From positions 146,662-210,661 of the forward strand of contig SAKE01000006.1 of NCBI GenBank assembly GCA_004017275.1: a stretch of 64,000 bases of DNA, given 5' to 3'. The stretch is from Mesorhizobium sp. (GTDB lineage: Bacteria; Pseudomonadota; Alphaproteobacteria; Rhizobiales; Rhizobiaceae). Made by a program: the position numbers and the translations under genes. The notes beneath the pieces were generated by a model. That model was not told the origin of the DNA and did not search any database. It saw only the letters and a list, made by a program, of their open reading frames with translations. Of this stretch, positions 1-64,000 are shown piece after piece (the first letter of the stretch is position 1; the number at the start of each line of letters is the position of its first letter).

Positions 1-442
1 CGCTTCCAGCCCATCCCAGCGCATGCTGCGCGTCGCCGAACAGGTGCGCCATGCGCTGTCCGAAACCTTGCAGCGCGGCGAGATCATCGATCCGCTGATC
101 GAGAACACCGTGGTGTCGGTCTCGGAGGTGCGCATGTCGCCGGACCTCAAGGTTGCCACCGCTTTCGTCTCGCCGCTCGGCGCCAAGGATACCGATGCGG
201 TGGTCGAGGCGCTGAACAAGCATGCGAAGTTTGTCCGTGGCCGTGTCTCCGGCGCTCTGCGGCAGATGAAATTCATGCCGGAGTTCCGCTTCAAGCTAGA
301 CACCTCCTTCGACAATTTCGCCAGGATCAACAACCTGCTGAAGTCGCCCGAAGTGGCGCGCGATCTGGGTCCTGAGGACCAGGAAAAAGTCGACCAAAAC
401 AAGGTCGACCGAGACAAAGACGACAACAAGGACACCGAATAG
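1..442 (+). CDS. rbfA: Ribosome-binding factor A (5' end probably lies before the window)
   Basis: The frame is open from position 2 ([21 protein letters not shown]...[11 protein letters not shown]...[13 protein letters not shown]), a typical RbfA; it precedes truB. Confidence 0.95.
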
Positions 443-1449
443 TGGCGCGTCGCGGCAAGAAGAAAGGCCGGCCGATTTCGGGCTGGCTGATCTTGGACAA
501 GCCGGTCGGCATGGGCTCGACCGAAGCCGTCTCCAAGATCAAATGGCTGTTCCAGGCGGAAAAGGCCGGACATGCAGGCACGCTCGATCCGCTGGCGTCC
601 GGCATGCTGCCGATCGCGCTCGGCGAGGCCACCAAGACCGTGCCTTACGTGCAGGACGGCGCCAAGATCTATCGCTTCACTGTTGCCTGGGGACAGGAGC
701 GTTCGACCGACGACCTCGAAGGTCCGGTGACGAAGGAGTCCGACCAGCGGCCATCGGAAGCCGAGGTCAAGGTGCTGCTGCCGAAATACACCGGCGTCAT
801 CATGCAGACGCCGCCGCAATTCTCGGCCATCAAGATCGCGGGCGAGCGCGCCTATGATCTGGCGCGTGATGGCGCGACGGTCGACATTCCACCACGCGAG
901 GTCGAGATCGGCCGGCTCGATGTCGTCGAGCACGGCGCCGACCATACGGTTTTCGAGGTAGAATGCGGAAAGGGCACCTATGTGCGCTCGCTTGCCCGCG
1001 ACATGGGCCGCGACATCGGCTGTTTCGGCCATATTTCCGAACTGCGCCGGGTCGAGGTCGACCCGTTCACGCCGGAGGATTTCGTCACCATCGCCGAACT
1101 GGAAGCCGCCCGCTTCGGCGTGCAGGACAACTCGGACGTGACGGGCGCCGCCAACACGACAGAGGCAGCTGACACGACCGAGGTCGCTGAGGCGGTAGAG
1201 GCACCAATCGACTTCGACGCCATCGATGCGCTCCTGGTCGATACATCGGCTGCCCTCGACTGCCTGCCGCAGATCGCCATCAGCGACGACGCGGCGACAA
1301 AGATCCGCCTTGGCAATCCGGTCATCATCCGCGGCCGCGATGCACCAGTGGAAGCCGAGGAAGCCTGCGCCACGGCGCGCGGCAAGCTGGTCGCCATCGG
1401 TGCCATCGAGCAAGGCATGTTCAAGCCCAAGCGGGTCTTTGCCGGGTGA
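442..1449 (+). CDS. truB: tRNA pseudouridine(55) synthase
   Basis: [12 protein letters not shown] catalytic motif, [11 protein letters not shown]-terminal PUA-like region; the GTG start overlaps the rbfA stop. Confidence 0.97.
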
Positions 1450-1495
1450 CAGCTCTCGTCTAACGTCAAGTTCGACTCTACATTCGAGGGGCACC

Positions 1496-2590
1496 ATGGC
1501 AAAGGCCGAAGCAGTGAACAAGCGGGCGCCGGTGAAGACGCGGCGGCCGCCCGTCGGCGCGTCGCCAGGTACGCTGATTGCCGATCCGTCGGCCCGCCGC
1601 TCGGAACTGCGGCTGACGCTGATCTCGCCGCAGAAATTCCAGACCATCGAAAATGCCAGCATCGACGACCTCAACACCCATTGCGACAAATGGCCCGTTA
1701 TCTGGCTCGACTGCACCGGCCTCGCCAACATCCCGCTGATCGAGGAGATCGGCCGCATTTTCAGTCTGCATCCGCTGGCGCTGGAAGACGTCGTCAACAC
1801 CGGCCAGCGGCCGAAGGTCGATTTCTTCGAGGACCATGCCTTCGTCGTCGTCAGGATGATCGACGATGTCACGTCGCACCGCTATGAGCAGATCGCCGTC
1901 TTCTTCGGCAACAATTTCGTCGTCACCTTCCAGGAACGCGAGGGCGACCCGTTCAACCCCGTGCGCAAGCGCATCGAAAGCTCGGCGCCCAACCGGTTGC
2001 GCGCGCGCGGCGCCGATTACCTCGCTTATGCGCTGATCGATGCCGTCGTCGACAGTTATTTTCCGCCGATCGAGGCCGCCGGCGACACGGTCGACAGCAT
2101 CGAGGACGAGATGCTGCATTCGCCGCACAAGCACCAGATGCGGCAGCTGCATGAATTGCGGCGCGATGCCAATGTGCTGAAAGGCGTACTGTGGCCGATG
2201 CGCGATGCGCTGGCGACGCTGATCCGCAACGACGTGCCCTATGTGAAGGCCGAGACCAAGATCTTCCTCAACGACACGCTCGACCATTCGCTCAGGCTGA
2301 TCGAACTGGTCGAAACCCAGCGCGACATGCTGACCGGCCTGATCGAGATGCATCTGTCGCTGAGCCAGGCGCGCACCAACGACGTCATCAGCTATCTCAC
2401 CATCGTCTCGGTCATCTTCATGCCGCTGACCTTCCTGGTCGGCATCTGGGGCATGAATTTCGATCCGGAGACTTCGCCCTGGAACATGCCGGAACTGAAA
2501 GCCTACTACGGCTATCCCTTGTCGCTCCTGTTCATGGCGCTTGTTGCTTTCGGGCTGATTGCCTTCTTCAAATGGAAGAAATGGCTTTGA
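1496..2590 (+). CDS. corA: Magnesium/cobalt transporter CorA
   Basis: GIWGMNF signature between two C-terminal TM helices; start taken at ATG 1496 after GAGGGG rather than the ORF-track start 1226, which overlaps truB. Confidence 0.93.
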   Translation: MAKAEAVNKRAPVKTRRPPVGASPGTLIADPSARRSELRLTLISPQKFQTIENASIDDLNTHCDKWPVIWLDCTGLANIPLIEEIGRIFSLHPLALEDVVNTGQRPKVDFFEDHAFVVVRMIDDVTSHRYEQIAVFFGNNFVVTFQEREGDPFNPVRKRIESSAPNRLRARGADYLAYALIDAVVDSYFPPIEAAGDTVDSIEDEMLHSPHKHQMRQLHELRRDANVLKGVLWPMRDALATLIRNDVPYVKAETKIFLNDTLDHSLRLIELVETQRDMLTGLIEMHLSLSQARTNDVISYLTIVSVIFMPLTFLVGIWGMNFDPETSPWNMPELKAYYGYPLSLLFMALVAFGLIAFFKWKKWL

Positions 2591-2707
2591 CAAGGATAAA
2601 ATCGGCCATTTCGGCCTGAAAAGCCGGCTTGTGAATTGGGCTGGTGTTTTGCAGGGAATTGCACTATATGCGCCGCAGCATAGCGCTATGACGCTTTGCT
2701 TGCACCG

Positions 2708-2772
2708 GCCCCTGCTGGACGACATCCCGGCTGAGGGCGACCCGTTTCCTCAAACAGATAAGGAAAAACACG
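2708..2772 (+). promoter_or_regulatory. Candidate S15 autoregulatory leader RNA
   Basis: Stem GCTGG(2714-18)/CCGGC(2727-31) extended by GCCC/GGGC, then a TTTCCT(2745-50)/AGGAAA(2761-66) stem covering the rpsO Shine-Dalgarno. Confidence 0.55.
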
Positions 2773-3042
2773 ATGTCGATTACTGCCGAGCGCAAACAGG
2801 AATTGATGGGTGAATTCGCAACCGCCAAGGGCGATACCGGGTCTCCGGAAGTCCAGGTGGCCATCCTTTCCGAGCGCATCAAGAACCTGACCGACCATTT
2901 CAAGGACCACAAGAAGGATAACCATTCCCGCCGTGGTCTGCTCGCTCTCGTCTCCCAGCGCCGCAGCCTGCTTGATTATCTCAAGCGCAAGGATGACGCG
3001 CGCTACCAGACGCTGATCGAGAAGCTCGGTCTGCGCCGTTGA
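2773..3042 (+). CDS. rpsO: 30S ribosomal protein S15
   Basis: 89 aa, [12 protein letters not shown]...[11 protein letters not shown]...LGLRR. Confidence 0.99.
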
Positions 3043-3048
3043 CGAATT

Positions 3049-3082
3049 GACCGGCGGGCTTTCTTCGGAGAGCCCGCCGGTC
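3049..3082 (+). terminator. 15-bp hairpin with C(UUCG)G loop after rpsO (terminator or stabiliser; no U-tract)
   Basis: GACCGGCGGGCTTTC-TTCG-GAGAGCCCGCCGGTC. Confidence 0.6.
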
Positions 3083-3320
3083 GCGCATTCTGCCAGTCGT
3101 ATCGACTGGCCAGACCCGGTTTCGATCGTGCAGAGGGCACTCGAAACCGCCCATGGACGGTCATGGGGCAGGATTGCAGGACGCTCGCGCGCGCACCGCG
3201 CCGGAATCACCCGAGCTTCCCGTTGTCTTGCCCGTGGCTGCCCGAGAAAGGAAGCCAGGGAAAGGGCATCTCCGCGCACCGTGAAACGGCGCGGCCCTTT
3301 CCTCATATTAAGGACAAGAG

Positions 3321-5468
<2,148 letters not shown>

Positions 5469-5491
5469 CCGGTCTGAAGTCATAAATCGAG

Positions 5492-5525
5492 GCGGGCGCG
5501 GCTTATGTCGCGCCCGTTTTCATTT
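5492..5525 (+). terminator. Intrinsic terminator after pnp
   Basis: CGGGCGCGGC-TTAT-GTCGCGCCCG followed by TTTTCATTT. Confidence 0.85.
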
Positions 5526-5593
5526 CAGCCCCGGGTATTCATTTTCAGACCCGTTTTCACTTTCAGATCGTCAAGACAGGTCGAGATCGAACA

Positions 5594-6613
5594 ATGTCCG
5601 CCGAGCCGTTGAAGACGCTTTTTCATCCCTTTGAGGCAGAGGCTGTGCCTTTGCTGGGAAAGGCTGAGCGCGCCCTGTTTCTCGGCGCTGAGCCGGGTTT
5701 TCGCCTGCCTGAAGGCTTCGAGGCCACGCTTCACCTCGTGCAAGGCTTCCGGCCGCACTTTCGCGCGCTGCAGGCATCCGGCTTCACCGTCACCGCGCAA
5801 GCGGAGGGCGGCGGCTTCGATATGGCACTTGTGCTAGCCGGCCGGCATCGCGGCCTGAACGAAGTGCGCATTGCAGAGGCGCTTGAGCGCGTGGCACCGG
5901 GCGACCTGGTCGTCATAGCCGGCGGCAAGGACGATGGCATTGCCAGCCTGCGCAAGCGCGTTGACGAACTTCTGCCACTTGAAGGCCATCTGCCGAAATA
6001 CCACGGCATTGCCTTCTGGTTGCGCCGTCCCGCCGATCTGGCCGCCGCGGAAGACTTGCGCACCGCCAATCCCGCCTTGCTGGTTGAAGGCCGGTTCCAC
6101 ACCGCGCCCGGCATGTTTTCCTTCGACCGGATCGACACCGGCTCGAAACTGCTGGTAGAGAACCTGCCTGGTGATTTGCGCGGCAGCGTCGCCGATTTCT
6201 GCGCCGGCTGGGGTTATGTGGCTGCCGAGATCGCCGCCCGCTCACCGGGCGTCTCGGCGTTAGACCTCCATGAGGCGGATTTCGCCTCGCTCGAAGCCGC
6301 AAAGCTCAATCTGGCAGGGGTTAACCAGTCGATCGCCAGGAACTTCTTCTGGATCGATCTGCTGAAGGAGCCGGTCGAGAAGCGCTATGACGTTATAGCC
6401 ATGAACCCGCCCTTTCACCGCAGCCGGGCGGCCGAGCCGGAGATCGGCGCTGGCATGATCCGCGCCGCTGCCAAGGCCTTGAAGCCGGGTGGGCGACTAT
6501 TCATGGTCGCCAACCGTCAGCTCCCCTATGAGCCGGTGCTGTCAGCCGCCTTCTCGAGCCATGCCGAACTCGCCCGCGACGGCATGTTCAAGATCTTGTC
6601 GGCGCGGCGTTGA
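5594..6613 (+). CDS. Class I SAM-dependent methyltransferase, RsmC-like (16S rRNA m2G1207 family)
   Basis: PGMFSFDRIDTGS, motif I DFCAGWG, motif IV MNPPFH. Confidence 0.8.
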   Translation: MSAEPLKTLFHPFEAEAVPLLGKAERALFLGAEPGFRLPEGFEATLHLVQGFRPHFRALQASGFTVTAQAEGGGFDMALVLAGRHRGLNEVRIAEALERVAPGDLVVIAGGKDDGIASLRKRVDELLPLEGHLPKYHGIAFWLRRPADLAAAEDLRTANPALLVEGRFHTAPGMFSFDRIDTGSKLLVENLPGDLRGSVADFCAGWGYVAAEIAARSPGVSALDLHEADFASLEAAKLNLAGVNQSIARNFFWIDLLKEPVEKRYDVIAMNPPFHRSRAAEPEIGAGMIRAAAKALKPGGRLFMVANRQLPYEPVLSAAFSSHAELARDGMFKILSARR

Positions 6614-6628
6614 CACAACGCACCGCGC

Positions 6629-8173
6629 TCAATGCAGATTGGCGACGCGTCGGAACTTGTCGGTGATATGCGCGTCGCCAACCCTGATCTGGAGCGGTGC
6701 CGGCCTGCCGTACAGGTAACCTTGCACCACCTCGCAGCCGGCTGCCCGCAGCAGCGTCGCCTGGCTTTCGGTCTCGACGCCTTCCGCAATGATGCTGACG
6801 CCAAGCGCGCGCGATAGCCCGACGATGGTCGAGACGACCGCGCCGGAGCTGGTATCTGTGTCCAGGCGGCTGACGAAGGACCGGTCGATCTTCAGTTTGC
6901 CGAACGAGAAGTCGATCAAATAGCTCAAATTGGAATAGCCGGTGCCGAAATCGTCGACGGCGACTGAGATGCCCATATCCGCAAGCTGCTTCAGGATGGC
7001 GGCGGCTCGGTCGCGGTCCTGCATCATCGCGGTCTCGGTTACTTCCAGTTCCAGCCGCGACGGCTTGATGCCGGTGCTCGTCATGGCGTCGCGCACGGTG
7101 CCGACGAAGTCCTTGGTCATGAACTGCACGGGCGAGATGTTGACGGCGACGAAGCAGTCGTCGGGCAGATGCCGGGCGTCGCTGCAAGCCTTGCGGAGCA
7201 CCCATTCGCCGATCGGGCCGATCATGCCGGTTTCCTCGGCGATCGGAATGAACTCCATCGGCGGGATCATGCCGCGTTCGGGATGCCGCCAGCGGATCAG
7301 TGCTTCGTAGCCGACGATGCGGCCGGTTGGGAGATCGAGCTGCGGCTGGTAGTGAAGATCGAAGTCGCCGCGCTCGAAGGCGATGTGCAGTTCGGATTCG
7401 ACCCACTGGCGATGGTCGGCGACCCTACCCATTTCTGCATGGAAGACCGACCAGTTGCCGACGCCGCTGGCTCGGGCATTCTGCAGCGCCAGGTTGGAGC
7501 GGCGCAGGATGAGTACGGGATCGACACCGTCCTTTGGCATCGCCACGATGCCGACCGACAGGCTGACCGATTGCAGGTGCGTGCTGAGCTCATAAGGCTC
7601 CATCATCTCGTCGATGAGCCTCTCTATGGTGCTTTCCAGCGATCCGGACACCTGATTGTCGGGAAGCAGAATCGCGAATTCACCGGCGCCGATGCGTCCG
7701 ATCAGCGCGCGCTGCGGCACGCAGGTCTTCAATCGCTTGGTGAAGGCGCGGATCAACTCGTCGCCCTGGCTGTAGCCGATAGCGTCATTGATCTGCTTGA
7801 ATCGGTCGATATCGATATCGATGAGGAACATCGGCTCACCGGTCCGGCTTGTCGCGCATGCCGCCTCGGCAATCTTGCCGACCATCGCCGGGCGCGCCAA
7901 AAGGCCGGTCAGCTTGTCGAAATGGGTTTCCGTGAAGACGAAATCCACCGATTCATCGACACCAGCGAAGAAGGACATCGCAGCTATTGACGCCGCCAGT
8001 GCGCAAAGAGCGGCCATTACTGCGACCATCATGTCCGTGGAGATGCCGGCAAAGCCATTGCCGAGACCGAGCTTCAGGCCCCAGAGTCCGAGGACGAAAC
8101 TGCCGATACCCGAGCTTGCTATGGTGAGCAGTCGGAACACCGGTGTTCGCTTCGGGTTGCTGACGGCGGACAT
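6629..8173 (-). CDS. Membrane-anchored GGDEF(degenerate)-EAL protein, probable c-di-GMP phosphodiesterase
   Basis: Two N-terminal hydrophobic helices; GGDEF site reads GAGEF; EAL (GYEALIRW) and DDFGTGYS intact. Confidence 0.88.
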   Translation of the reverse strand: MSAVSNPKRTPVFRLLTIASSGIGSFVLGLWGLKLGLGNGFAGISTDMMVAVMAALCALAASIAAMSFFAGVDESVDFVFTETHFDKLTGLLARPAMVGKIAEAACATSRTGEPMFLIDIDIDRFKQINDAIGYSQGDELIRAFTKRLKTCVPQRALIGRIGAGEFAILLPDNQVSGSLESTIERLIDEMMEPYELSTHLQSVSLSVGIVAMPKDGVDPVLILRRSNLALQNARASGVGNWSVFHAEMGRVADHRQWVESELHIAFERGDFDLHYQPQLDLPTGRIVGYEALIRWRHPERGMIPPMEFIPIAEETGMIGPIGEWVLRKACSDARHLPDDCFVAVNISPVQFMTKDFVGTVRDAMTSTGIKPSRLELEVTETAMMQDRDRAAAILKQLADMGISVAVDDFGTGYSNLSYLIDFSFGKLKIDRSFVSRLDTDTSSGAVVSTIVGLSRALGVSIIAEGVETESQATLLRAAGCEVVQGYLYGRPAPLQIRVGDAHITDKFRRVANLH

Positions 8174-8276
8174 TGAAAGATCCCCAGAGTACGAGGCTTT
8201 CTAGCGGATATCTCCTTAAAATGAGTTTCCGCGAATGCGTCCAATTTTATTGGACCGAAAGTATTTCTTGAGCTGG

Positions 8277-8382
8277 TTAAAGCGCGTAACGTTGAAACGG
8301 ATTTAGTCGGCGCACCTTAAGCTTTTGTTTTATAAATGTCGTTGTCCCAAAGCGGCTGTGCACTTTTGGGCGACATACATTA
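8277..8382 (-). repeat. Full-length two-hairpin intergenic repeat (RIME/CIR/Bru-RS-like), copy A
   Basis: Starts at the fabI TAA; on the minus strand ATGTCG-CCCAAAAGTG..GCTTTGGG..CGACAT, linker TAAAACAAAAG, second hairpin TTAAGGTGCG..CGCGCTTTAA. Confidence 0.75.
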
Positions 8383-9192
8383 GTCTCGCCCGCCGTCGGT
8401 CTGCTTCAATTCGTCGAGCGTTGGCATGGAAACGATGTGATAGCCGGAATCGACATAGTGGATTTCGCCGGTAACGCCGGAGGACAGATCCGACAACAGA
8501 TAAAGCGCCGAGCCGCCGACCTCGTCGATGGTCACGGTGCGGCGCAGCGGCGAGTTGCGTTGCTGGTAGGAGAACATGTGGCGCGCGTCGGAAATCCCGG
8601 CGCCGGCAAGCGTACGCACCGGTCCAGCCGATATGCCGTTGACCCTGATGCCGCGCGGACCGTAGTCGTTGGCAAGGTAGCGCACACTGGCCTCCAGGCC
8701 TGCCTTGGCAACGCCCATGACGTTGTAGTTCGGCATGACACGGACCGACCCCGCATAGGTCAGCGTGATCATTGATCCGCCGTCCTGCATCAAGGCGGCG
8801 GCATGGCGGGCGACCTCGGTGAAGGAGTAGCAGGAGATCACCATGGTGCGGACGAAATTGTCCCGACTAGTGTCGGCGTAGAGGCCCTTCAACTCGTTCT
8901 TGTCGGAAAAGCCGATGGCATGGACGACGAAGTCCAGCCCGCCCCATTCCTTGCCCAACGTCTCGAACGTGGCGGCGACCGAAGCGCTGTCCTCGACGTC
9001 GCACGGCACGACCAGCGAGGCGCCGAGCTTGTCGGCGAGCGGCTTGACCCGGCGCCCGAAGGCATCGCCCTGATAGGTGAAGGCGAGTTCCGCCCCATGT
9101 TCGGATAATTTCCGGGCGATGCCCCAGGCGATCGAATGGTCGTTGGCGACACCCATGACAAGCCCGCGCTTGCCCTTCATCAATCCGTCCAT
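8380..9192 (-). CDS. fabI: Enoyl-ACP reductase
   Basis: GVANDHSIAWGIA, YNVMGVAKAGLE; start at MDGLMKGKRG. Confidence 0.96.
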   Translation of the reverse strand: MDGLMKGKRGLVMGVANDHSIAWGIARKLSEHGAELAFTYQGDAFGRRVKPLADKLGASLVVPCDVEDSASVAATFETLGKEWGGLDFVVHAIGFSDKNELKGLYADTSRDNFVRTMVISCYSFTEVARHAAALMQDGGSMITLTYAGSVRVMPNYNVMGVAKAGLEASVRYLANDYGPRGIRVNGISAGPVRTLAGAGISDARHMFSYQQRNSPLRRTVTIDEVGGSALYLLSDLSSGVTGEIHYVDSGYHIVSMPTLDELKQTDGGRD

Positions 9193-9205
9193 GGCCGGCA
9201 AATCC

Positions 9206-10426
9206 TTATGCGGAATAGCGCTGGAAAACGAGCGTGGCGTTGGTGCCACCGAAGCCGAACGAATTGGACAAAACAGTGTCGATCCTGGCGTCGTCGATGC
9301 GCTTTCGCACGATCGGCATACCCTCGAATTCGGGATCGAGGGTCTCGATATGGGCGCTTTCGCCGATGAACCCGCCCTGCATCATCAGGATCGAATAGAT
9401 GGATTCCTGCACGCCTGCCGCGCCCAGCGAATGGCCGGTCAGCGATTTCGTCGAGGTGATGTACGGCATCTCTGGGCCGAAAACTTCGCGGATCGCGCCC
9501 ATTTCCTTGGAATCACCCACTGGCGTCGACGTGCCATGAGTGTTGATGTAGTCGACCGGCGTGGAAACCGTGGCCAGCGCCTGGCGCATGCAGCGCGCCG
9601 CGCCTTCGCCCGAAGGGGCGACCATGTCGTAGCCATCCGAGGTCGCGCCGTAGCCGACGATTTCGGCGTAGATCTTGGCGCCGCGCGCCTTGGCATGCTC
9701 CAGTTCTTCCAGCACCAGCACGCCGGCGCCGCCGGCGATGACGAAGCCGTCGCGATTGGCGTCGTAGGCGCGCGAAGCGGTCGATGCCCTGTCATTGAAT
9801 TTCGACGACATGGCGCCCATGGCGTCGAACAGGTCCGACATTGTCCAGTCGAGATCCTCGTGGCCGCCGGCAAAGACCATGTCCTGCTTGCCCCACTGGA
9901 TCAATTCGTAGCCATTGCCGATGCAATGCGCCGAGGTCGAGCAGGCCGACGAGATCGAGTAGTTGACACCGTGGATCTTGAACCAGGTGGCAAGGGTTGC
10001 CGATGCGGTCGACGACATCGCCTTCGGCACCGCGAACGGACCGATGCGCTTGGGACTGCCGTTCTTCAGCGTGGTTTCGGCTGCCTCGACGATGGTGCGG
10101 GTGGAAGGTCCGCCCGATCCCATGACGATGCCGGTGCGCTCGTTGGTGATGTCGCTCTCGCCGAGGCCCGCATCCGCGATCGCCTGATCCATGGCGACGT
10201 GATTCCACGCAGCGCCTTGGCTCAGGAAGCGCAGCGCACGGCGATCGATCATGGCCGAGGGATCGAGCGTCGGCGCTCCCCAGACGTGGCAGCGGAAGCC
10301 GTGTTCGGCGAAGGAATCGGAGAAGCTTATGCCGGATTTGGCGTCATGCAGCGAGGCTTGCACCTCGTTGGCATTGTTGCCGATCGACGATACGATGCCG
10401 AGGCCTGTGACTACGACCCGTCTCAT
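9206..10426 (-). CDS. fabB: 3-oxoacyl-ACP synthase I
   Basis: [18 protein letters not shown] (catalytic Cys), [23 protein letters not shown]. Confidence 0.96.
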
Positions 10427-10457
10427 GGGCTGCTCCTTCCAGAGTGTGCGGTGACGA

Positions 10458-10973
10458 TCAGGCGACCGCCGACTGCTTTGACAGACCCACCTTGAGATCC
10501 GTTGCCGCATATATGGGCTCGCCGTCTGCCTTCAGCCAGCCATCGGCGATGCCGAGCACCAACCGTCCGCGCATCACGCGCTTGAAGTCGATGCCGTATT
10601 CCACTTTCTTGACCGCCGGCGTCACCATGCCCTTGAATTTGACCTCACCGGTCGACAGCGCCATTCCCTTGCCGGGTTCGCCGAGCCAGCCAAGGTAGAA
10701 GCCCGTCAATTGCCACATGGCGTCGAGGCCGAGACACCCCGGCATGATCGGGTTGCCGATGAAATGGCAGGCAAAGAACCACAGGTCCGGCTTGATGTCG
10801 AATTCCGCGCGGATGAAGCCTTTCTCGAAGGCGCCGCCGGTCTCGCTGATCTCGGTGATGCGGTCGAACATCAGCATGGGCGGATAGGGCAGTTGGGCAT
10901 TGCCCGGCCCGAACAGTTCGCCGCGAGCGCAGGCCAGCAATTCGTCGTACTCGTAGCTGGATTTACCCGCCAT
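10458..10973 (-). CDS. fabA: 3-hydroxyacyl-ACP dehydratase/isomerase
   Basis: [24 protein letters not shown]; upstream of fabB. Confidence 0.97.
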
Positions 10974-11216
10974 CAATCTCGTCCCCATATCGTTACGGGC
11001 TATCGGGTGCCCTTGTCGCTGGTTTCCTAACACAATCTGTTTCAGGCCGGAAACCGGCGTTTGCGCTTAACCTGCTCGTCTGCCTGGGTCAATGCGCGCT
11101 ATTGATCGCATTCTGGCGACAGAATATATGTCCTGAGAGGTCCGGTTTCGGCAGATGTCCATTTTTTTGCCATTCTGGGCGTGTCTTGGGGCGGAACTGT
11201 GGGGTTCGACGAGAAG

Positions 11217-11648
11217 ATGGACCTGGACGGCCGGAAGGAAAATGTCGCTGTGGACAAGCGGGTTCGTGAAGCCGGCCTGAGGCCGACGCGTCAGCGCATT
11301 GCGCTGGCCGACCTGCTTTTCGCCAAGGGCGACCGTCATCTGTCGGCCGAGGAACTGCACGAGGAGGCGGTCGCCGCCGGTGTGCCGGTATCGCTGGCCA
11401 CCGTCTACAATGCCCTTCACCAGTTCACCCAGGCGGGACTGCTGCGCATCCTCGCTGTCGAGGGCGCGAAGACCTATTTCGACACCAACACCTCCGACCA
11501 CCACCATTTCTATATCGAAGGCGAAAACCGCATATTCGATATCGACAGCGGTCCGGTGACGGTTGCCAACCTGCCGGAGCCGCCGGAAGGGATGGAGATC
11601 GCCAATGTCGACATCGTGGTGAGGCTGCGCCCCAAGCGCCCCGAATGA
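11217..11648 (+). CDS. irr: Iron response regulator Irr (Fur family)
   Basis: GLRPTRQR, VSLATVYNALHQF, SDHHHFY haem-binding His cluster; divergent from fabA. Alternative GTG start at 11181. Confidence 0.9.
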   Translation: MDLDGRKENVAVDKRVREAGLRPTRQRIALADLLFAKGDRHLSAEELHEEAVAAGVPVSLATVYNALHQFTQAGLLRILAVEGAKTYFDTNTSDHHHFYIEGENRIFDIDSGPVTVANLPEPPEGMEIANVDIVVRLRPKRPE

Positions 11649-11676
11649 TCGGCCAGGCCAGAATCTTCGGCCAGGG

Positions 11677-12036
11677 ATGAAACCCCTCGATCTCGTAATC
11701 CGGTTCGAATGGGCAATCGTGGCGGTGGCTGCCGTCGTTTTCTACGGATCAACCGGCCTGTCCTGGTGGCTCTTCGGATTGCTTATCCTGGCGCCTGACC
11801 TGTCAATGTTTGGCTATCTGGCAGGACCGCGCATCGGCGCTCTTGCTTACAACGCTTTGCACATCCTGATCGTGCCCATGCTGCTGCTGCTTGCCGGGCA
11901 CGTGTGGGGCAATGCGACCGCCATGGCGGTCGCATTGATCTGGATCGCCCACATCGCCATCGACCGTGCGCTGGGCTACGGCCTGAAGCTGCCGACCGGC
12001 TTTCAGGACACCCATCTCGGCCGCATCGGACGCTGA
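11677..12036 (+). CDS. DUF4260-like small membrane protein
   Basis: LAPDLSM.GYLAG, YNALH, HIAIDRALGYGLK pattern. Confidence 0.75.
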   Translation: MKPLDLVIRFEWAIVAVAAVVFYGSTGLSWWLFGLLILAPDLSMFGYLAGPRIGALAYNALHILIVPMLLLLAGHVWGNATAMAVALIWIAHIAIDRALGYGLKLPTGFQDTHLGRIGR

Positions 12037-12081
12037 ACCACGACCACGAATCTTCGACGGATCGCGCAAAAAGATCGAAAA

Positions 12082-12648
12082 TCAGTCCTTGACCCGTTCG
12101 CCGGGATAGGCGCCCCAGACGATCGACTGGGCAAGCCAGCCGGTGTGGCCATCGAACGTCATTTCGCACCACTGGCCGTCGCAGGATTTGATCGTGCCCA
12201 TGACGCCCGGCTCGACCATCGCCACCACCCTTGCGTCCTTGTCGGGGCTGTTGAGAAGGTTGATCTGGGCGCCCTTGCCGCGCTGCCATGGAGCGACGAT
12301 CGCCGTGCGCCGACCGGACAGCAGAGACTGGTTGATCCAGCCCTCCGAACCATCGGCATCGCGCACGCGGCGCCATGTGTCGAACTCCTGGATGATCTCC
12401 ATCGGCAGGCCGGCCTTCATATACATCCAGTCGACCGAGTAGTTGGCGCCGGGGCCGACGCGCGAGTTGACGCGGCCGGATTTCAGGCTGACGAAGCGCG
12501 GCAGCGGCAGGCCGCTCGGCCCGAGCGTGACGACGCTCTGTGCGGGGGCTGCCGCACTCTGCGCTGCAGCAAGCGGAGAATAAAGCAGAGCGCCGAGAAG
12601 TGCTGCGCTGAGGGTCAGGCGAAACGACGCGAAACCAGACACTTTCAT
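12082..12648 (-). CDS. Exported protein with two bacterial SH3-like domains
   Basis: Signal peptide, PLPRFVSLK..VNSRVGPG, W-rich SH3 motifs (WRRVRD.DG.EGW; C...WC....GHTGW); GTG at 12642 is an alternative start. Confidence 0.8.
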   Translation of the reverse strand: MKVSGFASFRLTLSAALLGALLYSPLAAAQSAAAPAQSVVTLGPSGLPLPRFVSLKSGRVNSRVGPGANYSVDWMYMKAGLPMEIIQEFDTWRRVRDADGSEGWINQSLLSGRRTAIVAPWQRGKGAQINLLNSPDKDARVVAMVEPGVMGTIKSCDGQWCEMTFDGHTGWLAQSIVWGAYPGERVKD

Positions 12649-12762
12649 TCCTTTCGGCGCTTGCCTGCCGGCATCGGCGCCCTTTTTCTTTGTCTTCGGC
12701 AGCACCGCTTGTTACATGAGGTAATCGGCACCGCGACCGGCTTTCAGTTTCGCCGGTTTTGG

Positions 12763-12777
12763 TTAAAGAGGTCTCAA
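12763..12777. promoter_or_regulatory. CtrA-like box upstream of the SH3 gene
   Basis: TTAA-agaggtc-TCAA, 7/8 match to TTAA-N7-TTAA; reads TTGA-N7-TTAACC on the minus strand. Confidence 0.4.
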
Positions 12778-12788
12778 CGAGATCGGGT

Positions 12789-12834
12789 TAGAGCAATTCC
12801 AGTGAAGCGGTTTTGCGTTCGGAATTGCGGCAAA
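12789..12834 (+). repeat. Truncated intergenic repeat, copy B
   Basis: TAGA-GCAATTCC..AGTGAAGCGGTTTT..GGAATTGC. Confidence 0.6.
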
Positions 12835-12851
12835 TACTCGAGAGGGAAACA

Positions 12852-13853
12852 ATGGCAGGCAAAAAGAAGCCTCTCGTCGTCATCACGCGAAAGCTGCCCG
12901 ACCCGGTCGAGACCCGCATGCGCGAACTGTTCGACGCCCGGCTGAATGTCGAGGACAGGCCGATGACGCAGCCGGAACTGGTTGCGGCGGTCAAGGAAGC
13001 CGACGTGCTGGTGCCGACGGTGACCGACCAGATCGATGCGGCGCTGATCGCCCAGGCTGGCGACAACCTCAAGCTAATCGCCAATTTCGGCAACGGCGTC
13101 GACAAGATCGATGTCACGGCCGCGGCCAAGAAGGGCATCACCGTCACCAACACGCCGAATGTCCTGACCGAGGACACCGCCGACATGACCATGGCGCTGA
13201 TGCTGGCGGTGCCGCGGCGGCTGGCGGAAGGCGCCAATGTGCTCACCGGCGACAAGAAATGGGCCGGCTGGTCGCCGACCTGGATGCTGGGTCGGCGCAT
13301 CTGGGGCAAACGGCTCGGCATTGTCGGCATGGGACGCATCGGCACCGCCGTCGCCAGGCGGGCCAAGGCCTTCGGCCTGTCGATCCACTACCACAACCGC
13401 CACCGTGTGCTGCCGGCCGTGGAAGACGGGCTGGAGGCCACCTATTGGGAAAGCCTCGACCAGATGCTGGCCCGCATGGACATTATTTCGGTCAACTGCC
13501 CCTCGACCCCGGCGACCTTCCATCTGCTTTCGGCGCGGCGGCTGGCGTTGCTGCAGCCCACTGCCTATATCGTCAACACCGCGCGCGGTGACATCATCGA
13601 CGAAGACGCTTTGGTCAAGCTGATCCAGGACGGCAAGCTCGCAGGAGCCGGCCTCGACGTCTACGAGCATGAACCGGCTTTGAACGGCAAGCTGCTGAAG
13701 CTGGCCGCCAAGGGCAAGGTCGTGCTTCTACCGCATATGGGCTCGGCGACGCTCGAGGGCCGCATCGACATGGGTGAGAAGGTCATCATCAACATCCGGG
13801 CATTCGTCGACGGCCACCGCCCGCCGGACCGCGTGCTGCCGCTCAGAACCTGA
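12852..13853 (+). CDS. D-2-hydroxyacid dehydrogenase (glyoxylate reductase-like)
   Basis: GIVGMGRIG, NTARG, GLDVYEHEP, LPHMGSAT. Confidence 0.9.
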   Translation: MAGKKKPLVVITRKLPDPVETRMRELFDARLNVEDRPMTQPELVAAVKEADVLVPTVTDQIDAALIAQAGDNLKLIANFGNGVDKIDVTAAAKKGITVTNTPNVLTEDTADMTMALMLAVPRRLAEGANVLTGDKKWAGWSPTWMLGRRIWGKRLGIVGMGRIGTAVARRAKAFGLSIHYHNRHRVLPAVEDGLEATYWESLDQMLARMDIISVNCPSTPATFHLLSARRLALLQPTAYIVNTARGDIIDEDALVKLIQDGKLAGAGLDVYEHEPALNGKLLKLAAKGKVVLLPHMGSATLEGRIDMGEKVIINIRAFVDGHRPPDRVLPLRT

Positions 13854-13906
13854 CACTATCGCAGCGCGACCTTCTCCGGTCTTTCGAGTGAAAGTCCAGG
13901 CTTACA

Positions 13907-14395
13907 TTACAAAAGAGTCTTGCGCATGGTGATCGAGGTCGGCCTGGCATAGCCCTCATGCGCCGTCCGCTCGGTCTCGTGAAAGCCGAGGCGAGCAAAG
14001 GCTGCGTGGTTTTCGGTCAGTTCGATGCGCGTTTGAAGCTCGATGGCGGCCTTGCCACGGCTGCGGGCAAGGTCTTCGGCCGCCTGCATCAGCTGCCGGC
14101 CAAAGCCTTGTCCCTGGCAGTCCGGCGCGACAGCGAGCTTGCCGACATAGAGTTCCGCCTCCCTTTCAAGGGCAAAGACGCAACCGACGATCCTGTCGCC
14201 CTTGAGCGCCACGAAGCCGATCTCCCTCCGCGCCTTGTCGCGCAGGGTGTCGGCGGTCAACAGGTGGGCCGAGGAGGGCGGGTCGATGACGCCGTCCATC
14301 GAGGCGAAGGCGCGCATGATCAGTGCGAGCACATCGTCCCAACGGTCGAAATCGGCCAGGATCTGTGTGATGGAGACAGCTTCGACACGGTCCAA
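13907..14395 (-). CDS. GNAT family N-acetyltransferase
   Basis: KLAVAPDCQGQGFGRQLM acetyl-CoA motif A; start uncertain. Confidence 0.8.
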   Translation of the reverse strand: MDRVEAVSITQILADFDRWDDVLALIMRAFASMDGVIDPPSSAHLLTADTLRDKARREIGFVALKGDRIVGCVFALEREAELYVGKLAVAPDCQGQGFGRQLMQAAEDLARSRGKAAIELQTRIELTENHAAFARLGFHETERTAHEGYARPTSITMRKTLL

Positions 14396-14400
14396 TGGGG

Positions 14401-15156
14401 TCAGGCTCTCTTGTAGCGGATGGTGTCGAAGCGTGCCGCCAGCGCATCATAGAGCAGCAACCGGCCGACCAGCGGCTCGCCGATGCCGGTGATCAGCTTG
14501 ATCGCCTCCATCGCCTGCAGCGTGCCGACGACGCCGGTCAGCGCGCCAAGCACGCCGGCTTCGGCGCAGGACGGCACCAGCCCAGGCGGCGGCGCCTCGG
14601 GAAACAGATCGCGATAGCTTGGGTTGGGCTTGCCGTCCTTGTCGTCCTCGAACGGCTTCAGCACGGTGACGGAACCGTCGAAGCGTCCGACGGCGGCATG
14701 CACCAGCGGCTTGCCTTCGCTGGCGCAGGCATCCGCCACCGTGTAGCGGGTTTCGAAATTGTCGGAACCGTCGACGACGACGTCATAGCGGGCGACGAGG
14801 GCAGCCGCATTGTCCGGGGTCAGCCGGATTGTGTGCGCTTCAACCATTGTGTTGGGATTGATGCGGGCGATTGTCGCCTTGGCGCTATGGGTCTTCAGCA
14901 TGCCGACAGTATCGGTGCTGTGAATGACCTGACGCTGCAGGTTGGACAGCGAAACGGTGTCATCGTCGACCACGCCGAGCGTGCCGACGCCCGCAGCGGC
15001 AAGATATTCAAGCACTGGCGCGCCCAGCCCGCCGGCGCCGATGACCAGCACCCGCGCCTGTTTCAGCCTTTGCTGGCCGGCGCCGCCGATTTCGGGCAGC
15101 ACGATGTGGCGGGCATAGCGTTCTATCTCGTCGGCGGTCAGGGCGGCAGTAGTCAT
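14401..15156 (-). CDS. moeB: MoeB/ThiF family adenylyltransferase
   Basis: RYARHIVLPEIG, IGAGGLG, DDDTVSLSNLQRQ, DGSDNF. Confidence 0.85.
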   Translation of the reverse strand: MTTAALTADEIERYARHIVLPEIGGAGQQRLKQARVLVIGAGGLGAPVLEYLAAAGVGTLGVVDDDTVSLSNLQRQVIHSTDTVGMLKTHSAKATIARINPNTMVEAHTIRLTPDNAAALVARYDVVVDGSDNFETRYTVADACASEGKPLVHAAVGRFDGSVTVLKPFEDDKDGKPNPSYRDLFPEAPPPGLVPSCAEAGVLGALTGVVGTLQAMEAIKLITGIGEPLVGRLLLYDALAARFDTIRYKRA

Positions 15157-15203
15157 TGCCTGACCATACAGGGACTGAAAAACCTTGTCAGGGGCCAATA
15201 CAC

Positions 15204-15246
15204 CTGGTGCATGTCGCCCAAGAGTACGAAGCGCACAAAGATCTAG
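15204..15246 (+). repeat. Internally deleted intergenic repeat, copy C
   Basis: CTGGTGCATGTCGCCCAAGAGT..CACAAAGATCTAG; the end coincides with the recF stop codon. Confidence 0.5.
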
Positions 15247-16382
15247 ATCGTTGGCCCAACCGTACCGTGGTCGACCGTCAGGAATTGTGCACGCCCCTTG
15301 AGGCTGGAAAACAGCGCGGCATCGGTTCCGGTCATGAATGCCTGGCAGTTCAAATCTTCGAGGATGGAAAACAGTGCCGCGCGCCGTCCGTTATCGAGAT
15401 GCGCGGCGATCTCGTCGAGCAACAGGATCGGCGTCATGCCCGACATTTCACCGGTCAGCCTTACATGCGACAGCACGATGCCGACCAGCAGCGCCTTCTG
15501 CTCGCCGGTCGAGCAGAGCTCGGCGGGCATCGCCTTGGGATGGTGCCGAACCACCAGGTCCGAACGATGCGGGCCGTCGAGCGTGCGCCCGGCGGCGCGG
15601 TCGCGGTCACGGCCCTCGGCAAGCGTCCGGCGGAACCGCTCCTCGACATCGACCGCCGGCGCGGAGGCAATTTCGGCTTCCAGGTCACCCGAAAGGCCGA
15701 TATCGGCCTGCGGAAACGGTCCCGTGTCGGGCAGCCTGTCGATCATGGCGGCAAGCAGGCGCACCATCTCGGCTCGTGCTGCGGCGATCGCTACACCGGT
15801 TTCGGCCATCTGCGTCTCGATCGCGTCGAACCAGCTGCTGTTGCGAGAACCCTCGGTAAGCAGCCGGTTACGACCGCGCATCGCCTTCTCGTAGTCGATC
15901 GCACGTTGCCCGTGGCCGGGATCGATCGCCAGCACCAGCCGATCGAGAAAGCGTCGGCGATCTGCGGCCGGCCCGGTGAACAACGCGTCCATGGCCGGCG
16001 TCAACCACACCACACGCAGCCATTCCAGCATCTCCTCGGCCGAACGCGTCGAAGCGCCGTTGATGCGCACCCGCCTGCCGCCTTCGCCGGGATTGTCGCC
16101 GCCGGAAATGCCTGTTCCGATCTCGACCTGGCCGTCAGGCCCGTCGAGCCGGGCGTGCAACGCGAAGCCGCCGTCGCCGCCTTCGCGCGCGACGTCAGCA
16201 TAAGGCGCGCGGCGCAAACCACGCCCCGGTGTCAAAAAGGAGATCGCTTCGAGGAGATTGGTCTTGCCGGCACCATTGTCGCCGGAAAAAACCACGGCGC
16301 CCGGCTCCAGATCGATCGCCAGCGCCGCGTAGTTGCGGAAATTGGTAAGTATAAGCTTACTTATGTGGTTTTGTGCCGGCAA
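15243..16382 (-). CDS. recF: DNA replication/repair protein RecF
   Basis: NFRNY, GDNGAGKTNLLEAI, GPHRSDL, STGEQK, LLLDEIAAHLD. Confidence 0.97.
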   Translation of the reverse strand: MPAQNHISKLILTNFRNYAALAIDLEPGAVVFSGDNGAGKTNLLEAISFLTPGRGLRRAPYADVAREGGDGGFALHARLDGPDGQVEIGTGISGGDNPGEGGRRVRINGASTRSAEEMLEWLRVVWLTPAMDALFTGPAADRRRFLDRLVLAIDPGHGQRAIDYEKAMRGRNRLLTEGSRNSSWFDAIETQMAETGVAIAAARAEMVRLLAAMIDRLPDTGPFPQADIGLSGDLEAEIASAPAVDVEERFRRTLAEGRDRDRAAGRTLDGPHRSDLVVRHHPKAMPAELCSTGEQKALLVGIVLSHVRLTGEMSGMTPILLLDEIAAHLDNGRRAALFSILEDLNCQAFMTGTDAALFSSLKGRAQFLTVDHGTVGPTI

Positions 16383-16461
16383 CCGCTATCCGCCTGTCGA
16401 AGTTGCCGCAACGCTCTTGCCGCCGGTCCGTCACAGAACCTTATTAGCGCCACCGCGCCGG

Positions 16462-17580
16462 CTATACCCGCATCGGCATCAGCACATAGAGTGCGGTCTC
16501 GTCGGCCATGTCGTGGATCAGCGTCGGCGAGCCGGCGTCAGCCAGCATGAACTTGGCCTCCGTGCCGGTCAACTGTGCAGCAACGTCGAGCAGGTATTTG
16601 GCGTTGAAGCCGATTTCGATCGGATCCGATGAGTAATCCGCTGCCAGTTCCTCGGTGGCGCTGCCTGAATCCGGATTGTTGACCGCAAGCGTCACCTGGC
16701 CTTCGCTGATCGAAAGCTTCACCGCGCGGCCACGTTCGGAAGAGATGGTCGAGACGCGATCGACGGCGGCGGCAAAACTCTGGCGGTCGATGATCAGCTT
16801 CTTGTCGTTGCCGGTCGGAATGACCCGCTGATAGTCGGGGAAGGTGCCGTCGATCAGCTTCGAGGTCAAAACCACGCTGCCGATGGTGAAGCGGATCTTG
16901 GTGTCCGACAGTTCGGTGGTGACCGCAACGTCCGGATCGTCGACCAGCTTCTGCAACTCGCTCACCGTCTTGCGCGGAATGATGATGCCCGGCATGCCCT
17001 CGGAACCCGCCGGTGCGTCGATCTCGGCGCGTGCCAGGCGGTGGCCGTCGGTCGCCACCGAGCGCAGCTTCAGCTTGCCGCCGACCTCATGCGTGTGCAG
17101 GTAGATGCCGTTCAGGTAATAGCGCGTCTCTTCGGTGGAGATGGCGAACTGGGTTTTCTCGATCAGGCCTTTCAGGGCAACCGAGTCGAGACGGAAGATG
17201 TGTGAGAACGACCCGGCCGAAAGCTCCGGGAAGTCGGATTGCGGCAGGCACTGAAGGCGGAAGCTCGAGCGGCCTGACGTCACCGTCATGGCGTTGCCGT
17301 CCTCGTCCGTCTTCAGCATCACCTCGGCGCCATCGGCGAGCTTGCGCACGATGTCGTAGAGCAGATGTGCCGGGACCGTCGTCGCCCCGCCGCGCTCGAC
17401 CTTGGCTGGCGTCGCTTCCGTCACCTCGAGATCGAGGTCGGTTGCCTTCATTTCAAGGCTGGCGCCCTCGGCGCTGAGCAGCACGTTGGACAGGATCGGT
17501 ATGGTGTTGCGCCGCTCGACCACACGGTGAACGTGGTTGAGCGACTTCAGGAGATTTGACCGTTCCAGGATAACACGCAT
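16462..17580 (-). CDS. dnaN: DNA polymerase III beta clamp
   Basis: VVERRNTIPILSN, ATDGHRLA, LIDGTFPDY, YVLMPMRV. Confidence 0.98.
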   Translation of the reverse strand: MRVILERSNLLKSLNHVHRVVERRNTIPILSNVLLSAEGASLEMKATDLDLEVTEATPAKVERGGATTVPAHLLYDIVRKLADGAEVMLKTDEDGNAMTVTSGRSSFRLQCLPQSDFPELSAGSFSHIFRLDSVALKGLIEKTQFAISTEETRYYLNGIYLHTHEVGGKLKLRSVATDGHRLARAEIDAPAGSEGMPGIIIPRKTVSELQKLVDDPDVAVTTELSDTKIRFTIGSVVLTSKLIDGTFPDYQRVIPTGNDKKLIIDRQSFAAAVDRVSTISSERGRAVKLSISEGQVTLAVNNPDSGSATEELAADYSSDPIEIGFNAKYLLDVAAQLTGTEAKFMLADAGSPTLIHDMADETALYVLMPMRV

Positions 17581-17692
17581 GACGAAACAGGCTCGCTTGA
17601 ATGAATGACGGGTCACCAATGGGCGGCGTCCCGCGAAAGGTCTGAACAGGCTCAGAATCTGCGTAAACTGACAGGAAAAAACCAGCAAACGC

Positions 17693-17741
17693 AAGCCCGC
17701 GCCGCCGGTTCGGGCCGGCTGGGCGGGCTTTCTGGGGATAA
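17693..17741 (-). promoter_or_regulatory. Long hairpin plus DnaA-box variant between dnaA and dnaN
   Basis: AAGCCCGC..GCCGGT-TCGG-GCCGGC..GCGGGCTT (17693-17730) and TGGGGATAA (17733-41, 8/9 to TGTGGATAA). Confidence 0.45.
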
Positions 17742-17880
17742 CGAGCCCGAAGTCCGCGAGCCGGTGTCGTAAAACCGAAATCCGGACCCCTTCCAGCCGG
17801 CACCGCGAGCCCATTCCGGACCCCGGGCCGCACTGGCAAGTCATTGAATTCCGGTGTTGTTCCGGTTCGCCCCTGACCGG

Positions 17881-19425
17881 TCAGGCCTGATCGTTGATCA
17901 ACCGCCTCAACAGCTCGAGTTCCTGCGCCAGCGTGTTGTCGTTGCCGGAAAGGTCCTCGATCTTGCGCACGGCATGCAGCACCGTGGTGTGATCGCGGCC
18001 GCCGAAACGCCGTCCGATCTCGGGCAGCGAGCGCGGCGTCATTACCTTCGACAGGTACATCGCGACCTGCCTGGGCTTGACGATGGTTCGCGTGCGCCGG
18101 TTGGACAGCAATTCGGTCTTCGATACATTGTAGTGGCGTGCGACGATGCGCTGGATGTCCTCGATCCGGACCCGCTTCGGCTCGCCGGTGCGATAGATGT
18201 GGCCGAGGATCTCGTCGATCCGGTCGATGGTGATCTGCGGTTCGAAGGACTGACGGAACAGCAGCTGATTGAAGGCGCCTTCCAGCTCGCGGCCGCTGCC
18301 GGTCACGGTGCGGGCGACGTGATTGAGGATCTCTTCCGAAATGTTCAGCGACGCGTCATCGACCCTGGCAGTGGAAAGGCGCAATTTGAGCATGCCAAGG
18401 CGCATGGCGAAATCAGGTGCCGACATTTCAAGCGCGACGCCGCCATTGAGGCGCGAACGGACCCGCGGTTCGAGCGATTCCAGTTCCGACGGCGGCCGGT
18501 CAGCAGCAACGACGACCTGCTTGGCGCTATCGAGCAACATGTTGATCAGATGGCAGAATTCATGCTGGATCGACTTGCCCTGCAAGAACTGCATGTCGTC
18601 GATGATGAGCAGGTCGATGTCGCGCAGCTGTTCCTTGAGCGTCAGCGCATTGTTGTCACGGATCGCGGTGGCAAAGCGCCACATGAAATACTCGGCCGTC
18701 AGATAGACGACGCGCGACTTCGGGTTCTGCTTCAGCGATTCCGCGGCGATAGCCTGCAACAAATGTGTCTTGCCGAGCCCGACGGTTGCGTGAAGGAAGA
18801 GCGGGTTGAAGCGCACCGCGCTCGATTGCGATTCCGCCACTGCCTTGGCGGCGGCAAAGGCCACCCGGTTCGACGGCCCCTCGATAAAGGAGCCGAACGT
18901 GTAGCGCGGATCAAGCGGCGATCCCAGCACGTTGTGGCGGAATTCGCTCTCGACCGGTGTGCCCGGACGCGGAACCGGCACACGCTCTGTACGGCCGGGG
19001 CTCACGGTGCCGGCGGCAAGCGCAGTCTGCGTCTGCCGCGTCATCTTGCGTGCCGGCGTCACTTCCGGCTCGGCCTGGCTGCGTCCCTGACGGGTTGCCG
19101 TGCGCACGACGATGTCGATCTTGAGGAGATCGGGATCCTCCTGCTTCCACAGCTCGGAAATGAGGTCGAGATAGTGGCCGTTGATCCATGAGCGCAGGAA
19201 GGCGGTGGGCACCGAGATGCGGACAATGCCCTTGGAAGCCTCGGCGACCTTCATGCGGCCAAACCAGCTCGAATAGACTTCGGTTCCCAGACGCGCCTTC
19301 AACTGGGTCTTGACCCGGTCGAATTTCTGTTCCGCGTCGCTGGACACCGCCATGTCGTTTGCTCCGATCAAAGTTCCAGGAAATGGGAGGTCGCCCGTAA
19401 GCTCCCTTTCGATGCCGCTCTGCAT
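17881..19425 (-). CDS. dnaA: Chromosomal replication initiator DnaA
   Basis: [41 protein letters not shown]; start at 19425 (MQSG) or 19353 (MAVS). Confidence 0.98.
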
Positions 19426-19820
19426 GATCTTTTCCTTGTCTTTCCGTACCTGTTTCCGCCGGGGATGCGCCTCCTGCATCCGGTTCCGGCGACCTAAGTC
19501 TTTGCTACGACGTCTGCTGCCGCCGCCGGCAGATGAACGTCGCCCATTATCGGCGGGAACCGGTGCCGGCCCATGGAAGCCAGTCCGCGTTGTGGGTATG
19601 TCAGGGCAATACAACACCGTCCGGCGAAAAGAGCGCCGGCGCGCCGTCTACCTGCCATGTCTAGTTACGCCAGTCCCCTACGTATCGAAAAAACACAAAC
19701 CAAACCCGTCCGCGGACTTGATCCGCGTTGCAAATCCCGCCAATTTAAGCTGGCCCGATTCAGGCTTGGGTTAAGGGCCAGAGCCCGTCCCTTTCGATAG
19801 ATCGACACTACCGAAATCGC

Positions 19821-20046
19821 TGTGGATAGGGCAAGGCCACGTCTAACTGATTTTTAAGGAATCTGGTTACTGGAGGCAGGTTCGAGTGGCGTGCCGCAAC
19901 GGCACATTTTAACAAAGCCATTGTGATTCAAACCCTTTTCCGGCGAATATGAAAAACCGGGCGCCGAGAGAAATATTCTGAAATAATTCGCTTGACAGCT
20001 ACTTGTCCCCCATCGGGTTGGTCTGGTGTGGACAAGCTGTGGATCA
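19821..20046. promoter_or_regulatory. DnaA-box cluster in the dnaA-rpsT spacer
   Basis: TGTGGATAG 19821-29, TGTGGACAA 20027-35, TGTGGATCA 20038-46, each 8/9 to consensus and in the same orientation. Confidence 0.65.
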
Positions 20047-20225
20047 CCATCTGTAACCGTATGAAAAATATAGACTATTTCTGATAGCCAGGAATCTTTA
20101 AGTCAGCCCTTTTCAAGCTTGGCGACCAACAGCGGGCATGCATATGCCGGCAAAGTATTCCCAATCGTGAAATCCGAGTAAGACACCGTTTGCGGACATT
20201 CTTTTTAAGTGCTTGCCGGCAAACG

Positions 20226-20252
20226 AAAAAACCCGGCACAAACGGCCGGGCT
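20226..20252 (-). terminator. Intrinsic terminator after rpsT
   Basis: Minus strand GCCCGGC-CGTTTGT-GCCGGGT-TTTTT. Confidence 0.8.
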
Positions 20253-20280
20253 CTAAGAACGTCAGTCTAGGGAAGTAATG

Positions 20281-20547
20281 TCAGGCCGACAGAACCTTGA
20301 CCCGCTGAGCCAGTCGCGACACCTTGCGGGACGCTGTGTTCTTGTGGATCACGCCCTTGGTTGCGGCGCGCATCAATTCCGGCTCCGCGATTTTGAAGGC
20401 AGCCTGTGCGGCAGCCTTGTCACCGGAGGCAAGCGCCTCTTCGACCTGGCGGATATATGTACGGACACGCGAGCGACGGTTCTTGTTGACCGCTGCGCGA
20501 CGGACGATCTTGCGCGTTGCCTTTTTGGCCGAGGATGTGTTGGCCAT
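20281..20547 (-). CDS. rpsT: 30S ribosomal protein S20
   Basis: [13 protein letters not shown]...[16 protein letters not shown], 88 aa. Confidence 0.98.
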
Positions 20548-20730
20548 GATGCCTCTCTTCTGATCTGGTCGGCGCATGCGGGATGCCGCAGGGCGCAAAA
20601 AAACAAACGGGCAGCCACGGGGCCGCCTCGGTTGGTGCGGCTTATAATTCAGCTTTTCCGATGCGTCAACGCTGTCCGGCCTTCTTTTTGGCGGCCACCA
20701 GCCATCTTCTTCGCAGTCAAGGGATTGGCG

Positions 20731-21504
20731 TCAGCGGTTGGTGAAATTCGGCTTTCGCTTTTCGACGAAGGCCGCCATGCCTTCTTTCTGATCGTCCAGT
20801 GCAAACAGCGAATGAAACAGTCGGCGCTCGAACCGCAATCCCTCGGCAAGCGTCGTCTCAAAGGCGCGGTTGACCGCCTCCTTTGCCATCATCACCGATG
20901 GCAGCGAGAAAGCGGCGATCTTGGCTGCCGCCTTCAGCGCCTCCTCGACAAGTTCGCCGGCAGGCACGACCCGTGACACCAGGCCAGAACGCTCGGCTTC
21001 GGCGGCATCCATCATCCGCCCGGTCAGGCACATGTCCATCGCCTTCGACTTGCCGACGAAGCGGGTCAGCCGTTGCGACCCGCCCATGCCTGGAATGACG
21101 CCGAGCGTGATCTCGGGCTGGCCGAACTTGGCCGTGTCGGCGGCGATGATGAAATCGCACATCATCGCCAGCTCGCAGCCGCCACCGAGGGCATAGCCGG
21201 CCACCGCCGCGATAATAGGCTTTCGTGCCCGCGTAAGCTCTTCCCAGCCGACGAAGAAGTCTTGCGCGTAGGCGTCCGCATAGGAGATGGATTGCATCTC
21301 CTTGATGTCGGCGCCGGCGGCGAAAGCCTTTTCGGAACCGGTGATGACCATGGCGCCGATACCGGCATCGGCGCTGAAGCCGTTCACGGCCGCGACCACT
21401 TCGGTGAGAACCTGGGAGTTCAGCGCGTTGAGCGCCTGCGGCCTGTTCAGCGTGATCAGCCCGACCTTGCCGCGCATCTCGGTGATGATCGTCTCATAGG
21501 CCAT
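20731..21504 (-). CDS. Enoyl-CoA hydratase
   Basis: [33 protein letters not shown]. Confidence 0.93.
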
Positions 21505-21536
21505 GACTTGCTTCTCCTCGCTCGCGCTCGTCTAAC

Positions 21537-22424
21537 TCACCGCTGACACGTCCGGCAATAGAAGGTCGATCGGCCGCTCTGTACGATCCGTTCGATGTGG
21601 CCGCTGCAGCCGGGCTTGGAGCAAGCCTCGCCTTCGCGGTCGTAGACGGCGAAAGCGTGCTGGAAATAACCCAGCGACCCATCGGTCTGCATATAGTCCC
21701 GCAGTGAGGACCCGCCAGCCGCGATCGCATCTGATATCACCGAACGAATGGCTTGCGCGAGGTGCTCGCTTTGGGCCTGGGCTTTCTTTCCGGGCTTGGC
21801 GATCGTGCCCGCCTCGCGCAGCGGCGACAGACTGGCGCGCCACAGTGCCTCCGACACATAGATGTTGCCGAGCCCTGCGATCAGTCTCTGGTCGAGAAGC
21901 GCTGCCTTCAGCGGTGATCGCCGCCCTTTCATCAATGAGGCAAGCAGCGTGCCGTCCAATGTGTTGCCCGTTGGCTCGACGCCGAGTCCGGCCAGCATCG
22001 GATGAACGACCGGCCCATCCGCAAACAACATGAAGCCGAAGCGGCGCGGATCATTGAATATCACACGAGATCGGGCACCGGCCGGAGATACGACATGGAA
22101 GACGACGTGGTCGTGATTGGAGCTCTTCGAGCGGTCGTGTTGGAAGACGCCGGGCATGTCGCTGCCATCAGCTGTCTCGATGCGGAATGAACCTGACATG
22201 CCGAGATGGCAGATCAGCACGGGACCGCCTTCCAGGTTCATGGTCAGATATTTGGCCCGGCGGCCGAGCGCCGTGATCGTCTTGCCAGTCAGCCGTTGCG
22301 AGAATTTCTCGGGAAATGGAAAACGCAGATCCGGTCGACGCGCCTCGACACGGGCAATGGTGGCGCCTTCCAGGACCGGCTGCAGTCCGCGCCGGACGGT
22401 TTCGACCTCCGGCAATTCAGGCAT
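21537..22424 (-). CDS. mutM: Formamidopyrimidine-DNA glycosylase
   Basis: [21 protein letters not shown]-terminal zinc finger ending FYCRTCQR. Confidence 0.98.
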
Positions 22425-23658
22425 GACCGCCGATCGCCGCATAAAAAGAAGTGCCGTAGCGCCCGCGCGCCAGCCCGAGATGCTCGGCCATGGTTTCACC
22501 GATGTCGGCGAATGTCGTTCTCAAGCCTATGTCGCCGCCCTTGAAGCCCGGTCCGATGCCGATCACCGGAATGCGCTCGCGCGTATGATCGGTGCCGCGC
22601 CAGGTCGGATCGTTGCCGTGATCGGCCGTCAGGATGAGAAGATCGCCCTGCCGCAGCCTTGCAAATGCCTCCGGCAGCCTCCGGTCGAAGGCCTCGAGCG
22701 CGGCAGCATAACCTGCAACATCGCGGCGATGACCGAATTCGGTGTCGAAGTCGACGAAATTGGCGAAGACGAGATCACCGTCGCCGGAATCATCCATCGC
22801 GGCCAGCGCCTCGTCGAACATCGCCATGTTGCCCGCCGCCTTGCGCACTTGCGAAATGCCGCGATGCGCGAAGATGTCGCCGATCTTGCCGACGGCGATG
22901 ACCCGGCTGCCGCGCGCCGTCAGCCGGTCGAGCAGGGTCGGCTCCGGCGGTGGCACGGCGTAATCATGGCGGTTGTACGTCCGCTCGAAAGTGGCGGTGG
23001 TTTCGCCGACAAACGGCCGCGCGATAACTCGTCCGATCCTCAGCGGGTCGACCAGACCGCGCACCACCTGACAGAATTCATAAAGCCGCTCGAGGCCAAA
23101 ATGGACTTCATGCGCGGCGATCTGCAGAACCGAGTCGACCGACGTGTAGCAGATCGGCTTGCCGGTGCGGATGTGCTCCTCGCCGAACCGCTCGATGATC
23201 TCGGTGCCCGGCGCATGACAATTGCCGAGAATGCCCGGCACCTTGCCTTCGCGGATCATCGCCTCGGTCAGCTCAGCCGGGAAGGCGGGAACCGTATCCG
23301 GGAAATAGCCCCAGTCGAAGCGCACCGGCAGGCCGGCGATTTCCCAATGGCCCGACGGCGTGTCCTTGCCGCTCGAAACCTCCTGTGCGGCGCCGTGGAA
23401 GGCAGTGGCAAGCAGATCCGTCCCGCTGCTGGCGAAGCCCAGCCCCGTCGCGGTTTCGGCAGCCTTGCCAAGCCCGAGCGAGGCCATGTGGGGGACAAAC
23501 AGCGGTCCACTGCGAAGCCCCTCGCGATCCGCGCGGTCCTCTGCACAGGCTTCTGCGATGTGCGCGAACGTGTTGGCGCCGGCATCGCCGTAGCGGTCGG
23601 CATCGGCCGCGCCGCCGATGCCGAAGGAGTCCAGAACGAAGAGGAAAGCGCGCGCCAT
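22417..23658 (-). CDS. deoB: Phosphopentomutase
   Basis: [50 protein letters not shown]. Confidence 0.96.
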
Positions 23659-23750
23659 CAAGTTGTTGCCAGTTTGAACGACCAGACATAGGGTTCCGCG
23701 ACTTCATTGGCAATTCGGAAACCAAACGGCAACGGCTTGGCGTGATAGTC

Positions 23751-23806
23751 CAGTGATGTCCCAAAGGTGCGCAGCGGTTTTGGGCAACGACATGCACAAA
23801 ACAAGG
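23751..23806 (+). repeat. Intergenic repeat, copy D
   Basis: ATGTC-CCAAAGGTGCGCAGCGGTTTTGGG..GACATGCACAAAACAA. Confidence 0.65.
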
Positions 23807-23872
23807 AGTGCATGGCGCATCGATGCGCCGGGGCGTGGGCATGGATCGAGGACAACAGAGGGCGGTTCTGTC

Positions 23873-24784
23873 ATGAGGCTGATGACTTATGCCGCTCTCA
23901 TGCTGGTGCAGGGCGCGCTTTGGTCCAATCCGGCGCGTGCCAATTGGCGCGATGATATCGGCACATTTCGCATCGGCATCGTTGCCGAGCCAGGCGCCGG
24001 CAACTCCGTTCCGGGGCTGGCACTGTTGACCGACGCCTACACCAAGGCCTTGGGCATGAAAGTCGAGTTTGTCGTTGCCCGGGACTATGCCGCGCTGATC
24101 GAGGCGCAGGCCAGTGCCCGCATCCAATACGCGATCTATTCGGCCGCCGCCTATGCGACGGCGTCACAACGCTGCTTATGTATCGAGCCGCTTGTGGCTC
24201 CGGTCGATTCTGACGGCGCGGTCGGCATCCGCTCCGTTCTGCTGACGCGGGACGGCAAGCTGCCTGACCTGGCGGCGATGGACGGCTATCGCATCGCCAT
24301 GGCGCCTTCGGACAGCGTCGGCGGATCTCTCTTGCCATTGGCGGCGCTGGCGGCGGAAGGCCGCAAGGTCGCGGAAGACGCACCGTTTCTGGTCCATGCC
24401 GACTCGGCCGAGGCGGCTGAAACGATGCTGGTCGATGGCAAGGCCGATGGCTTGTTCGGCTGGGTGACGGCCGCGGCTGACGGCCAGCGTGAAGCATCGG
24501 GCACGCAGGCAAGGCTCGAAGCGGCAGGGCTCTCAGTGTCGGCGCTTCGGGTCGTATGGACGTCTGGCTTGCTGAGATACGGCCCCCACGCCGTCCGCAG
24601 CGATCTCGACCCTGAAGCCAAGCGCCGGCTCACCGTGTTCCTCACCAACCTCAAGTCGACGACGCCGGACGTCTACAGCCTCCTGGAATCGAAGCATTCC
24701 GGGGGCTTTGCCACCGTCGCATCAAAAGACTACGAGATTGCCGTTGCAATCGTGCGCTTCGTCTCGGGCGGTCCGCAACGGTAA
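23873..24784 (+). CDS. Orphan PhnD-like (phosphate/phosphite/phosphonate) ABC substrate-binding protein
   Basis: Signal peptide; DYAALIEAQ, YSAAAYA, LLVDGKADG resemble the PhnD family; no permease or ATPase gene nearby. Confidence 0.65.
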   Translation: MRLMTYAALMLVQGALWSNPARANWRDDIGTFRIGIVAEPGAGNSVPGLALLTDAYTKALGMKVEFVVARDYAALIEAQASARIQYAIYSAAAYATASQRCLCIEPLVAPVDSDGAVGIRSVLLTRDGKLPDLAAMDGYRIAMAPSDSVGGSLLPLAALAAEGRKVAEDAPFLVHADSAEAAETMLVDGKADGLFGWVTAAADGQREASGTQARLEAAGLSVSALRVVWTSGLLRYGPHAVRSDLDPEAKRRLTVFLTNLKSTTPDVYSLLESKHSGGFATVASKDYEIAVAIVRFVSGGPQR

Positions 24785-24869
24785 CGCAATTCCGGGAACG
24801 GGTTTATATTCGCAGTGGGTGCCAACGGAAAGCTGGAGCGATCGTGAAAACCGCATCGGCAGTCACTGT

Positions 24870-25457
24870 TCAACAGTCGGTGCAGGGGATTGTCACGCTT
24901 CTGCGGGGGCGCAGAAAGTAGGTTTCGCCCATATTTATCGGGTTGAAAGCAGAGTTTATCGCAAGCTCGATGACCGGCTCATAGACGAGATTGCTTTCGA
25001 CGCGAATGAGGAAGGTGTTGGCGACCCTGAGCGTTGCTGGAACCGTGGTCTCCCCGGTGGCGCCGGCGCTGAGGACGCCATTGACCAACTTGCGTGACCA
25101 AACCACCATGGCCTTCGCGCCATCGGGCGTGATCTGTATCGCCGTGACGGTGATGGTCGGGTCCGAGCGGCTGTAGGGCTGAAGGGTGACGCTGCCGATC
25201 TGCATGATGGCTTTGACATCCGCCTCGACCACGCTTGTCTGCTGGGTGACGAGATCTGCCACCATGCTGCCGATACGACTGACCTTCTTGCTAGTCTCGA
25301 TGGCTTGTGACGCTTCCATCGTCACGAAATACATGACCAGCAGAATGGGCATGATCAAAGCGAATTCGACCGCAGCGATACCGCGGCAATCGGACCAGAA
25401 TCGACTTGCTTTCCGCCAAACTCCCCTAGCCATAAGATGTGCCCCCGCACGCATCAT
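24870..25457 (-). CDS. TadE/TadG-family minor pilin (pseudopilin)
   Basis: RG|IAAVEFAL prepilin motif followed by a TM helix; start uncertain (25463, 25457 or 25454). Confidence 0.85.
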   Translation of the reverse strand: MMRAGAHLMARGVWRKASRFWSDCRGIAAVEFALIMPILLVMYFVTMEASQAIETSKKVSRIGSMVADLVTQQTSVVEADVKAIMQIGSVTLQPYSRSDPTITVTAIQITPDGAKAMVVWSRKLVNGVLSAGATGETTVPATLRVANTFLIRVESNLVYEPVIELAINSAFNPINMGETYFLRPRRSVTIPCTDC

Positions 25458-25501
25458 ATCCATTGCCCTTTTCTTATACTGCCCGTGCATCCGCCTCGAA
25501 C

Positions 25502-26083
25502 TCAGTTGTCGAACGGCTCGTTCTGCCAGGTCACCGAAGCGAAATGCAGTGTCTTGTTGCCGCCCATCGACTGCGCCAGCAGGTCGGTCATGATAGGCCA
25601 CTTGTAAAAGACCCGAAGCATGTTCCTCGACTCCGCCGCACCTGCTGTCACCGAAAACGATTGGGTTGCGGTGCCTTTCGTCAATACGACATCGCCGTTC
25701 TGGATCTTGAAGCCCGCCGTGGCCGCATCGGCGAACGATGTATATTGGCGAAGATCCACCAGCAGTTGATTGGGACAATCCTGGGAAACGATGATCTGCA
25801 GTTTTGTGCAGATCATGTCCCGCAAATTGGTTCCGGCGATGTCGGCTGCCCTCAACTGGCCGGTGCGCAGCTTGCGCGCGACATCGTCGGTGATGTTGGC
25901 CATCACTTCCTGGCTGGCAAACGAGATGCAGCTTTCCAGAATGGCAAAGACAAGCAGTGCGAATGGGACGGAAAGGATTGCGAATTCGATCGCCGTGGCG
26001 CCGCGTCGGTCACGAAGGAAGCGGGCGAAAAACCTTGAACGCCTCGCCTTGTGGTCGCCTGCGCAGCCGAATTCCTTGCTCAT
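25502..26083 (-). CDS. TadE-family minor pilin
   Basis: RG|ATAIEFAIL prepilin motif; C-terminal WQNEPF. Confidence 0.88.
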   Translation of the reverse strand: MSKEFGCAGDHKARRSRFFARFLRDRRGATAIEFAILSVPFALLVFAILESCISFASQEVMANITDDVARKLRTGQLRAADIAGTNLRDMICTKLQIIVSQDCPNQLLVDLRQYTSFADAATAGFKIQNGDVVLTKGTATQSFSVTAGAAESRNMLRVFYKWPIMTDLLAQSMGGNKTLHFASVTWQNEPFDN

Positions 26084-26180
26084 GTCTGATCCTGCCGATC
26101 TCTATGCGGTCTCGGAAGGAGCATTAGCGCAAACCGATTGAGGTCCGGTTTGAATGACCGTTAAAGTCGGCGTTGGCGTT

Positions 26181-26196
26181 TTAACCAGCCGATAAC
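26181..26196. promoter_or_regulatory. CtrA-like box upstream of the tadE pair
   Basis: TTAA-ccagccg-ATAAC. Confidence 0.45.
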
Positions 26197-26221
26197 CGGA
26201 ACGGCATTCGGCTACGCCATC

Positions 26222-26644
26222 CTACCGGCTGACGCTCATTTCCGCTTCGGAAGACTTCTCCGCATCGCTCTTGTAGGAGCTTTCGCAATAAGGCGTGCAG
26301 GACATCGTCTGGATTTCGGCGCGCCGGTAGATGCGCACGGACGAGGCGGCCTGCCGCACGACGGTAACCTGCTCGTCGACGATAGGGCTGCCGTCCGTAT
26401 CGAGCACGACCAGATTGGTGACGCCGAAGCCTTTGCCGGTCAGCACGATCGTCGAAGCGTCCTGCACGGAAGCGTCGGCGATTGCCGGGTTGCCGACCAC
26501 GATGGTGTCGGCGGGGCGTGACAGTTTGACGATCTTGGCCTGGTTCATCGTGACCTCAATGCCGGCGCCGGCCATGGCGGGCGCGGCGAAGGTCGTGGCG
26601 GCAAGAAGCGCGGCAATCAGGATTGACGATCTCGGCTGGGCCAT
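26222..26644 (-). CDS. Pilus assembly protein with secretin N-terminal-like domain
   Basis: Signal peptide; IVVGNPAIADA..LTGKGFGVTNL.VLD resembles the CpaC N-terminal domain. Confidence 0.8.
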   Translation of the reverse strand: MAQPRSSILIAALLAATTFAAPAMAGAGIEVTMNQAKIVKLSRPADTIVVGNPAIADASVQDASTIVLTGKGFGVTNLVVLDTDGSPIVDEQVTVVRQAASSVRIYRRAEIQTMSCTPYCESSYKSDAEKSSEAEMSVSR

Positions 26645-26694
26645 TGAGGCGCTCCACGCAAGCAGACTGATCAACGGAACATGAACGAGATTGG

Positions 26695-26709
26695 TGAACC
26701 AACGGTTAA
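26695..26709. promoter_or_regulatory. CtrA-like box
   Basis: TGAA-ccaacgg-TTAA (minus strand TTAACCGTTGGTTCACC). Confidence 0.5.
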
Positions 26710-26816
26710 GCGACGCGTCGTTGCCAATTGTTCCAGGCCGGCAAGGCTGCCCGCGAGGTGTGATCCGCCCGGGCCGCAAGCGCCACAAAACCAGGAAATG
26801 GAAGGTCGGACGGCAT

Positions 26817-26833
26817 TTAGCCTGGAGTTAACC
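26817..26833 (+). promoter_or_regulatory. CtrA-like box upstream of the pilin gene
   Basis: TTAG-cctggag-TTAACC; GANTC at 26859. Confidence 0.5.
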
Positions 26834-26977
26834 ACGCAATGTGTTCGGACCGGGAAAGGAATCGGTAAGGCTGTTTATTAAGCCGATCGAAAGAGCTTCT
26901 CCCTAGATTGGCAGCATCCGATCAACCATCACAGAAGTTGACGGAAGTGCTGTAACACGTGGAGTAGGAGCTCTCGA

Positions 26978-27154
26978 ATGTCTAATCTCATCGCACGTTT
27001 CGTGAAGGACGAATCCGGCGCGACCGCTATCGAATATGGTCTGATCGCCGCTCTCATCGCGCTCGCCATCATCACCGGCGCCGGCGCGCTCGGCAATGCA
27101 CTCAACGACAAGTTCCTCAAGATCGGCAACACCTTGGCCAGCACCGGCAGCTGA
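26978..27154 (+). CDS. flp: Flp/type IVb (Tad) major pilin, 58 aa, absent from the ORF track
   Basis: MSNLIARFVKDESG|ATAIEYGLIAALIALAIITGAGALGNALNDKFLKIGNTLASTGS; SD AGGAG. Confidence 0.97.
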   Translation: MSNLIARFVKDESGATAIEYGLIAALIALAIITGAGALGNALNDKFLKIGNTLASTGS

Positions 27155-27189
27155 TCTGCAATATTGCTGAGCACTTGGATTGCGTTCTG

Positions 27190-27220
27190 GAAAAGGGCCG
27201 CCACATGGCGGCCCTTTTTC
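27190..27220 (+). terminator. Terminator after the pilin gene
   Basis: AAAAGGGCCGCC-ACAT-GGCGGCCCTTTTT. Confidence 0.85.
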
Positions 27221-27326
27221 CATGCCGCTGCCAATATCAGTCGTCTTTTCGTTCCGCGCCTCATCAATCGTTAATCGAACATGCCTAGATTGAGCCCCTT
27301 GAAATCGGACAATAGGCATAGCGCCG

Positions 27327-27845
27327 ATGCTTGAAGCCCTGATCTTCGTCGTCTTTCCGTTTTGCATGCTGTTTGCGGCGATCTCCGACATGCTGTCGAT
27401 GACGATCGCCAATCGCGTGCCTGTGCTGCTTGTAGTTGTTTTCGCGCTGGTTGCGCCGCTGACGGGTATGGAGTGGGCGGCCTATGGCGGACATTTCGCC
27501 GCCGGCGCCCTGGTGCTGGCCGTGACGTTCGGCTTGTTTGCAATGGGTGGCATGGGAGGAGGCGACGCCAAGCTTTTGGCTGCCACCGCCATGTGGATGG
27601 GTCTTAATGTGAATCTCGTCGCATATCTCGTCGCCTCGACAATCATCGGCGGTCTGCTGACGCTTGCGATCATCCTCTACCGGAAGTCGCTGCTTGCGGC
27701 CGTTACCGGCCAAAATCCGTTTCTGCGCCACTTCGCCGACGAGGCAAACGGTGTTCCTTACGGCGTCGCGCTCGGCCTTGGCGGGTTGCTGACCTATCCG
27801 GATTCGCCTTTGATGGTATGGGCGCTGGCCAGGCTGGCGGCCTGA
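27327..27845 (+). CDS. cpaA: Prepilin peptidase (A24 family)
   Basis: AISDMLSMTIANR and MGGGDAKLLAA aspartate motifs. Confidence 0.92.
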   Translation: MLEALIFVVFPFCMLFAAISDMLSMTIANRVPVLLVVVFALVAPLTGMEWAAYGGHFAAGALVLAVTFGLFAMGGMGGGDAKLLAATAMWMGLNVNLVAYLVASTIIGGLLTLAIILYRKSLLAAVTGQNPFLRHFADEANGVPYGVALGLGGLLTYPDSPLMVWALARLAA

Positions 27846-27939
27846 ACACGAATTCTTTTATCTGTCAGCATTGCCGCAACCGGCCTTCAACAGGGGTCCG
27901 CCCGGTCATTTTGGCCGGTCTGGCCACATTCCGTCTAAA

Positions 27940-27959
27940 TTATGTAAACCTTAAATTAA
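27940..27959. promoter_or_regulatory. Overlapping CtrA-like boxes upstream of cpaB
   Basis: TTAT-gtaaacc-TTAA (27940-54) and TAAA-ccttaaa-TTAA (27945-59) in an AT-rich patch. Confidence 0.45.
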
Positions 27960-28054
27960 TCACGATCGTAAGCATTACATTAACCTTGTTTTGACGATTG
28001 CCGCTGCAAAGTCCGGCCTGGCTACGTGGTTTGCCAGGGCAAGGGTTCGGACAG

Positions 28055-28867
28055 ATGCCAGCATCGCGATTGATAATTCTGAGCGTGGCGGTGGCCGCGG
28101 CAGGTGGCGCCGGCTATGTCGCGAAAAACATGGTGGCACCGCCACCCGCGATTGTCGTCGATTCCGGGCCGCAAGCGCCGGCGGTGTCTCTGCAAGACGT
28201 GCTTGTGCTTTCGGGCGATGTTCCGATGGGCAGCCCACTCGAAAGCAACATCGCCTGGCAATCCTGGCCCGCTGACGGCATCAACGCGAATTTCATCACC
28301 CGCACCGCCGAGCCCGAGGCGCTGGACAAGCTTAAGGGTTCCGTTGCCCGTGTGGCGATGTACGCCGGAGAGCCTCTGCGGCGTTCCAAGCTGATCGGCG
28401 AGGGGCAGAGCTTCATGTCGTCGATCCTGCCTTCCGGCATGCGGGCGGTCGCCACGGCCATCTCGGCCGATACGTCGGCCGGCGGCTTCATTCTTCCGAA
28501 CGATTTTGTCGATGTCATCATGACCCGCAGGGCCGATGCCGCCAGCGGCGCCGCCGGCTTCAACACCGAGACCATCCTCAAGAACATCCGCGTCCTGGCC
28601 ATCGACCAAACCATTCAGGAAGATGAGGAAGGCAAGAAGACCAGGGTGGGTCAGACCGCCACGCTGGAACTGACGCCCAAGCAGGCGGAGATCATCACCG
28701 TCGCCCAACAGATGGCGGATCGCCTGACCCTGGCGCTGCGCGCGGTCGCTGACACGCAGGAAAAGAATGTGGGTGAGGCCGACTATCTCGTTTCCGGCAA
28801 TGGCCGCAGGGGAACGGTGAGGCTGATCAAGTCGGGCGAAGTTTCCGAAGTAGGGGCAAGGAAATGA
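28055..28867 (+). CDS. cpaB: Flp pilus assembly protein CpaB/RcpC
   Basis: SAF-like region, GMRAVA, AGGFILPNDFVDVI, VRVLAIDQ, TATLEL. Confidence 0.92.
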   Translation: MPASRLIILSVAVAAAGGAGYVAKNMVAPPPAIVVDSGPQAPAVSLQDVLVLSGDVPMGSPLESNIAWQSWPADGINANFITRTAEPEALDKLKGSVARVAMYAGEPLRRSKLIGEGQSFMSSILPSGMRAVATAISADTSAGGFILPNDFVDVIMTRRADAASGAAGFNTETILKNIRVLAIDQTIQEDEEGKKTRVGQTATLELTPKQAEIITVAQQMADRLTLALRAVADTQEKNVGEADYLVSGNGRRGTVRLIKSGEVSEVGARK

Positions 28868-30384
28868 GGCTAAGTGGTAAACTGCCGGCAATCGTAGCCG
28901 CGGCATTCGGCCTGCTGCTCGTCGGAACGAATGTGCAAGGCAGCGTTGTCGAGGCAAAGAACGCGCAGGTCACGGCATCGACGGCCACCCAGCGCGTCAA
29001 ACTCGGCCTCAACAAGTCGGTGGTCATCGATCTGCCGAACGATGCCTACGACATTCTCGTCGCCAACCCGGCGGTGGCCGATGCAGTGACCCGCACCGCA
29101 AGACGCATCTATTTGTTCGGCAAGGCGGTCGGCGAGACGAACATCTTTGTCTTCGGCCCGAACGGCGAGCAGATCGTCAGTTTGGACCTGGCCGTCGAAC
29201 GCGACGTTGCAGGCCTCGAGGATTATATCAAGCGCTTCCTCCCGACGTCGGCCATCAAGGTCGAACTGCTGAACGACAACGTCGTCCTGACCGGAACGGT
29301 CGACACGCCGCTGGACGCAAAACGCGCGGTCGATCTCGCGACGATCTTCGTCTCGGGCGGTGAAGCGACGACGGGACAATATTCGCAGACCGCGGCCGGC
29401 GGTTCTGCCCAGAGCGGCGTCGACATCAACAATCCGGACCAGGAGCGCCGCACCAGCAAGATCGTCAACCTGCTCCAGATCATCGGCGACGACCAGGTTA
29501 CGCTGAAGGTGACGGTCGCCGAAGTCAGCCGCTCGGTGATGAAGCAGCTCGGCGTCAACATGGTCGGCAGCGGCGGCAGCAATGGCATCAGCTACGGCGC
29601 GCTCAGTGACCCTTTCACGGGTCTCGGCAAGCCGTTGTCGAACGCGGGCCTCTCTATCGGCACCTCCGCCTTACAGGCCTATGTCAACGCCATGGAGCAG
29701 TCCGGGGTTATGAAAACACTGGCCGAGCCGACCTTGACCGCCGTATCCGGGGAGAAGGCGACTTTCAAGGTCGGTGGTGAATACAATATGGTGACGGGTG
29801 TCTCAGCAAACGTATCGCAAGACAACCAGACCGGTCTGAAGACCTACAGCGTCGAAAAAATCGAGTACGGCATAGGCCTGGAATTCCAGCCGGTGGTTTT
29901 GTCTCCCGGCCGCATAAGCCTGAAAGTCAGAACCTCGGTTTCCGAACCGACAACCGAAGGCTCCGCGTCATCATCCACGGACAATCAAAGTATCGGCATG
30001 AATGCGCTGTCACTTCGCAAGCGTCTTGCCGATACGACGGTGGAACTGCCCTCGGGCGGCTCCATGATGATCGCCGGCCTGGTGCGCGACGATGTAAGGC
30101 AAGCCGTCAACGGGTTGCCCGGACTGACAAAGATCCCGGTGCTCGGCGCGCTCTTCCGCAGCAGGGACTTCGTCCGCAACGAGACCGAACTCGTCATCAT
30201 CATCACGCCCTACCTGGTGAAGCCGGTGGCACGCAACGAACTTGCCAAGCCGGACGACAATTTCAACGCCGCCAGCGATGGCGCCGCCATGTTTCTTGGC
30301 CGCGTCAATCGCGTCTACGGCACCATGCAGACCGACAAGCCCAACGGCCGCTACCACGGCGTTGTCGGCTTCATCTACAAGTGA
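28864..30384 (+). CDS. cpaC: Tad secretin CpaC/RcpA
   Basis: BON-like region, QVTLKVTVAEV, LAEPTLTAVSGE.ATF, IPVLGALFRS, ETELVIIITP. Confidence 0.95.
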   Translation: MRLSGKLPAIVAAAFGLLLVGTNVQGSVVEAKNAQVTASTATQRVKLGLNKSVVIDLPNDAYDILVANPAVADAVTRTARRIYLFGKAVGETNIFVFGPNGEQIVSLDLAVERDVAGLEDYIKRFLPTSAIKVELLNDNVVLTGTVDTPLDAKRAVDLATIFVSGGEATTGQYSQTAAGGSAQSGVDINNPDQERRTSKIVNLLQIIGDDQVTLKVTVAEVSRSVMKQLGVNMVGSGGSNGISYGALSDPFTGLGKPLSNAGLSIGTSALQAYVNAMEQSGVMKTLAEPTLTAVSGEKATFKVGGEYNMVTGVSANVSQDNQTGLKTYSVEKIEYGIGLEFQPVVLSPGRISLKVRTSVSEPTTEGSASSSTDNQSIGMNALSLRKRLADTTVELPSGGSMMIAGLVRDDVRQAVNGLPGLTKIPVLGALFRSRDFVRNETELVIIITPYLVKPVARNELAKPDDNFNAASDGAAMFLGRVNRVYGTMQTDKPNGRYHGVVGFIYK

Positions 30385-30398
30385 GCGGGGAAGCGGAC

Positions 30399-31136
30399 AT
30401 GTCTCAGTCAGCATTGAAGGCAAGGACTGTCGCCACAACGATGCGTTTTGGCCGTTCGCAGATCTGCCAGCGAGCCGTTCCGATCCTGGCGGTTGCCGTG
30501 GCCGCGCTGCTTGCCGGCTGCGCCCAGCGCGACAGCATCACGGTCGGCGCCATCCCGGATGACTATCGCACCAACCATCCGATCGTGATCGCCGAGAAGA
30601 ACCAGAAGATCGACCTGCCGGTTGGCGCCGGTGATCGCGGCATGACCGGTTCCCAGCGCGATACGCTTCTTGGCTTCCTGGACGGCTATGACAGGAGTGC
30701 TGCCCCGACGCTGACGATCCAGGTCCCGAGCGGGTCGGCAAACGAGGTCGCCGCGACTGCTGCGTCCCGCGATTTCGCCCGACTCGCGGTCGCCAGCGGC
30801 GTCAAGCGGAACCGGATCGTCGTCACCTCCTATCAGTCCGTTTCCGCCGAAGCCTCGGCCCCGATTCGCGTTGCCTATATCTCGGTGAAAGCCCAGACCG
30901 ATAAATGCGGGCGTTGGCCCGAAGATCTCGTGGAGACCTCGGAAAACAAGCACTACGCCGATTTCGGCTGCTCCTATCAGAACAACCTCGCCGCCCAGAT
31001 GGCCAATCCGGCCGATCTGATCGGCCCGCGCAAGCCTTCTACAATCGATGCTGAAAATCGCGGCGCGGTGATCGATGTCTACCGCGCAAGAGGCATCTCG
31101 GACGAGTTCCTCGGCAATTCGGAAGTGACGTACTGA
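30399..31136 (+). CDS. cpaD: Pilus assembly lipoprotein CpaD
   Basis: Lipobox LLAGC, DYRTNHPI, CGRWP, FGCSYQNNLAAQMANPADL. Confidence 0.92.
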   Translation: MSQSALKARTVATTMRFGRSQICQRAVPILAVAVAALLAGCAQRDSITVGAIPDDYRTNHPIVIAEKNQKIDLPVGAGDRGMTGSQRDTLLGFLDGYDRSAAPTLTIQVPSGSANEVAATAASRDFARLAVASGVKRNRIVVTSYQSVSAEASAPIRVAYISVKAQTDKCGRWPEDLVETSENKHYADFGCSYQNNLAAQMANPADLIGPRKPSTIDAENRGAVIDVYRARGISDEFLGNSEVTY

Positions 31137-31174
31137 GCCGCCAGTCTCGGACAGAACAGGCTACGGGAAAGAGT

Positions 31175-32464
31175 ATGACGATGAGCAACCTTGCCTACGA
31201 CGCCCCGGTGGATGGCAGCGATACCTCGCAGCAGGACATCGCCGCGATGCAGGCGTTGCGGCCGATCCCGCGCATCTCGATCCAGGCATTCTGCGAGACC
31301 GAGGGCGTTGCGAATCCGGTCGAGCGGGCCGGCGAGGACCGCCGCATGGCGAAGGCACATCTCAAGGTCCATATGGGTGGCGTCCCCACCGCCATCGAAT
31401 TCTACCAATCGGCGCCGACGCCCAACCTGATCCTGCTGGAATCGCGAAGCGAGCCCAAGCAATTGCTGGAGCAACTCACCCAGCTCTCGGAATATTGCGA
31501 TCCGACTTCGAAGGTCGTGGTGATCGGCCATTACAACGATGTCGGCCTCTACCGCGAGCTCATCCGCAACGGCATCTCCGAATATGTGATCGCACCGGTG
31601 TCGATGGCTGATATCGTCAGCGTGGTATCGTCGATTTTCATCGATCCGGAAGCCGAGCCGCTCGGCCGCTCGATCGCCTTTGTCGGCGCCAAGGGTGGCG
31701 TCGGCTCCTCGACGATCGCCCATAATGTGGCTTGGGCGATGTCATCCCTGTTCAAATCCGAGGTGGTCGTCGCCGATCTCGATCTGGCTTTTGGCACGGC
31801 CAACATCAATTTCGACCAGGACCCGGCGCAAGGCATCGCCGAGGCGGTATTTTCGCCGGAGCGCATCGATGAAGTCTATCTTGACCGGCTGCTGACCCAG
31901 TGTGCCGAGCATTTGTCGCTGCTGGCAGCGCCTTCGACGCTTGAACGGGTCTATGACTTCGATCCCGAAGCCTTCGCCCAGCTCATCGACACCGCCCAGC
32001 GCAGCGTGCCCCTTCTGATCCTCGATGTTCCCCATGCCTGGACGGGCTGGACCAAGAACACCCTGGTCAAGGCAGACGAGGTCGTCATAACGGCGACACC
32101 GGAACTGGCCAATCTGCGCAACACCAAGAACCTCGTCGACATGCTCAAACGGCTTCGTCCCAACGACCCCCCGCCAAAGCTGATCATCAACCAGGCCGGC
32201 GTCCCAAAGCGCCCGGAGATTTCGCCATCCGATTTCGCCGAGCCGCTCGGCCTGTCGCCAATGTCGGTCATTGGTTTCGATCCATTGCTGTTCGGCAATG
32301 CCGCCAACAACGGACGCATGCTTGGCGAAATGGATGCCAAGAATCCGGTTGTCGCAATGATCAACGAAATCGCGCATGTGCTGACCGGGCGAAGTGAAAT
32401 CAAGGCCAAGAAGAAGGCTGGGCTCGGCAACCTGCTCAGCAAGCTCTCGCGCAACAAGAAGTGA
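31175..32464 (+). CDS. cpaE: Pilus localisation protein CpaE/TadZ
   Basis: Atypical receiver domain plus MinD/ParA-like domain with degenerate Walker A (GAKGGVGSST). Confidence 0.92.
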   Translation: MTMSNLAYDAPVDGSDTSQQDIAAMQALRPIPRISIQAFCETEGVANPVERAGEDRRMAKAHLKVHMGGVPTAIEFYQSAPTPNLILLESRSEPKQLLEQLTQLSEYCDPTSKVVVIGHYNDVGLYRELIRNGISEYVIAPVSMADIVSVVSSIFIDPEAEPLGRSIAFVGAKGGVGSSTIAHNVAWAMSSLFKSEVVVADLDLAFGTANINFDQDPAQGIAEAVFSPERIDEVYLDRLLTQCAEHLSLLAAPSTLERVYDFDPEAFAQLIDTAQRSVPLLILDVPHAWTGWTKNTLVKADEVVITATPELANLRNTKNLVDMLKRLRPNDPPPKLIINQAGVPKRPEISPSDFAEPLGLSPMSVIGFDPLLFGNAANNGRMLGEMDAKNPVVAMINEIAHVLTGRSEIKAKKKAGLGNLLSKLSRNKK

Positions 32465-32493
32465 CGCTTCAGCAGTGGAATCGGTAGTCGATC

Positions 32494-33996
32494 ATGTTTG
32501 GTAAAAGAGGCAGCGACGACGGCAACCGGTTCACGCCGGAATTTCGCCAGCCAGCACCGGCGCCTGTTGCGCCGCCGGCTGCAAGTTCTGTGGACACCGC
32601 GGTTCTGACCCGGCCTGCGGCCACGCCAAGCGCACCTGTCGCGCCGCCGGCGCGCCGTGCGGTCGAGGCTCCGCCATTGGCGCCCGAGCCGAAGCGGGCA
32701 CAGCGCGAAAAGAGCGAAACTTATTACGATACCAAGAGCCAGGTTTTCTCCGCGCTCATCGACACGATCGATCTGTCGCAGCTCGCCAAGCTTGATCCGG
32801 AAAGCGCACGCGAGGAAATCCGCGACATCGTCAACGACATCATCGCGATCAAGAATTTCGCGATGACGATCGCCGAGCAGGAAGAACTGCTCGAGGATAT
32901 CTGCAACGATGTGCTCGGCTATGGACCGCTCGAGCCGCTGCTCGCCCGCGACGACATCGCCGACATCATGGTCAACGGCTCCAAGAACGTCTACATCGAA
33001 GTCAACGGCAAGGTCGAACAGACCGGCATCCGCTTCCGTGACAACCAGCAGCTCCTCAACATCTGCCAGCGCATCGTCAGCCAGGTTGGCCGTCGTGTCG
33101 ACGAATCCAGCCCTATCTGCGACGCGCGCCTTCCCGACGGCTCCCGCGTCAACGTCATCGCGCCGCCGCTCTCCATCGACGGTGCCGCGCTCACCATCCG
33201 CAAATTCAAGAAGGACAAGCTGACGCTCGATCAGCTGGTCAAGTTCGGCGCCATCTCCCCGCAGGGCGCCGAAGTTCTCAAGATCATCAGCCGCGTTCGC
33301 TGCAACATCGTCATTTCGGGCGGTACCGGCTCGGGCAAGACGACGCTGCTCAACTGCCTGACCAACTATATCGACCGCGAGGAACGCGTCATCACCTGCG
33401 AGGACTCGGCCGAGCTGCAATTGCAGCAGCCGCATGTCGTGCGCCTCGAAACCCGCCCGCCCAATCTGGAGGGCGAGGGTGAGGTGACGATGCGCGACCT
33501 GGTCAAGAACTGCCTGCGTATGCGTCCCGAACGCATCATCGTCGGCGAAGTGCGCGGACCCGAAGTGTTCGACCTTCTGCAGGCGATGAACACCGGCCAT
33601 GACGGCTCGATGGGAACGATCCACTCGAACAGCCCGCGCGAATGCCTGAACCGTATCGAATCCATGATCGCCATGGGCGGTTATTCGCTGCCGCAGAAGA
33701 CGGTGCGCGAAATCGTCGTTGGCTCCATCGACGTGATCATCCAGGCGGCGCGCCTGCGCGATGGATCGCGTCGCATCACCCACATCACCGAGGTGATCGG
33801 GATGGAGGGCGACGTCATCATTACGCAGGATATCGTCCTCTATAACATCAAGGGCGAGGACGCCAATGGCAGGCTGCTGGGAGAGCATGTGTCGACCGGC
33901 ATCGGTCGACCGCACTTCTGGGACCGGGCCCGCTATTATGGCGAGGAACAACGTCTCGCCATTGCGCTGGAGGCGATGGAGAAACGCGCTGACTGA
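32494..33996 (+). CDS. cpaF: Pilus motor ATPase CpaF/TadA
   Basis: [38 protein letters not shown]. Confidence 0.97.
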
Positions 33997-34025
33997 CGCA
34001 TCTTGGGGCGTAAGGGTTCGGGCCA

Positions 34026-35039
34026 ATGTTTGGAATTGACGGAACAGTACTGGCGTTTGTCGTGCTCGCCGGCTTCAGCGCCGGCGCCGTCGCCTATGCA
34101 TTTCTGTTCACCCGGATCAGCAACGAGAAACAGGTCGGCAAGCGGCTCGAAACGATCAGGACCGCCGAGACGGATCGCTCCGTCGTCAAGGCCTCGCGAG
34201 ACCGCGTGGCGGAAGCGGCCAAACGGCGCAAATCGGTTCAAGATTCGCTCAACGAACTCGACGCAAAGCAGAAAACCAAGGACAGCGCCGTCAAGAAACC
34301 GCCGCTGAAAGCCCAACTCCGCCAAGCCGGCCTGAAGACCACCGTCGAGCGCTTCTATATATATTCCGCCCTGTGCGGCCTCGTTTTGACGATGGCCGCC
34401 TTTATGGCCGGAGCGCCGATGTTCGCCTTGCCGGGCGCGCTGCTGGCCGGGGCGCTGGGCCTGCCGCGCTGGTTCGTCTCGTTTCGTCGCGCCCGCCGGG
34501 TCAAGGCATTCCTCAACGAATTTCCAAACGCGCTCGACATCATCGTGCGCGCTGTCAAATCCGGCCTGCCGTTGAACGACGCCGTGCGGCTGATCGCCAA
34601 CGAGTCGCCCGAACCCGTGAAGACCGAGTTTCGCCGCATCGTCGATTCACAGCAGATGGGCCTCTCGATCCCCGATGCGACCTTGCGCATGCCCGAAACC
34701 ATGCCTTGTACGGAAGCAAGCTTCTTCGGCATCGTCATCCAGATTCAGTCGCAGGCCGGCGGCAATCTTTCCGAGGCACTGGGCAATCTTTCGCGCGTGC
34801 TTCGCGATCGCAAGAAGATGAAAGCCAAGGTCCAGGCGCTATCGATGGAAGCGAAGGCGTCCGCCGCGATCATCGGTGCGCTACCCTTCATCGTCGCCTT
34901 TCTCGTCTACCTGTCGAGCCCGGCCTACCTGATGCCGCTTTTCAACACCAGTGTTGGAAATCTGATCCTTGGTTGCTCGGCGATCTGGATGTCGATCGGC
35001 ATCATGGTGATGCGCAAGATGATGAACTTCGATGTCTAG
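34026..35039 (+). CDS. tadB: TadB platform protein
   Basis: FPNALDIIVRAVKSGL, QAGGNLSEAL. Confidence 0.93.
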   Translation: MFGIDGTVLAFVVLAGFSAGAVAYAFLFTRISNEKQVGKRLETIRTAETDRSVVKASRDRVAEAAKRRKSVQDSLNELDAKQKTKDSAVKKPPLKAQLRQAGLKTTVERFYIYSALCGLVLTMAAFMAGAPMFALPGALLAGALGLPRWFVSFRRARRVKAFLNEFPNALDIIVRAVKSGLPLNDAVRLIANESPEPVKTEFRRIVDSQQMGLSIPDATLRMPETMPCTEASFFGIVIQIQSQAGGNLSEALGNLSRVLRDRKKMKAKVQALSMEAKASAAIIGALPFIVAFLVYLSSPAYLMPLFNTSVGNLILGCSAIWMSIGIMVMRKMMNFDV

Positions 35040-35048
35040 GATGCTGAC

Positions 35049-36071
35049 ATGACCGATCAAGTCATCAAATCCCTGACGGATCCGAGCTTCCTGATCGCGC
35101 TGCTGGTCGCAATAGCGGTGTTTGCGACCGTCTTCACCTTGCTGCCGGCGTTTGGCGGAAATCAGCTCAAGGCACGCATGAAAAGCGTTGCGCTGGAACG
35201 CGACGAATTGCGTTCCAAACAGCGCGCCCGGCTTGCCATCGAGGCAGATCGCCGTCGCAAGGGCCTGCGCGAGGAGCAGTCGGTTGGCATGCGCAATATT
35301 GTCGACCGGCTGGATCTGAGGCGCGCACTCGCCGATGAGGGCACGTTGCAGAAACTCAAAGTGGCCGGGTTTCGCGGACAGAACCCGCTGACGCGGTTTC
35401 TTTTCTTCCGCCTCGTGCTTCCTTTTGCCGGCTTCGCACTGGCCGCAATCTACATCTTCGTGCTCGGAGGATTGCCCGACAAGCCATTGATCATTAGGCT
35501 GTTCGTTTGCATCCTCGTTGCTTATGGCGGCTTCTACGCACCGGTCGTCTATGTCAACAACCGCGCCACCAAGCGCAAGCAGTCGATCCAGATGGCATGG
35601 CCGGATGCGCTCGATCTCATGTTGATCTGCGTCGAATCGGGCATGTCGGTGGAAGCCGCGCTGCGCAAGGTCGCTGACGAGATCGGCGCGCAATCGGTGG
35701 CGCTGGCGGAAGAATTCATCCTGACCAACGCCGAGCTTTCCTATCTGCAGGAGCGCAAGCAGGCCTACGAGAATCTGGCAAGCCGCACCGGCCTGGATTC
35801 GGTCAAGTCGGTGTCGCAGGCACTCGTCCAGGCAGAGCGTTACGGCACGCCGGTAGCGCATGCACTGCGCGTGCTTGCCGCCGAAAGCCGCGACATGCGC
35901 ATGAATGCGGCCGAGAAGAAGGCCGCCGCCTTGCCGCCAAAGCTCACCGTGCCGATGATCCTGTTTTTCCTACCGGTGCTTTTCGCCATCATTCTGGGTC
36001 CCGCCGGCATTCAGGTCAGCCAGCGCGGTATCTTCGGAGATCATTCGGCGCCGGCAACAAACACCCAGTAG
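35049..36071 (+). CDS. tadC: TadC platform protein
   Basis: PDALDLMLICVESG, QAERYGTP, KLTVPMILFFLP. Confidence 0.93.
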   Translation: MTDQVIKSLTDPSFLIALLVAIAVFATVFTLLPAFGGNQLKARMKSVALERDELRSKQRARLAIEADRRRKGLREEQSVGMRNIVDRLDLRRALADEGTLQKLKVAGFRGQNPLTRFLFFRLVLPFAGFALAAIYIFVLGGLPDKPLIIRLFVCILVAYGGFYAPVVYVNNRATKRKQSIQMAWPDALDLMLICVESGMSVEAALRKVADEIGAQSVALAEEFILTNAELSYLQERKQAYENLASRTGLDSVKSVSQALVQAERYGTPVAHALRVLAAESRDMRMNAAEKKAAALPPKLTVPMILFFLPVLFAIILGPAGIQVSQRGIFGDHSAPATNTQ

Positions 36072-36095
36072 CGGCGAGGCAAATTCCTTCATTCA

Positions 36096-36147
36096 ACCCC
36101 AAACGAAGAAGCCGCGCTGCATGCAGCGCGGCTTCTTCGTTTGGGGT
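36096..36147. terminator. Perfect 52-bp palindrome between convergent tadC and tadD (bidirectional terminator candidate)
   Basis: ACCCCAAACGAAGAAGCCGCGCTGCA|TGCAGCGCGGCTTCTTCGTTTGGGGT with no spacer. Confidence 0.75.
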
Positions 36148-36163
36148 GGTTGGGATTGTGGTC

Positions 36164-36985
36164 TCAGTTGGTCGCGGACTTCGGCTTGTCCTGATCCTTG
36201 AGCTGGCTCCAGGCATTCTGCTGGGCCAGCATTTGCCTGAGATAGGCGACATTTGCTTGCGCCTGTTCGGGCGAGAGTTCCTGCGAGGCGATCTTCTCGG
36301 CTTCGTCGAAACGGCCTTGCAGGCCGACGACCAGCGCCAGGTTCTGGCGGACCCGGCTGTCCGCATTCGGCTGCTGCGCGGCGGAGCGCATATAGGTTTC
36401 CGCGGTGCGCAGGTCACCTTCCAGCACATAGGACATGCCAAGATTGGAGAGCACGGAAGGCTCGTTCGGCCTGAGCTCGAGTGCCTTGCGGTAGAGCTGG
36501 CGCGCATCGTCCTTCTGACCGGTCTGGTCGAGAATGGCCGCTTCGGCCGACACCAGCTTCCAGTCGGGATATTCCGGCGTCTGAGCGCGGCGCACGGCGT
36601 CGAGGGCCGCCTCGAACTGGCCATTTGCGGCCAGCGCCTTGCCATAGGATGCAAGCACGTCACGATCCTTCGGCAGAGCGATCGCCAGCTTGCGCATCAC
36701 GGCCAGCGACTGGTCGGCGTCGCCGTCCATCTGCAGTGCCGCCGCATAATTTGTCGCTATCCGCTTGTCGTTGGGGTTCCTGGCGTAGGACTGGCCAAGT
36801 GCGCCGGTGGCATTGTGCAGTTCTCCCGCCGACATGGTTTCCAGCGGTTTGCCGCTGGTGCGCCCGATCGAGCCGGTGGAGATCTTGTCGGTTCCGCAAC
36901 CAGCGACGCCCGCTGCCAGCGCCAGCACAAGGGCCGTGGTGATGAGCCGTTTTCCCCTGGCATTGATCCTGCGGTTGGTCGGCAT
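36164..36985 (-). CDS. tadD: TPR lipoprotein TadD (pilotin)
   Basis: Lipobox GVAGC, TPR repeats, SNLGMSY, VRQNLALV; GTG at 36991 is an alternative start. Confidence 0.88.
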   Translation of the reverse strand: MPTNRRINARGKRLITTALVLALAAGVAGCGTDKISTGSIGRTSGKPLETMSAGELHNATGALGQSYARNPNDKRIATNYAAALQMDGDADQSLAVMRKLAIALPKDRDVLASYGKALAANGQFEAALDAVRRAQTPEYPDWKLVSAEAAILDQTGQKDDARQLYRKALELRPNEPSVLSNLGMSYVLEGDLRTAETYMRSAAQQPNADSRVRQNLALVVGLQGRFDEAEKIASQELSPEQAQANVAYLRQMLAQQNAWSQLKDQDKPKSATN

Positions 36986-37052
36986 CGGCACCTAAGCCTC
37001 CATTCATGCGCGGCCATTGCGTGGCCGTCTTCCCTCCCGCAGAAATATTCTG

Positions 37053-37073
37053 TTAACCCTAACGGACGGTTAA
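37053..37073. promoter_or_regulatory. CtrA-like box plus half site upstream of tadD
   Basis: Minus strand TTAA-ccgtccg-TTAG-gg-TTAAC. Confidence 0.5.
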
Positions 37074-37101
37074 GAACGGCGACTCACACGGAGAACAGCG
37101 A

Positions 37102-38466
37102 ATGCCTGTCGAACTCGTCGAGAAGAAACTGCCGGGCGCATTGCCGGTCCATCTGGTCGCCAGGGACGGTCTGGACGCAGCCGGTCTTGCGCCGGCCGCT
37201 GTCGCCTGGGCCAGAGCCAACGGCTTTTCCGGCGAGGCAGGCAGGACGCTGGTCGTGCCCGGCGAGAATGGAGCGCTCGGCGGCGCCTTATTCGGTATCG
37301 GCGATGGCGAAGGCGCGCTCGCCCTCGGCGCACTGTCGAAAGCCTTGCCGGAAGGCGACTGGCATTTCGCCTCGGCGCCGGTCGAACCCGAACTCGCGGC
37401 CTCCGCACTGGTGCTCGGCGGCTATGTCTTCACCCGTTACGGCAAAAAGTCAGGCAAGGCGCTGCGCTTCGAACTGCCGGCCGGCGCCGATGCCGGGCGT
37501 GTTCGCCGCATTGCCGATGGCGTCTTCCTGACCCGCGATCTGGTCAACACGCCGACCAGCGATATGGGGCCGGAAGACCTGGAGAAGGCGGTGCGGACCC
37601 TGGCCGTCAGGCACAAGGCCGAAGTCGCGGTGGTGAAGGGCGACGATCTCCTCGATCAGAACTTCCCGATGATCCATGCCGTCGGCCGCGCGTCGGCCGG
37701 CGCGCCGCGCCTGATCGACATGCGGTGGGGCCAGCAAGGCGCGCCGAAGGTGACGCTGGTCGGCAAGGGTGTCTGTTTCGATACTGGCGGCCTCGACATC
37801 AAGCCATCGTCCGGCATGCTGTTGATGAAGAAGGACATGGGCGGTGCCGCCAATGTGCTTGGTCTCGCCTCGATGATCATGGCTGCCGGCCTGAATTTGC
37901 GGTTGCGCGTGCTCATTCCCGCGGTCGAAAATTCGATTGCCGGCAACGCCTTCCGTCCAGGCGACGTGCTGACGAGCCGAAAGGGCATCACGGTCGAGAT
38001 CGGCAACACGGATGCAGAGGGACGGCTGGTGCTGGGCGATGCGCTGGCGCTGGCCGACGAGGAGGAGCCGCAGCTTCTGGTCGACATGGCGACGCTGACA
38101 GGGGCTGCGCGTGTCGCGCTTGGCCCCGACCTGCCGCCCTTCTATACCGGCGACGAAGCGCTGGCGTCCGAGCTGGCGGCGGCTTCCGTCGCCGCCGAGG
38201 ATCCGCTGTGGCGCATGCCGTTGTGGCGGCCCTACGATGCAAAATTGTCGTCGAAGATCGCCGACATCAACAACGTCACCACGGACGGTTTTGCTGGCTC
38301 GATCACGGCGGCACTGTTCCTCAAGCGCTTTGTCGAAAAGACCGTGGGCTGGGCGCATTTCGACATCTTCGCCTGGAACGCCGCCGACCGCCCGCATGGC
38401 CCCGCCGGCGGCGAGGCGCAAGGCATCCGCGCGCTGGAGCGGATCATCTCGAAACGCTACGGCTGA
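37102..38466 (+). CDS. M17 family leucyl aminopeptidase
   Basis: GKGVCFDTGG, MKKDMGGAA, NTDAEGRL. Confidence 0.93.
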   Translation: MPVELVEKKLPGALPVHLVARDGLDAAGLAPAAVAWARANGFSGEAGRTLVVPGENGALGGALFGIGDGEGALALGALSKALPEGDWHFASAPVEPELAASALVLGGYVFTRYGKKSGKALRFELPAGADAGRVRRIADGVFLTRDLVNTPTSDMGPEDLEKAVRTLAVRHKAEVAVVKGDDLLDQNFPMIHAVGRASAGAPRLIDMRWGQQGAPKVTLVGKGVCFDTGGLDIKPSSGMLLMKKDMGGAANVLGLASMIMAAGLNLRLRVLIPAVENSIAGNAFRPGDVLTSRKGITVEIGNTDAEGRLVLGDALALADEEEPQLLVDMATLTGAARVALGPDLPPFYTGDEALASELAAASVAAEDPLWRMPLWRPYDAKLSSKIADINNVTTDGFAGSITAALFLKRFVEKTVGWAHFDIFAWNAADRPHGPAGGEAQGIRALERIISKRYG

Positions 38467-38538
38467 CGGTTGCTGGCAGAGCCGGCAAATTGCTTTGACT
38501 GAAACGGAACCGAAACAATTTGCCGTCATGCTGCTCGG

Positions 38539-38889
38539 ATGTCGATTGCGATGCGCCCGAGCCAGGCCCTGCGACTGTGGCAGCAAGTGATGCTGTCGCA
38601 GGTGCGCGACGACGCACCCGATCTGACCATGCGCCAGACGGCGATCCTGTTCACCATCTATCTCGACCCGCCGCCGCACACCGTGCGCGGGCTGGCCGCG
38701 CGCCTCAATGTCACCAAGCCGGTGATCACCCGCGCGCTCGACACGATGGGCGCTCTGAAACTGGTGTCGCGTCACCGCGACGAACTCGACAAGCGCAATG
38801 TTCTGATCAGGCGCACCGTCGAGGGGGCGCTCTTTGTCGAGCGCTTCGGTGATGGTATCATTGCCAAGGCTCACGAACTGCCGATTTAG
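38539..38889 (+). CDS. MarR-type winged-helix regulator
   Basis: DLTMRQ, TVRGLAARLNVTKPVITRALD, DKRNV. Confidence 0.82.
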   Translation: MSIAMRPSQALRLWQQVMLSQVRDDAPDLTMRQTAILFTIYLDPPPHTVRGLAARLNVTKPVITRALDTMGALKLVSRHRDELDKRNVLIRRTVEGALFVERFGDGIIAKAHELPI

Positions 38890-38950
38890 AGCATGATCCC
38901 GAAAAGTGGGAACCGGTTTTCGGACAAGATCATGCGGAAACAAACAAAAG
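38887..38950 (+). repeat. Intergenic repeat, copy E
   Basis: TAG-AGCATGATCCCGAAAAGTGGGAACCGGTTTTCGGACAAGATCATGC..AAACAAAAG; starts at the MarR stop. Confidence 0.8.
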
Positions 38951-38963
38951 CCGAGTTGCCGAT

Positions 38964-39824
38964 TTGACTGCCAGGGATGCCCGCCTTCACGCTTTCCGTT
39001 CCGACCTTGCCGATGCACGGCTGAAGGGCGAGGTCGCCGCCGACCGCTTCGTCCCCGGTCGGCCGGCGCGGATCACCGCGCCCGTGGCTGATATGCGCAA
39101 GGCGCCGCGGCCGGATGCCGGCGTCAACACGCAACTTCTGTTCGGCGATGATGTCCTCGTCTTCGAGGTCGCTGAGGGCTGGGCATGGGTCCAGGCCGAA
39201 CGCGACGGCTATGTCGGCTATGTCGCCGACACGATGCTGGGCGGGCGGGACCTTGCGCCCACCCACATCGTCTGCGTGCCGCGCACCTTCCTCTACCCCG
39301 GGCCGGATCTGCGCTTTCCGATCGCCGGACAATTGTCGATGGGATCGACGGTGACGGTGACGGATGCTGCCGAAACGCGTGGCACGCACTATGCCGTCCT
39401 GCCACCCGGCGAGGCGATCATCGCGGGTCATCTGCGGCCGCTCAGTGAAGCAGCCTCCGACTATGTCGCGGTTGCCGAGACCTTTCTTGGAACGCCTTAT
39501 CTCTGGGGCGGTACTTCCGGCTTCGGCATCGACTGTTCGGGCCTGGTGCAACTGGCGATGCGCATGGCCGGCAGCGACGTGCTGCGCGATTCCGACATGC
39601 AGGCGGCGACGCTCGGCGAGCCGCTGGAGCCTGGACCTGACTTCTCAGGGTTGCGGCGCGGCGATCTTGTGTTCTGGAAGGGCCATGTCGCCGTCATGAC
39701 CGACGCCGACACCATGATCCACGCCAACGGCCACACCATGCTAGTGTCGCGCGAAGGGTTGAAGGACGCGGTTGATCGCATCGGCTACCTTTATGGCGGT
39801 CCGACAGGGTTTCGGCGGCCGTAG
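38964..39824 (+). CDS. SH3-NlpC/P60 (C40) peptidase without signal peptide
   Basis: GTPYLWGG, GIDCSGLV (Cys), KGHVA (His), IHA; N-terminal SH3-like regions; TTG start. Confidence 0.9.
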   Translation: MTARDARLHAFRSDLADARLKGEVAADRFVPGRPARITAPVADMRKAPRPDAGVNTQLLFGDDVLVFEVAEGWAWVQAERDGYVGYVADTMLGGRDLAPTHIVCVPRTFLYPGPDLRFPIAGQLSMGSTVTVTDAAETRGTHYAVLPPGEAIIAGHLRPLSEAASDYVAVAETFLGTPYLWGGTSGFGIDCSGLVQLAMRMAGSDVLRDSDMQAATLGEPLEPGPDFSGLRRGDLVFWKGHVAVMTDADTMIHANGHTMLVSREGLKDAVDRIGYLYGGPTGFRRP

Positions 39825-39830
39825 TGCAGT

Positions 39831-39985
39831 TTCTTCCTTCTCCCCCTGTGGGAGAAGGTGTCGCCGAAGGCGACGGATGAGGGGTGTTCCAGCGGAGTGA
39901 GACGTTGGTGTTCCCTGGAACACCCCTCATCCGTCTCGGCGCTGCGCGCCGATCCACCTTCTCCCACAGGGGGAGAAGGGAAGAA
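39831..39985. repeat. 155-bp nested inverted-repeat (REP-doublet-like) element
   Basis: Outer arms 39831-60 and 39955-85 (one indel); inner perfect 20-bp arms 39872-91 and 39916-35. Confidence 0.85.
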
Positions 39986-40045
39986 CGATCACCTTTTGTT
40001 CCGATTTTCCTTGGCGTTCGCGCGCCGTCGCGCTACCTCTGGCGG

Positions 40046-42565
40046 GTGACAGAGCAGCCGCGCCTTGCCGAACAGAATGCCACCGTGGCCCTGCCCGAAC
40101 CATTCATCAGATGGTTTGGCGAAAAGGGCTGGTCGCCACGCGCCCATCAGATCGAACTTCTGGCGAAAGCCCAGGCCGGACAGTCGGTCCTGCTGATCGC
40201 GCCGACCGGGGCCGGCAAGACGCTGGCCGGCTTCCTGCCCTCGCTGACCGAACTGGCCAACCGGCCAAGGAGAAGGCCAGGCCAGGCGCATCGCGGAATC
40301 CACACGCTTTACATCTCGCCGCTGAAGGCACTTGCCGTCGATATCGAGCGCAATCTCGGCAAGCCGGTGGAGGAGATCGGCCTGCCCGTCACCATCGAGA
40401 CGCGCACCGGCGACACGCCATCACACAAGCGACAGCGCCAGAAGCTGGTGCCGCCCGACATCCTGCTGACCACGCCCGAACAACTGGCGCTGCTGATCGC
40501 GGCGCCTGACGCCCGACGTTTCTTCGAGGATCTGCGCTATGTCGTGCTCGACGAGTTGCACTCGCTGGTGACGTCGAAGCGCGGGCATCTGCTGGCGCTC
40601 GGCCTGGCGCGGCTGCGCAGCTATGTGCCTGGTCTGCAGACGATCGGGTTGTCGGCGACAGTGGCCGAGCCCGACGAATTGCGGCGTTGGCTGGTCGGCC
40701 AAAATCCGCCGGGCACCATGGCCGGCCTGATCACCGTGGCCGGTGGGGCCAAGCCCGACATCTCCATTCTGGACTCCGAACAGCATGTGCCATGGTCCGG
40801 CCATTCGGCCCGCTATGCCATTCCCGAAATCTATGAGGCGATCAAGCGGCACCGCACGACGATCCTGTTCGTCAACACACGCAGCCAGGCGGAGCTCCTG
40901 TTTCAGGAATTGTGGCGGGCAAATGAGGATTCGCTGCCGATTGCCTTGCACCACGGCTCGCTCGATGTCGGTCAGCGTCGGCGCGTGGAGAAGGCGATGG
41001 GCGAGAATGCGCTGCGCGCCATCGTCGCGACCTCGACACTCGACCTCGGCATCGACTGGGGCGATGTCGACCTGGTCGTGCATGTCGGCGCGCCGAAGGG
41101 TGCGAGCCGGCTGGCGCAGCGCATCGGCCGCGCCAACCACCGCATGGACGAACCCTCCAAGGCGATCCTCATTCCGGCCAATCGTTTCGAGGTGCTGGAA
41201 TGCCGGGCCGCCCTCGACGCCAATTATCTCGGTGCGCAGGACACGCCGCCGCTGATCAACGGCGCGCTCGACGTGCTGTCGCAACATGTGCTGGGCGTCG
41301 CCTGCGGCGCGCCTTTCCATCCCGACCATCTGTTCGAGGAAGTGCGCAGTGCCGCGCCCTATGCCGGTCTGGCCCGTGAGACCTTCGATCGCGTTGTCGA
41401 TTTCGTCGCCACCGGCGGCTACGCGCTGAAGAATTACGAGCGCTACGCCCGCATCCGGAAGACGATCGGCGGGCTGTGGCGCGTCTCGCATCCGCGCATC
41501 GCCCAGCAATACCGGCTGAATGTCGGCACCATCGTCGAAATGCCGGAGCTCAATATCCGCTATGTCAGGCAGGGCCGTGGCATGGCGGGACGCGGCGGGC
41601 CGGTGCTGGGCAAGGTCGAGGAGTATTTCGCCGAGACGCTGCGGCCCGGCGACAACTTCCTGTTCGCCGGCAAGGTGCTGCGCTTCGAGGGCATCCGCGA
41701 GAACGAATGCGTCGTCTCCAACGGCGCCGGCGCCAACATCATCGTGCCGTCTTATGCAGGTGGCAAGTTTCCGCTGTCGACCTATCTCGCCGACCAGGTG
41801 CGCGGCATGCTGGCCGACAGCAATCGCTGGCAGGCGTTGCCCGAGCAGGTCGCCGATTGGCTACGGCTGCAGAAGGAAAAGTCGGTGCTGCCGAAGCGCG
41901 GCGACCTTTTGGTCGAGACCTTTCCACGCGGCAACCGCCACTACATGGTCGCCTATCCCTTCGAAGGCAGGCTGGCGCACCAGACGCTCGGCATGCTGTT
42001 GACGCGCCGACTGGAGCGGGCAAACGCCCGCCCGCTCGGCTTCGTCGCGACCGACTATTCGCTGGCCGTCTGGGCGCTGGACGACATGGCCGCCCTGTTC
42101 AGGGCGAAGAAGCCGTCATTGGCCGCCTTGTTCGACGAAGACATGCTGGGCGATGACCTCGAGGCTTGGCTGAACGACAGCTGGATGCTGAAACGGACGT
42201 TCCGCACCTGTGCGGTCATCGCCGGGCTGATCGAGAAACGTTTTCCTGGACAGGAGAAGAGCGGCCGTCAGGTGACGGTGTCGGCCGATCTCATCTATGA
42301 CGTGCTGCGCAGCCATGAACCGGACCATATATTGCTGCAGGCAACGCGCACCGATGCGGCGGCCGGACTGCTCGATGTCAGCAGACTTGCCGAGATGCTC
42401 TCGCGTGTGCGCGGTCGAATCATGCATAAGCATCTCGAGCAGATATCGCCGCTGGCGGTGCCGATCATGCTGGAGATCGGCAAGGAATCGGTGAATGGCG
42501 GCGCCAATGAGTCCTTGCTCATGGAAGCCGCCGATCTGGTCGAGGAGGCCATGGGCCAAAGATGA
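40046..42565 (+). CDS. Ligase-associated Lhr-type DEXH helicase
   Basis: APTGAGKT, LTTPEQ, LDELH, HHGSL, QRIGRANH; start at GTG 40046 (the ORF-track start 39884 reads through the repeat). Confidence 0.9.
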   Translation: MTEQPRLAEQNATVALPEPFIRWFGEKGWSPRAHQIELLAKAQAGQSVLLIAPTGAGKTLAGFLPSLTELANRPRRRPGQAHRGIHTLYISPLKALAVDIERNLGKPVEEIGLPVTIETRTGDTPSHKRQRQKLVPPDILLTTPEQLALLIAAPDARRFFEDLRYVVLDELHSLVTSKRGHLLALGLARLRSYVPGLQTIGLSATVAEPDELRRWLVGQNPPGTMAGLITVAGGAKPDISILDSEQHVPWSGHSARYAIPEIYEAIKRHRTTILFVNTRSQAELLFQELWRANEDSLPIALHHGSLDVGQRRRVEKAMGENALRAIVATSTLDLGIDWGDVDLVVHVGAPKGASRLAQRIGRANHRMDEPSKAILIPANRFEVLECRAALDANYLGAQDTPPLINGALDVLSQHVLGVACGAPFHPDHLFEEVRSAAPYAGLARETFDRVVDFVATGGYALKNYERYARIRKTIGGLWRVSHPRIAQQYRLNVGTIVEMPELNIRYVRQGRGMAGRGGPVLGKVEEYFAETLRPGDNFLFAGKVLRFEGIRENECVVSNGAGANIIVPSYAGGKFPLSTYLADQVRGMLADSNRWQALPEQVADWLRLQKEKSVLPKRGDLLVETFPRGNRHYMVAYPFEGRLAHQTLGMLLTRRLERANARPLGFVATDYSLAVWALDDMAALFRAKKPSLAALFDEDMLGDDLEAWLNDSWMLKRTFRTCAVIAGLIEKRFPGQEKSGRQVTVSADLIYDVLRSHEPDHILLQATRTDAAAGLLDVSRLAEMLSRVRGRIMHKHLEQISPLAVPIMLEIGKESVNGGANESLLMEAADLVEEAMGQR

Positions 42566-42578
42566 GTCTGATTTCGAG

Positions 42579-43295
42579 ATGAATTTTTCGCTGGCGCGCG
42601 CATCGCTGATCGCCGAGGCCGACCTTGTCGGCATCGCCGGCGAGCGCGCCGTCTGCGACCCGCGCGGCGTGCTGTATTTTCCGGATCTGCGGCTCCTGGC
42701 CGTTTCCGATCTGCATCTGGAAAAGGGTTCGTCGCTGGCCAGGCGCGGTGCGCTGATCCCGCCTTATGACACGGGCGCGACCTTGCTGAGACTGCAGGCG
42801 GTGATATCAGACTACCAGCCGTCGATCATGATCAGCCTTGGCGACAGTTTTCACGATGGCGGCGGCGCCGAACGTATGCATGCAAGCTTCCGCGAGCGGC
42901 TCGAAGCGCTGATGTCAGGCCGCGACTGGTTCTGGGTTGCCGGCAATCACGATCCTGAAGCGCCAGCCGACCTGCCCGGCGAGACGGTGCGTGAGCTTGC
43001 CATCGGCTCGCTGCTGTTCCGGCATGAGCCGTCGAAGGAGCGTGTCGAGGGCGAAATAGCAGGCCATCTGCATCCATGCGCCCGCATCGTCCAGCGCGGC
43101 CGTTCGGTGCGCCGCCGTTGCTTTGCCGGCGACGGCGGCCGCATGATCATGCCGGCTTTCGGCGCCTATACCGGTTCGCTCAACGTGCTCGACCGCGCCT
43201 ATGCCGGGCTGTTCCGGCTCGACACGCTGATGGCTTACATGCTTGGCGCGGACCGCATCTTCGCCATTTCGCGCTCGATGTTGCGGCCCGGCTGA
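42579..43295 (+). CDS. Ligase-associated metallophosphoesterase/endonuclease (MPE/PdeM family)
   Basis: SDLHLEK, LGDSFHD, GNHD, FRHEP, GHLHP, PAFGAYTG. Confidence 0.9.
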   Translation: MNFSLARASLIAEADLVGIAGERAVCDPRGVLYFPDLRLLAVSDLHLEKGSSLARRGALIPPYDTGATLLRLQAVISDYQPSIMISLGDSFHDGGGAERMHASFRERLEALMSGRDWFWVAGNHDPEAPADLPGETVRELAIGSLLFRHEPSKERVEGEIAGHLHPCARIVQRGRSVRRRCFAGDGGRMIMPAFGAYTGSLNVLDRAYAGLFRLDTLMAYMLGADRIFAISRSMLRPG

Positions 43296-43302
43296 AACAG
43301 CC

Positions 43303-44238
43303 CTATCTGCCGTAATAGAGCGTCACCGTGTGCTTCGCCTCAGCGAAGAACAGCCAGCGTTCAACCAGCATGCCGGCGAACTGCACGATCGCAGCGAGCA
43401 GTGACAGCAACGCCGTCAGCGGCCAGGGCAGGGCGAGCACAATGGCGAGCAGCAGGACGGGCAAGGCAAAGGCCAGAAGCTGCGTGATCTGGCGTAGCCG
43501 GGCGCCGTGCTTGCGCGCGATGCGAAAGCCCATTTCCTTGAGCAGATAGTTTTCCTCGGTGTGTGGCCATTCCAGCGACCGCACTGTGCCGCCGGCCAGC
43601 CCGGTAGCGGTGTTGGCGGTGGTCGGGATTTCGAGCCGGTCATTGTATCGCCAGGTCGCCAGTTTCCAGCCCCAGCCGAGCAAGGTCAGCAGCACGGAAG
43701 CCACCAGAAGCATTTTCGAGCCGACAGCAAAACCGTGCAGCAGGGCATTCAGAAACATGCTGCCGGTCATCCCCGAAAAAATGAGATAGCCGGGCAGGGT
43801 GAAACGGCTATGCCACTGGGCGATCGGTTTCAGCGAGGCGTAGATCATGCCGGTGGTGCAGACGGTGACGACTGCGCAGCCGGCCATTAGAAATCCGGCG
43901 ATGCCGACCCAGCCATCGATGCGGCCGAAAAACACCCAGCCGATGCTGAACAGTCCCGTCGGGATGAAGGTGATAACCGAAGCAACACCCTCGCGCGACA
44001 GCCATGAGCTCCGCCACTGCGAGAACGCCCGCCAGGCGCGTTCGGGGCGGCCGAGATGACCCGTTGAGGACAACAACCCGGCCATGATCAGGCCGAGCGA
44101 CAGCCCAAGGCCGACGAGCCCGAGCCAGAAATCGGGCGGGATGATCTGAAAGCCTCCGAGCACGCCCAGCAGCGCGAGCAGCCCATAGCCGGCGCCGGTG
44201 GCGGTGGTGAAGAAGACGACGGAGAAGGCTGGATGCAT
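43303..44238 (-). CDS. soeC: DmsC/NrfD-family membrane anchor, SoeC-like
   Basis: MHPAFSVVFFTT.TGAGYG, HLGRPERAWRA..QWRSSWLSRE, ERWLFFAEA.HTV. Confidence 0.78.
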   Translation of the reverse strand: MHPAFSVVFFTTATGAGYGLLALLGVLGGFQIIPPDFWLGLVGLGLSLGLIMAGLLSSTGHLGRPERAWRAFSQWRSSWLSREGVASVITFIPTGLFSIGWVFFGRIDGWVGIAGFLMAGCAVVTVCTTGMIYASLKPIAQWHSRFTLPGYLIFSGMTGSMFLNALLHGFAVGSKMLLVASVLLTLLGWGWKLATWRYNDRLEIPTTANTATGLAGGTVRSLEWPHTEENYLLKEMGFRIARKHGARLRQITQLLAFALPVLLLAIVLALPWPLTALLSLLAAIVQFAGMLVERWLFFAEAKHTVTLYYGR

Positions 44239-44240
44239 GG

Positions 44241-44975
44241 CTAGTTCGAAAGCATGCGGTCGACCCAGCCGAGGAAGCCGCCTTCGGCCCGCACCGGTTC
44301 GAGTGCCGGCGCGGCCACCGATGCGGCGCGCTTGCTGTGGGCGCGCGGCGGCAGGTATTTGTTGGTCGGGTGATAGCCGAGTTCCGGCATCAGGTCGACG
44401 CCGCCACGCTCCGCCACCAGTTGCGAGACAGCCGACGATGGATCGCCGAGATCGCCGAAATGGCGGGCACCGGTCGGGCAAGCGGCGACGCAGGCCGGCA
44501 CGCGGTCTTCCTCGGCCAGATTGTCATTGTAGATGCGGTCGACGCACAGCGTGCACTTCTTCATCACCCCGACATCGGTGTCGAACTCGCGTGCGCCGTA
44601 GGGACAGGCCCAGCTGCACAATTTGCAGCCGATGCATTTGTCCTCGTCGATCAGCACGATGCCGTCCGAGGCTCGCTTGTAGGAGGCGCCGGTCGGGCAA
44701 ACGGTGACACAGGCCGGCGTCTCGCAGTGCAGGCAGGAGCGCGGAAAGTTGACGGTGCGCCCGCCCATCTCGGTCGTGTGTTCATAAGCGTGCACGCGGT
44801 TGAACCAGACGCCGTCGACATGGCCGCCATAGGGGTCGATGTCGGTCAGCGGTGCCATGTGGCCGCCGGTGTTCCATTCCTTGCAGGCGGTGACGCAAGC
44901 CTGGCAGCCGACGCAAGCATCGAGATCGATGACCAGGCCGAGTTTCTTGCCGCTTTGACTTGGCAGACAGGTCAT
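44241..44975 (-). CDS. soeB: 4Fe-4S dicluster electron-transfer subunit, SoeB-like
   Basis: CVGCQAC..AC, CLHC..PACV.VCP, CIGCKLCSWACPY, CTLC...PAC...C; ATGA overlap with the upstream gene. Confidence 0.8.
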   Translation of the reverse strand: MTCLPSQSGKKLGLVIDLDACVGCQACVTACKEWNTGGHMAPLTDIDPYGGHVDGVWFNRVHAYEHTTEMGGRTVNFPRSCLHCETPACVTVCPTGASYKRASDGIVLIDEDKCIGCKLCSWACPYGAREFDTDVGVMKKCTLCVDRIYNDNLAEEDRVPACVAACPTGARHFGDLGDPSSAVSQLVAERGGVDLMPELGYHPTNKYLPPRAHSKRAASVAAPALEPVRAEGGFLGWVDRMLSN

Positions 44976-47902
44976 TTTGCTGCCTCTCTTGCCCGCCGAA
45001 ACTCGGCGCCGAAAGTCAACTTGTCGGGCGAGGGTTCGAAATGCGGCGGTTGCTGGAATCGCTCGAATTGCGGCTCGGTGAAGCCGGCTTCTTCCGCCGC
45101 GCATTTGACGATACGCACGCGCAGATCAAACCACGCTGCCTGGCCGGTCACAGGATCGGAGTTCGAATAGCGTTTACCCTGCGCGTCGGCCGAGGTCTGG
45201 TCGCCGATGATATGGTTGAGCAGGAAGCCGCGATTGGATTCGGCAGCGTCGTCCTTCAGCCCCCAGCTGCCGCGCCGCTTGCCGATCGCATTCCATGTCC
45301 AGACAGTGCTTTCGTTCACTCCGTCGATCAGCTTGATCTGCCCCTTCACCCTGCCGTTGATGCTTTCGATCCACACCCAGTCGTCATCGACGAGGCCGAG
45401 GCCAGCTGCCGTCCGGTGATGCACGAACAGCCGGTTCTGGCTGGTGATTTGCCTGAGCCATGCATTCTGCGAACCCCAGGAATGGTACATGTGCATCGGC
45501 CGCTGCGTCAGCGCATGCAACGGATATTTTTCGAGTTCGACGACAGCTTCCTCGAACGGCATGTGCCAGAAGGGCAGCGGGTCCATGTAGGTCTCGATGC
45601 GCTCGCGATCGCCTTCCGGCGGCAAGACAGGGCCATGCCCACGCGCCGCCAGGCGGAAGCGCTGCAGCGGCTCGGAATAGAGCTGGAAGACGATCGGCTC
45701 CGCCTTGGGGATAAAACCCATCTGCACCGCGAAGTCGAGGTAGGAGCGGTTAGCCATCTTGTAGTAGCGCTGGTCGTCGGCGAAATCGTGGTGCCAGAAG
45801 CCGCCATTGTCGATGTAGCGTTGCAGCTGGTCCGGATTAACCTCGCCCTTGCCGATCGCGGTGCCATTCTTGCCACGCCAGCCGGCGAGCGGGCCGATGC
45901 CCGGCGTGCGCTCATGGTTGACGATGTAGTCGGCGTAGTCGGCATACTTGGCCGTGCCGTCCTCATCGACGAAACCGGGCAGGCCGAGCCGGGCGCCGAG
46001 TTCGATCAGCACCGACTGGAACGGCCTGACGTCGCGGTCAGGCTCGACGACGGGATGGCGGATGGCGTCGCCTGGTCCGTCGGCATGACTGATCGGCCGG
46101 TCGAGCAGGCTGATGCAGTCGTGGCGTTCGAGGTAGGTGGTGTCCGGCAGCACGAGGTCGGCGAACGGCACGGTCTCGGAATAATAGGCGTCGGAATAGA
46201 TGATGAAGGGGATCTTGTAGTTGCCGGCGTCATCATGGTCGGTCAGCATCGCCATGGTCTCGACGGTGTTCATCGAGGAATTCCACGCCATGTTCGACAT
46301 GTACATCATCAGCGTGTCGATCCTGTAGGGATCGCCAGCCCAGGCGTTGCGGATGACGGAGTGCATCAGACCGTGCGCGGCCAGCGGCGCGTCCCAGGAA
46401 TAGGCCTTGTCGATACGGGTCGGCGTGCCGGCCTCATCGACCAAAAGATCATCCGGCCCGCAGACGAAGCCGAGCGGCGTACCCTCGAGCGGCGTCATCG
46501 GCTTGACCGTCTTGCCGGTCGGCTTCGGACCGGGTGGCGCGGAGCGAGGGTAAGGCGGCTTGAAACGGAAACCGCCAGGGACATCCACCGTGCCCAGCAG
46601 CACCTGGAGGAGATGGATGGCGCGGCAGGTGTGAAACCCGTTGGAATGGGCGGAGATGCCGCGCATGGCGTGCATCGAGACAGGCCGCCCTTTGATCGTC
46701 TCATGCCGGCGTCCGGCCCAATCGGTCCAGGCAATGGGCAATTCGATCGTCTGTTCGAAGGCGACATGCGCAAGTTCGGCGGCGATCCTGCGGATCGTGT
46801 CGGCGGGGATGCCGCAGCGCCCGGCAACCGCGTCCGGCGCATAGCTCTCATCGAGGTAGCGGTCGGCGATCAACTGGAACACCGGAACGCAGCGGCGGCC
46901 ATCGATAGTGAAGCTGCCGGTCAAAGCCGGCTTGGCATCTGCATCGGCGGCACTGACAGGCGCCTTCGCAACCCTGTCCCATGCCAGTGGATTGCCGTCG
47001 GTGCCACGAGCGAACAGCCCGTCATCGGCCGCACCCGGCTCCTGGATGACGAGCGAATGGGCATTGGTATAGCGCAGCAAATAATCGAGATCGACGCGGC
47101 CCGCCCTGAGCAATTCGTGGATGAGGGCGAACACGAACAGGCCGTCGGTGCCGGGCCGAATGCCGATCCAGTCGTCGGCTATCGCGTTGTAGCCGGTGCG
47201 GCACGGATTGATCGACACCACCTTGGCACCGCGCGCCTTGAGCTTGCCGAGTCCGATCTTGATCGGGTTGGAATCATGGTCCTCGGCGACGCCGAACAGC
47301 ATGAAATACCGGGTGTTGTCCCAGTCGGGCTCACCGAACTCCCAGAACGAACCGCCGATCGTGTAGAGCCCGCCCGCCGCCATGTTGACCGAACAGAAGC
47401 CGCCATGGGCGGCGAAGTTCGGCGTGCCGAACTGGCTCGCCCACCAGCCGGTGAGCGACTGCGACTGGTCGCGGCCGGTGAAGAAGGCCAGTTTTTTCGG
47501 GTCGGTTCGACGGATGGCCGAGAGTCGCTCCGTCGCGATCGAGAACGCCTCCTCCCATTCGATCTCGCGGAACGCGCCGGAGCCGCGCGGGCCAGTGCGC
47601 AGCAATGGCTTCTTCAGCTTTGCCGGACTGTAATGCTGCATGATGCCGGAGCTGCCCTTGCCGCAGATCACGCCGCGATTGACCGGATGGTCCTTGTTGC
47701 CGTTGATGTAGCGGACCTTGCCATCCTTGATGTGCACATCGATGCCGCAGCGGCAGGCGCACATGTAGCAGGTCGTCTTGGCAATGTTGTCGGAAACGTC
47801 AGGCGAGGTGTCGACGCCATCGCCTTCATTGGGTGCGCGCGTATCGGCAAGCGGGCGTTGCGATGGTGCCGAATTCACGCCGCGCGGCGGTCCCTGTATC
47901 AT
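44972..47902 (-). CDS. soeA: Molybdopterin oxidoreductase catalytic subunit, SoeA-like (no Tat signal)
   Basis: KTTCYMCACRCG 4Fe-4S motif, ICGKG, DLVLPDTTYLERHD, C-terminal molydop-binding domain; no twin-Arg signal; start placed at ATG 47902. Confidence 0.8.
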   Translation of the reverse strand: MIQGPPRGVNSAPSQRPLADTRAPNEGDGVDTSPDVSDNIAKTTCYMCACRCGIDVHIKDGKVRYINGNKDHPVNRGVICGKGSSGIMQHYSPAKLKKPLLRTGPRGSGAFREIEWEEAFSIATERLSAIRRTDPKKLAFFTGRDQSQSLTGWWASQFGTPNFAAHGGFCSVNMAAGGLYTIGGSFWEFGEPDWDNTRYFMLFGVAEDHDSNPIKIGLGKLKARGAKVVSINPCRTGYNAIADDWIGIRPGTDGLFVFALIHELLRAGRVDLDYLLRYTNAHSLVIQEPGAADDGLFARGTDGNPLAWDRVAKAPVSAADADAKPALTGSFTIDGRRCVPVFQLIADRYLDESYAPDAVAGRCGIPADTIRRIAAELAHVAFEQTIELPIAWTDWAGRRHETIKGRPVSMHAMRGISAHSNGFHTCRAIHLLQVLLGTVDVPGGFRFKPPYPRSAPPGPKPTGKTVKPMTPLEGTPLGFVCGPDDLLVDEAGTPTRIDKAYSWDAPLAAHGLMHSVIRNAWAGDPYRIDTLMMYMSNMAWNSSMNTVETMAMLTDHDDAGNYKIPFIIYSDAYYSETVPFADLVLPDTTYLERHDCISLLDRPISHADGPGDAIRHPVVEPDRDVRPFQSVLIELGARLGLPGFVDEDGTAKYADYADYIVNHERTPGIGPLAGWRGKNGTAIGKGEVNPDQLQRYIDNGGFWHHDFADDQRYYKMANRSYLDFAVQMGFIPKAEPIVFQLYSEPLQRFRLAARGHGPVLPPEGDRERIETYMDPLPFWHMPFEEAVVELEKYPLHALTQRPMHMYHSWGSQNAWLRQITSQNRLFVHHRTAAGLGLVDDDWVWIESINGRVKGQIKLIDGVNESTVWTWNAIGKRRGSWGLKDDAAESNRGFLLNHIIGDQTSADAQGKRYSNSDPVTGQAAWFDLRVRIVKCAAEEAGFTEPQFERFQQPPHFEPSPDKLTFGAEFRRAREAAK

Positions 47903-48057
47903 GATCCGCCGGTGCCTGTGCGGCCCAAGGATTTGGCCCGTGTCTTCGGTCCGGGGCCGCGCATGTAATGCTCTTCCGGGTGATATCGATCGCCGGCCAT
48001 CCGCCGCCTGATGCCGCGGGTCCAATGCGCAAGCAGAGATCTGAACCGCCCAATCAT
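47899..48057 (-). CDS. Unannotated 52-aa basic peptide overlapping the soeA start
   Basis: MIGRFRSLLAHWTRGIRRRMAGDRYHPEEHYMRGPGPKTRAKSLGRTGTGGS; purine-rich GAGGA/GAGAG upstream; its TGA overlaps the soeA ATG (ATGA). Confidence 0.65.
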   Translation of the reverse strand: MIGRFRSLLAHWTRGIRRRMAGDRYHPEEHYMRGPGPKTRAKSLGRTGTGGS

Positions 48058-48180
48058 TCTGCTCTCTGCGATCCTCTGGCGAATTTTTTCTAACTTCGCC
48101 CGAAAACTTAGAATAAAGCTATCGATCTGTCTAATCAGTTGTTCTTGTAAATTCGATCGATATTGGTTCTTAATGCGCCC

Positions 48181-49083
48181 ATGACCCTGGACCAGTTGCG
48201 GATTTTCGTCGCCGTCGCCGAGCGCGGCCACATGACCAAGGCGGCGGAGCTGCTGGGCATCTCGCAGTCGGCCGCATCGGCCGCCATCCGGGCGCTCGAA
48301 GAGCAGCACGGCGTCCATCTGTTCAACCGGGTTGGCCGCAATATCGAGCTTGCCCAGACCGGCCACCGGTTCCTACCGGAGGCTAAAGCAGTGCTCGAAC
48401 GGGCCGCTGCTGCCCGCAATGTGCTGGAACATGTCTCGCAGACGGTCACCGGCAGCCTTTCGATCGCCGCCAGCCAGACCATCGCCAGCTACTGGCTGCC
48501 GCGCCGGCTGGCTTCCTTCCATGAAGCCTACCCCGCCGTCAGGCTGAGCGTCTCCATCGGCAACACCAGGCAGGTCGAGGCCAATGTCCTCGATGGCGCG
48601 GCGGATCTCGGCCTGGTCGAGGGGCGCACCGAGTCTGACATATTGCGCCGCACCAAGGTCGACGTCGACAGGTTGATGCTGGTGGTTGCCAGCTCGCACC
48701 CGGAGATCGCCGAAGTCGCGCCCGGCCGCCCTGACATCAAAGGCTTGCGCTGGATCATCCGCGAGGGCGGTTCGGGCACGCGCGAGGTGCTGGAGGATCT
48801 GGCGCGCCGCGAAGGAATTTCGCTTGCCGACTTACAGATATTCCTGGTGCTGCCGAGCAACGAGGCTATCCGACAGGCGGTCGAGGCGGGAGCCGGCGCC
48901 ACCATCATTTCGGAGCTTGTCGTGGCGCGCGCCGTCGCCGAAGGCAGTCTCAAATCCGTGCCGCTCGAATTGCCGAAACGCGACTTCGCCATGATCACCC
49001 ATCGCGATCGCCAGCCAAGCCTGGCCCAGATGGCGCTCAAGGCGCATTTGGTTGTGGAGATGAACGGCTCTGCGCCTGGGTAG
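48181..49083 (+). CDS. LysR regulator, YeiE/CysL-like
   Basis: MTLDQLRIF HTH, LSIAASQTIASY.LP, GNT, LGLVEG, IIREGGSGTR. Confidence 0.88.
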   Translation: MTLDQLRIFVAVAERGHMTKAAELLGISQSAASAAIRALEEQHGVHLFNRVGRNIELAQTGHRFLPEAKAVLERAAAARNVLEHVSQTVTGSLSIAASQTIASYWLPRRLASFHEAYPAVRLSVSIGNTRQVEANVLDGAADLGLVEGRTESDILRRTKVDVDRLMLVVASSHPEIAEVAPGRPDIKGLRWIIREGGSGTREVLEDLARREGISLADLQIFLVLPSNEAIRQAVEAGAGATIISELVVARAVAEGSLKSVPLELPKRDFAMITHRDRQPSLAQMALKAHLVVEMNGSAPG

Positions 49084-49148
49084 GGGTCGTTGAGATTCCG
49101 GTTAGCCATTTGCAGGCCGGCATCACCGGAATATCAATGGACCCTGGA

Positions 49149-50405
49149 TCAGCCGAACTTTCGCTGCGCATCCAGCGCCAGGCCAAGTCCGACCGAGCCG
49201 AACATGTCGCCTTCGATGACGGATGCCTGCGGCACCAGCGATAGGATTTCTCGCTTTGCCAGCGGGATCGCGGTCGATCCGCCGGTCAGGAACACCGCGG
49301 TGATGTCGGATGGCTGGACCTCAGCGTCCCGGATGGTCTGCCCGACCGTGGCGGTGACCCGCTCGATGTCCCTGGCAATCGTCGCGTCCAGCCCGCTGCG
49401 CGTGATTTCGGCGGCGAACTCCGCACCCGGCAACTTCACCGCCACATGGGCGGATGAGCTGTCGGTCAGCTCGATCTTGGCCTTTTCGACAAGTGCCGCC
49501 AGCGCGTGTCCGTAGCGGTGTTCGACGATGTGGATGAAGCGGTCGACCAGGTCTGCGCGCTCAGCCTCGTAGCGGATCTGGCGCAGATGCGTCATCGCCC
49601 TGGCGGTGTAGACCAGGTTGATGCGCTGCCATGTCGCGAGGTCGATGAAGTAGCTTGCCGGTAGATTGCGCTTGCCGTCCTTGGTTGGCGTCAAATAGCC
49701 GAGCTGCGGCATCACATGGGCGATGCTTAGCAGCCGGTCGAAATCCGTGCCGCCAATATGGACGCCGCGGCTGGCCAGGATGTCGTCTTTGCGGTCGAGC
49801 GACCGGGAGCGCTGCGGTGAAACGCGCACGATCGAGAAGTCCGAGGTGCCGCCGCCCATATCGATGATCAGCGCCAGTTCCTCGCGCGTCACCTTCTGCT
49901 CGTAGTCGAGCGCCGCCGCGATCGGCTCGAACTGGAAAGCGATGTGCTTGAAGCCCTGGGCGCGCGCGGCGTTCTCCAGTTCGCTTTGCGCCTTCGCGTC
50001 GGCCTCGGTATCGTCGTCGACGAATTGCACCGGCCGGCCAAGAACCACGGTCTCGACCGTATCGCCGGCATCTGCTTCCAGCTTCTTCTTGAGATGGCCG
50101 AGGAACATGCCGACGATCTCCATGAAGCCGATAGACCGCGATTTGATGCGTGTCTTTTCATGGGCAAGCGAACTGCCGAGCACGCTCTTCAGCGAACGCA
50201 TCAGCCGGCCTTCGATGCTGTCGGTGTAGTTGGCGATGGCATGGCGGCCGAAACAGGTGCGGTTGTCCTCGAAGTTGAAGAACACGGCACTGGGCAGCGT
50301 CACCTGGCCGTCCTCAAGCACGACGAGGCGCGGCTGCCCGTTGCTGACGACGCCAACGGTGGAGTTTGAAGTGCCGAAATCGATGCCGCCGAATGCTGGT
50401 CGCAA
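49149..50405 (-). CDS. YegD-like short Hsp70-family protein
   Basis: GIDFGTSNS, EPIAAA, DMGGGTSDFS, IGGTDFD, LTGGS; no substrate-binding domain; TTG start with AGGAGG SD. Confidence 0.88.
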   Translation of the reverse strand: MRPAFGGIDFGTSNSTVGVVSNGQPRLVVLEDGQVTLPSAVFFNFEDNRTCFGRHAIANYTDSIEGRLMRSLKSVLGSSLAHEKTRIKSRSIGFMEIVGMFLGHLKKKLEADAGDTVETVVLGRPVQFVDDDTEADAKAQSELENAARAQGFKHIAFQFEPIAAALDYEQKVTREELALIIDMGGGTSDFSIVRVSPQRSRSLDRKDDILASRGVHIGGTDFDRLLSIAHVMPQLGYLTPTKDGKRNLPASYFIDLATWQRINLVYTARAMTHLRQIRYEAERADLVDRFIHIVEHRYGHALAALVEKAKIELTDSSSAHVAVKLPGAEFAAEITRSGLDATIARDIERVTATVGQTIRDAEVQPSDITAVFLTGGSTAIPLAKREILSLVPQASVIEGDMFGSVGLGLALDAQRKFG

Positions 50406-50575
50406 AGCAGCCTCCTGTCATTGTCCAGGCAGCGGATCGGCGCTCGCCGGGAGACGTGCGCCGCGGTCCGGGCAACCGGACCACTCTGCCGAAGTGAATT
50501 GTGTGTGTTTGCCCGTTGGGCGGGGAGGTGCGGTCTATAGCATGATCGGCGAAAGGGAAACCCCTTTTGGACGGG

Positions 50576-51367
50576 TCAGTCCTTTCGGAAGATCACCCTT
50601 CCAAGCCAGCCCGTCAGCATCGCCAGCGATATCGCGAAGATGCCATAGAGGAAGGAATAATTGTGGGCGACACGGAAGATCGACTGTTCGAAACCGGATT
50701 TGCGGATTTCGAGCTGGGCCGAGCTCTCCTTGATGAACACGCCGCTCTTGAACAGGAAGGCGCGCGCCTTATGGGTGCCGACCGGAACGTTCGGCGCCAG
50801 TCTGACGGTAGCGCGGAACAGGTTCTGGGACAGGAATTGCACGCCGCCGACATTCTCGCTGTAGAGGCCGGTAGCCGCCTTGCGGCTGCGCAGCGCAGCG
50901 GTGAATTCCTCGATGGTCGCCGGGCTGTCGCCGGCATCGGCCGGCTGCATGTAAAGGTTGGAGGCGCCGAGCGATAGCTGTTTGTAGCTGTTGGGTTCGG
51001 TGATGTCCTGCAGCGGCCGCGTCGTCGCCACCGAATAGGACACCGGCACGTTCTCGAAGGTCTCGGAGTCCAGATTGACCCAGACGCCGAGCACCCGGTC
51101 CTTGCGGCGCACCACCACCGGTTTGGGAGGGCCTTCGAGCACGACGATGACATCGTAGCGGCCCTGGCGCGCGACGAGTGGGTCGGGATTTTCCAGCGAG
51201 CCGAAAATGGTCAGGTCGGCGCCGGAAAAGCCGGCGGTGATCGACACATTGTCGGTGGAAAGCCCGATCTGGATGCCTTCCGTCAGCGGGACCTGTGCCT
51301 TCGCCGGCGCGGTGGCCGCAAGCAGGGACAGGACAACCGCGGTTGCGAACGCGTTCGGAGCCCTCAT
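50576..51367 (-). CDS. TIGR02186-type conserved protein
   Basis: ITAGFSGADLTIFG, VRRKDRVLGVWVN, LFRATV.LAPNVPVG; C-terminal TM helix. Confidence 0.8.
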   Translation of the reverse strand: MRAPNAFATAVVLSLLAATAPAKAQVPLTEGIQIGLSTDNVSITAGFSGADLTIFGSLENPDPLVARQGRYDVIVVLEGPPKPVVVRRKDRVLGVWVNLDSETFENVPVSYSVATTRPLQDITEPNSYKQLSLGASNLYMQPADAGDSPATIEEFTAALRSRKAATGLYSENVGGVQFLSQNLFRATVRLAPNVPVGTHKARAFLFKSGVFIKESSAQLEIRKSGFEQSIFRVAHNYSFLYGIFAISLAMLTGWLGRVIFRKD

Positions 51368-52290
51368 CAGTTGAGGTCCGCGGCAGAGAGCGAATAGAGA
51401 TTGGGCGGGGTGACGAAAAGATCGATGGCAAGCCGGATCGCCACCGCTAGCACCAGCAAAGCCAACAAGGCCCTGAGCTGCTCGCCGCGCAGCCGCTGGC
51501 CGGCCTTGGCGCCATATTGCGCACCGGCGACGCCGCCGGCCATCAGCAGGAAGGCCAGCACGACGTCGACCGTTTGGTTGGTGGTGGCATGGACCAGCGT
51601 CGTATAGGCGGAGGTGAAGATGATCTGGAACAGCGAGGTGCCGATAACGACGTTGGTCGGCACTTTCAGCAGATAGATCAGTGCCGGCACCATGATGAAG
51701 CCGCCGCCGACGCCCATGATCGACGACAGGAAGCCGATGCCGGCGCCAAGGCCAAGCACCGGGATGACGCTGACGAACAGTTTTGAGGCCCTGAACCGCA
51801 TCTTCAGCGGCAAGCGGTGGATCCAGTTGTGTTGCCCGGATTTCTTCAGCACCGGCGCCGCACCGCTGCGCGTGGCGCGCAGCGCATTGACGCTTTCGAC
51901 CAGCATCAACCCGCCGACGGTGCCGAGCAGGACGACGTAGAGCAGCGAGATGAACAGATCGAGCTGGCCGAGCCTGCGCAGGAAGGCGAAGACATAGATG
52001 CCGCCGGTGGAACCGATGATGCCGCCGGCCAGCAACACCCCGCCGAGCTTGAAGTCGAGCGTACCGCGCTTCATATGCGAAAGCACGCCGGAGACGGAGG
52101 AGGCAATGACCTGGTTGGCGCCGGTGGCGACCGCGATCGCCGGGGGGATGTTGTAGAAGATCAAGAGCGGCGTGATGAGGAAGCCGCCGCCGACGCCGAA
52201 CATGCCCGACAGGAAACCCACCGCCGCACCCATGGCCAGCAGGACGAAGACGTTGACGGAAATTTCCGCGATCGGGAGATAGATGCCCAC
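51367..52290 (-). CDS. TauE/SafE (TSUP) family permease
   Basis: GMFGVGGGFL, GVGGGFIMVP, GTSLFQ; overlaps the next gene by TGATG. Confidence 0.88.
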   Translation of the reverse strand: MGIYLPIAEISVNVFVLLAMGAAVGFLSGMFGVGGGFLITPLLIFYNIPPAIAVATGANQVIASSVSGVLSHMKRGTLDFKLGGVLLAGGIIGSTGGIYVFAFLRRLGQLDLFISLLYVVLLGTVGGLMLVESVNALRATRSGAAPVLKKSGQHNWIHRLPLKMRFRASKLFVSVIPVLGLGAGIGFLSSIMGVGGGFIMVPALIYLLKVPTNVVIGTSLFQIIFTSAYTTLVHATTNQTVDVVLAFLLMAGGVAGAQYGAKAGQRLRGEQLRALLALLVLAVAIRLAIDLFVTPPNLYSLSAADLN

Positions 52291-52449
52291 CCGTCAGTCT
52301 CGATCAGTTCTGCCTGTCGGCGAATGCAACCGTTGCGGGCATCTTGGACCGACAAGCCAATTCGTTCTTGCGCCGGAGGTGCTGCGAAGTCAAACCGCGC
52401 TACGCCGCCGAAACAAAAAACATCTCAATCAGTTAACAGGCAAATGTGT

Positions 52450-52480
52450 GGCAAGGCGTCGTGGAAACGACGCCTCTGCC
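52450..52480 (-). terminator. Hairpin after podJ
   Basis: AGGCGTCGT-GGAA-ACGACGCCT with GGCA/TGCC extension; weak U-tract. Confidence 0.45.
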
Positions 52481-52481
52481 G

Positions 52482-55400
52482 TTATTTGCGCGCCAGCAGC
52501 GCCTTGACCAGTTTTTCATCGACATCGCCGGTCGCCGGCATCTTGTTGTCGGTTTGGAAAGCCATGATCGCGGTCTTCGTCTTCTGGCCCATCTTGCCAT
52601 CGGCGCCGCCGGCGTCATAGCCATTCTTGTTGAGAATGCGCTGGATGTTCTGGACGGCCTTCTTCATGTCGATGCTGGCCGTCGTCTGCGGTGCGCCGTC
52701 CTGCCAGGATTCAGGGATGTCGGCCGAATTGGCCGCCGCATCCAGCGGCTTGGCCTTCCACAGCTCGGCCGCGGCGCGGGCGCGTTCGAGCTGCTCTGGC
52801 CGCAGTGCATTGGCGATCTCGTCACGCTTGGCCGCCGCATCCTTGTCGCCGGTCTTGGCGACGAGCGCGAACCATTTGTAGGACTCTTCGAGGTTCTGCT
52901 TCATGCCGACGCCCTTGGCAGCGAGGATGCCGAGATTGAACTGGCTATCCTTGACGCCGACATCGGCCGCCGCCTGGAACCAGTGCGCGGCCGATTCATT
53001 GTCGGTCACGCCGTCCGCGGCCATGGCGAACAGCACGGCCAGATTGTGCATGCCGCTGGCGTTGCCCTGCGCCGCCGAAAGCTGGTACCAGGTCTTCGCT
53101 TTCTTGATGTCGCGCGCGACGCCGATGCCCTTTTCGTAGAAATTGCCAATGCGATATTCGGCCGGGGCGAAGCCGAGTTCCGCCGACTTCTCGTACCATT
53201 TGGCCGCCGCCGCCATGTCTTCCTTGACGCCGCGCGACTCGGCATAGCGCGAGCCGATCTCGAACAGCGCCTTGGCATCGCCGCCGGCGGCGGCATCGCG
53301 CAAGGCGACCGGGCCGGCGTCGGCTGGAATGTCGATCTTTGCAGTGGTCACCGCCGGCGAAGCGTCCGCTGGCGGAACCGCGCCCGTGCTGTCCTTGATG
53401 CTGGTCGGCTGAGCCGCCATGGGCTGGGTGCCGGTGTCTGCATCGGTTGCTTCCGGGGCGACTGGAACAGTCGGGGTCGGTGCAGCCGAGGCTATCGTGT
53501 CGGAAGTCGCCGCGCTGGCATCGGCTGGTGTAGCCGAGGCGACGGGCGCGGGAACCAACTCTGCGACCGGCGCGGCATCCATCGGTGGTCCGGGCGGTGT
53601 GGCCATCATGTTTTGCGCGGCCAGGTCATCCTTGGTGGCCGGTGCGGACGGTTCGGCCTGTCTGACGGTGCGGTCCGGCGCGCTTTCCACTGCCGTGGGT
53701 TGAGCGTCCGTCTTCGGCTGCTGGCTCGCGGTATCGAGCGAGGCGGTCTGCACCGGTTGCGAGGCGGCGATTGGTGAGGCGTCGTTGCTCGCCACTTGCG
53801 CCGGCTCGGCGAAAAAGGCCTTGCCCAGCTGCAGGCCGCTCAGCGCCAGCAGGATCGCGGTTGTTCCCATCAGCAGCGGCTTGCGCCGTGCCTTGAGCAA
53901 GTCGCCGATCCGCAGCGCCTTCACCGGTCCGGTTATCGTCGACTGGCGCTTCAGCGCATCGGCCTCGGCGGCCGCGGCCTGCGCGGCGCGCCGGGCTGCG
54001 GCGATGAAATCCGACTTCGCGGCGTCGGTGTCGCTGGGCTTGGCCGGCTGGCCGCGTTCGTCGCGCACGCGCTTCATGATGGCGTTGAGATCAGGTGCTC
54101 CGGAGCCGGGCTCGAGCGGCCGGTTGGCCATTTTCGGATCAAGCGGCTCGTCGAGATCGACGCTTGGTATCGGAGCCGTCGGCGCCGAGCCGGCCAGCGG
54201 CGGAATGTCCGCCTCCTTCTTGCCCTTGAAGGCGCGGGCCAGCCCTCCGAACAACGACTTGCGGCCGCCTGCCTGATCGCCTTTCTCGGCGATCGTGTCG
54301 GAACCGAGCGCGGCCATGGCGGCCGCCGCGGCAGCCTCGGCCGGCGTGCGCGTGCCCATGCCAACACTAAGGTCGCTACGTGCACTCGGCTCATTGCGCA
54401 GGATGGCGGCGGCGCGGCTATCGAGATCGGCCATGTCCCCAGCCAATGGCAGGGGCTGATCGATATCCATCGACGGCGCGTCGACTGCCATCATGGGTCG
54501 CCGTGCGCGGTGCCGGTTGCTCGGCTCGGCCGGTGCCGCATCCAGCAATTCGCTCATCGCTTCGACAGGCTCGCCGGGTTCGAGCGAACCCAGCCGGTCG
54601 ACGATCTTGAGCAGCGTGTCGTGGATGGCCTCGAACGTCCTCGAATTGCGCTCGTCGGAGCGCCGGGTCAGCGTTTCAAGTGTCTTCAAATCCTGTGCGA
54701 GACCGGAAACGGCGGTCGTATTGGCGCTCGAACCGGCCAGCGATTGCACTGCGTTCTCGGCCGCTTCGCGCGCCGCGCCAAGGATGGACTCGCGGGTTCC
54801 GGCGAGCGACTTTTCGATTTCATTGAGACGTGGGCTGATGTCTTCGAATTCCGGCAGCGGCGTGCTGGGCTTGGAAAGATGCGCGGACAGGCCGGCGACC
54901 TGCGCCTCCAAGCTACGGATCAGTGCCGGATCGATGCCGGCCACCTGCGCGGCCGACACGTCGAGCCGGCTTGAAATGTCTTCGAGCCGGCTTTCCAGGC
55001 CGCGGATCGCCGCTTCGCCCGCGAGATCGGGAACGCGCGTTTCCATGCGCTTGGCCAAAGCGGTGAAGCGGGCATCGATGGCTTCCATGATGCCGCTGCT
55101 GTCGACCTGCGGCATGCGCTGGTCGAGCCTGTCGGCAACCTCGTCCAGCCGGCGCTCCAGATCGCGGAACAGCATGTTGCCCTGTTCGATGGCGTCACCC
55201 TGGCGGCGCTCCATCATACTGGAGAGCACGTCGAAGCGTTGCTCCAGCCCGTGGAAGATGTAGTCGGCGTCGGGCATGGCCGGCGCCTGGTCGATCTTGT
55301 CGGCGATAAGTGCGATTTGCCTGGCAAGGCGTTCCATCGCCTGCTCCGGCAGATTGGCGCGGCCGGCGAGCTCATCGACCCGGCTCGACAAGGTGCTCAA

Positions 55401-56492
55401 CCGGTCCATGACCGCGTTGCCGGGGCTATCCTGCGCCACTTCCTCTATCTGCCGGGCAAGCGAGTCGATCCGCTTCTCGATGCGCTCGAAAACCTCGTGG
55501 TCGAATGAATTGGCTTGTGCCGCGACCGTCGATGCGACGATGGCGCGGGAAATTTCGTCCAGCCGCTCGTCGATCATGCCAAGCGTGTCGCTGCCGCGAT
55601 TGTCCTGCTGGCTGACGAAATGGTCGACGGCGCCGGCAAGCGTGCGCACTTTTTCCTCGAGCGAGCGCAGCGACAGCGATTCCGGCAGGTTGTTGACAGC
55701 GTTGCTGATCTGCTCCAGGCGGTCGGTCAGAACAGACAGGCCCGGGTCGTCCGAACGGTTGCGCTGATTGGCGTCGACGCGGTCCTCGAAAGCCGTCCAG
55801 CGGCGATCGAAATCGTCCCAGCGGCGGTCGACCTTCTGCACGCTCTCTTCGCGCGCCAGCGTTTCGAGCGCGGCTTTGACCTGTTCGAGTTCGAGCCGCA
55901 GCATGTTGACGCTTCTGTCGTCGCTCTTCTCGGCCAGTGTCTGGATGGCGCCGGAAAGCCTTTCGAATTCAAGGCCGAGTTCGGCGCTGCCCTTGGCCGA
56001 AGCGCCGGGCCTGGCGCCTGACTGGAACGCCCGCTCGATGTCCTTGCGCAGCGCTTCGAATTCGCGCTGCAGCCCTGATGTCATCTGGTGGCGCAATTCC
56101 TCGCGCATGCCGCGAAGTTCGCCAGCAATCTTGCCGACCATGGCGACGCCGTCTTCCTGGCCTCGTACGCGATCGATGTCGCGGGCAATAGCCTGGTAAT
56201 TCTGCTCGAAAGCGGCGGCTCCCTGCATCGGGCTCTTCGGCCGCGGCGCCGGCTGCGGATCCTCATACCAGCGCTGCTGGCCGGTGGGCCGGGCGGCGGG
56301 ATAGCGCGCATCGGCGCCATACTGGCGGGGATCGGATTGGCGGAGATCGGAACGTGCCATCGGTTCCTCGCGCGTCCGCTCCAACCGCTGCTCCAGCGTC
56401 TCCAGCGACCGGTTCAACTGCTCGAGCGTAGTCTGCGGCCTGCGCTGCCTGCCGGCGTTGAGTGTGTCGAGATAGGACCGCTTACTGTTCAT
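52482..56492 (-). CDS. podJ: Polar organelle development protein PodJ
   Basis: 1336 aa: long coiled coil, TM helix, Pro/Ala-rich linker, Sel1 repeats (AAKWYEKSAELG...) and a C-terminal PG-binding domain (ADGKMGQKT..AI.AFQ). Confidence 0.88.
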   Translation of the reverse strand: MNSKRSYLDTLNAGRQRRPQTTLEQLNRSLETLEQRLERTREEPMARSDLRQSDPRQYGADARYPAARPTGQQRWYEDPQPAPRPKSPMQGAAAFEQNYQAIARDIDRVRGQEDGVAMVGKIAGELRGMREELRHQMTSGLQREFEALRKDIERAFQSGARPGASAKGSAELGLEFERLSGAIQTLAEKSDDRSVNMLRLELEQVKAALETLAREESVQKVDRRWDDFDRRWTAFEDRVDANQRNRSDDPGLSVLTDRLEQISNAVNNLPESLSLRSLEEKVRTLAGAVDHFVSQQDNRGSDTLGMIDERLDEISRAIVASTVAAQANSFDHEVFERIEKRIDSLARQIEEVAQDSPGNAVMDRLSTLSSRVDELAGRANLPEQAMERLARQIALIADKIDQAPAMPDADYIFHGLEQRFDVLSSMMERRQGDAIEQGNMLFRDLERRLDEVADRLDQRMPQVDSSGIMEAIDARFTALAKRMETRVPDLAGEAAIRGLESRLEDISSRLDVSAAQVAGIDPALIRSLEAQVAGLSAHLSKPSTPLPEFEDISPRLNEIEKSLAGTRESILGAAREAAENAVQSLAGSSANTTAVSGLAQDLKTLETLTRRSDERNSRTFEAIHDTLLKIVDRLGSLEPGEPVEAMSELLDAAPAEPSNRHRARRPMMAVDAPSMDIDQPLPLAGDMADLDSRAAAILRNEPSARSDLSVGMGTRTPAEAAAAAAMAALGSDTIAEKGDQAGGRKSLFGGLARAFKGKKEADIPPLAGSAPTAPIPSVDLDEPLDPKMANRPLEPGSGAPDLNAIMKRVRDERGQPAKPSDTDAAKSDFIAAARRAAQAAAAEADALKRQSTITGPVKALRIGDLLKARRKPLLMGTTAILLALSGLQLGKAFFAEPAQVASNDASPIAASQPVQTASLDTASQQPKTDAQPTAVESAPDRTVRQAEPSAPATKDDLAAQNMMATPPGPPMDAAPVAELVPAPVASATPADASAATSDTIASAAPTPTVPVAPEATDADTGTQPMAAQPTSIKDSTGAVPPADASPAVTTAKIDIPADAGPVALRDAAAGGDAKALFEIGSRYAESRGVKEDMAAAAKWYEKSAELGFAPAEYRIGNFYEKGIGVARDIKKAKTWYQLSAAQGNASGMHNLAVLFAMAADGVTDNESAAHWFQAAADVGVKDSQFNLGILAAKGVGMKQNLEESYKWFALVAKTGDKDAAAKRDEIANALRPEQLERARAAAELWKAKPLDAAANSADIPESWQDGAPQTTASIDMKKAVQNIQRILNKNGYDAGGADGKMGQKTKTAIMAFQTDNKMPATGDVDEKLVKALLARK

Positions 56493-56686
56493 CGGTGCGT
56501 CCGTCTTTCAGAATGGCTGGCTCGTGCCAGTTCCCCCAAGTCCCTGTCGGAACGAAGGCAACCGGGCTTCTATGCCGCGGTGGAAGACGAGCTTCCCAGG
56601 TTCTCACCCGCGCTCCGAAAAACCGTGAAAAATTCGATACAGGATAAACACGGGTAGCCGACGTGCCCACATTTCCCCCAACGTGG

Positions 56687-56711
56687 TAAACAACGCGTTA
56701 ACCAAACTTAA
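56687..56711. promoter_or_regulatory. CtrA-like boxes in the podJ/merR divergent spacer
   Basis: TAAA-caacgcg-TTAA (56687-701) followed by TTAA at 56708 (N6 spacing). Confidence 0.45.
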
Positions 56712-56806
56712 GAAGTTGCGAGGATGTTGGCTGCCGGCCTAACGGTGCGGCATAAAGGGCGTCGCGCAAAACGCCCTTGCGTCATGAGGCGGCTATCGGT
56801 ATAGAA

Positions 56807-56822
56807 TTGACGTAAACGTAAA
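56807..56822 (+). promoter_or_regulatory. LiuR-like operator upstream of the MerR gene
   Basis: TTGACGTAAACGTAAA versus consensus TTTACGTwwACGTAAA. Confidence 0.7.
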
Positions 56823-56948
56823 AGACGCATCGAGCGTGCTGTTTGCGATTTGTTTGTTGAAACCACGACTGGAAGCAGGCCCCCGCTTCCAGTCAGGCGA
56901 CGCACGGTCCAGGACCGCGACGCCACCAGACGGGGAAAGCCAGTGACT

Positions 56949-57407
56949 ATGAAACTTAGCTCGGCCGGCGAGACCGCGGCCAATACCAATATGTCTGTCG
57001 AAGCCGGCGAAGACCTTGTCCGCATCGGCGAGATGGCGAAGAAATACGGAGTGACGCTGCGCACGCTGCGTTTCTACGAAGACAAGGGCCTGCTCAACCC
57101 GCAGCGTGACGGTTCGACCCGTCTCTACACGCGCCGCGACAAGGCCCGGCTGAAGCTGATCCTGCTTGGCCGCAAGGTCGGGTTCTCGCTGCGCGACGTC
57201 AAGCAGATGATGGATCTCTACGATCCGACCGGTTCAAACACCAAGCAGCTCAAGCTTGCTCTGGACAAGTCGGAAAAGCAGCTTGCCCGCCTGCAGAAGC
57301 AGCGGGCGCTGATCGACGACGCCATCAACGAGCTGAGCGGCTCGATGTCGGCGGTGCGCCAGATGCTGGCCGAACGTTCGGCGCCGCAGGCGAGCGTCGC
57401 GAGGTAA
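56949..57407 (+). CDS. MerR-family regulator, LiuR-like
   Basis: IGEMAKKYGVTLRTLRFYEDKGLL HTH; precedes acyl-CoA catabolic genes. Confidence 0.88.
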   Translation: MKLSSAGETAANTNMSVEAGEDLVRIGEMAKKYGVTLRTLRFYEDKGLLNPQRDGSTRLYTRRDKARLKLILLGRKVGFSLRDVKQMMDLYDPTGSNTKQLKLALDKSEKQLARLQKQRALIDDAINELSGSMSAVRQMLAERSAPQASVAR

Positions 57408-57462
57408 GACGCAATTTCGGGAAAAGTGTGAAGCAGTTCCGTTCGGAATCGCGTCAAACTCT
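57405..57462 (+). repeat. Intergenic repeat, copy F
   Basis: TAA-GACGCAATTTCGGGAAAAGTGTGAAGCAGTTCCGTTCGGAATCGCGTC; starts at the MerR stop. Confidence 0.65.
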
Positions 57463-57615
57463 TCATACGCCGGTTGTCTGATTATCAAAACCGCGTGGCC
57501 CTGCCGCGCGGCTTTTCGTCGTCCTGGCGTTATCCATCAGCCTTTCGACCTTGGCTTGCGCGACCCTGCGCCGCTACGCTCATCGTCGCTACGGGCGGGA
57601 AATCTTGTCGCATTG

Positions 57616-57647
57616 AAAAATTGACGTTTACGCAAACGTCAATTTTT
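57616..57647. promoter_or_regulatory. Double LiuR-like operator
   Basis: AAAAATTGACGTTT-acgc-AAACGTCAATTTTT, perfect 14-bp arms, containing TTGACGTTTACGCAAA and TTTACGCAAACGTCAA. Confidence 0.75.
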
Positions 57648-57734
57648 GCTATTCCGCTCCCAACATGGGTCCGCATGCCACCCCTGGCTTGTCATCGGGG
57701 CGTTCGGACCGGGTTTGCAGGGTGGAGAAAAAGC

Positions 57735-59546
57735 ATGCCGACATACAGGGCTCCGGTCCAGGATACGCTGTTCGTGCTCAACGAGGTGCTGGGCTATCAG
57801 CGCTATTCGAACCTTCCTGGATTTTCCGATGCCACGCCCGATGTGCTCGAGGCTATCCTCGCCGAAGGCGCCAAGCTCGCCGAAAACGTCATGCACCCGC
57901 TGAACCGTGTCGGCGATATGGAGGGCTGCGTGCGTCATGACGATGGCTCGGTGACGACGCCGAAGGGCTTCAAGGAGGCCTTCGACCAGTATCGCGAGGG
58001 CGGCTGGATGGGACTGGCCGCACCGGTCGAGTTCGGCGGCCAGGGCCTTCCCTATGCCGTGCACACCGCCGTCGCCGAATATATGGTCTCGGCCAACATG
58101 TCGCTGATGATGTATCCCGGCCTGACGCAGGGCGCGATCGCCGCGATCATCACCCACGGCACCGACGAGCAGAAGGCCAAATGGCTGCCCAGGATGATCG
58201 AAGGCGCCTGGACCGGCACCATGAACCTGACCGAGCCGCATTGCGGCACCGATCTCGGCCTGCTGCGCACCAAGGCGGTGCCGAATGGCGATGGTACTTA
58301 CAAGATTTCAGGCCAGAAGATCTTTATCTCGGCCGGCGAACACGACATGTCGGACAACATCGTCCATCTGGTCCTGGCCCGCATCGAGGGTGCGCCGGAA
58401 GGCGTCAAGGGCATTTCGCTGTTCATCGTGCCCAAGCTCATGCTCGACGCATCGGGAAATCCGGGTACCCGGAACACCGTCTCCTGCGGCTCGATCGAGG
58501 AGAAGATGGGCATCCACGGCAATTCGACCTGCGTCATGAACTATGACGAGGCGCAAGGCACGCTGCTCGGCGAGGCCAATGGCGGCTTGAAGGCGATGTT
58601 CACGATGATGAACGAGGCGCGCCTTGGCGTCGGCCTGCAAGGGCTGTCGCTGTCGGAGATCGCCTACCAGAACGCCGTTGCCTACGCCAAGGACCGTTTG
58701 CAGGGTCGCTCGCTGTCGGGGCCGAAGGCGCCGGACAAGAAGGCCGATCCGATCATCGTCCATCCCGACATCCGCCGCAGCCTGATGACCATGAAAGCCT
58801 TCAACGAGGCCGGCCGCGCGCTGGCGCTGTGGACGGCGATCAAGTCCGACATCGCCCACCGCTCCGGTGACGACAAGGACCGCCAGGCCGCCAATGACTA
58901 CACCGGCCTGATGACGCCGGTGGTCAAGGGTGTGCTCACCGACAAGGGGTTCGACCACGCCGTCATGGCGCAGCAGGTGTTCGGCGGCCACGGCTATATC
59001 GAGGAGCATGGCATGAGTCAGTTCGTGCGCGATGCCCGCATCGCCATGATCTATGAAGGCGCCAACGGCATCCAGGCGCTCGACCTCGTCGGCCGTAAGC
59101 TCGGCCTGGATGGCGGACGCGCCGTGCAGGCCTTCTTCAAGGAGGTCGGTGAATTCTGCGAGGAGAACCGCGCCGACGAGAAGATGGCGCCGTTCACCAA
59201 GACGCTGAAAAAGGGTCTCAACGATTTGCAGGCCGCCACCATGTGGCTGGTGCAGAACGGCATGGCCAAACCCGACAATGCGGGTGCGGCCTCGACCGAC
59301 TACATGCATCTCTTCGGCCTCGTCGCGCTGGGCTATATGTGGGCGCAGATGGCCAAGGCGGCACTTGGCAAGACGGACGCCAATAGCGCCCAATCTTCCT
59401 ATGAAAACAACGTGGCCTTCTACGACAACAAGGTTGTGACGGCGCGCTTCTTCATGGAACGGATCATGCCGGAGACATCGGCTCATCTCGCTCGTATCTC
59501 CAGCGGCGCCGACACATTGATGGCACTGCCGGCGGAAGCGTTCTAA
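57735..59546 (+). CDS. Acyl-CoA dehydrogenase (long form with C-terminal extension)
   Basis: [47 protein letters not shown]. Confidence 0.93.
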
Positions 59547-59559
59547 AGATGATCGGCGT

Positions 59560-59605
59560 CTCCCTCCCGTCGAGGGGAGGGTGGCCCGAAGGGCCGGGTG
59601 GGGTC
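59560..59605 (+). repeat. Single REP-like unit related to the 39831-39985 element
   Basis: CTCCCTCCCGTCGAGGGGAGGGTG-GCCCGAAGGGC-CGGGTGGGG versus CTCCCCCTGTGGGAGAAGGTG-TCGCCGAAGGCGA-CGGATGAGGGG. Confidence 0.65.
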
Positions 59606-59666
59606 CTGCGTGGAGCGCGCCGACCTCAACTCTGAAGATGCGCTCTGGGAGGAGTATCATACCAGC

Positions 59667-60831
<1,165 letters not shown>

Positions 60832-60836
<5 letters not shown>

Positions 60837-60945
60837 TGCATGTCGCTCAAAAGTGGTCCCGGTTTTGGGAAATCGACATGCATCAGTCTAGTGCATGTCG
60901 CTCAAAAGTGGTCCCGGTTTTGGGAAATCGACATGCATCAGTCTA
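60832..60945 (+). repeat. Perfect tandem duplication of a 55-bp palindromic repeat unit (copies G1 and G2)
   Basis: 60832-886 is identical to 60887-941, followed by TCTA; each unit has TGCATGTCG...CGACATGCA arms. Confidence 0.95.
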
Positions 60946-60976
60946 AAGCCGTTCGATAAACCCAAGGAGCAAAACG

Positions 60977-62185
60977 ATGGCCGAAGCTTATGTCTATGAC
61001 GCAGTGCGCACGCCGCGCGGCAAGGGCAAGAAGGACGGATCACTGCACGAGGTGCCGGCGGTGCGGCTTGCCGCCAAGACGCTCGAGGCGTTGCGTGATC
61101 GTAACGGGCTGGACACCGGCAATGTCGACGACATCATCTTCGGCTGCGTCGATCCGGTCGGCGAGGCGGGTTCGGTCATTCCGCGCGCTGCAGCCTTCGA
61201 GGCCGGCTACGACACCAAGGCGCCCGGCATGCAGATCTCGCGCTTCTGCGCTTCCGGACTCGACGCTATCAATTTCGGCGCCGCAAAGATCGCGCAAGGC
61301 GCCGATGAGATCGTCATCGCCGGTGGCGTCGAATCGATGTCGCGCGTCGGCATGGGTGCCTCCGGCGGCGCCTGGTTCATGGATCCTTCGGTCGGCTTGC
61401 CTGGTTGGTTCGTGCCGCAAGGCATCTCGGCCGACCTGATCGCCACCAAATATGGCTTCAGCAGAGACGACGTCGACGCCTATGCGGTCGAGAGCCAGAA
61501 GCGTGCCGCCAAATCCTGGGCCGACGGCCGCTTCAAGAAGTCCGTCATCGCGATCAAGGACCAGAACGGCCTGACCATCCTCGACCATGACGAGCATATG
61601 CGCCCGTCGACCGACATGCAGTCGCTGGCCTCACTCAATCCGTCCTTCGTCATGCCCGGTGAAATGGGCGGCTTCGATGCCGTCGCCGTGCAGAAGCACC
61701 CCGAGGTGGAAGAGGTCAATCACGTCCACCATGCCGGCAATTCGTCCGGCATCGTCGATGGCGCGGCAGCCGTGCTGCTCGGTTCGAAGAAGGCCGGCAA
61801 GGCGATGGGGCTAAAGCCGCGCGCCCGCATCCGCACCTTCGCCAACATCGGCTCAGAACCGGTGCTGATGCTGACCGGTCCGGTCGACGTCACCGAGAAG
61901 CTGTTGAAGCGCGCCAAGATGAAGCTCTCCGACATCGACCTGTTCGAGCTCAACGAAGCCTTCGCCTCGGTGGTCCTGCGCTACATGCAGGCGTTCGATA
62001 TCGAGCATGACAGGATCAACGTCAATGGCGGTGCCATCGCCATGGGCCATCCGCTCGGCGCCACCGGCGCGATGATCTTCGGCACGGTGCTGGACGAGCT
62101 CGAGCGCCGCGATCTCAACACCGCTTTGGTGACGCTGTGCATCGGCGCCGGTATGGGCACCGCAACCATCATCGAACGCGTCTGA
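60977..62185 (+). CDS. Acetyl-CoA acyltransferase (thiolase)
   Basis: RFCASG, ELNEAFA, GGAIAMGHPLGATG, LCIGAGMG. Confidence 0.95.
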   Translation: MAEAYVYDAVRTPRGKGKKDGSLHEVPAVRLAAKTLEALRDRNGLDTGNVDDIIFGCVDPVGEAGSVIPRAAAFEAGYDTKAPGMQISRFCASGLDAINFGAAKIAQGADEIVIAGGVESMSRVGMGASGGAWFMDPSVGLPGWFVPQGISADLIATKYGFSRDDVDAYAVESQKRAAKSWADGRFKKSVIAIKDQNGLTILDHDEHMRPSTDMQSLASLNPSFVMPGEMGGFDAVAVQKHPEVEEVNHVHHAGNSSGIVDGAAAVLLGSKKAGKAMGLKPRARIRTFANIGSEPVLMLTGPVDVTEKLLKRAKMKLSDIDLFELNEAFASVVLRYMQAFDIEHDRINVNGGAIAMGHPLGATGAMIFGTVLDELERRDLNTALVTLCIGAGMGTATIIERV

Positions 62186-62199
62186 CGGGGAGATAAACG

Positions 62200-64000
62200 A
62201 TGAGCTACACCAATTTCACCCTCGACATCGACGCCGACGGCATTGCGCTGGTCACCTGGGACATGCCCGGCCGTTCGATGAACGTCTTCACCGAAGAGGC
62301 GATGCGGGAGCTGAATACCATCGTCGACAAGGTGGCAGGTGACGCCGCCATCAAGGGCGCGGTGATCACCTCCGGCAAGGAAACCTTCTCCGGCGGTGCC
62401 GACATAACCCTGCTGCAGAAGATGCTGACGACCTTCGCCGCGGAAAAAGACAAGGACGCCGAAAAGGCCACCAAAGCGCTGTTCGACAATGCCGGCATGA
62501 TGACCGGCCTGTTCCGCAAGCTGGAAACCTGCGGGAAGCCGTGGGTGTCGGCGATCAACGGCACCTGCATGGGCGGTGCCTTCGAATTGTCGCTGGCCTG
62601 CCACGGCCGTGTCGCCGCCGACAGCGACAAGGTGAAGATGGCGCTTCCCGAGGTGAAGATCGGCATCTTTCCGGGCGCCGGCGGCACCCAGCGCGTGCCG
62701 CGGCTGACCGATCAGCAGCAGGCGCTGCAGATGCTGACCTCCGGCCAGACATTGTCGCCGCAGAAGGCCAAGTCGATGGGCCTGATCCATGAAATCGCCG
62801 AGCCGGCCAGACTGGTCGAGACCGCCAAGGCGATGATCAGGAACGGCCTGAAGCCGGTGGCGCCATGGGACGAGAAGGGTTTCAAGCTGCCCGGCGGCCA
62901 GATCTATTCGCCCGCCGGCTTCAATCTGTGGCCGCCGGCCATCGCCATCCTGCGCCGCGAAACCTATGGCAATTATCCGGCCGCCGCCGCGATCCTCAAA
63001 TGCGTCTATGAAGGCCTGCTGGTGCCGTTCGACACCGCCTTGCGCATCGAGCAGCGCTATTTCACCGAGATCATGCAGACCAAGGAAGCGGCGGCGATGA
63101 TCCGCTCGCTGTTCGTGTCTTTGCAGGAACTGAACAAGGGCGCCCGCCGCCCGGCCGGCGTGCCCGAAACCAAATTCAAGAAGATCGGCATTCTCGGCGC
63201 CGGCTTCATGGGCGCCGGCATTGCCTACGTCACCGCCAAAGCCGGCATTCCCGTGGTGCTGCTCGACCGCGACATGGAGTCGGCCGAGAAAGGCAAGGCG
63301 CATTCCGACAGCCTGATCTCGGATCAGGTGAAGAAGGGCCGCGCCAAGCCGGAGGACAAGGACAAATTGCTGTCGCTGATCACGCCAACGGCCGATTATG
63401 CGGACCTTGCCGGCTGCGATCTGGTGGTCGAGGCCGTGTTCGAGGATTCCGGTGTCAAGAAGGCCGCCACCGAACAGGCGGAGGCCGTGCTGAAACCGTC
63501 GGCGATTTTCGCGTCTAATACCTCGACCATTCCGATCACCGGCCTGGCGAAGAATTCGGCGCGGCCGAAGAATTTCATCGGCATTCATTTCTTCTCGCCG
63601 GTCGACAAGATGATGCTGGTCGAGATCATTTTGGGCAAGAAGACCGGCGACAAGGCGCTGGCCACGGCGATCGACTTCGTCCGCGCCATCAAGAAGACGC
63701 CGATCGTCGTCAACGACACGCGCGGCTTTTACGTCAACCGCTGCGTGCTGCGCTACATGTCGGAAGCCTACAAGATGCTGATCGAAGGTGTTCCGGCACC
63801 GATGATCGAGAACGCGGCGAAAGCCGCCGGCATGCCGGTCGGCCCCCTGGCGCTGACCGACGAGACGGCCATCGACCTTGCCCAGAAGATCATGAAGCAG
63901 ACCATCAGGGATCTCGGCGACAAGGCGGTCGACCCAAAGCAGATGGCGCTGATCAACACCATGGTCGACACCCACGGCCGCTTCGGTCGCAAGAACGGCA
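62200..64000 (+). CDS. Multifunctional beta-oxidation enzyme (enoyl-CoA hydratase/3-hydroxyacyl-CoA dehydrogenase, FadB/FadJ-like), truncated by the window end and absent from the ORF track
   Basis: Read manually: MSYTNFTLDIDADGIALVTWDMPGRSMNV..., MGGAFELSLAC, LPEVKIG, ILGAGFMG, ASNTSTIPI, GIHFFSPV. Confidence 0.93.
   Translation, partial: MSYTNFTLDIDADGIALVTWDMPGRSMNVFTEEAMRELNTIVDKVAGDAAIKGAVITSGKETFSGGADITLLQKMLTTFAAEKDKDAEKATKALFDNAGMMTGLFRKLETCGKPWVSAINGTCMGGAFELSLACHGRVAADSDKVKMALPEVKIGIFPGAGGTQRVPRLTDQQQALQMLTSGQTLSPQKAKSMGLIHEIAEPARLVETAKAMIRNGLKPVAPWDEKGFKLPGGQIYSPAGFNLWPPAIAILRRETYGNYPAAAAILKCVYEGLLVPFDTALRIEQRYFTEIMQTKEAAAMIRSLFVSLQELNKGARRPAGVPETKFKKIGILGAGFMGAGIAYVTAKAGIPVVLLDRDMESAEKGKAHSDSLISDQVKKGRAKPEDKDKLLSLITPTADYADLAGCDLVVEAVFEDSGVKKAATEQAEAVLKPSAIFASNTSTIPITGLAKNSARPKNFIGIHFFSPVDKMMLVEIILGKKTGDKALATAIDFVRAIKKTPIVVNDTRGFYVNRCVLRYMSEAYKMLIEGVPAPMIENAAKAAGMPVGPLALTDETAIDLAQKIMKQTIRDLGDKAVDPKQMALINTMVDTHGRFGRKNG

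Follow-up and report, generated by a model that had tools for sequence, protein, structure and literature searches.

The 52-codon open reading frame that separates a divergent LysR-family gene from soeA in the window (the whole stretch of 64,000 nucleotides of Mesorhizobium sp. DNA analysed here) is, judged by its pattern of substitution, a real and strongly conserved protein-coding gene, hereafter called pep. Database searches indicate that its product belongs to a very large, alphaproteobacterial and previously undescribed family. We regard it as on balance probable that pep encodes a finished small protein which acts in trans, is coupled to soeA and serves as a lineage-specific accessory. 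Specifically, a complete small protein synthesised alongside SoeA is more likely than a leader peptide which stalls the ribosome.

The soe operon and its first gene

The genes downstream of pep form a tightly packed operon on the minus strand in which Pfam recognises the three-gene composition of SoeABC. The soeA gene (44972..47902) encodes a SoeA-type Mo-bisPGD catalytic subunit of 976 amino acids with an N-terminal Fe4S4 Cys motif (Molybdop_Fe4S4, Molybdopterin and Molydop_binding), soeB (44241..44975) a SoeB-type 4x[4Fe-4S] subunit and soeC (43303..44238) a SoeC-type membrane subunit of the NrfD/DmsC kind. The soeB ATG overlaps the soeA stop codon (ATGA), and soeC probably starts at ATG 44238, 2 nt past the soeB stop. 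By inspection, the N-terminus of SoeA (MIQGPPRGVNSAPSQRPLAD) carries no twin-arginine/hydrophobic Tat signal. In NCBIfam, which contains no SoeA model, the best partial match of this subunit is PhsA, below the cut-off. The published SoeABC sulfite:quinone oxidoreductases of Allochromatium vinosum and Aquifex aeolicus are built of three subunits and lack an additional small one, and their catalytic subunit has a cytoplasmic orientation (PMC8076601). The three genes of the window share this composition and the absence of a Tat signal; unlike in the published systems, a small extra gene lies upstream of soeA. A TauE/SafE gene is found 3.3 kb from the soe genes.

This extra gene, pep (47899..48057, minus strand), extends from ATG 48057-48055 to TGA 47901-47899 and encodes MIGRFRSLLAHWTRGIRRRMAGDRYHPEEHYMRGPGPKTRAKSLGRTGTGGS. 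Its description in the original prediction as a 52-amino-acid frame which contains RGPG at 47961-47950, fills the gap between the lysR spacer and soeA and ends in an ATGA overlap with soeA is accurate. The purine-rich ribosome binding site also proposed there is present (GCAGAGAGCAGA, ahead of the ATG), but it is weak and its sequence is not conserved among relatives. The frame was correctly called unannotated as regards its own genome, the exact peptide being absent from a collection of 15 billion proteins. Its relatives are annotated as 'hypothetical protein', either of 52 amino acids or of 109-110 amino acids with a false upstream start. Annotation could be corrected in genomes where the gene is absent or has been assigned the false 110-amino-acid start. 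The divergent LysR-family regulator (48181..49083, plus strand; Pfam HTH_1 and LysR_substrate) was taken to start at ATG 48181; this is probably the true start, hence a spacer of 48058-48180.

Coding status and predicted shape

Selection on the pep frame is purifying; its absence had been named in the original prediction as a potential objection. Over 30 Mesorhizobium genomes, dN/dS (NG86) is 0.25 in this frame, while the two other sense frames, which include the extension of soeA to TTG 48025, have values of 1.36 and 1.48. Constraint is concentrated in the core (codons 23-42, dN/dS 0.056) and is also seen in the N-terminal helix (0.29), while the C-terminal tail evolves neutrally (1.08). Every core codon varies synonymously with the amino acid fixed, and the start position is kept as ATG, GTG or TTG across 40 Mesorhizobium genomes.

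It is true that frames of this size are frequent in GC-rich sequence and that pep is without annotation in the Mesorhizobium source genome, as would be expected of a chance frame in GC-rich DNA preceding a soeA that starts at TTG 48025, or of a region serving only as 5′ UTR. We give this reading practically no credence. It is contradicted by the difference between the frames, by homologues in the thousands whose core varies only synonymously and by the SoeA N-terminal conservation, which in all lineages begins just past the ATGA start. Because the soeA-extension frames show dN/dS above 1.2, against 0.25 in the pep frame, the TTG start, which had been named as a potential objection, is refuted; the reading as a whole is refuted as far as sequence evidence allows.

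The product is very basic and has no secretion or membrane signal. An AlphaFold2 model (pLDDT 72) predicts a helix-loop-helix shape with a helix at residues 3-21, a loop which holds the core and a second helix at residues 37-46.

A family defined by an 18-residue block

Codons 25-42 of pep (47932..47985, minus strand) encode the family-defining block Y-H-P-E-E-H-Y-M-R-G-P-G-P-K-T-R-A-K, supported by the low core dN/dS, synonymous variation and position-wise conservation among 275 members; pep carries it as YHPEEHYMRGPGPKTRAK. The near-invariant family consensus over the 18 residues is Y[RH]PExHYMRGPGPK[WT]RAK. A motif Y.PE.HYMRGPGP in small rhizobial proteins had been mentioned in the original prediction; the motif is real and the family much larger than supposed there, YMRGPGPK having over 600 matches in genomes. 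An HMM built from the family alignment retrieves at least 1,914 representatives of 50%-identity clusters at E<=1e-3, and at 90% identity there are at least 8,000 clusters. Like pep, the members are basic proteins of 40-110 amino acids which carry the block; they are about 60 amino acids long, with a median pI of about 11 and a pI above 9 in 98.5% of them. Conservation does not end at GPGP but takes in the next 5 residues (among the 275 members, K in 95%, R in 71%, A in 86% and K in 86%). After GPGP, pep has 15 residues and the shortest tail in the family 7. The family is common in rhizobia and Bradyrhizobium. Genomes carry several paralogues, some of them in tandem, and the N-terminal amphipathic helix differs between paralogues.

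Searches of Pfam, NCBIfam, PADLOC and PHROGs returned no match for pep or for 53 family members, in Pfam even at E<=1. A search of PDB sequences with the family profile gave a chance match only (E=1), Foldseek found no match in the PDB for the AlphaFold2 model, and a full-text literature search for the motif strings and DUF6894 returned no papers. The family was rightly suspected to be undescribed: thousands of small proteins share a near-invariant 18-residue motif without an entry in Pfam, NCBIfam, the PDB or the literature searched.

Three further possibilities concerning the family were considered and rejected. A mobile-element or phage origin was dismissed, with one weak plasmid match and 4 matches in 2.9 million viral contigs. 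The EcfG general-stress promoter (GGAAC-N15-18-[CG]GTT) has 0 matches upstream of 96 motif sites, the one in the window included. Natural fusions which might have indicated a partner (Rosetta-stone) were not found either: P0271 and P0274, long proteins placed in the clusters, are unrelated and entered them as artefacts of clustering.

Overlap with soeA

The stop codon of pep overlaps the start codon of soeA in the ATGA at 47899..47902 (minus strand; soeA ATG 47902-47900). This 4-nt overlap is kept in 39 of 40 Mesorhizobium genomes. Four further lineages, with unrelated C-terminal tails, share it, as ATGA in L040, L050 and L171 and as GTGA in L157. The soeA Shine-Dalgarno sequence is indeed as weak as originally described, usually just GGA at -7..-5. 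These comparisons support the proposed translational coupling of pep to soeA, and the overlap is under selection. Ribosomes ending at the pep TGA would restart at the overlapping soeA ATG, and SoeA, with its vestigial Shine-Dalgarno sequence, would therefore be made in step with pep.

The soeA/soeB junction likewise consists of an ATGA overlap, the same device as between pep and soeA. As in translationally coupled subunit genes, the 4-nt overlap of stop and start at pep/soeA is kept across lineages and the downstream gene has a weak Shine-Dalgarno sequence. Unlike in such pairs of subunit genes, the upstream partner here is a 52-amino-acid peptide missing from most SoeABC operons. Neither a conserved nor an unusually stable RNA structure was detected at the pep/soeA junction (folding z-scores +1.0 and +0.1); the RNAalifold covariation term of -0.05 indicates no covarying structure and Rfam gave no match at E<=1. 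A structured RNA or sequestration of the Shine-Dalgarno sequence at this junction is thus unsupported by folding and covariation.

Transcript and control region

The mRNA of pep-soeABC has an approximate 5′ end at 48085..48092 (minus strand), as judged from Illumina RNA data on a related strain (X20 and X21). The match of these contigs stops at 48073 and is followed by 15 or 16 bases that do not align, which corresponds to 48088/48089; between this point and the lysR contig there is no coverage. Since RNA contigs from related strains start about 31 nt 5′ of the pep ATG and continue into soeA, pep is the first cistron. RNA runs X6, X7 and X14, which show flat, DNA-like multi-kb contigs over the spacer, were left out. 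Within the divergent lysR/pep control region (48058..48180), alignment reveals a block at 48162-48085 which is nearly invariant in Mesorhizobium and contains repeated ATCGAT-type sites; covarying RNA structure was not detected in this region. A sigma-70 consensus scan of the spacer found no convincing promoter on the minus strand, and -10/-35 hexamers are therefore not assigned.

Two Nanopore runs of one related strain (X5 and X28) additionally contain an abundant short RNA of ~240-270 nt, which covers pep and the first 18-28 soeA codons. Its 3′ ends are staggered (47820..47848, minus strand), with steps at 47848, 47831 and 47820, i.e. 54-82 nt into soeA. From about 47820 to 48066 the contigs reach a depth of 900-11,500 versus 44-199 in the soeA body, Logan contig depth being a poor measure of abundance. 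In Ion Torrent runs on that sample, and in two other strains, the short RNA was not seen.

Genomic contexts

Most family members are not near soe genes. Many stand alone with a convergent next gene, and in about 24 of the fetched loci the family gene lies 10-15 nt downstream of a DUF6894 gene. A CCGTAA-N6-TTACGG site upstream of such DUF6894 modules is a candidate target of a common regulator. In Rhodomicrobium it follows soeC by 20 nt with a GAGGA of its own and precedes a convergent gene. As most members are unlinked to soe, the function of the family is not Soe-specific. The family gene adjoins soeABC in at least 6 lineages, whose SoeA proteins are 62-95% identical to that of the window, and the divergent LysR arrangement is kept in all soe-linked loci.

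Seen from soeA, the association is rare: 2 of 77 diverse loci carry the pep frame and 75 do not, and the soeA copy on an Azospirillum plasmid also stands without it. SoeABC thus generally does not need pep, and the suggestion of a fourth Soe component is not upheld by this distribution, together with the many members away from soe. Both pep-bearing loci of the 77, like the Mesorhizobium loci, fall in a clade with an extra N-terminal segment of SoeA (codons 10-29, NSAPSQRPLADTRAPNEGDG; 47816..47875, minus strand). This extension is present in all SoeA proteins with pep upstream (Mesorhizobium, L074, L079, L157 and L171; weaker in L040 and L050) and missing from the 75 pep-less loci and from Azospirillum.

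The varied contexts raise the possibility that pep performs a general family task, e.g. binding an acidic protein such as DUF6894, nucleic acid or the ribosome, and shares the LysR-controlled promoter without contacting SoeABC. The strong pairing with DUF6894, the high pI, the several paralogues per genome with their tandem copies and the many unlinked members all fit this view, and the short pep-only RNA could express pep independently of soeABC. However, several lineages have the gene next to soeABC, in two different positions (before soeA and after soeC), the 4-nt coupling is selected and pep co-occurs with the clade-specific SoeA extension. We give mere co-regulation a rather low probability.

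Finished protein or arrest leader

Arrest peptides of the RAPP-like type include SecM (RAGP), ApcA (RAPG), ApdA/ApdP (RAPP) and RGPP variants (PMC7897499, PMC10951233, PMC12992588), and RGPP is the strongest known arrest core (PMC12992588). Like these, pep is a small frame directly upstream of and co-directional with another gene, in this case soeA, and has an Arg-small-Pro-Gly core after ~10 conserved residues; ApdP is alphaproteobacterial, as is pep. The candidate stall site would be the RGPG codons R33-G36 (47950..47961, minus strand). Only ribosomes that had completed pep could translate soeA, so that a nascent pep chain slowing or arresting them at RGP|G(P), as RAPG, RGPP or RAGP do, would set the flow of ribosomes into soeA. 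Upon a failure of coupling, the 5′ part of soeA, left untranslated, would be terminated or degraded, leaving a short leader RNA.

Several observations agree with such a cis-acting leader: the position of pep as first frame, the conserved 4-nt overlap and weak soeA Shine-Dalgarno sequence, the single residue separating RGPG from ApcA RAPG and from RGPP (PMC12992588), the 14 invariant residues leading up to and spanning the putative stall site, a length close to that of arrest sequences which interact with the tunnel, and the abundant short RNA, its 3′ ends staggered, in both Nanopore runs of a single strain. Others are difficult to reconcile with it. Members located before convergent genes, after DUF6894 genes or after soeC have nothing downstream to regulate; the soe locus of the window offers a co-directional target, the family as a whole does not. 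The motif lies mid-peptide rather than forming a C-terminal core, the conservation of 5 residues past GPGP would not be needed by a nascent chain stalled at RGP|G, and even the shortest family tail has 7 residues. The core itself is RGPG and not one of the validated RAPP, RGPP, RAPG or RAGP, and soe-linked homologues carry RGAGPK (L157) or RGPRPK (L171). The mutational study of arrest motifs contains RGPG nowhere (0 occurrences), and RAPG gave no arrest there once removed from its native setting in ApcA (PMC12992588). Furthermore, pep has no signal or membrane segment, the RNA of the junction shows neither a conserved nor an unusually stable fold, and the short RNA is missing both from the Ion Torrent runs on that sample and from the two other strains, Logan contig depth again being a weak measure.

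By sequence, pep resembles the RAPP-like arrest peptides, yet its membership among them does not stand. An arrest leader as the function of the family, one of the two roles originally proposed, is not supported by the contexts or by the conservation past GPGP, and a leader role at the soe locus is weakened; we consider it unlikely. If it did apply, pep would be a new arrest-type leader outside protein-localisation pathways. A broader version, for which the chances appear slimmer still, sees the block Y[RH]PExHYMRGPGPK as a new ribosome-interacting module whose RGPG is a relative of RAPG and RGPP. The soe-linked copy would then be a stalling leader which gates soeA re-initiation, and stand-alone or DUF6894-paired copies would be genome-wide sensors of translation state or self-limiting small proteins. 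Under this assumption, the abundant short 5′ RNA would arise when coupling fails, by premature termination or decay.

Proposed role of the small protein

The preferred reading is that pep works as a finished protein and not as a signal in the nascent chain, because conservation extends 5 residues past GPGP and because the family occurs before convergent genes, next to DUF6894 and after soeC. The invariant 18-residue block would be the functional element of the family, most likely a surface on which a conserved partner docks. One Hyphomicrobiales clade of SoeA would have recruited a family copy into its soe operon. There, we infer, pep most likely acts in trans as a lineage-specific accessory or assembly partner of SoeA, and its target could plausibly be the N-terminal extension peculiar to that clade. 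The neighbourhood to soeABC in at least six lineages and the co-occurrence with the SoeA extension speak for this link. Points against this reading are the 75 of 77 SoeA loci and the Azospirillum plasmid copy without pep, the three-subunit make-up of published SoeABC, the many family members away from soe, the neutral tail, the single substitution between RGPG and RAPG or RGPP and the leader-like short 5′ RNA in one strain.

As an analogy only, NarJ, TorD and DmsD are likewise small operon-encoded cytoplasmic factors which accompany a Mo-bisPGD subunit with a special N-terminus. These maturation proteins are about 200 amino acids long and adopt the all-helical TorD fold, unlike pep with its 52 residues and no match in Pfam, NCBIfam or, by Foldseek, in the PDB. 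DUF1127 proteins have 40-70 amino acids, are very basic, occur as several paralogues per genome and are restricted to Alphaproteobacteria. The pep family differs from them in its conserved motif and shows no sequence relationship (no Pfam match at E<=1), and seems similar in size, basicity, paralogue number and restriction to Alphaproteobacteria.

As an accessory, pep would represent a new lineage-specific factor for a cytoplasmic Mo-bisPGD enzyme. The soe-linked copy offers a tractable entry to the family: its operon is defined and has a divergent LysR regulator, sulfite oxidation can be measured, and the conserved coupling junction is open to mutation.

Operon layout and coding status

The small gene pep is a 52-codon open reading frame on the minus strand, read from an ATG at 48057 (minus-strand context ...GCAGAGAGCAGA-ATG) to a TGA at 47901-47899; its product is MIGRFRSLLAHWTRGIRRRMAGDRYHPEEHYMRGPGPKTRAKSLGRTGTGGS, with the RGPG codons at 47961-47950. 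The junction with soeA is an ATGA (47902-47899) whose first A is the first base of soeA. Three genes follow on the same strand: soeA encodes a molybdopterin oxidoreductase of 976 aa that carries an Fe4S4 domain at its N-terminus, soeB a 244-aa four-cluster ferredoxin whose ATG overlaps the soeA stop, again as ATGA (44975-44972), and soeC, 2 nt past the ferredoxin stop, a DmsC/NrfD-type membrane protein. The most likely soeC start is the ATG at 44238 (MHPAFSVV...) rather than the longer mechanical start. Their predicted products match SoeABC in composition and lack a Tat signal; SoeABC as published comprises no fourth protein (PMC8076601).

Upstream of pep, a domain search identifies a divergent LysR-family gene; the mechanical ORF starts at TTG 48163, and alignment with relatives favours ATG 48181. 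A TauE/SafE sulfite-exporter-family gene (51367-52290, minus strand) and an Alph_Pro_TM gene directly after it (50576-51367, minus strand) lie 2.5-4 kb from the soe operon and fit a sulfite-handling neighbourhood.

A peptide search returned 15 Mesorhizobium homologues of pep, and the order lysR (divergent)-pep-soeA-soeB-soeC is found in 39 of 39 Mesorhizobium-type loci. Across 40 Mesorhizobium genomes, the window's included, a start codon (ATG, GTG or TTG) is retained at the pep start position, and 39 of them keep the ATGA junction. Pairwise NG86 comparison of 30 ungapped Mesorhizobium genomes gives a dN/dS of 0.25 for the pep frame, with 0.056 in the core (codons 23-42), 0.29 in the N-terminal helix (codons 2-22) and 1.08 in the C-terminal tail (last ten codons). 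The two other sense frames give 1.36 and 1.48, and one of them is the extension of soeA to TTG 48025. Furthermore, 83 distinct core sequences use two to four synonymous codons at each position of the conserved block with the amino acid unchanged, a pattern that also holds for the Y, P and E positions outside the search pattern. Both lines of evidence show that pep is coding and that soeA does not begin at the upstream TTG, whose frame exceeds 1.2 against 0.25 for pep. The conservation and purifying selection on which the original prediction depended are thus present, as is every element of its sequence description. Many Mesorhizobium RefSeq/GenBank entries (P0167, P0168, P0172 and similar) give the gene product as a hypothetical protein of 109-110 aa; the start used there, 5′ of the mapped mRNA end and on the strand opposite lysR, is almost certainly mis-called.

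Transcript and short RNA

The RNA runs come from related strains about 92-95% identical to the window, which none of them contains. In two Illumina libraries from one strain, a contig extends from the soeA body across pep and ends at 48088/48089, with zero coverage between this point and the lysR contig. A third strain gives a matching picture at lower depth, and its lysR contig begins at 48118. Thus the soe mRNA has pep as its first ORF, about 31 nt from the 5′ end, and the divergent 5′ ends (48118 and 48089) lie about 30 nt apart within a nearly invariant spacer.

In two Nanopore runs from one related strain (X5 and X28), depth is 900-11,500 across about 47820-48066 (minus strand) against 44-199 in the soeA body, a 20- to 250-fold excess in contig depth, itself a poor gauge of RNA abundance. 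It represents a short RNA that spans pep and extends over the first 18-28 codons of soeA, with staggered 3′ steps at 47848, 47831 and 47820 (54-82 nt into soeA). Ion Torrent libraries of that sample show no such short RNA, and it is likewise not seen in two other strains. Premature termination or decay following failed coupling would account for it, and so, equally well, would a pep-only transcript making the small protein alone. Its 3′ steps fall within or just past a segment encoding an N-terminal extension of SoeA (47816-47875).

A large family of small basic proteins

The Mesorhizobium-peptide profile retrieves 1,914 representatives of 50%-identity clusters (E<=1e-3) among 1.84 billion proteins, and a scan for the motif, with each species represented by one genome, gives more than 600 matches, of which 527 were confirmed as relatives. 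The motif Y.PE.HYMRGPGP, originally noted for small hypothetical proteins of rhizobia, is therefore real and widespread. A broader profile finds at least 8,000 matches in a 90%-identity cluster database, where each hit that bears a name is a 'hypothetical protein' and none has a Pfam domain. Among 275 members, median length is 62 aa and median pI 11.2; the block Y-[RH]-P-E-x-H-Y-M-R-G-P-G-P-K-[WT]-R-A-K is conserved, and the N-terminal (amphipathic) and C-terminal flanks are variable. An AlphaFold2 model of pep (pLDDT 72) predicts a helix at 3-21, a loop bearing the core and a helix at 37-46. The family has no matches in Pfam, NCBIfam, PADLOC, PHROGs, PDB sequences or Foldseek, pep belongs to no curated family, and a literature search by motif found the block in no paper. 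The family is essentially chromosomal, not phage-borne. In short, pep can be described as a small-protein gene or upstream ORF in a coupled arrangement with an enzyme operon, and it belongs to a large undescribed family.

Coupling, arrest or a finished protein

Termination-reinitiation coupling from pep to soeA is the best-supported step, since pep is first in the mRNA, the overlap is under selection (it is kept while the neighbouring tail drifts neutrally), the soeA SD is reduced to a GGA remnant, as weak as originally described, and soeA and soeB are linked by an identical ATGA overlap. Ribosomes ending at the pep stop would reinitiate at the overlapping soeA start, and pep would work as a translationally coupled small subunit gene does.

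Genomic contexts decide whether pep also acts through arrest or as a finished protein. It is improbable that pep is a new RGPG-type ribosome-interacting module gating soeA; the short 5′ RNA in the two Nanopore libraries does speak for a leader. In a mutational study of RAPP-like peptides (PMC12992588), arrest by RAPP and RGPP occurs across many contexts, arrest by RAPG is confined to the native ApcA context, and RGPG is not among the motifs covered; RGPG thus stands close to genuine arrest cores but is not itself a validated one. Moreover, Soe-linked homologues carry RGAGPK or RGPRPK in place of RGPGPK, and the pep/soeA junction has no conserved or unusually stable RNA structure. The likeness to arrest leaders holds for position and part of the motif, but pep fails three defining features of that group at family level.

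We infer instead that pep acts as a finished protein, because conservation continues five residues past GPGP, purifying selection acts on the N-terminal helix, some relatives have nothing downstream to regulate, and one copy is placed after soeC. That copy, in Rhodomicrobium (L043), lies 20 nt past soeC with its own GAGGA and is followed by a convergent gene; no pep lies upstream of soeA there. Gene calls in public assemblies place a convergent gene directly after the small gene at three independent loci.

Several lineages beyond Mesorhizobium also have pep in front of soeA, with ATGA overlaps (L040, L050), a 50-nt gap (L074) or a 29-nt overlap (L079), as do two metagenomic loci with ATGA (L171) and GTGA (L157). 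In a reverse test, 80 metagenomic loci were picked solely by the SoeA motif TCYMCACRCGI; pep was present in only 2 of the 77 with enough upstream sequence, and a plasmid-borne Azospirillum soeA also lacks it. Among the loci fetched for context (the best 80 of the 527 confirmed relatives), no soe gene occurs within 6 kb of most other family members. These counts do not support a fourth Soe component as a general feature. An extra N-terminal SoeA segment (...SxP[ST]QRPLAD.RAP.E.DGV[DE]TSP...) occurs in Mesorhizobium, L074, L079 and the two metagenomic positives, in weaker forms in L040 and L050, and not in pep-less SoeAs. The link to SoeA in two gene orders and this co-occurring clade-specific N-terminus favour our preferred reading, in which pep would serve SoeA as a lineage-specific accessory or assembly partner. 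Purely as a hypothesis, the invariant block could be a docking element and the extension a plausible docking site. The extension (codons 10-29) also contains R-A-P, as TRAPN, and as TRAPA and SRAPH in L157 and L171.

Contexts away from soe

In about 24 fetched loci from at least four different neighbourhoods, in Bradyrhizobium-type genomes, the small gene begins 10-15 nt past a gene for a 77-aa acidic DUF6894 protein (L084:3758-4168, L091:3757-4174, L093:1935-2355; others include L042, L055 and L068). A literature search for DUF6894 returned no papers. In the 170 nt 5′ of the DUF6894 genes (for example L055:5531-5700, L093:1765-1934 and L042:5563-5732), paralogous units share CCGTAA-N6-TTAC(C)GG, CCGAAT(T/G)TT, about 18 nt, and then GCTGCTAT or GGTGGTAT. 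This resembles a common putative operator and promoter, and suggests that the units may form a regulon.

Elsewhere, tandem paralogues lie on the same strand 0.4-2 kb apart (L044:3731-3913 and 5983-6138; L085:3420-3641 and 4001-4198; also L071 and L075). ABC-F proteins act on stalled ribosomes. A divergent ABC-F gene (ABC_tran-ABC_tran_Xtn-ABC_tran) lies about 1 kb 5′ of the small gene in two lineages (L081:1211-2866, L085:1361-3013), a proximity that may be coincidence.
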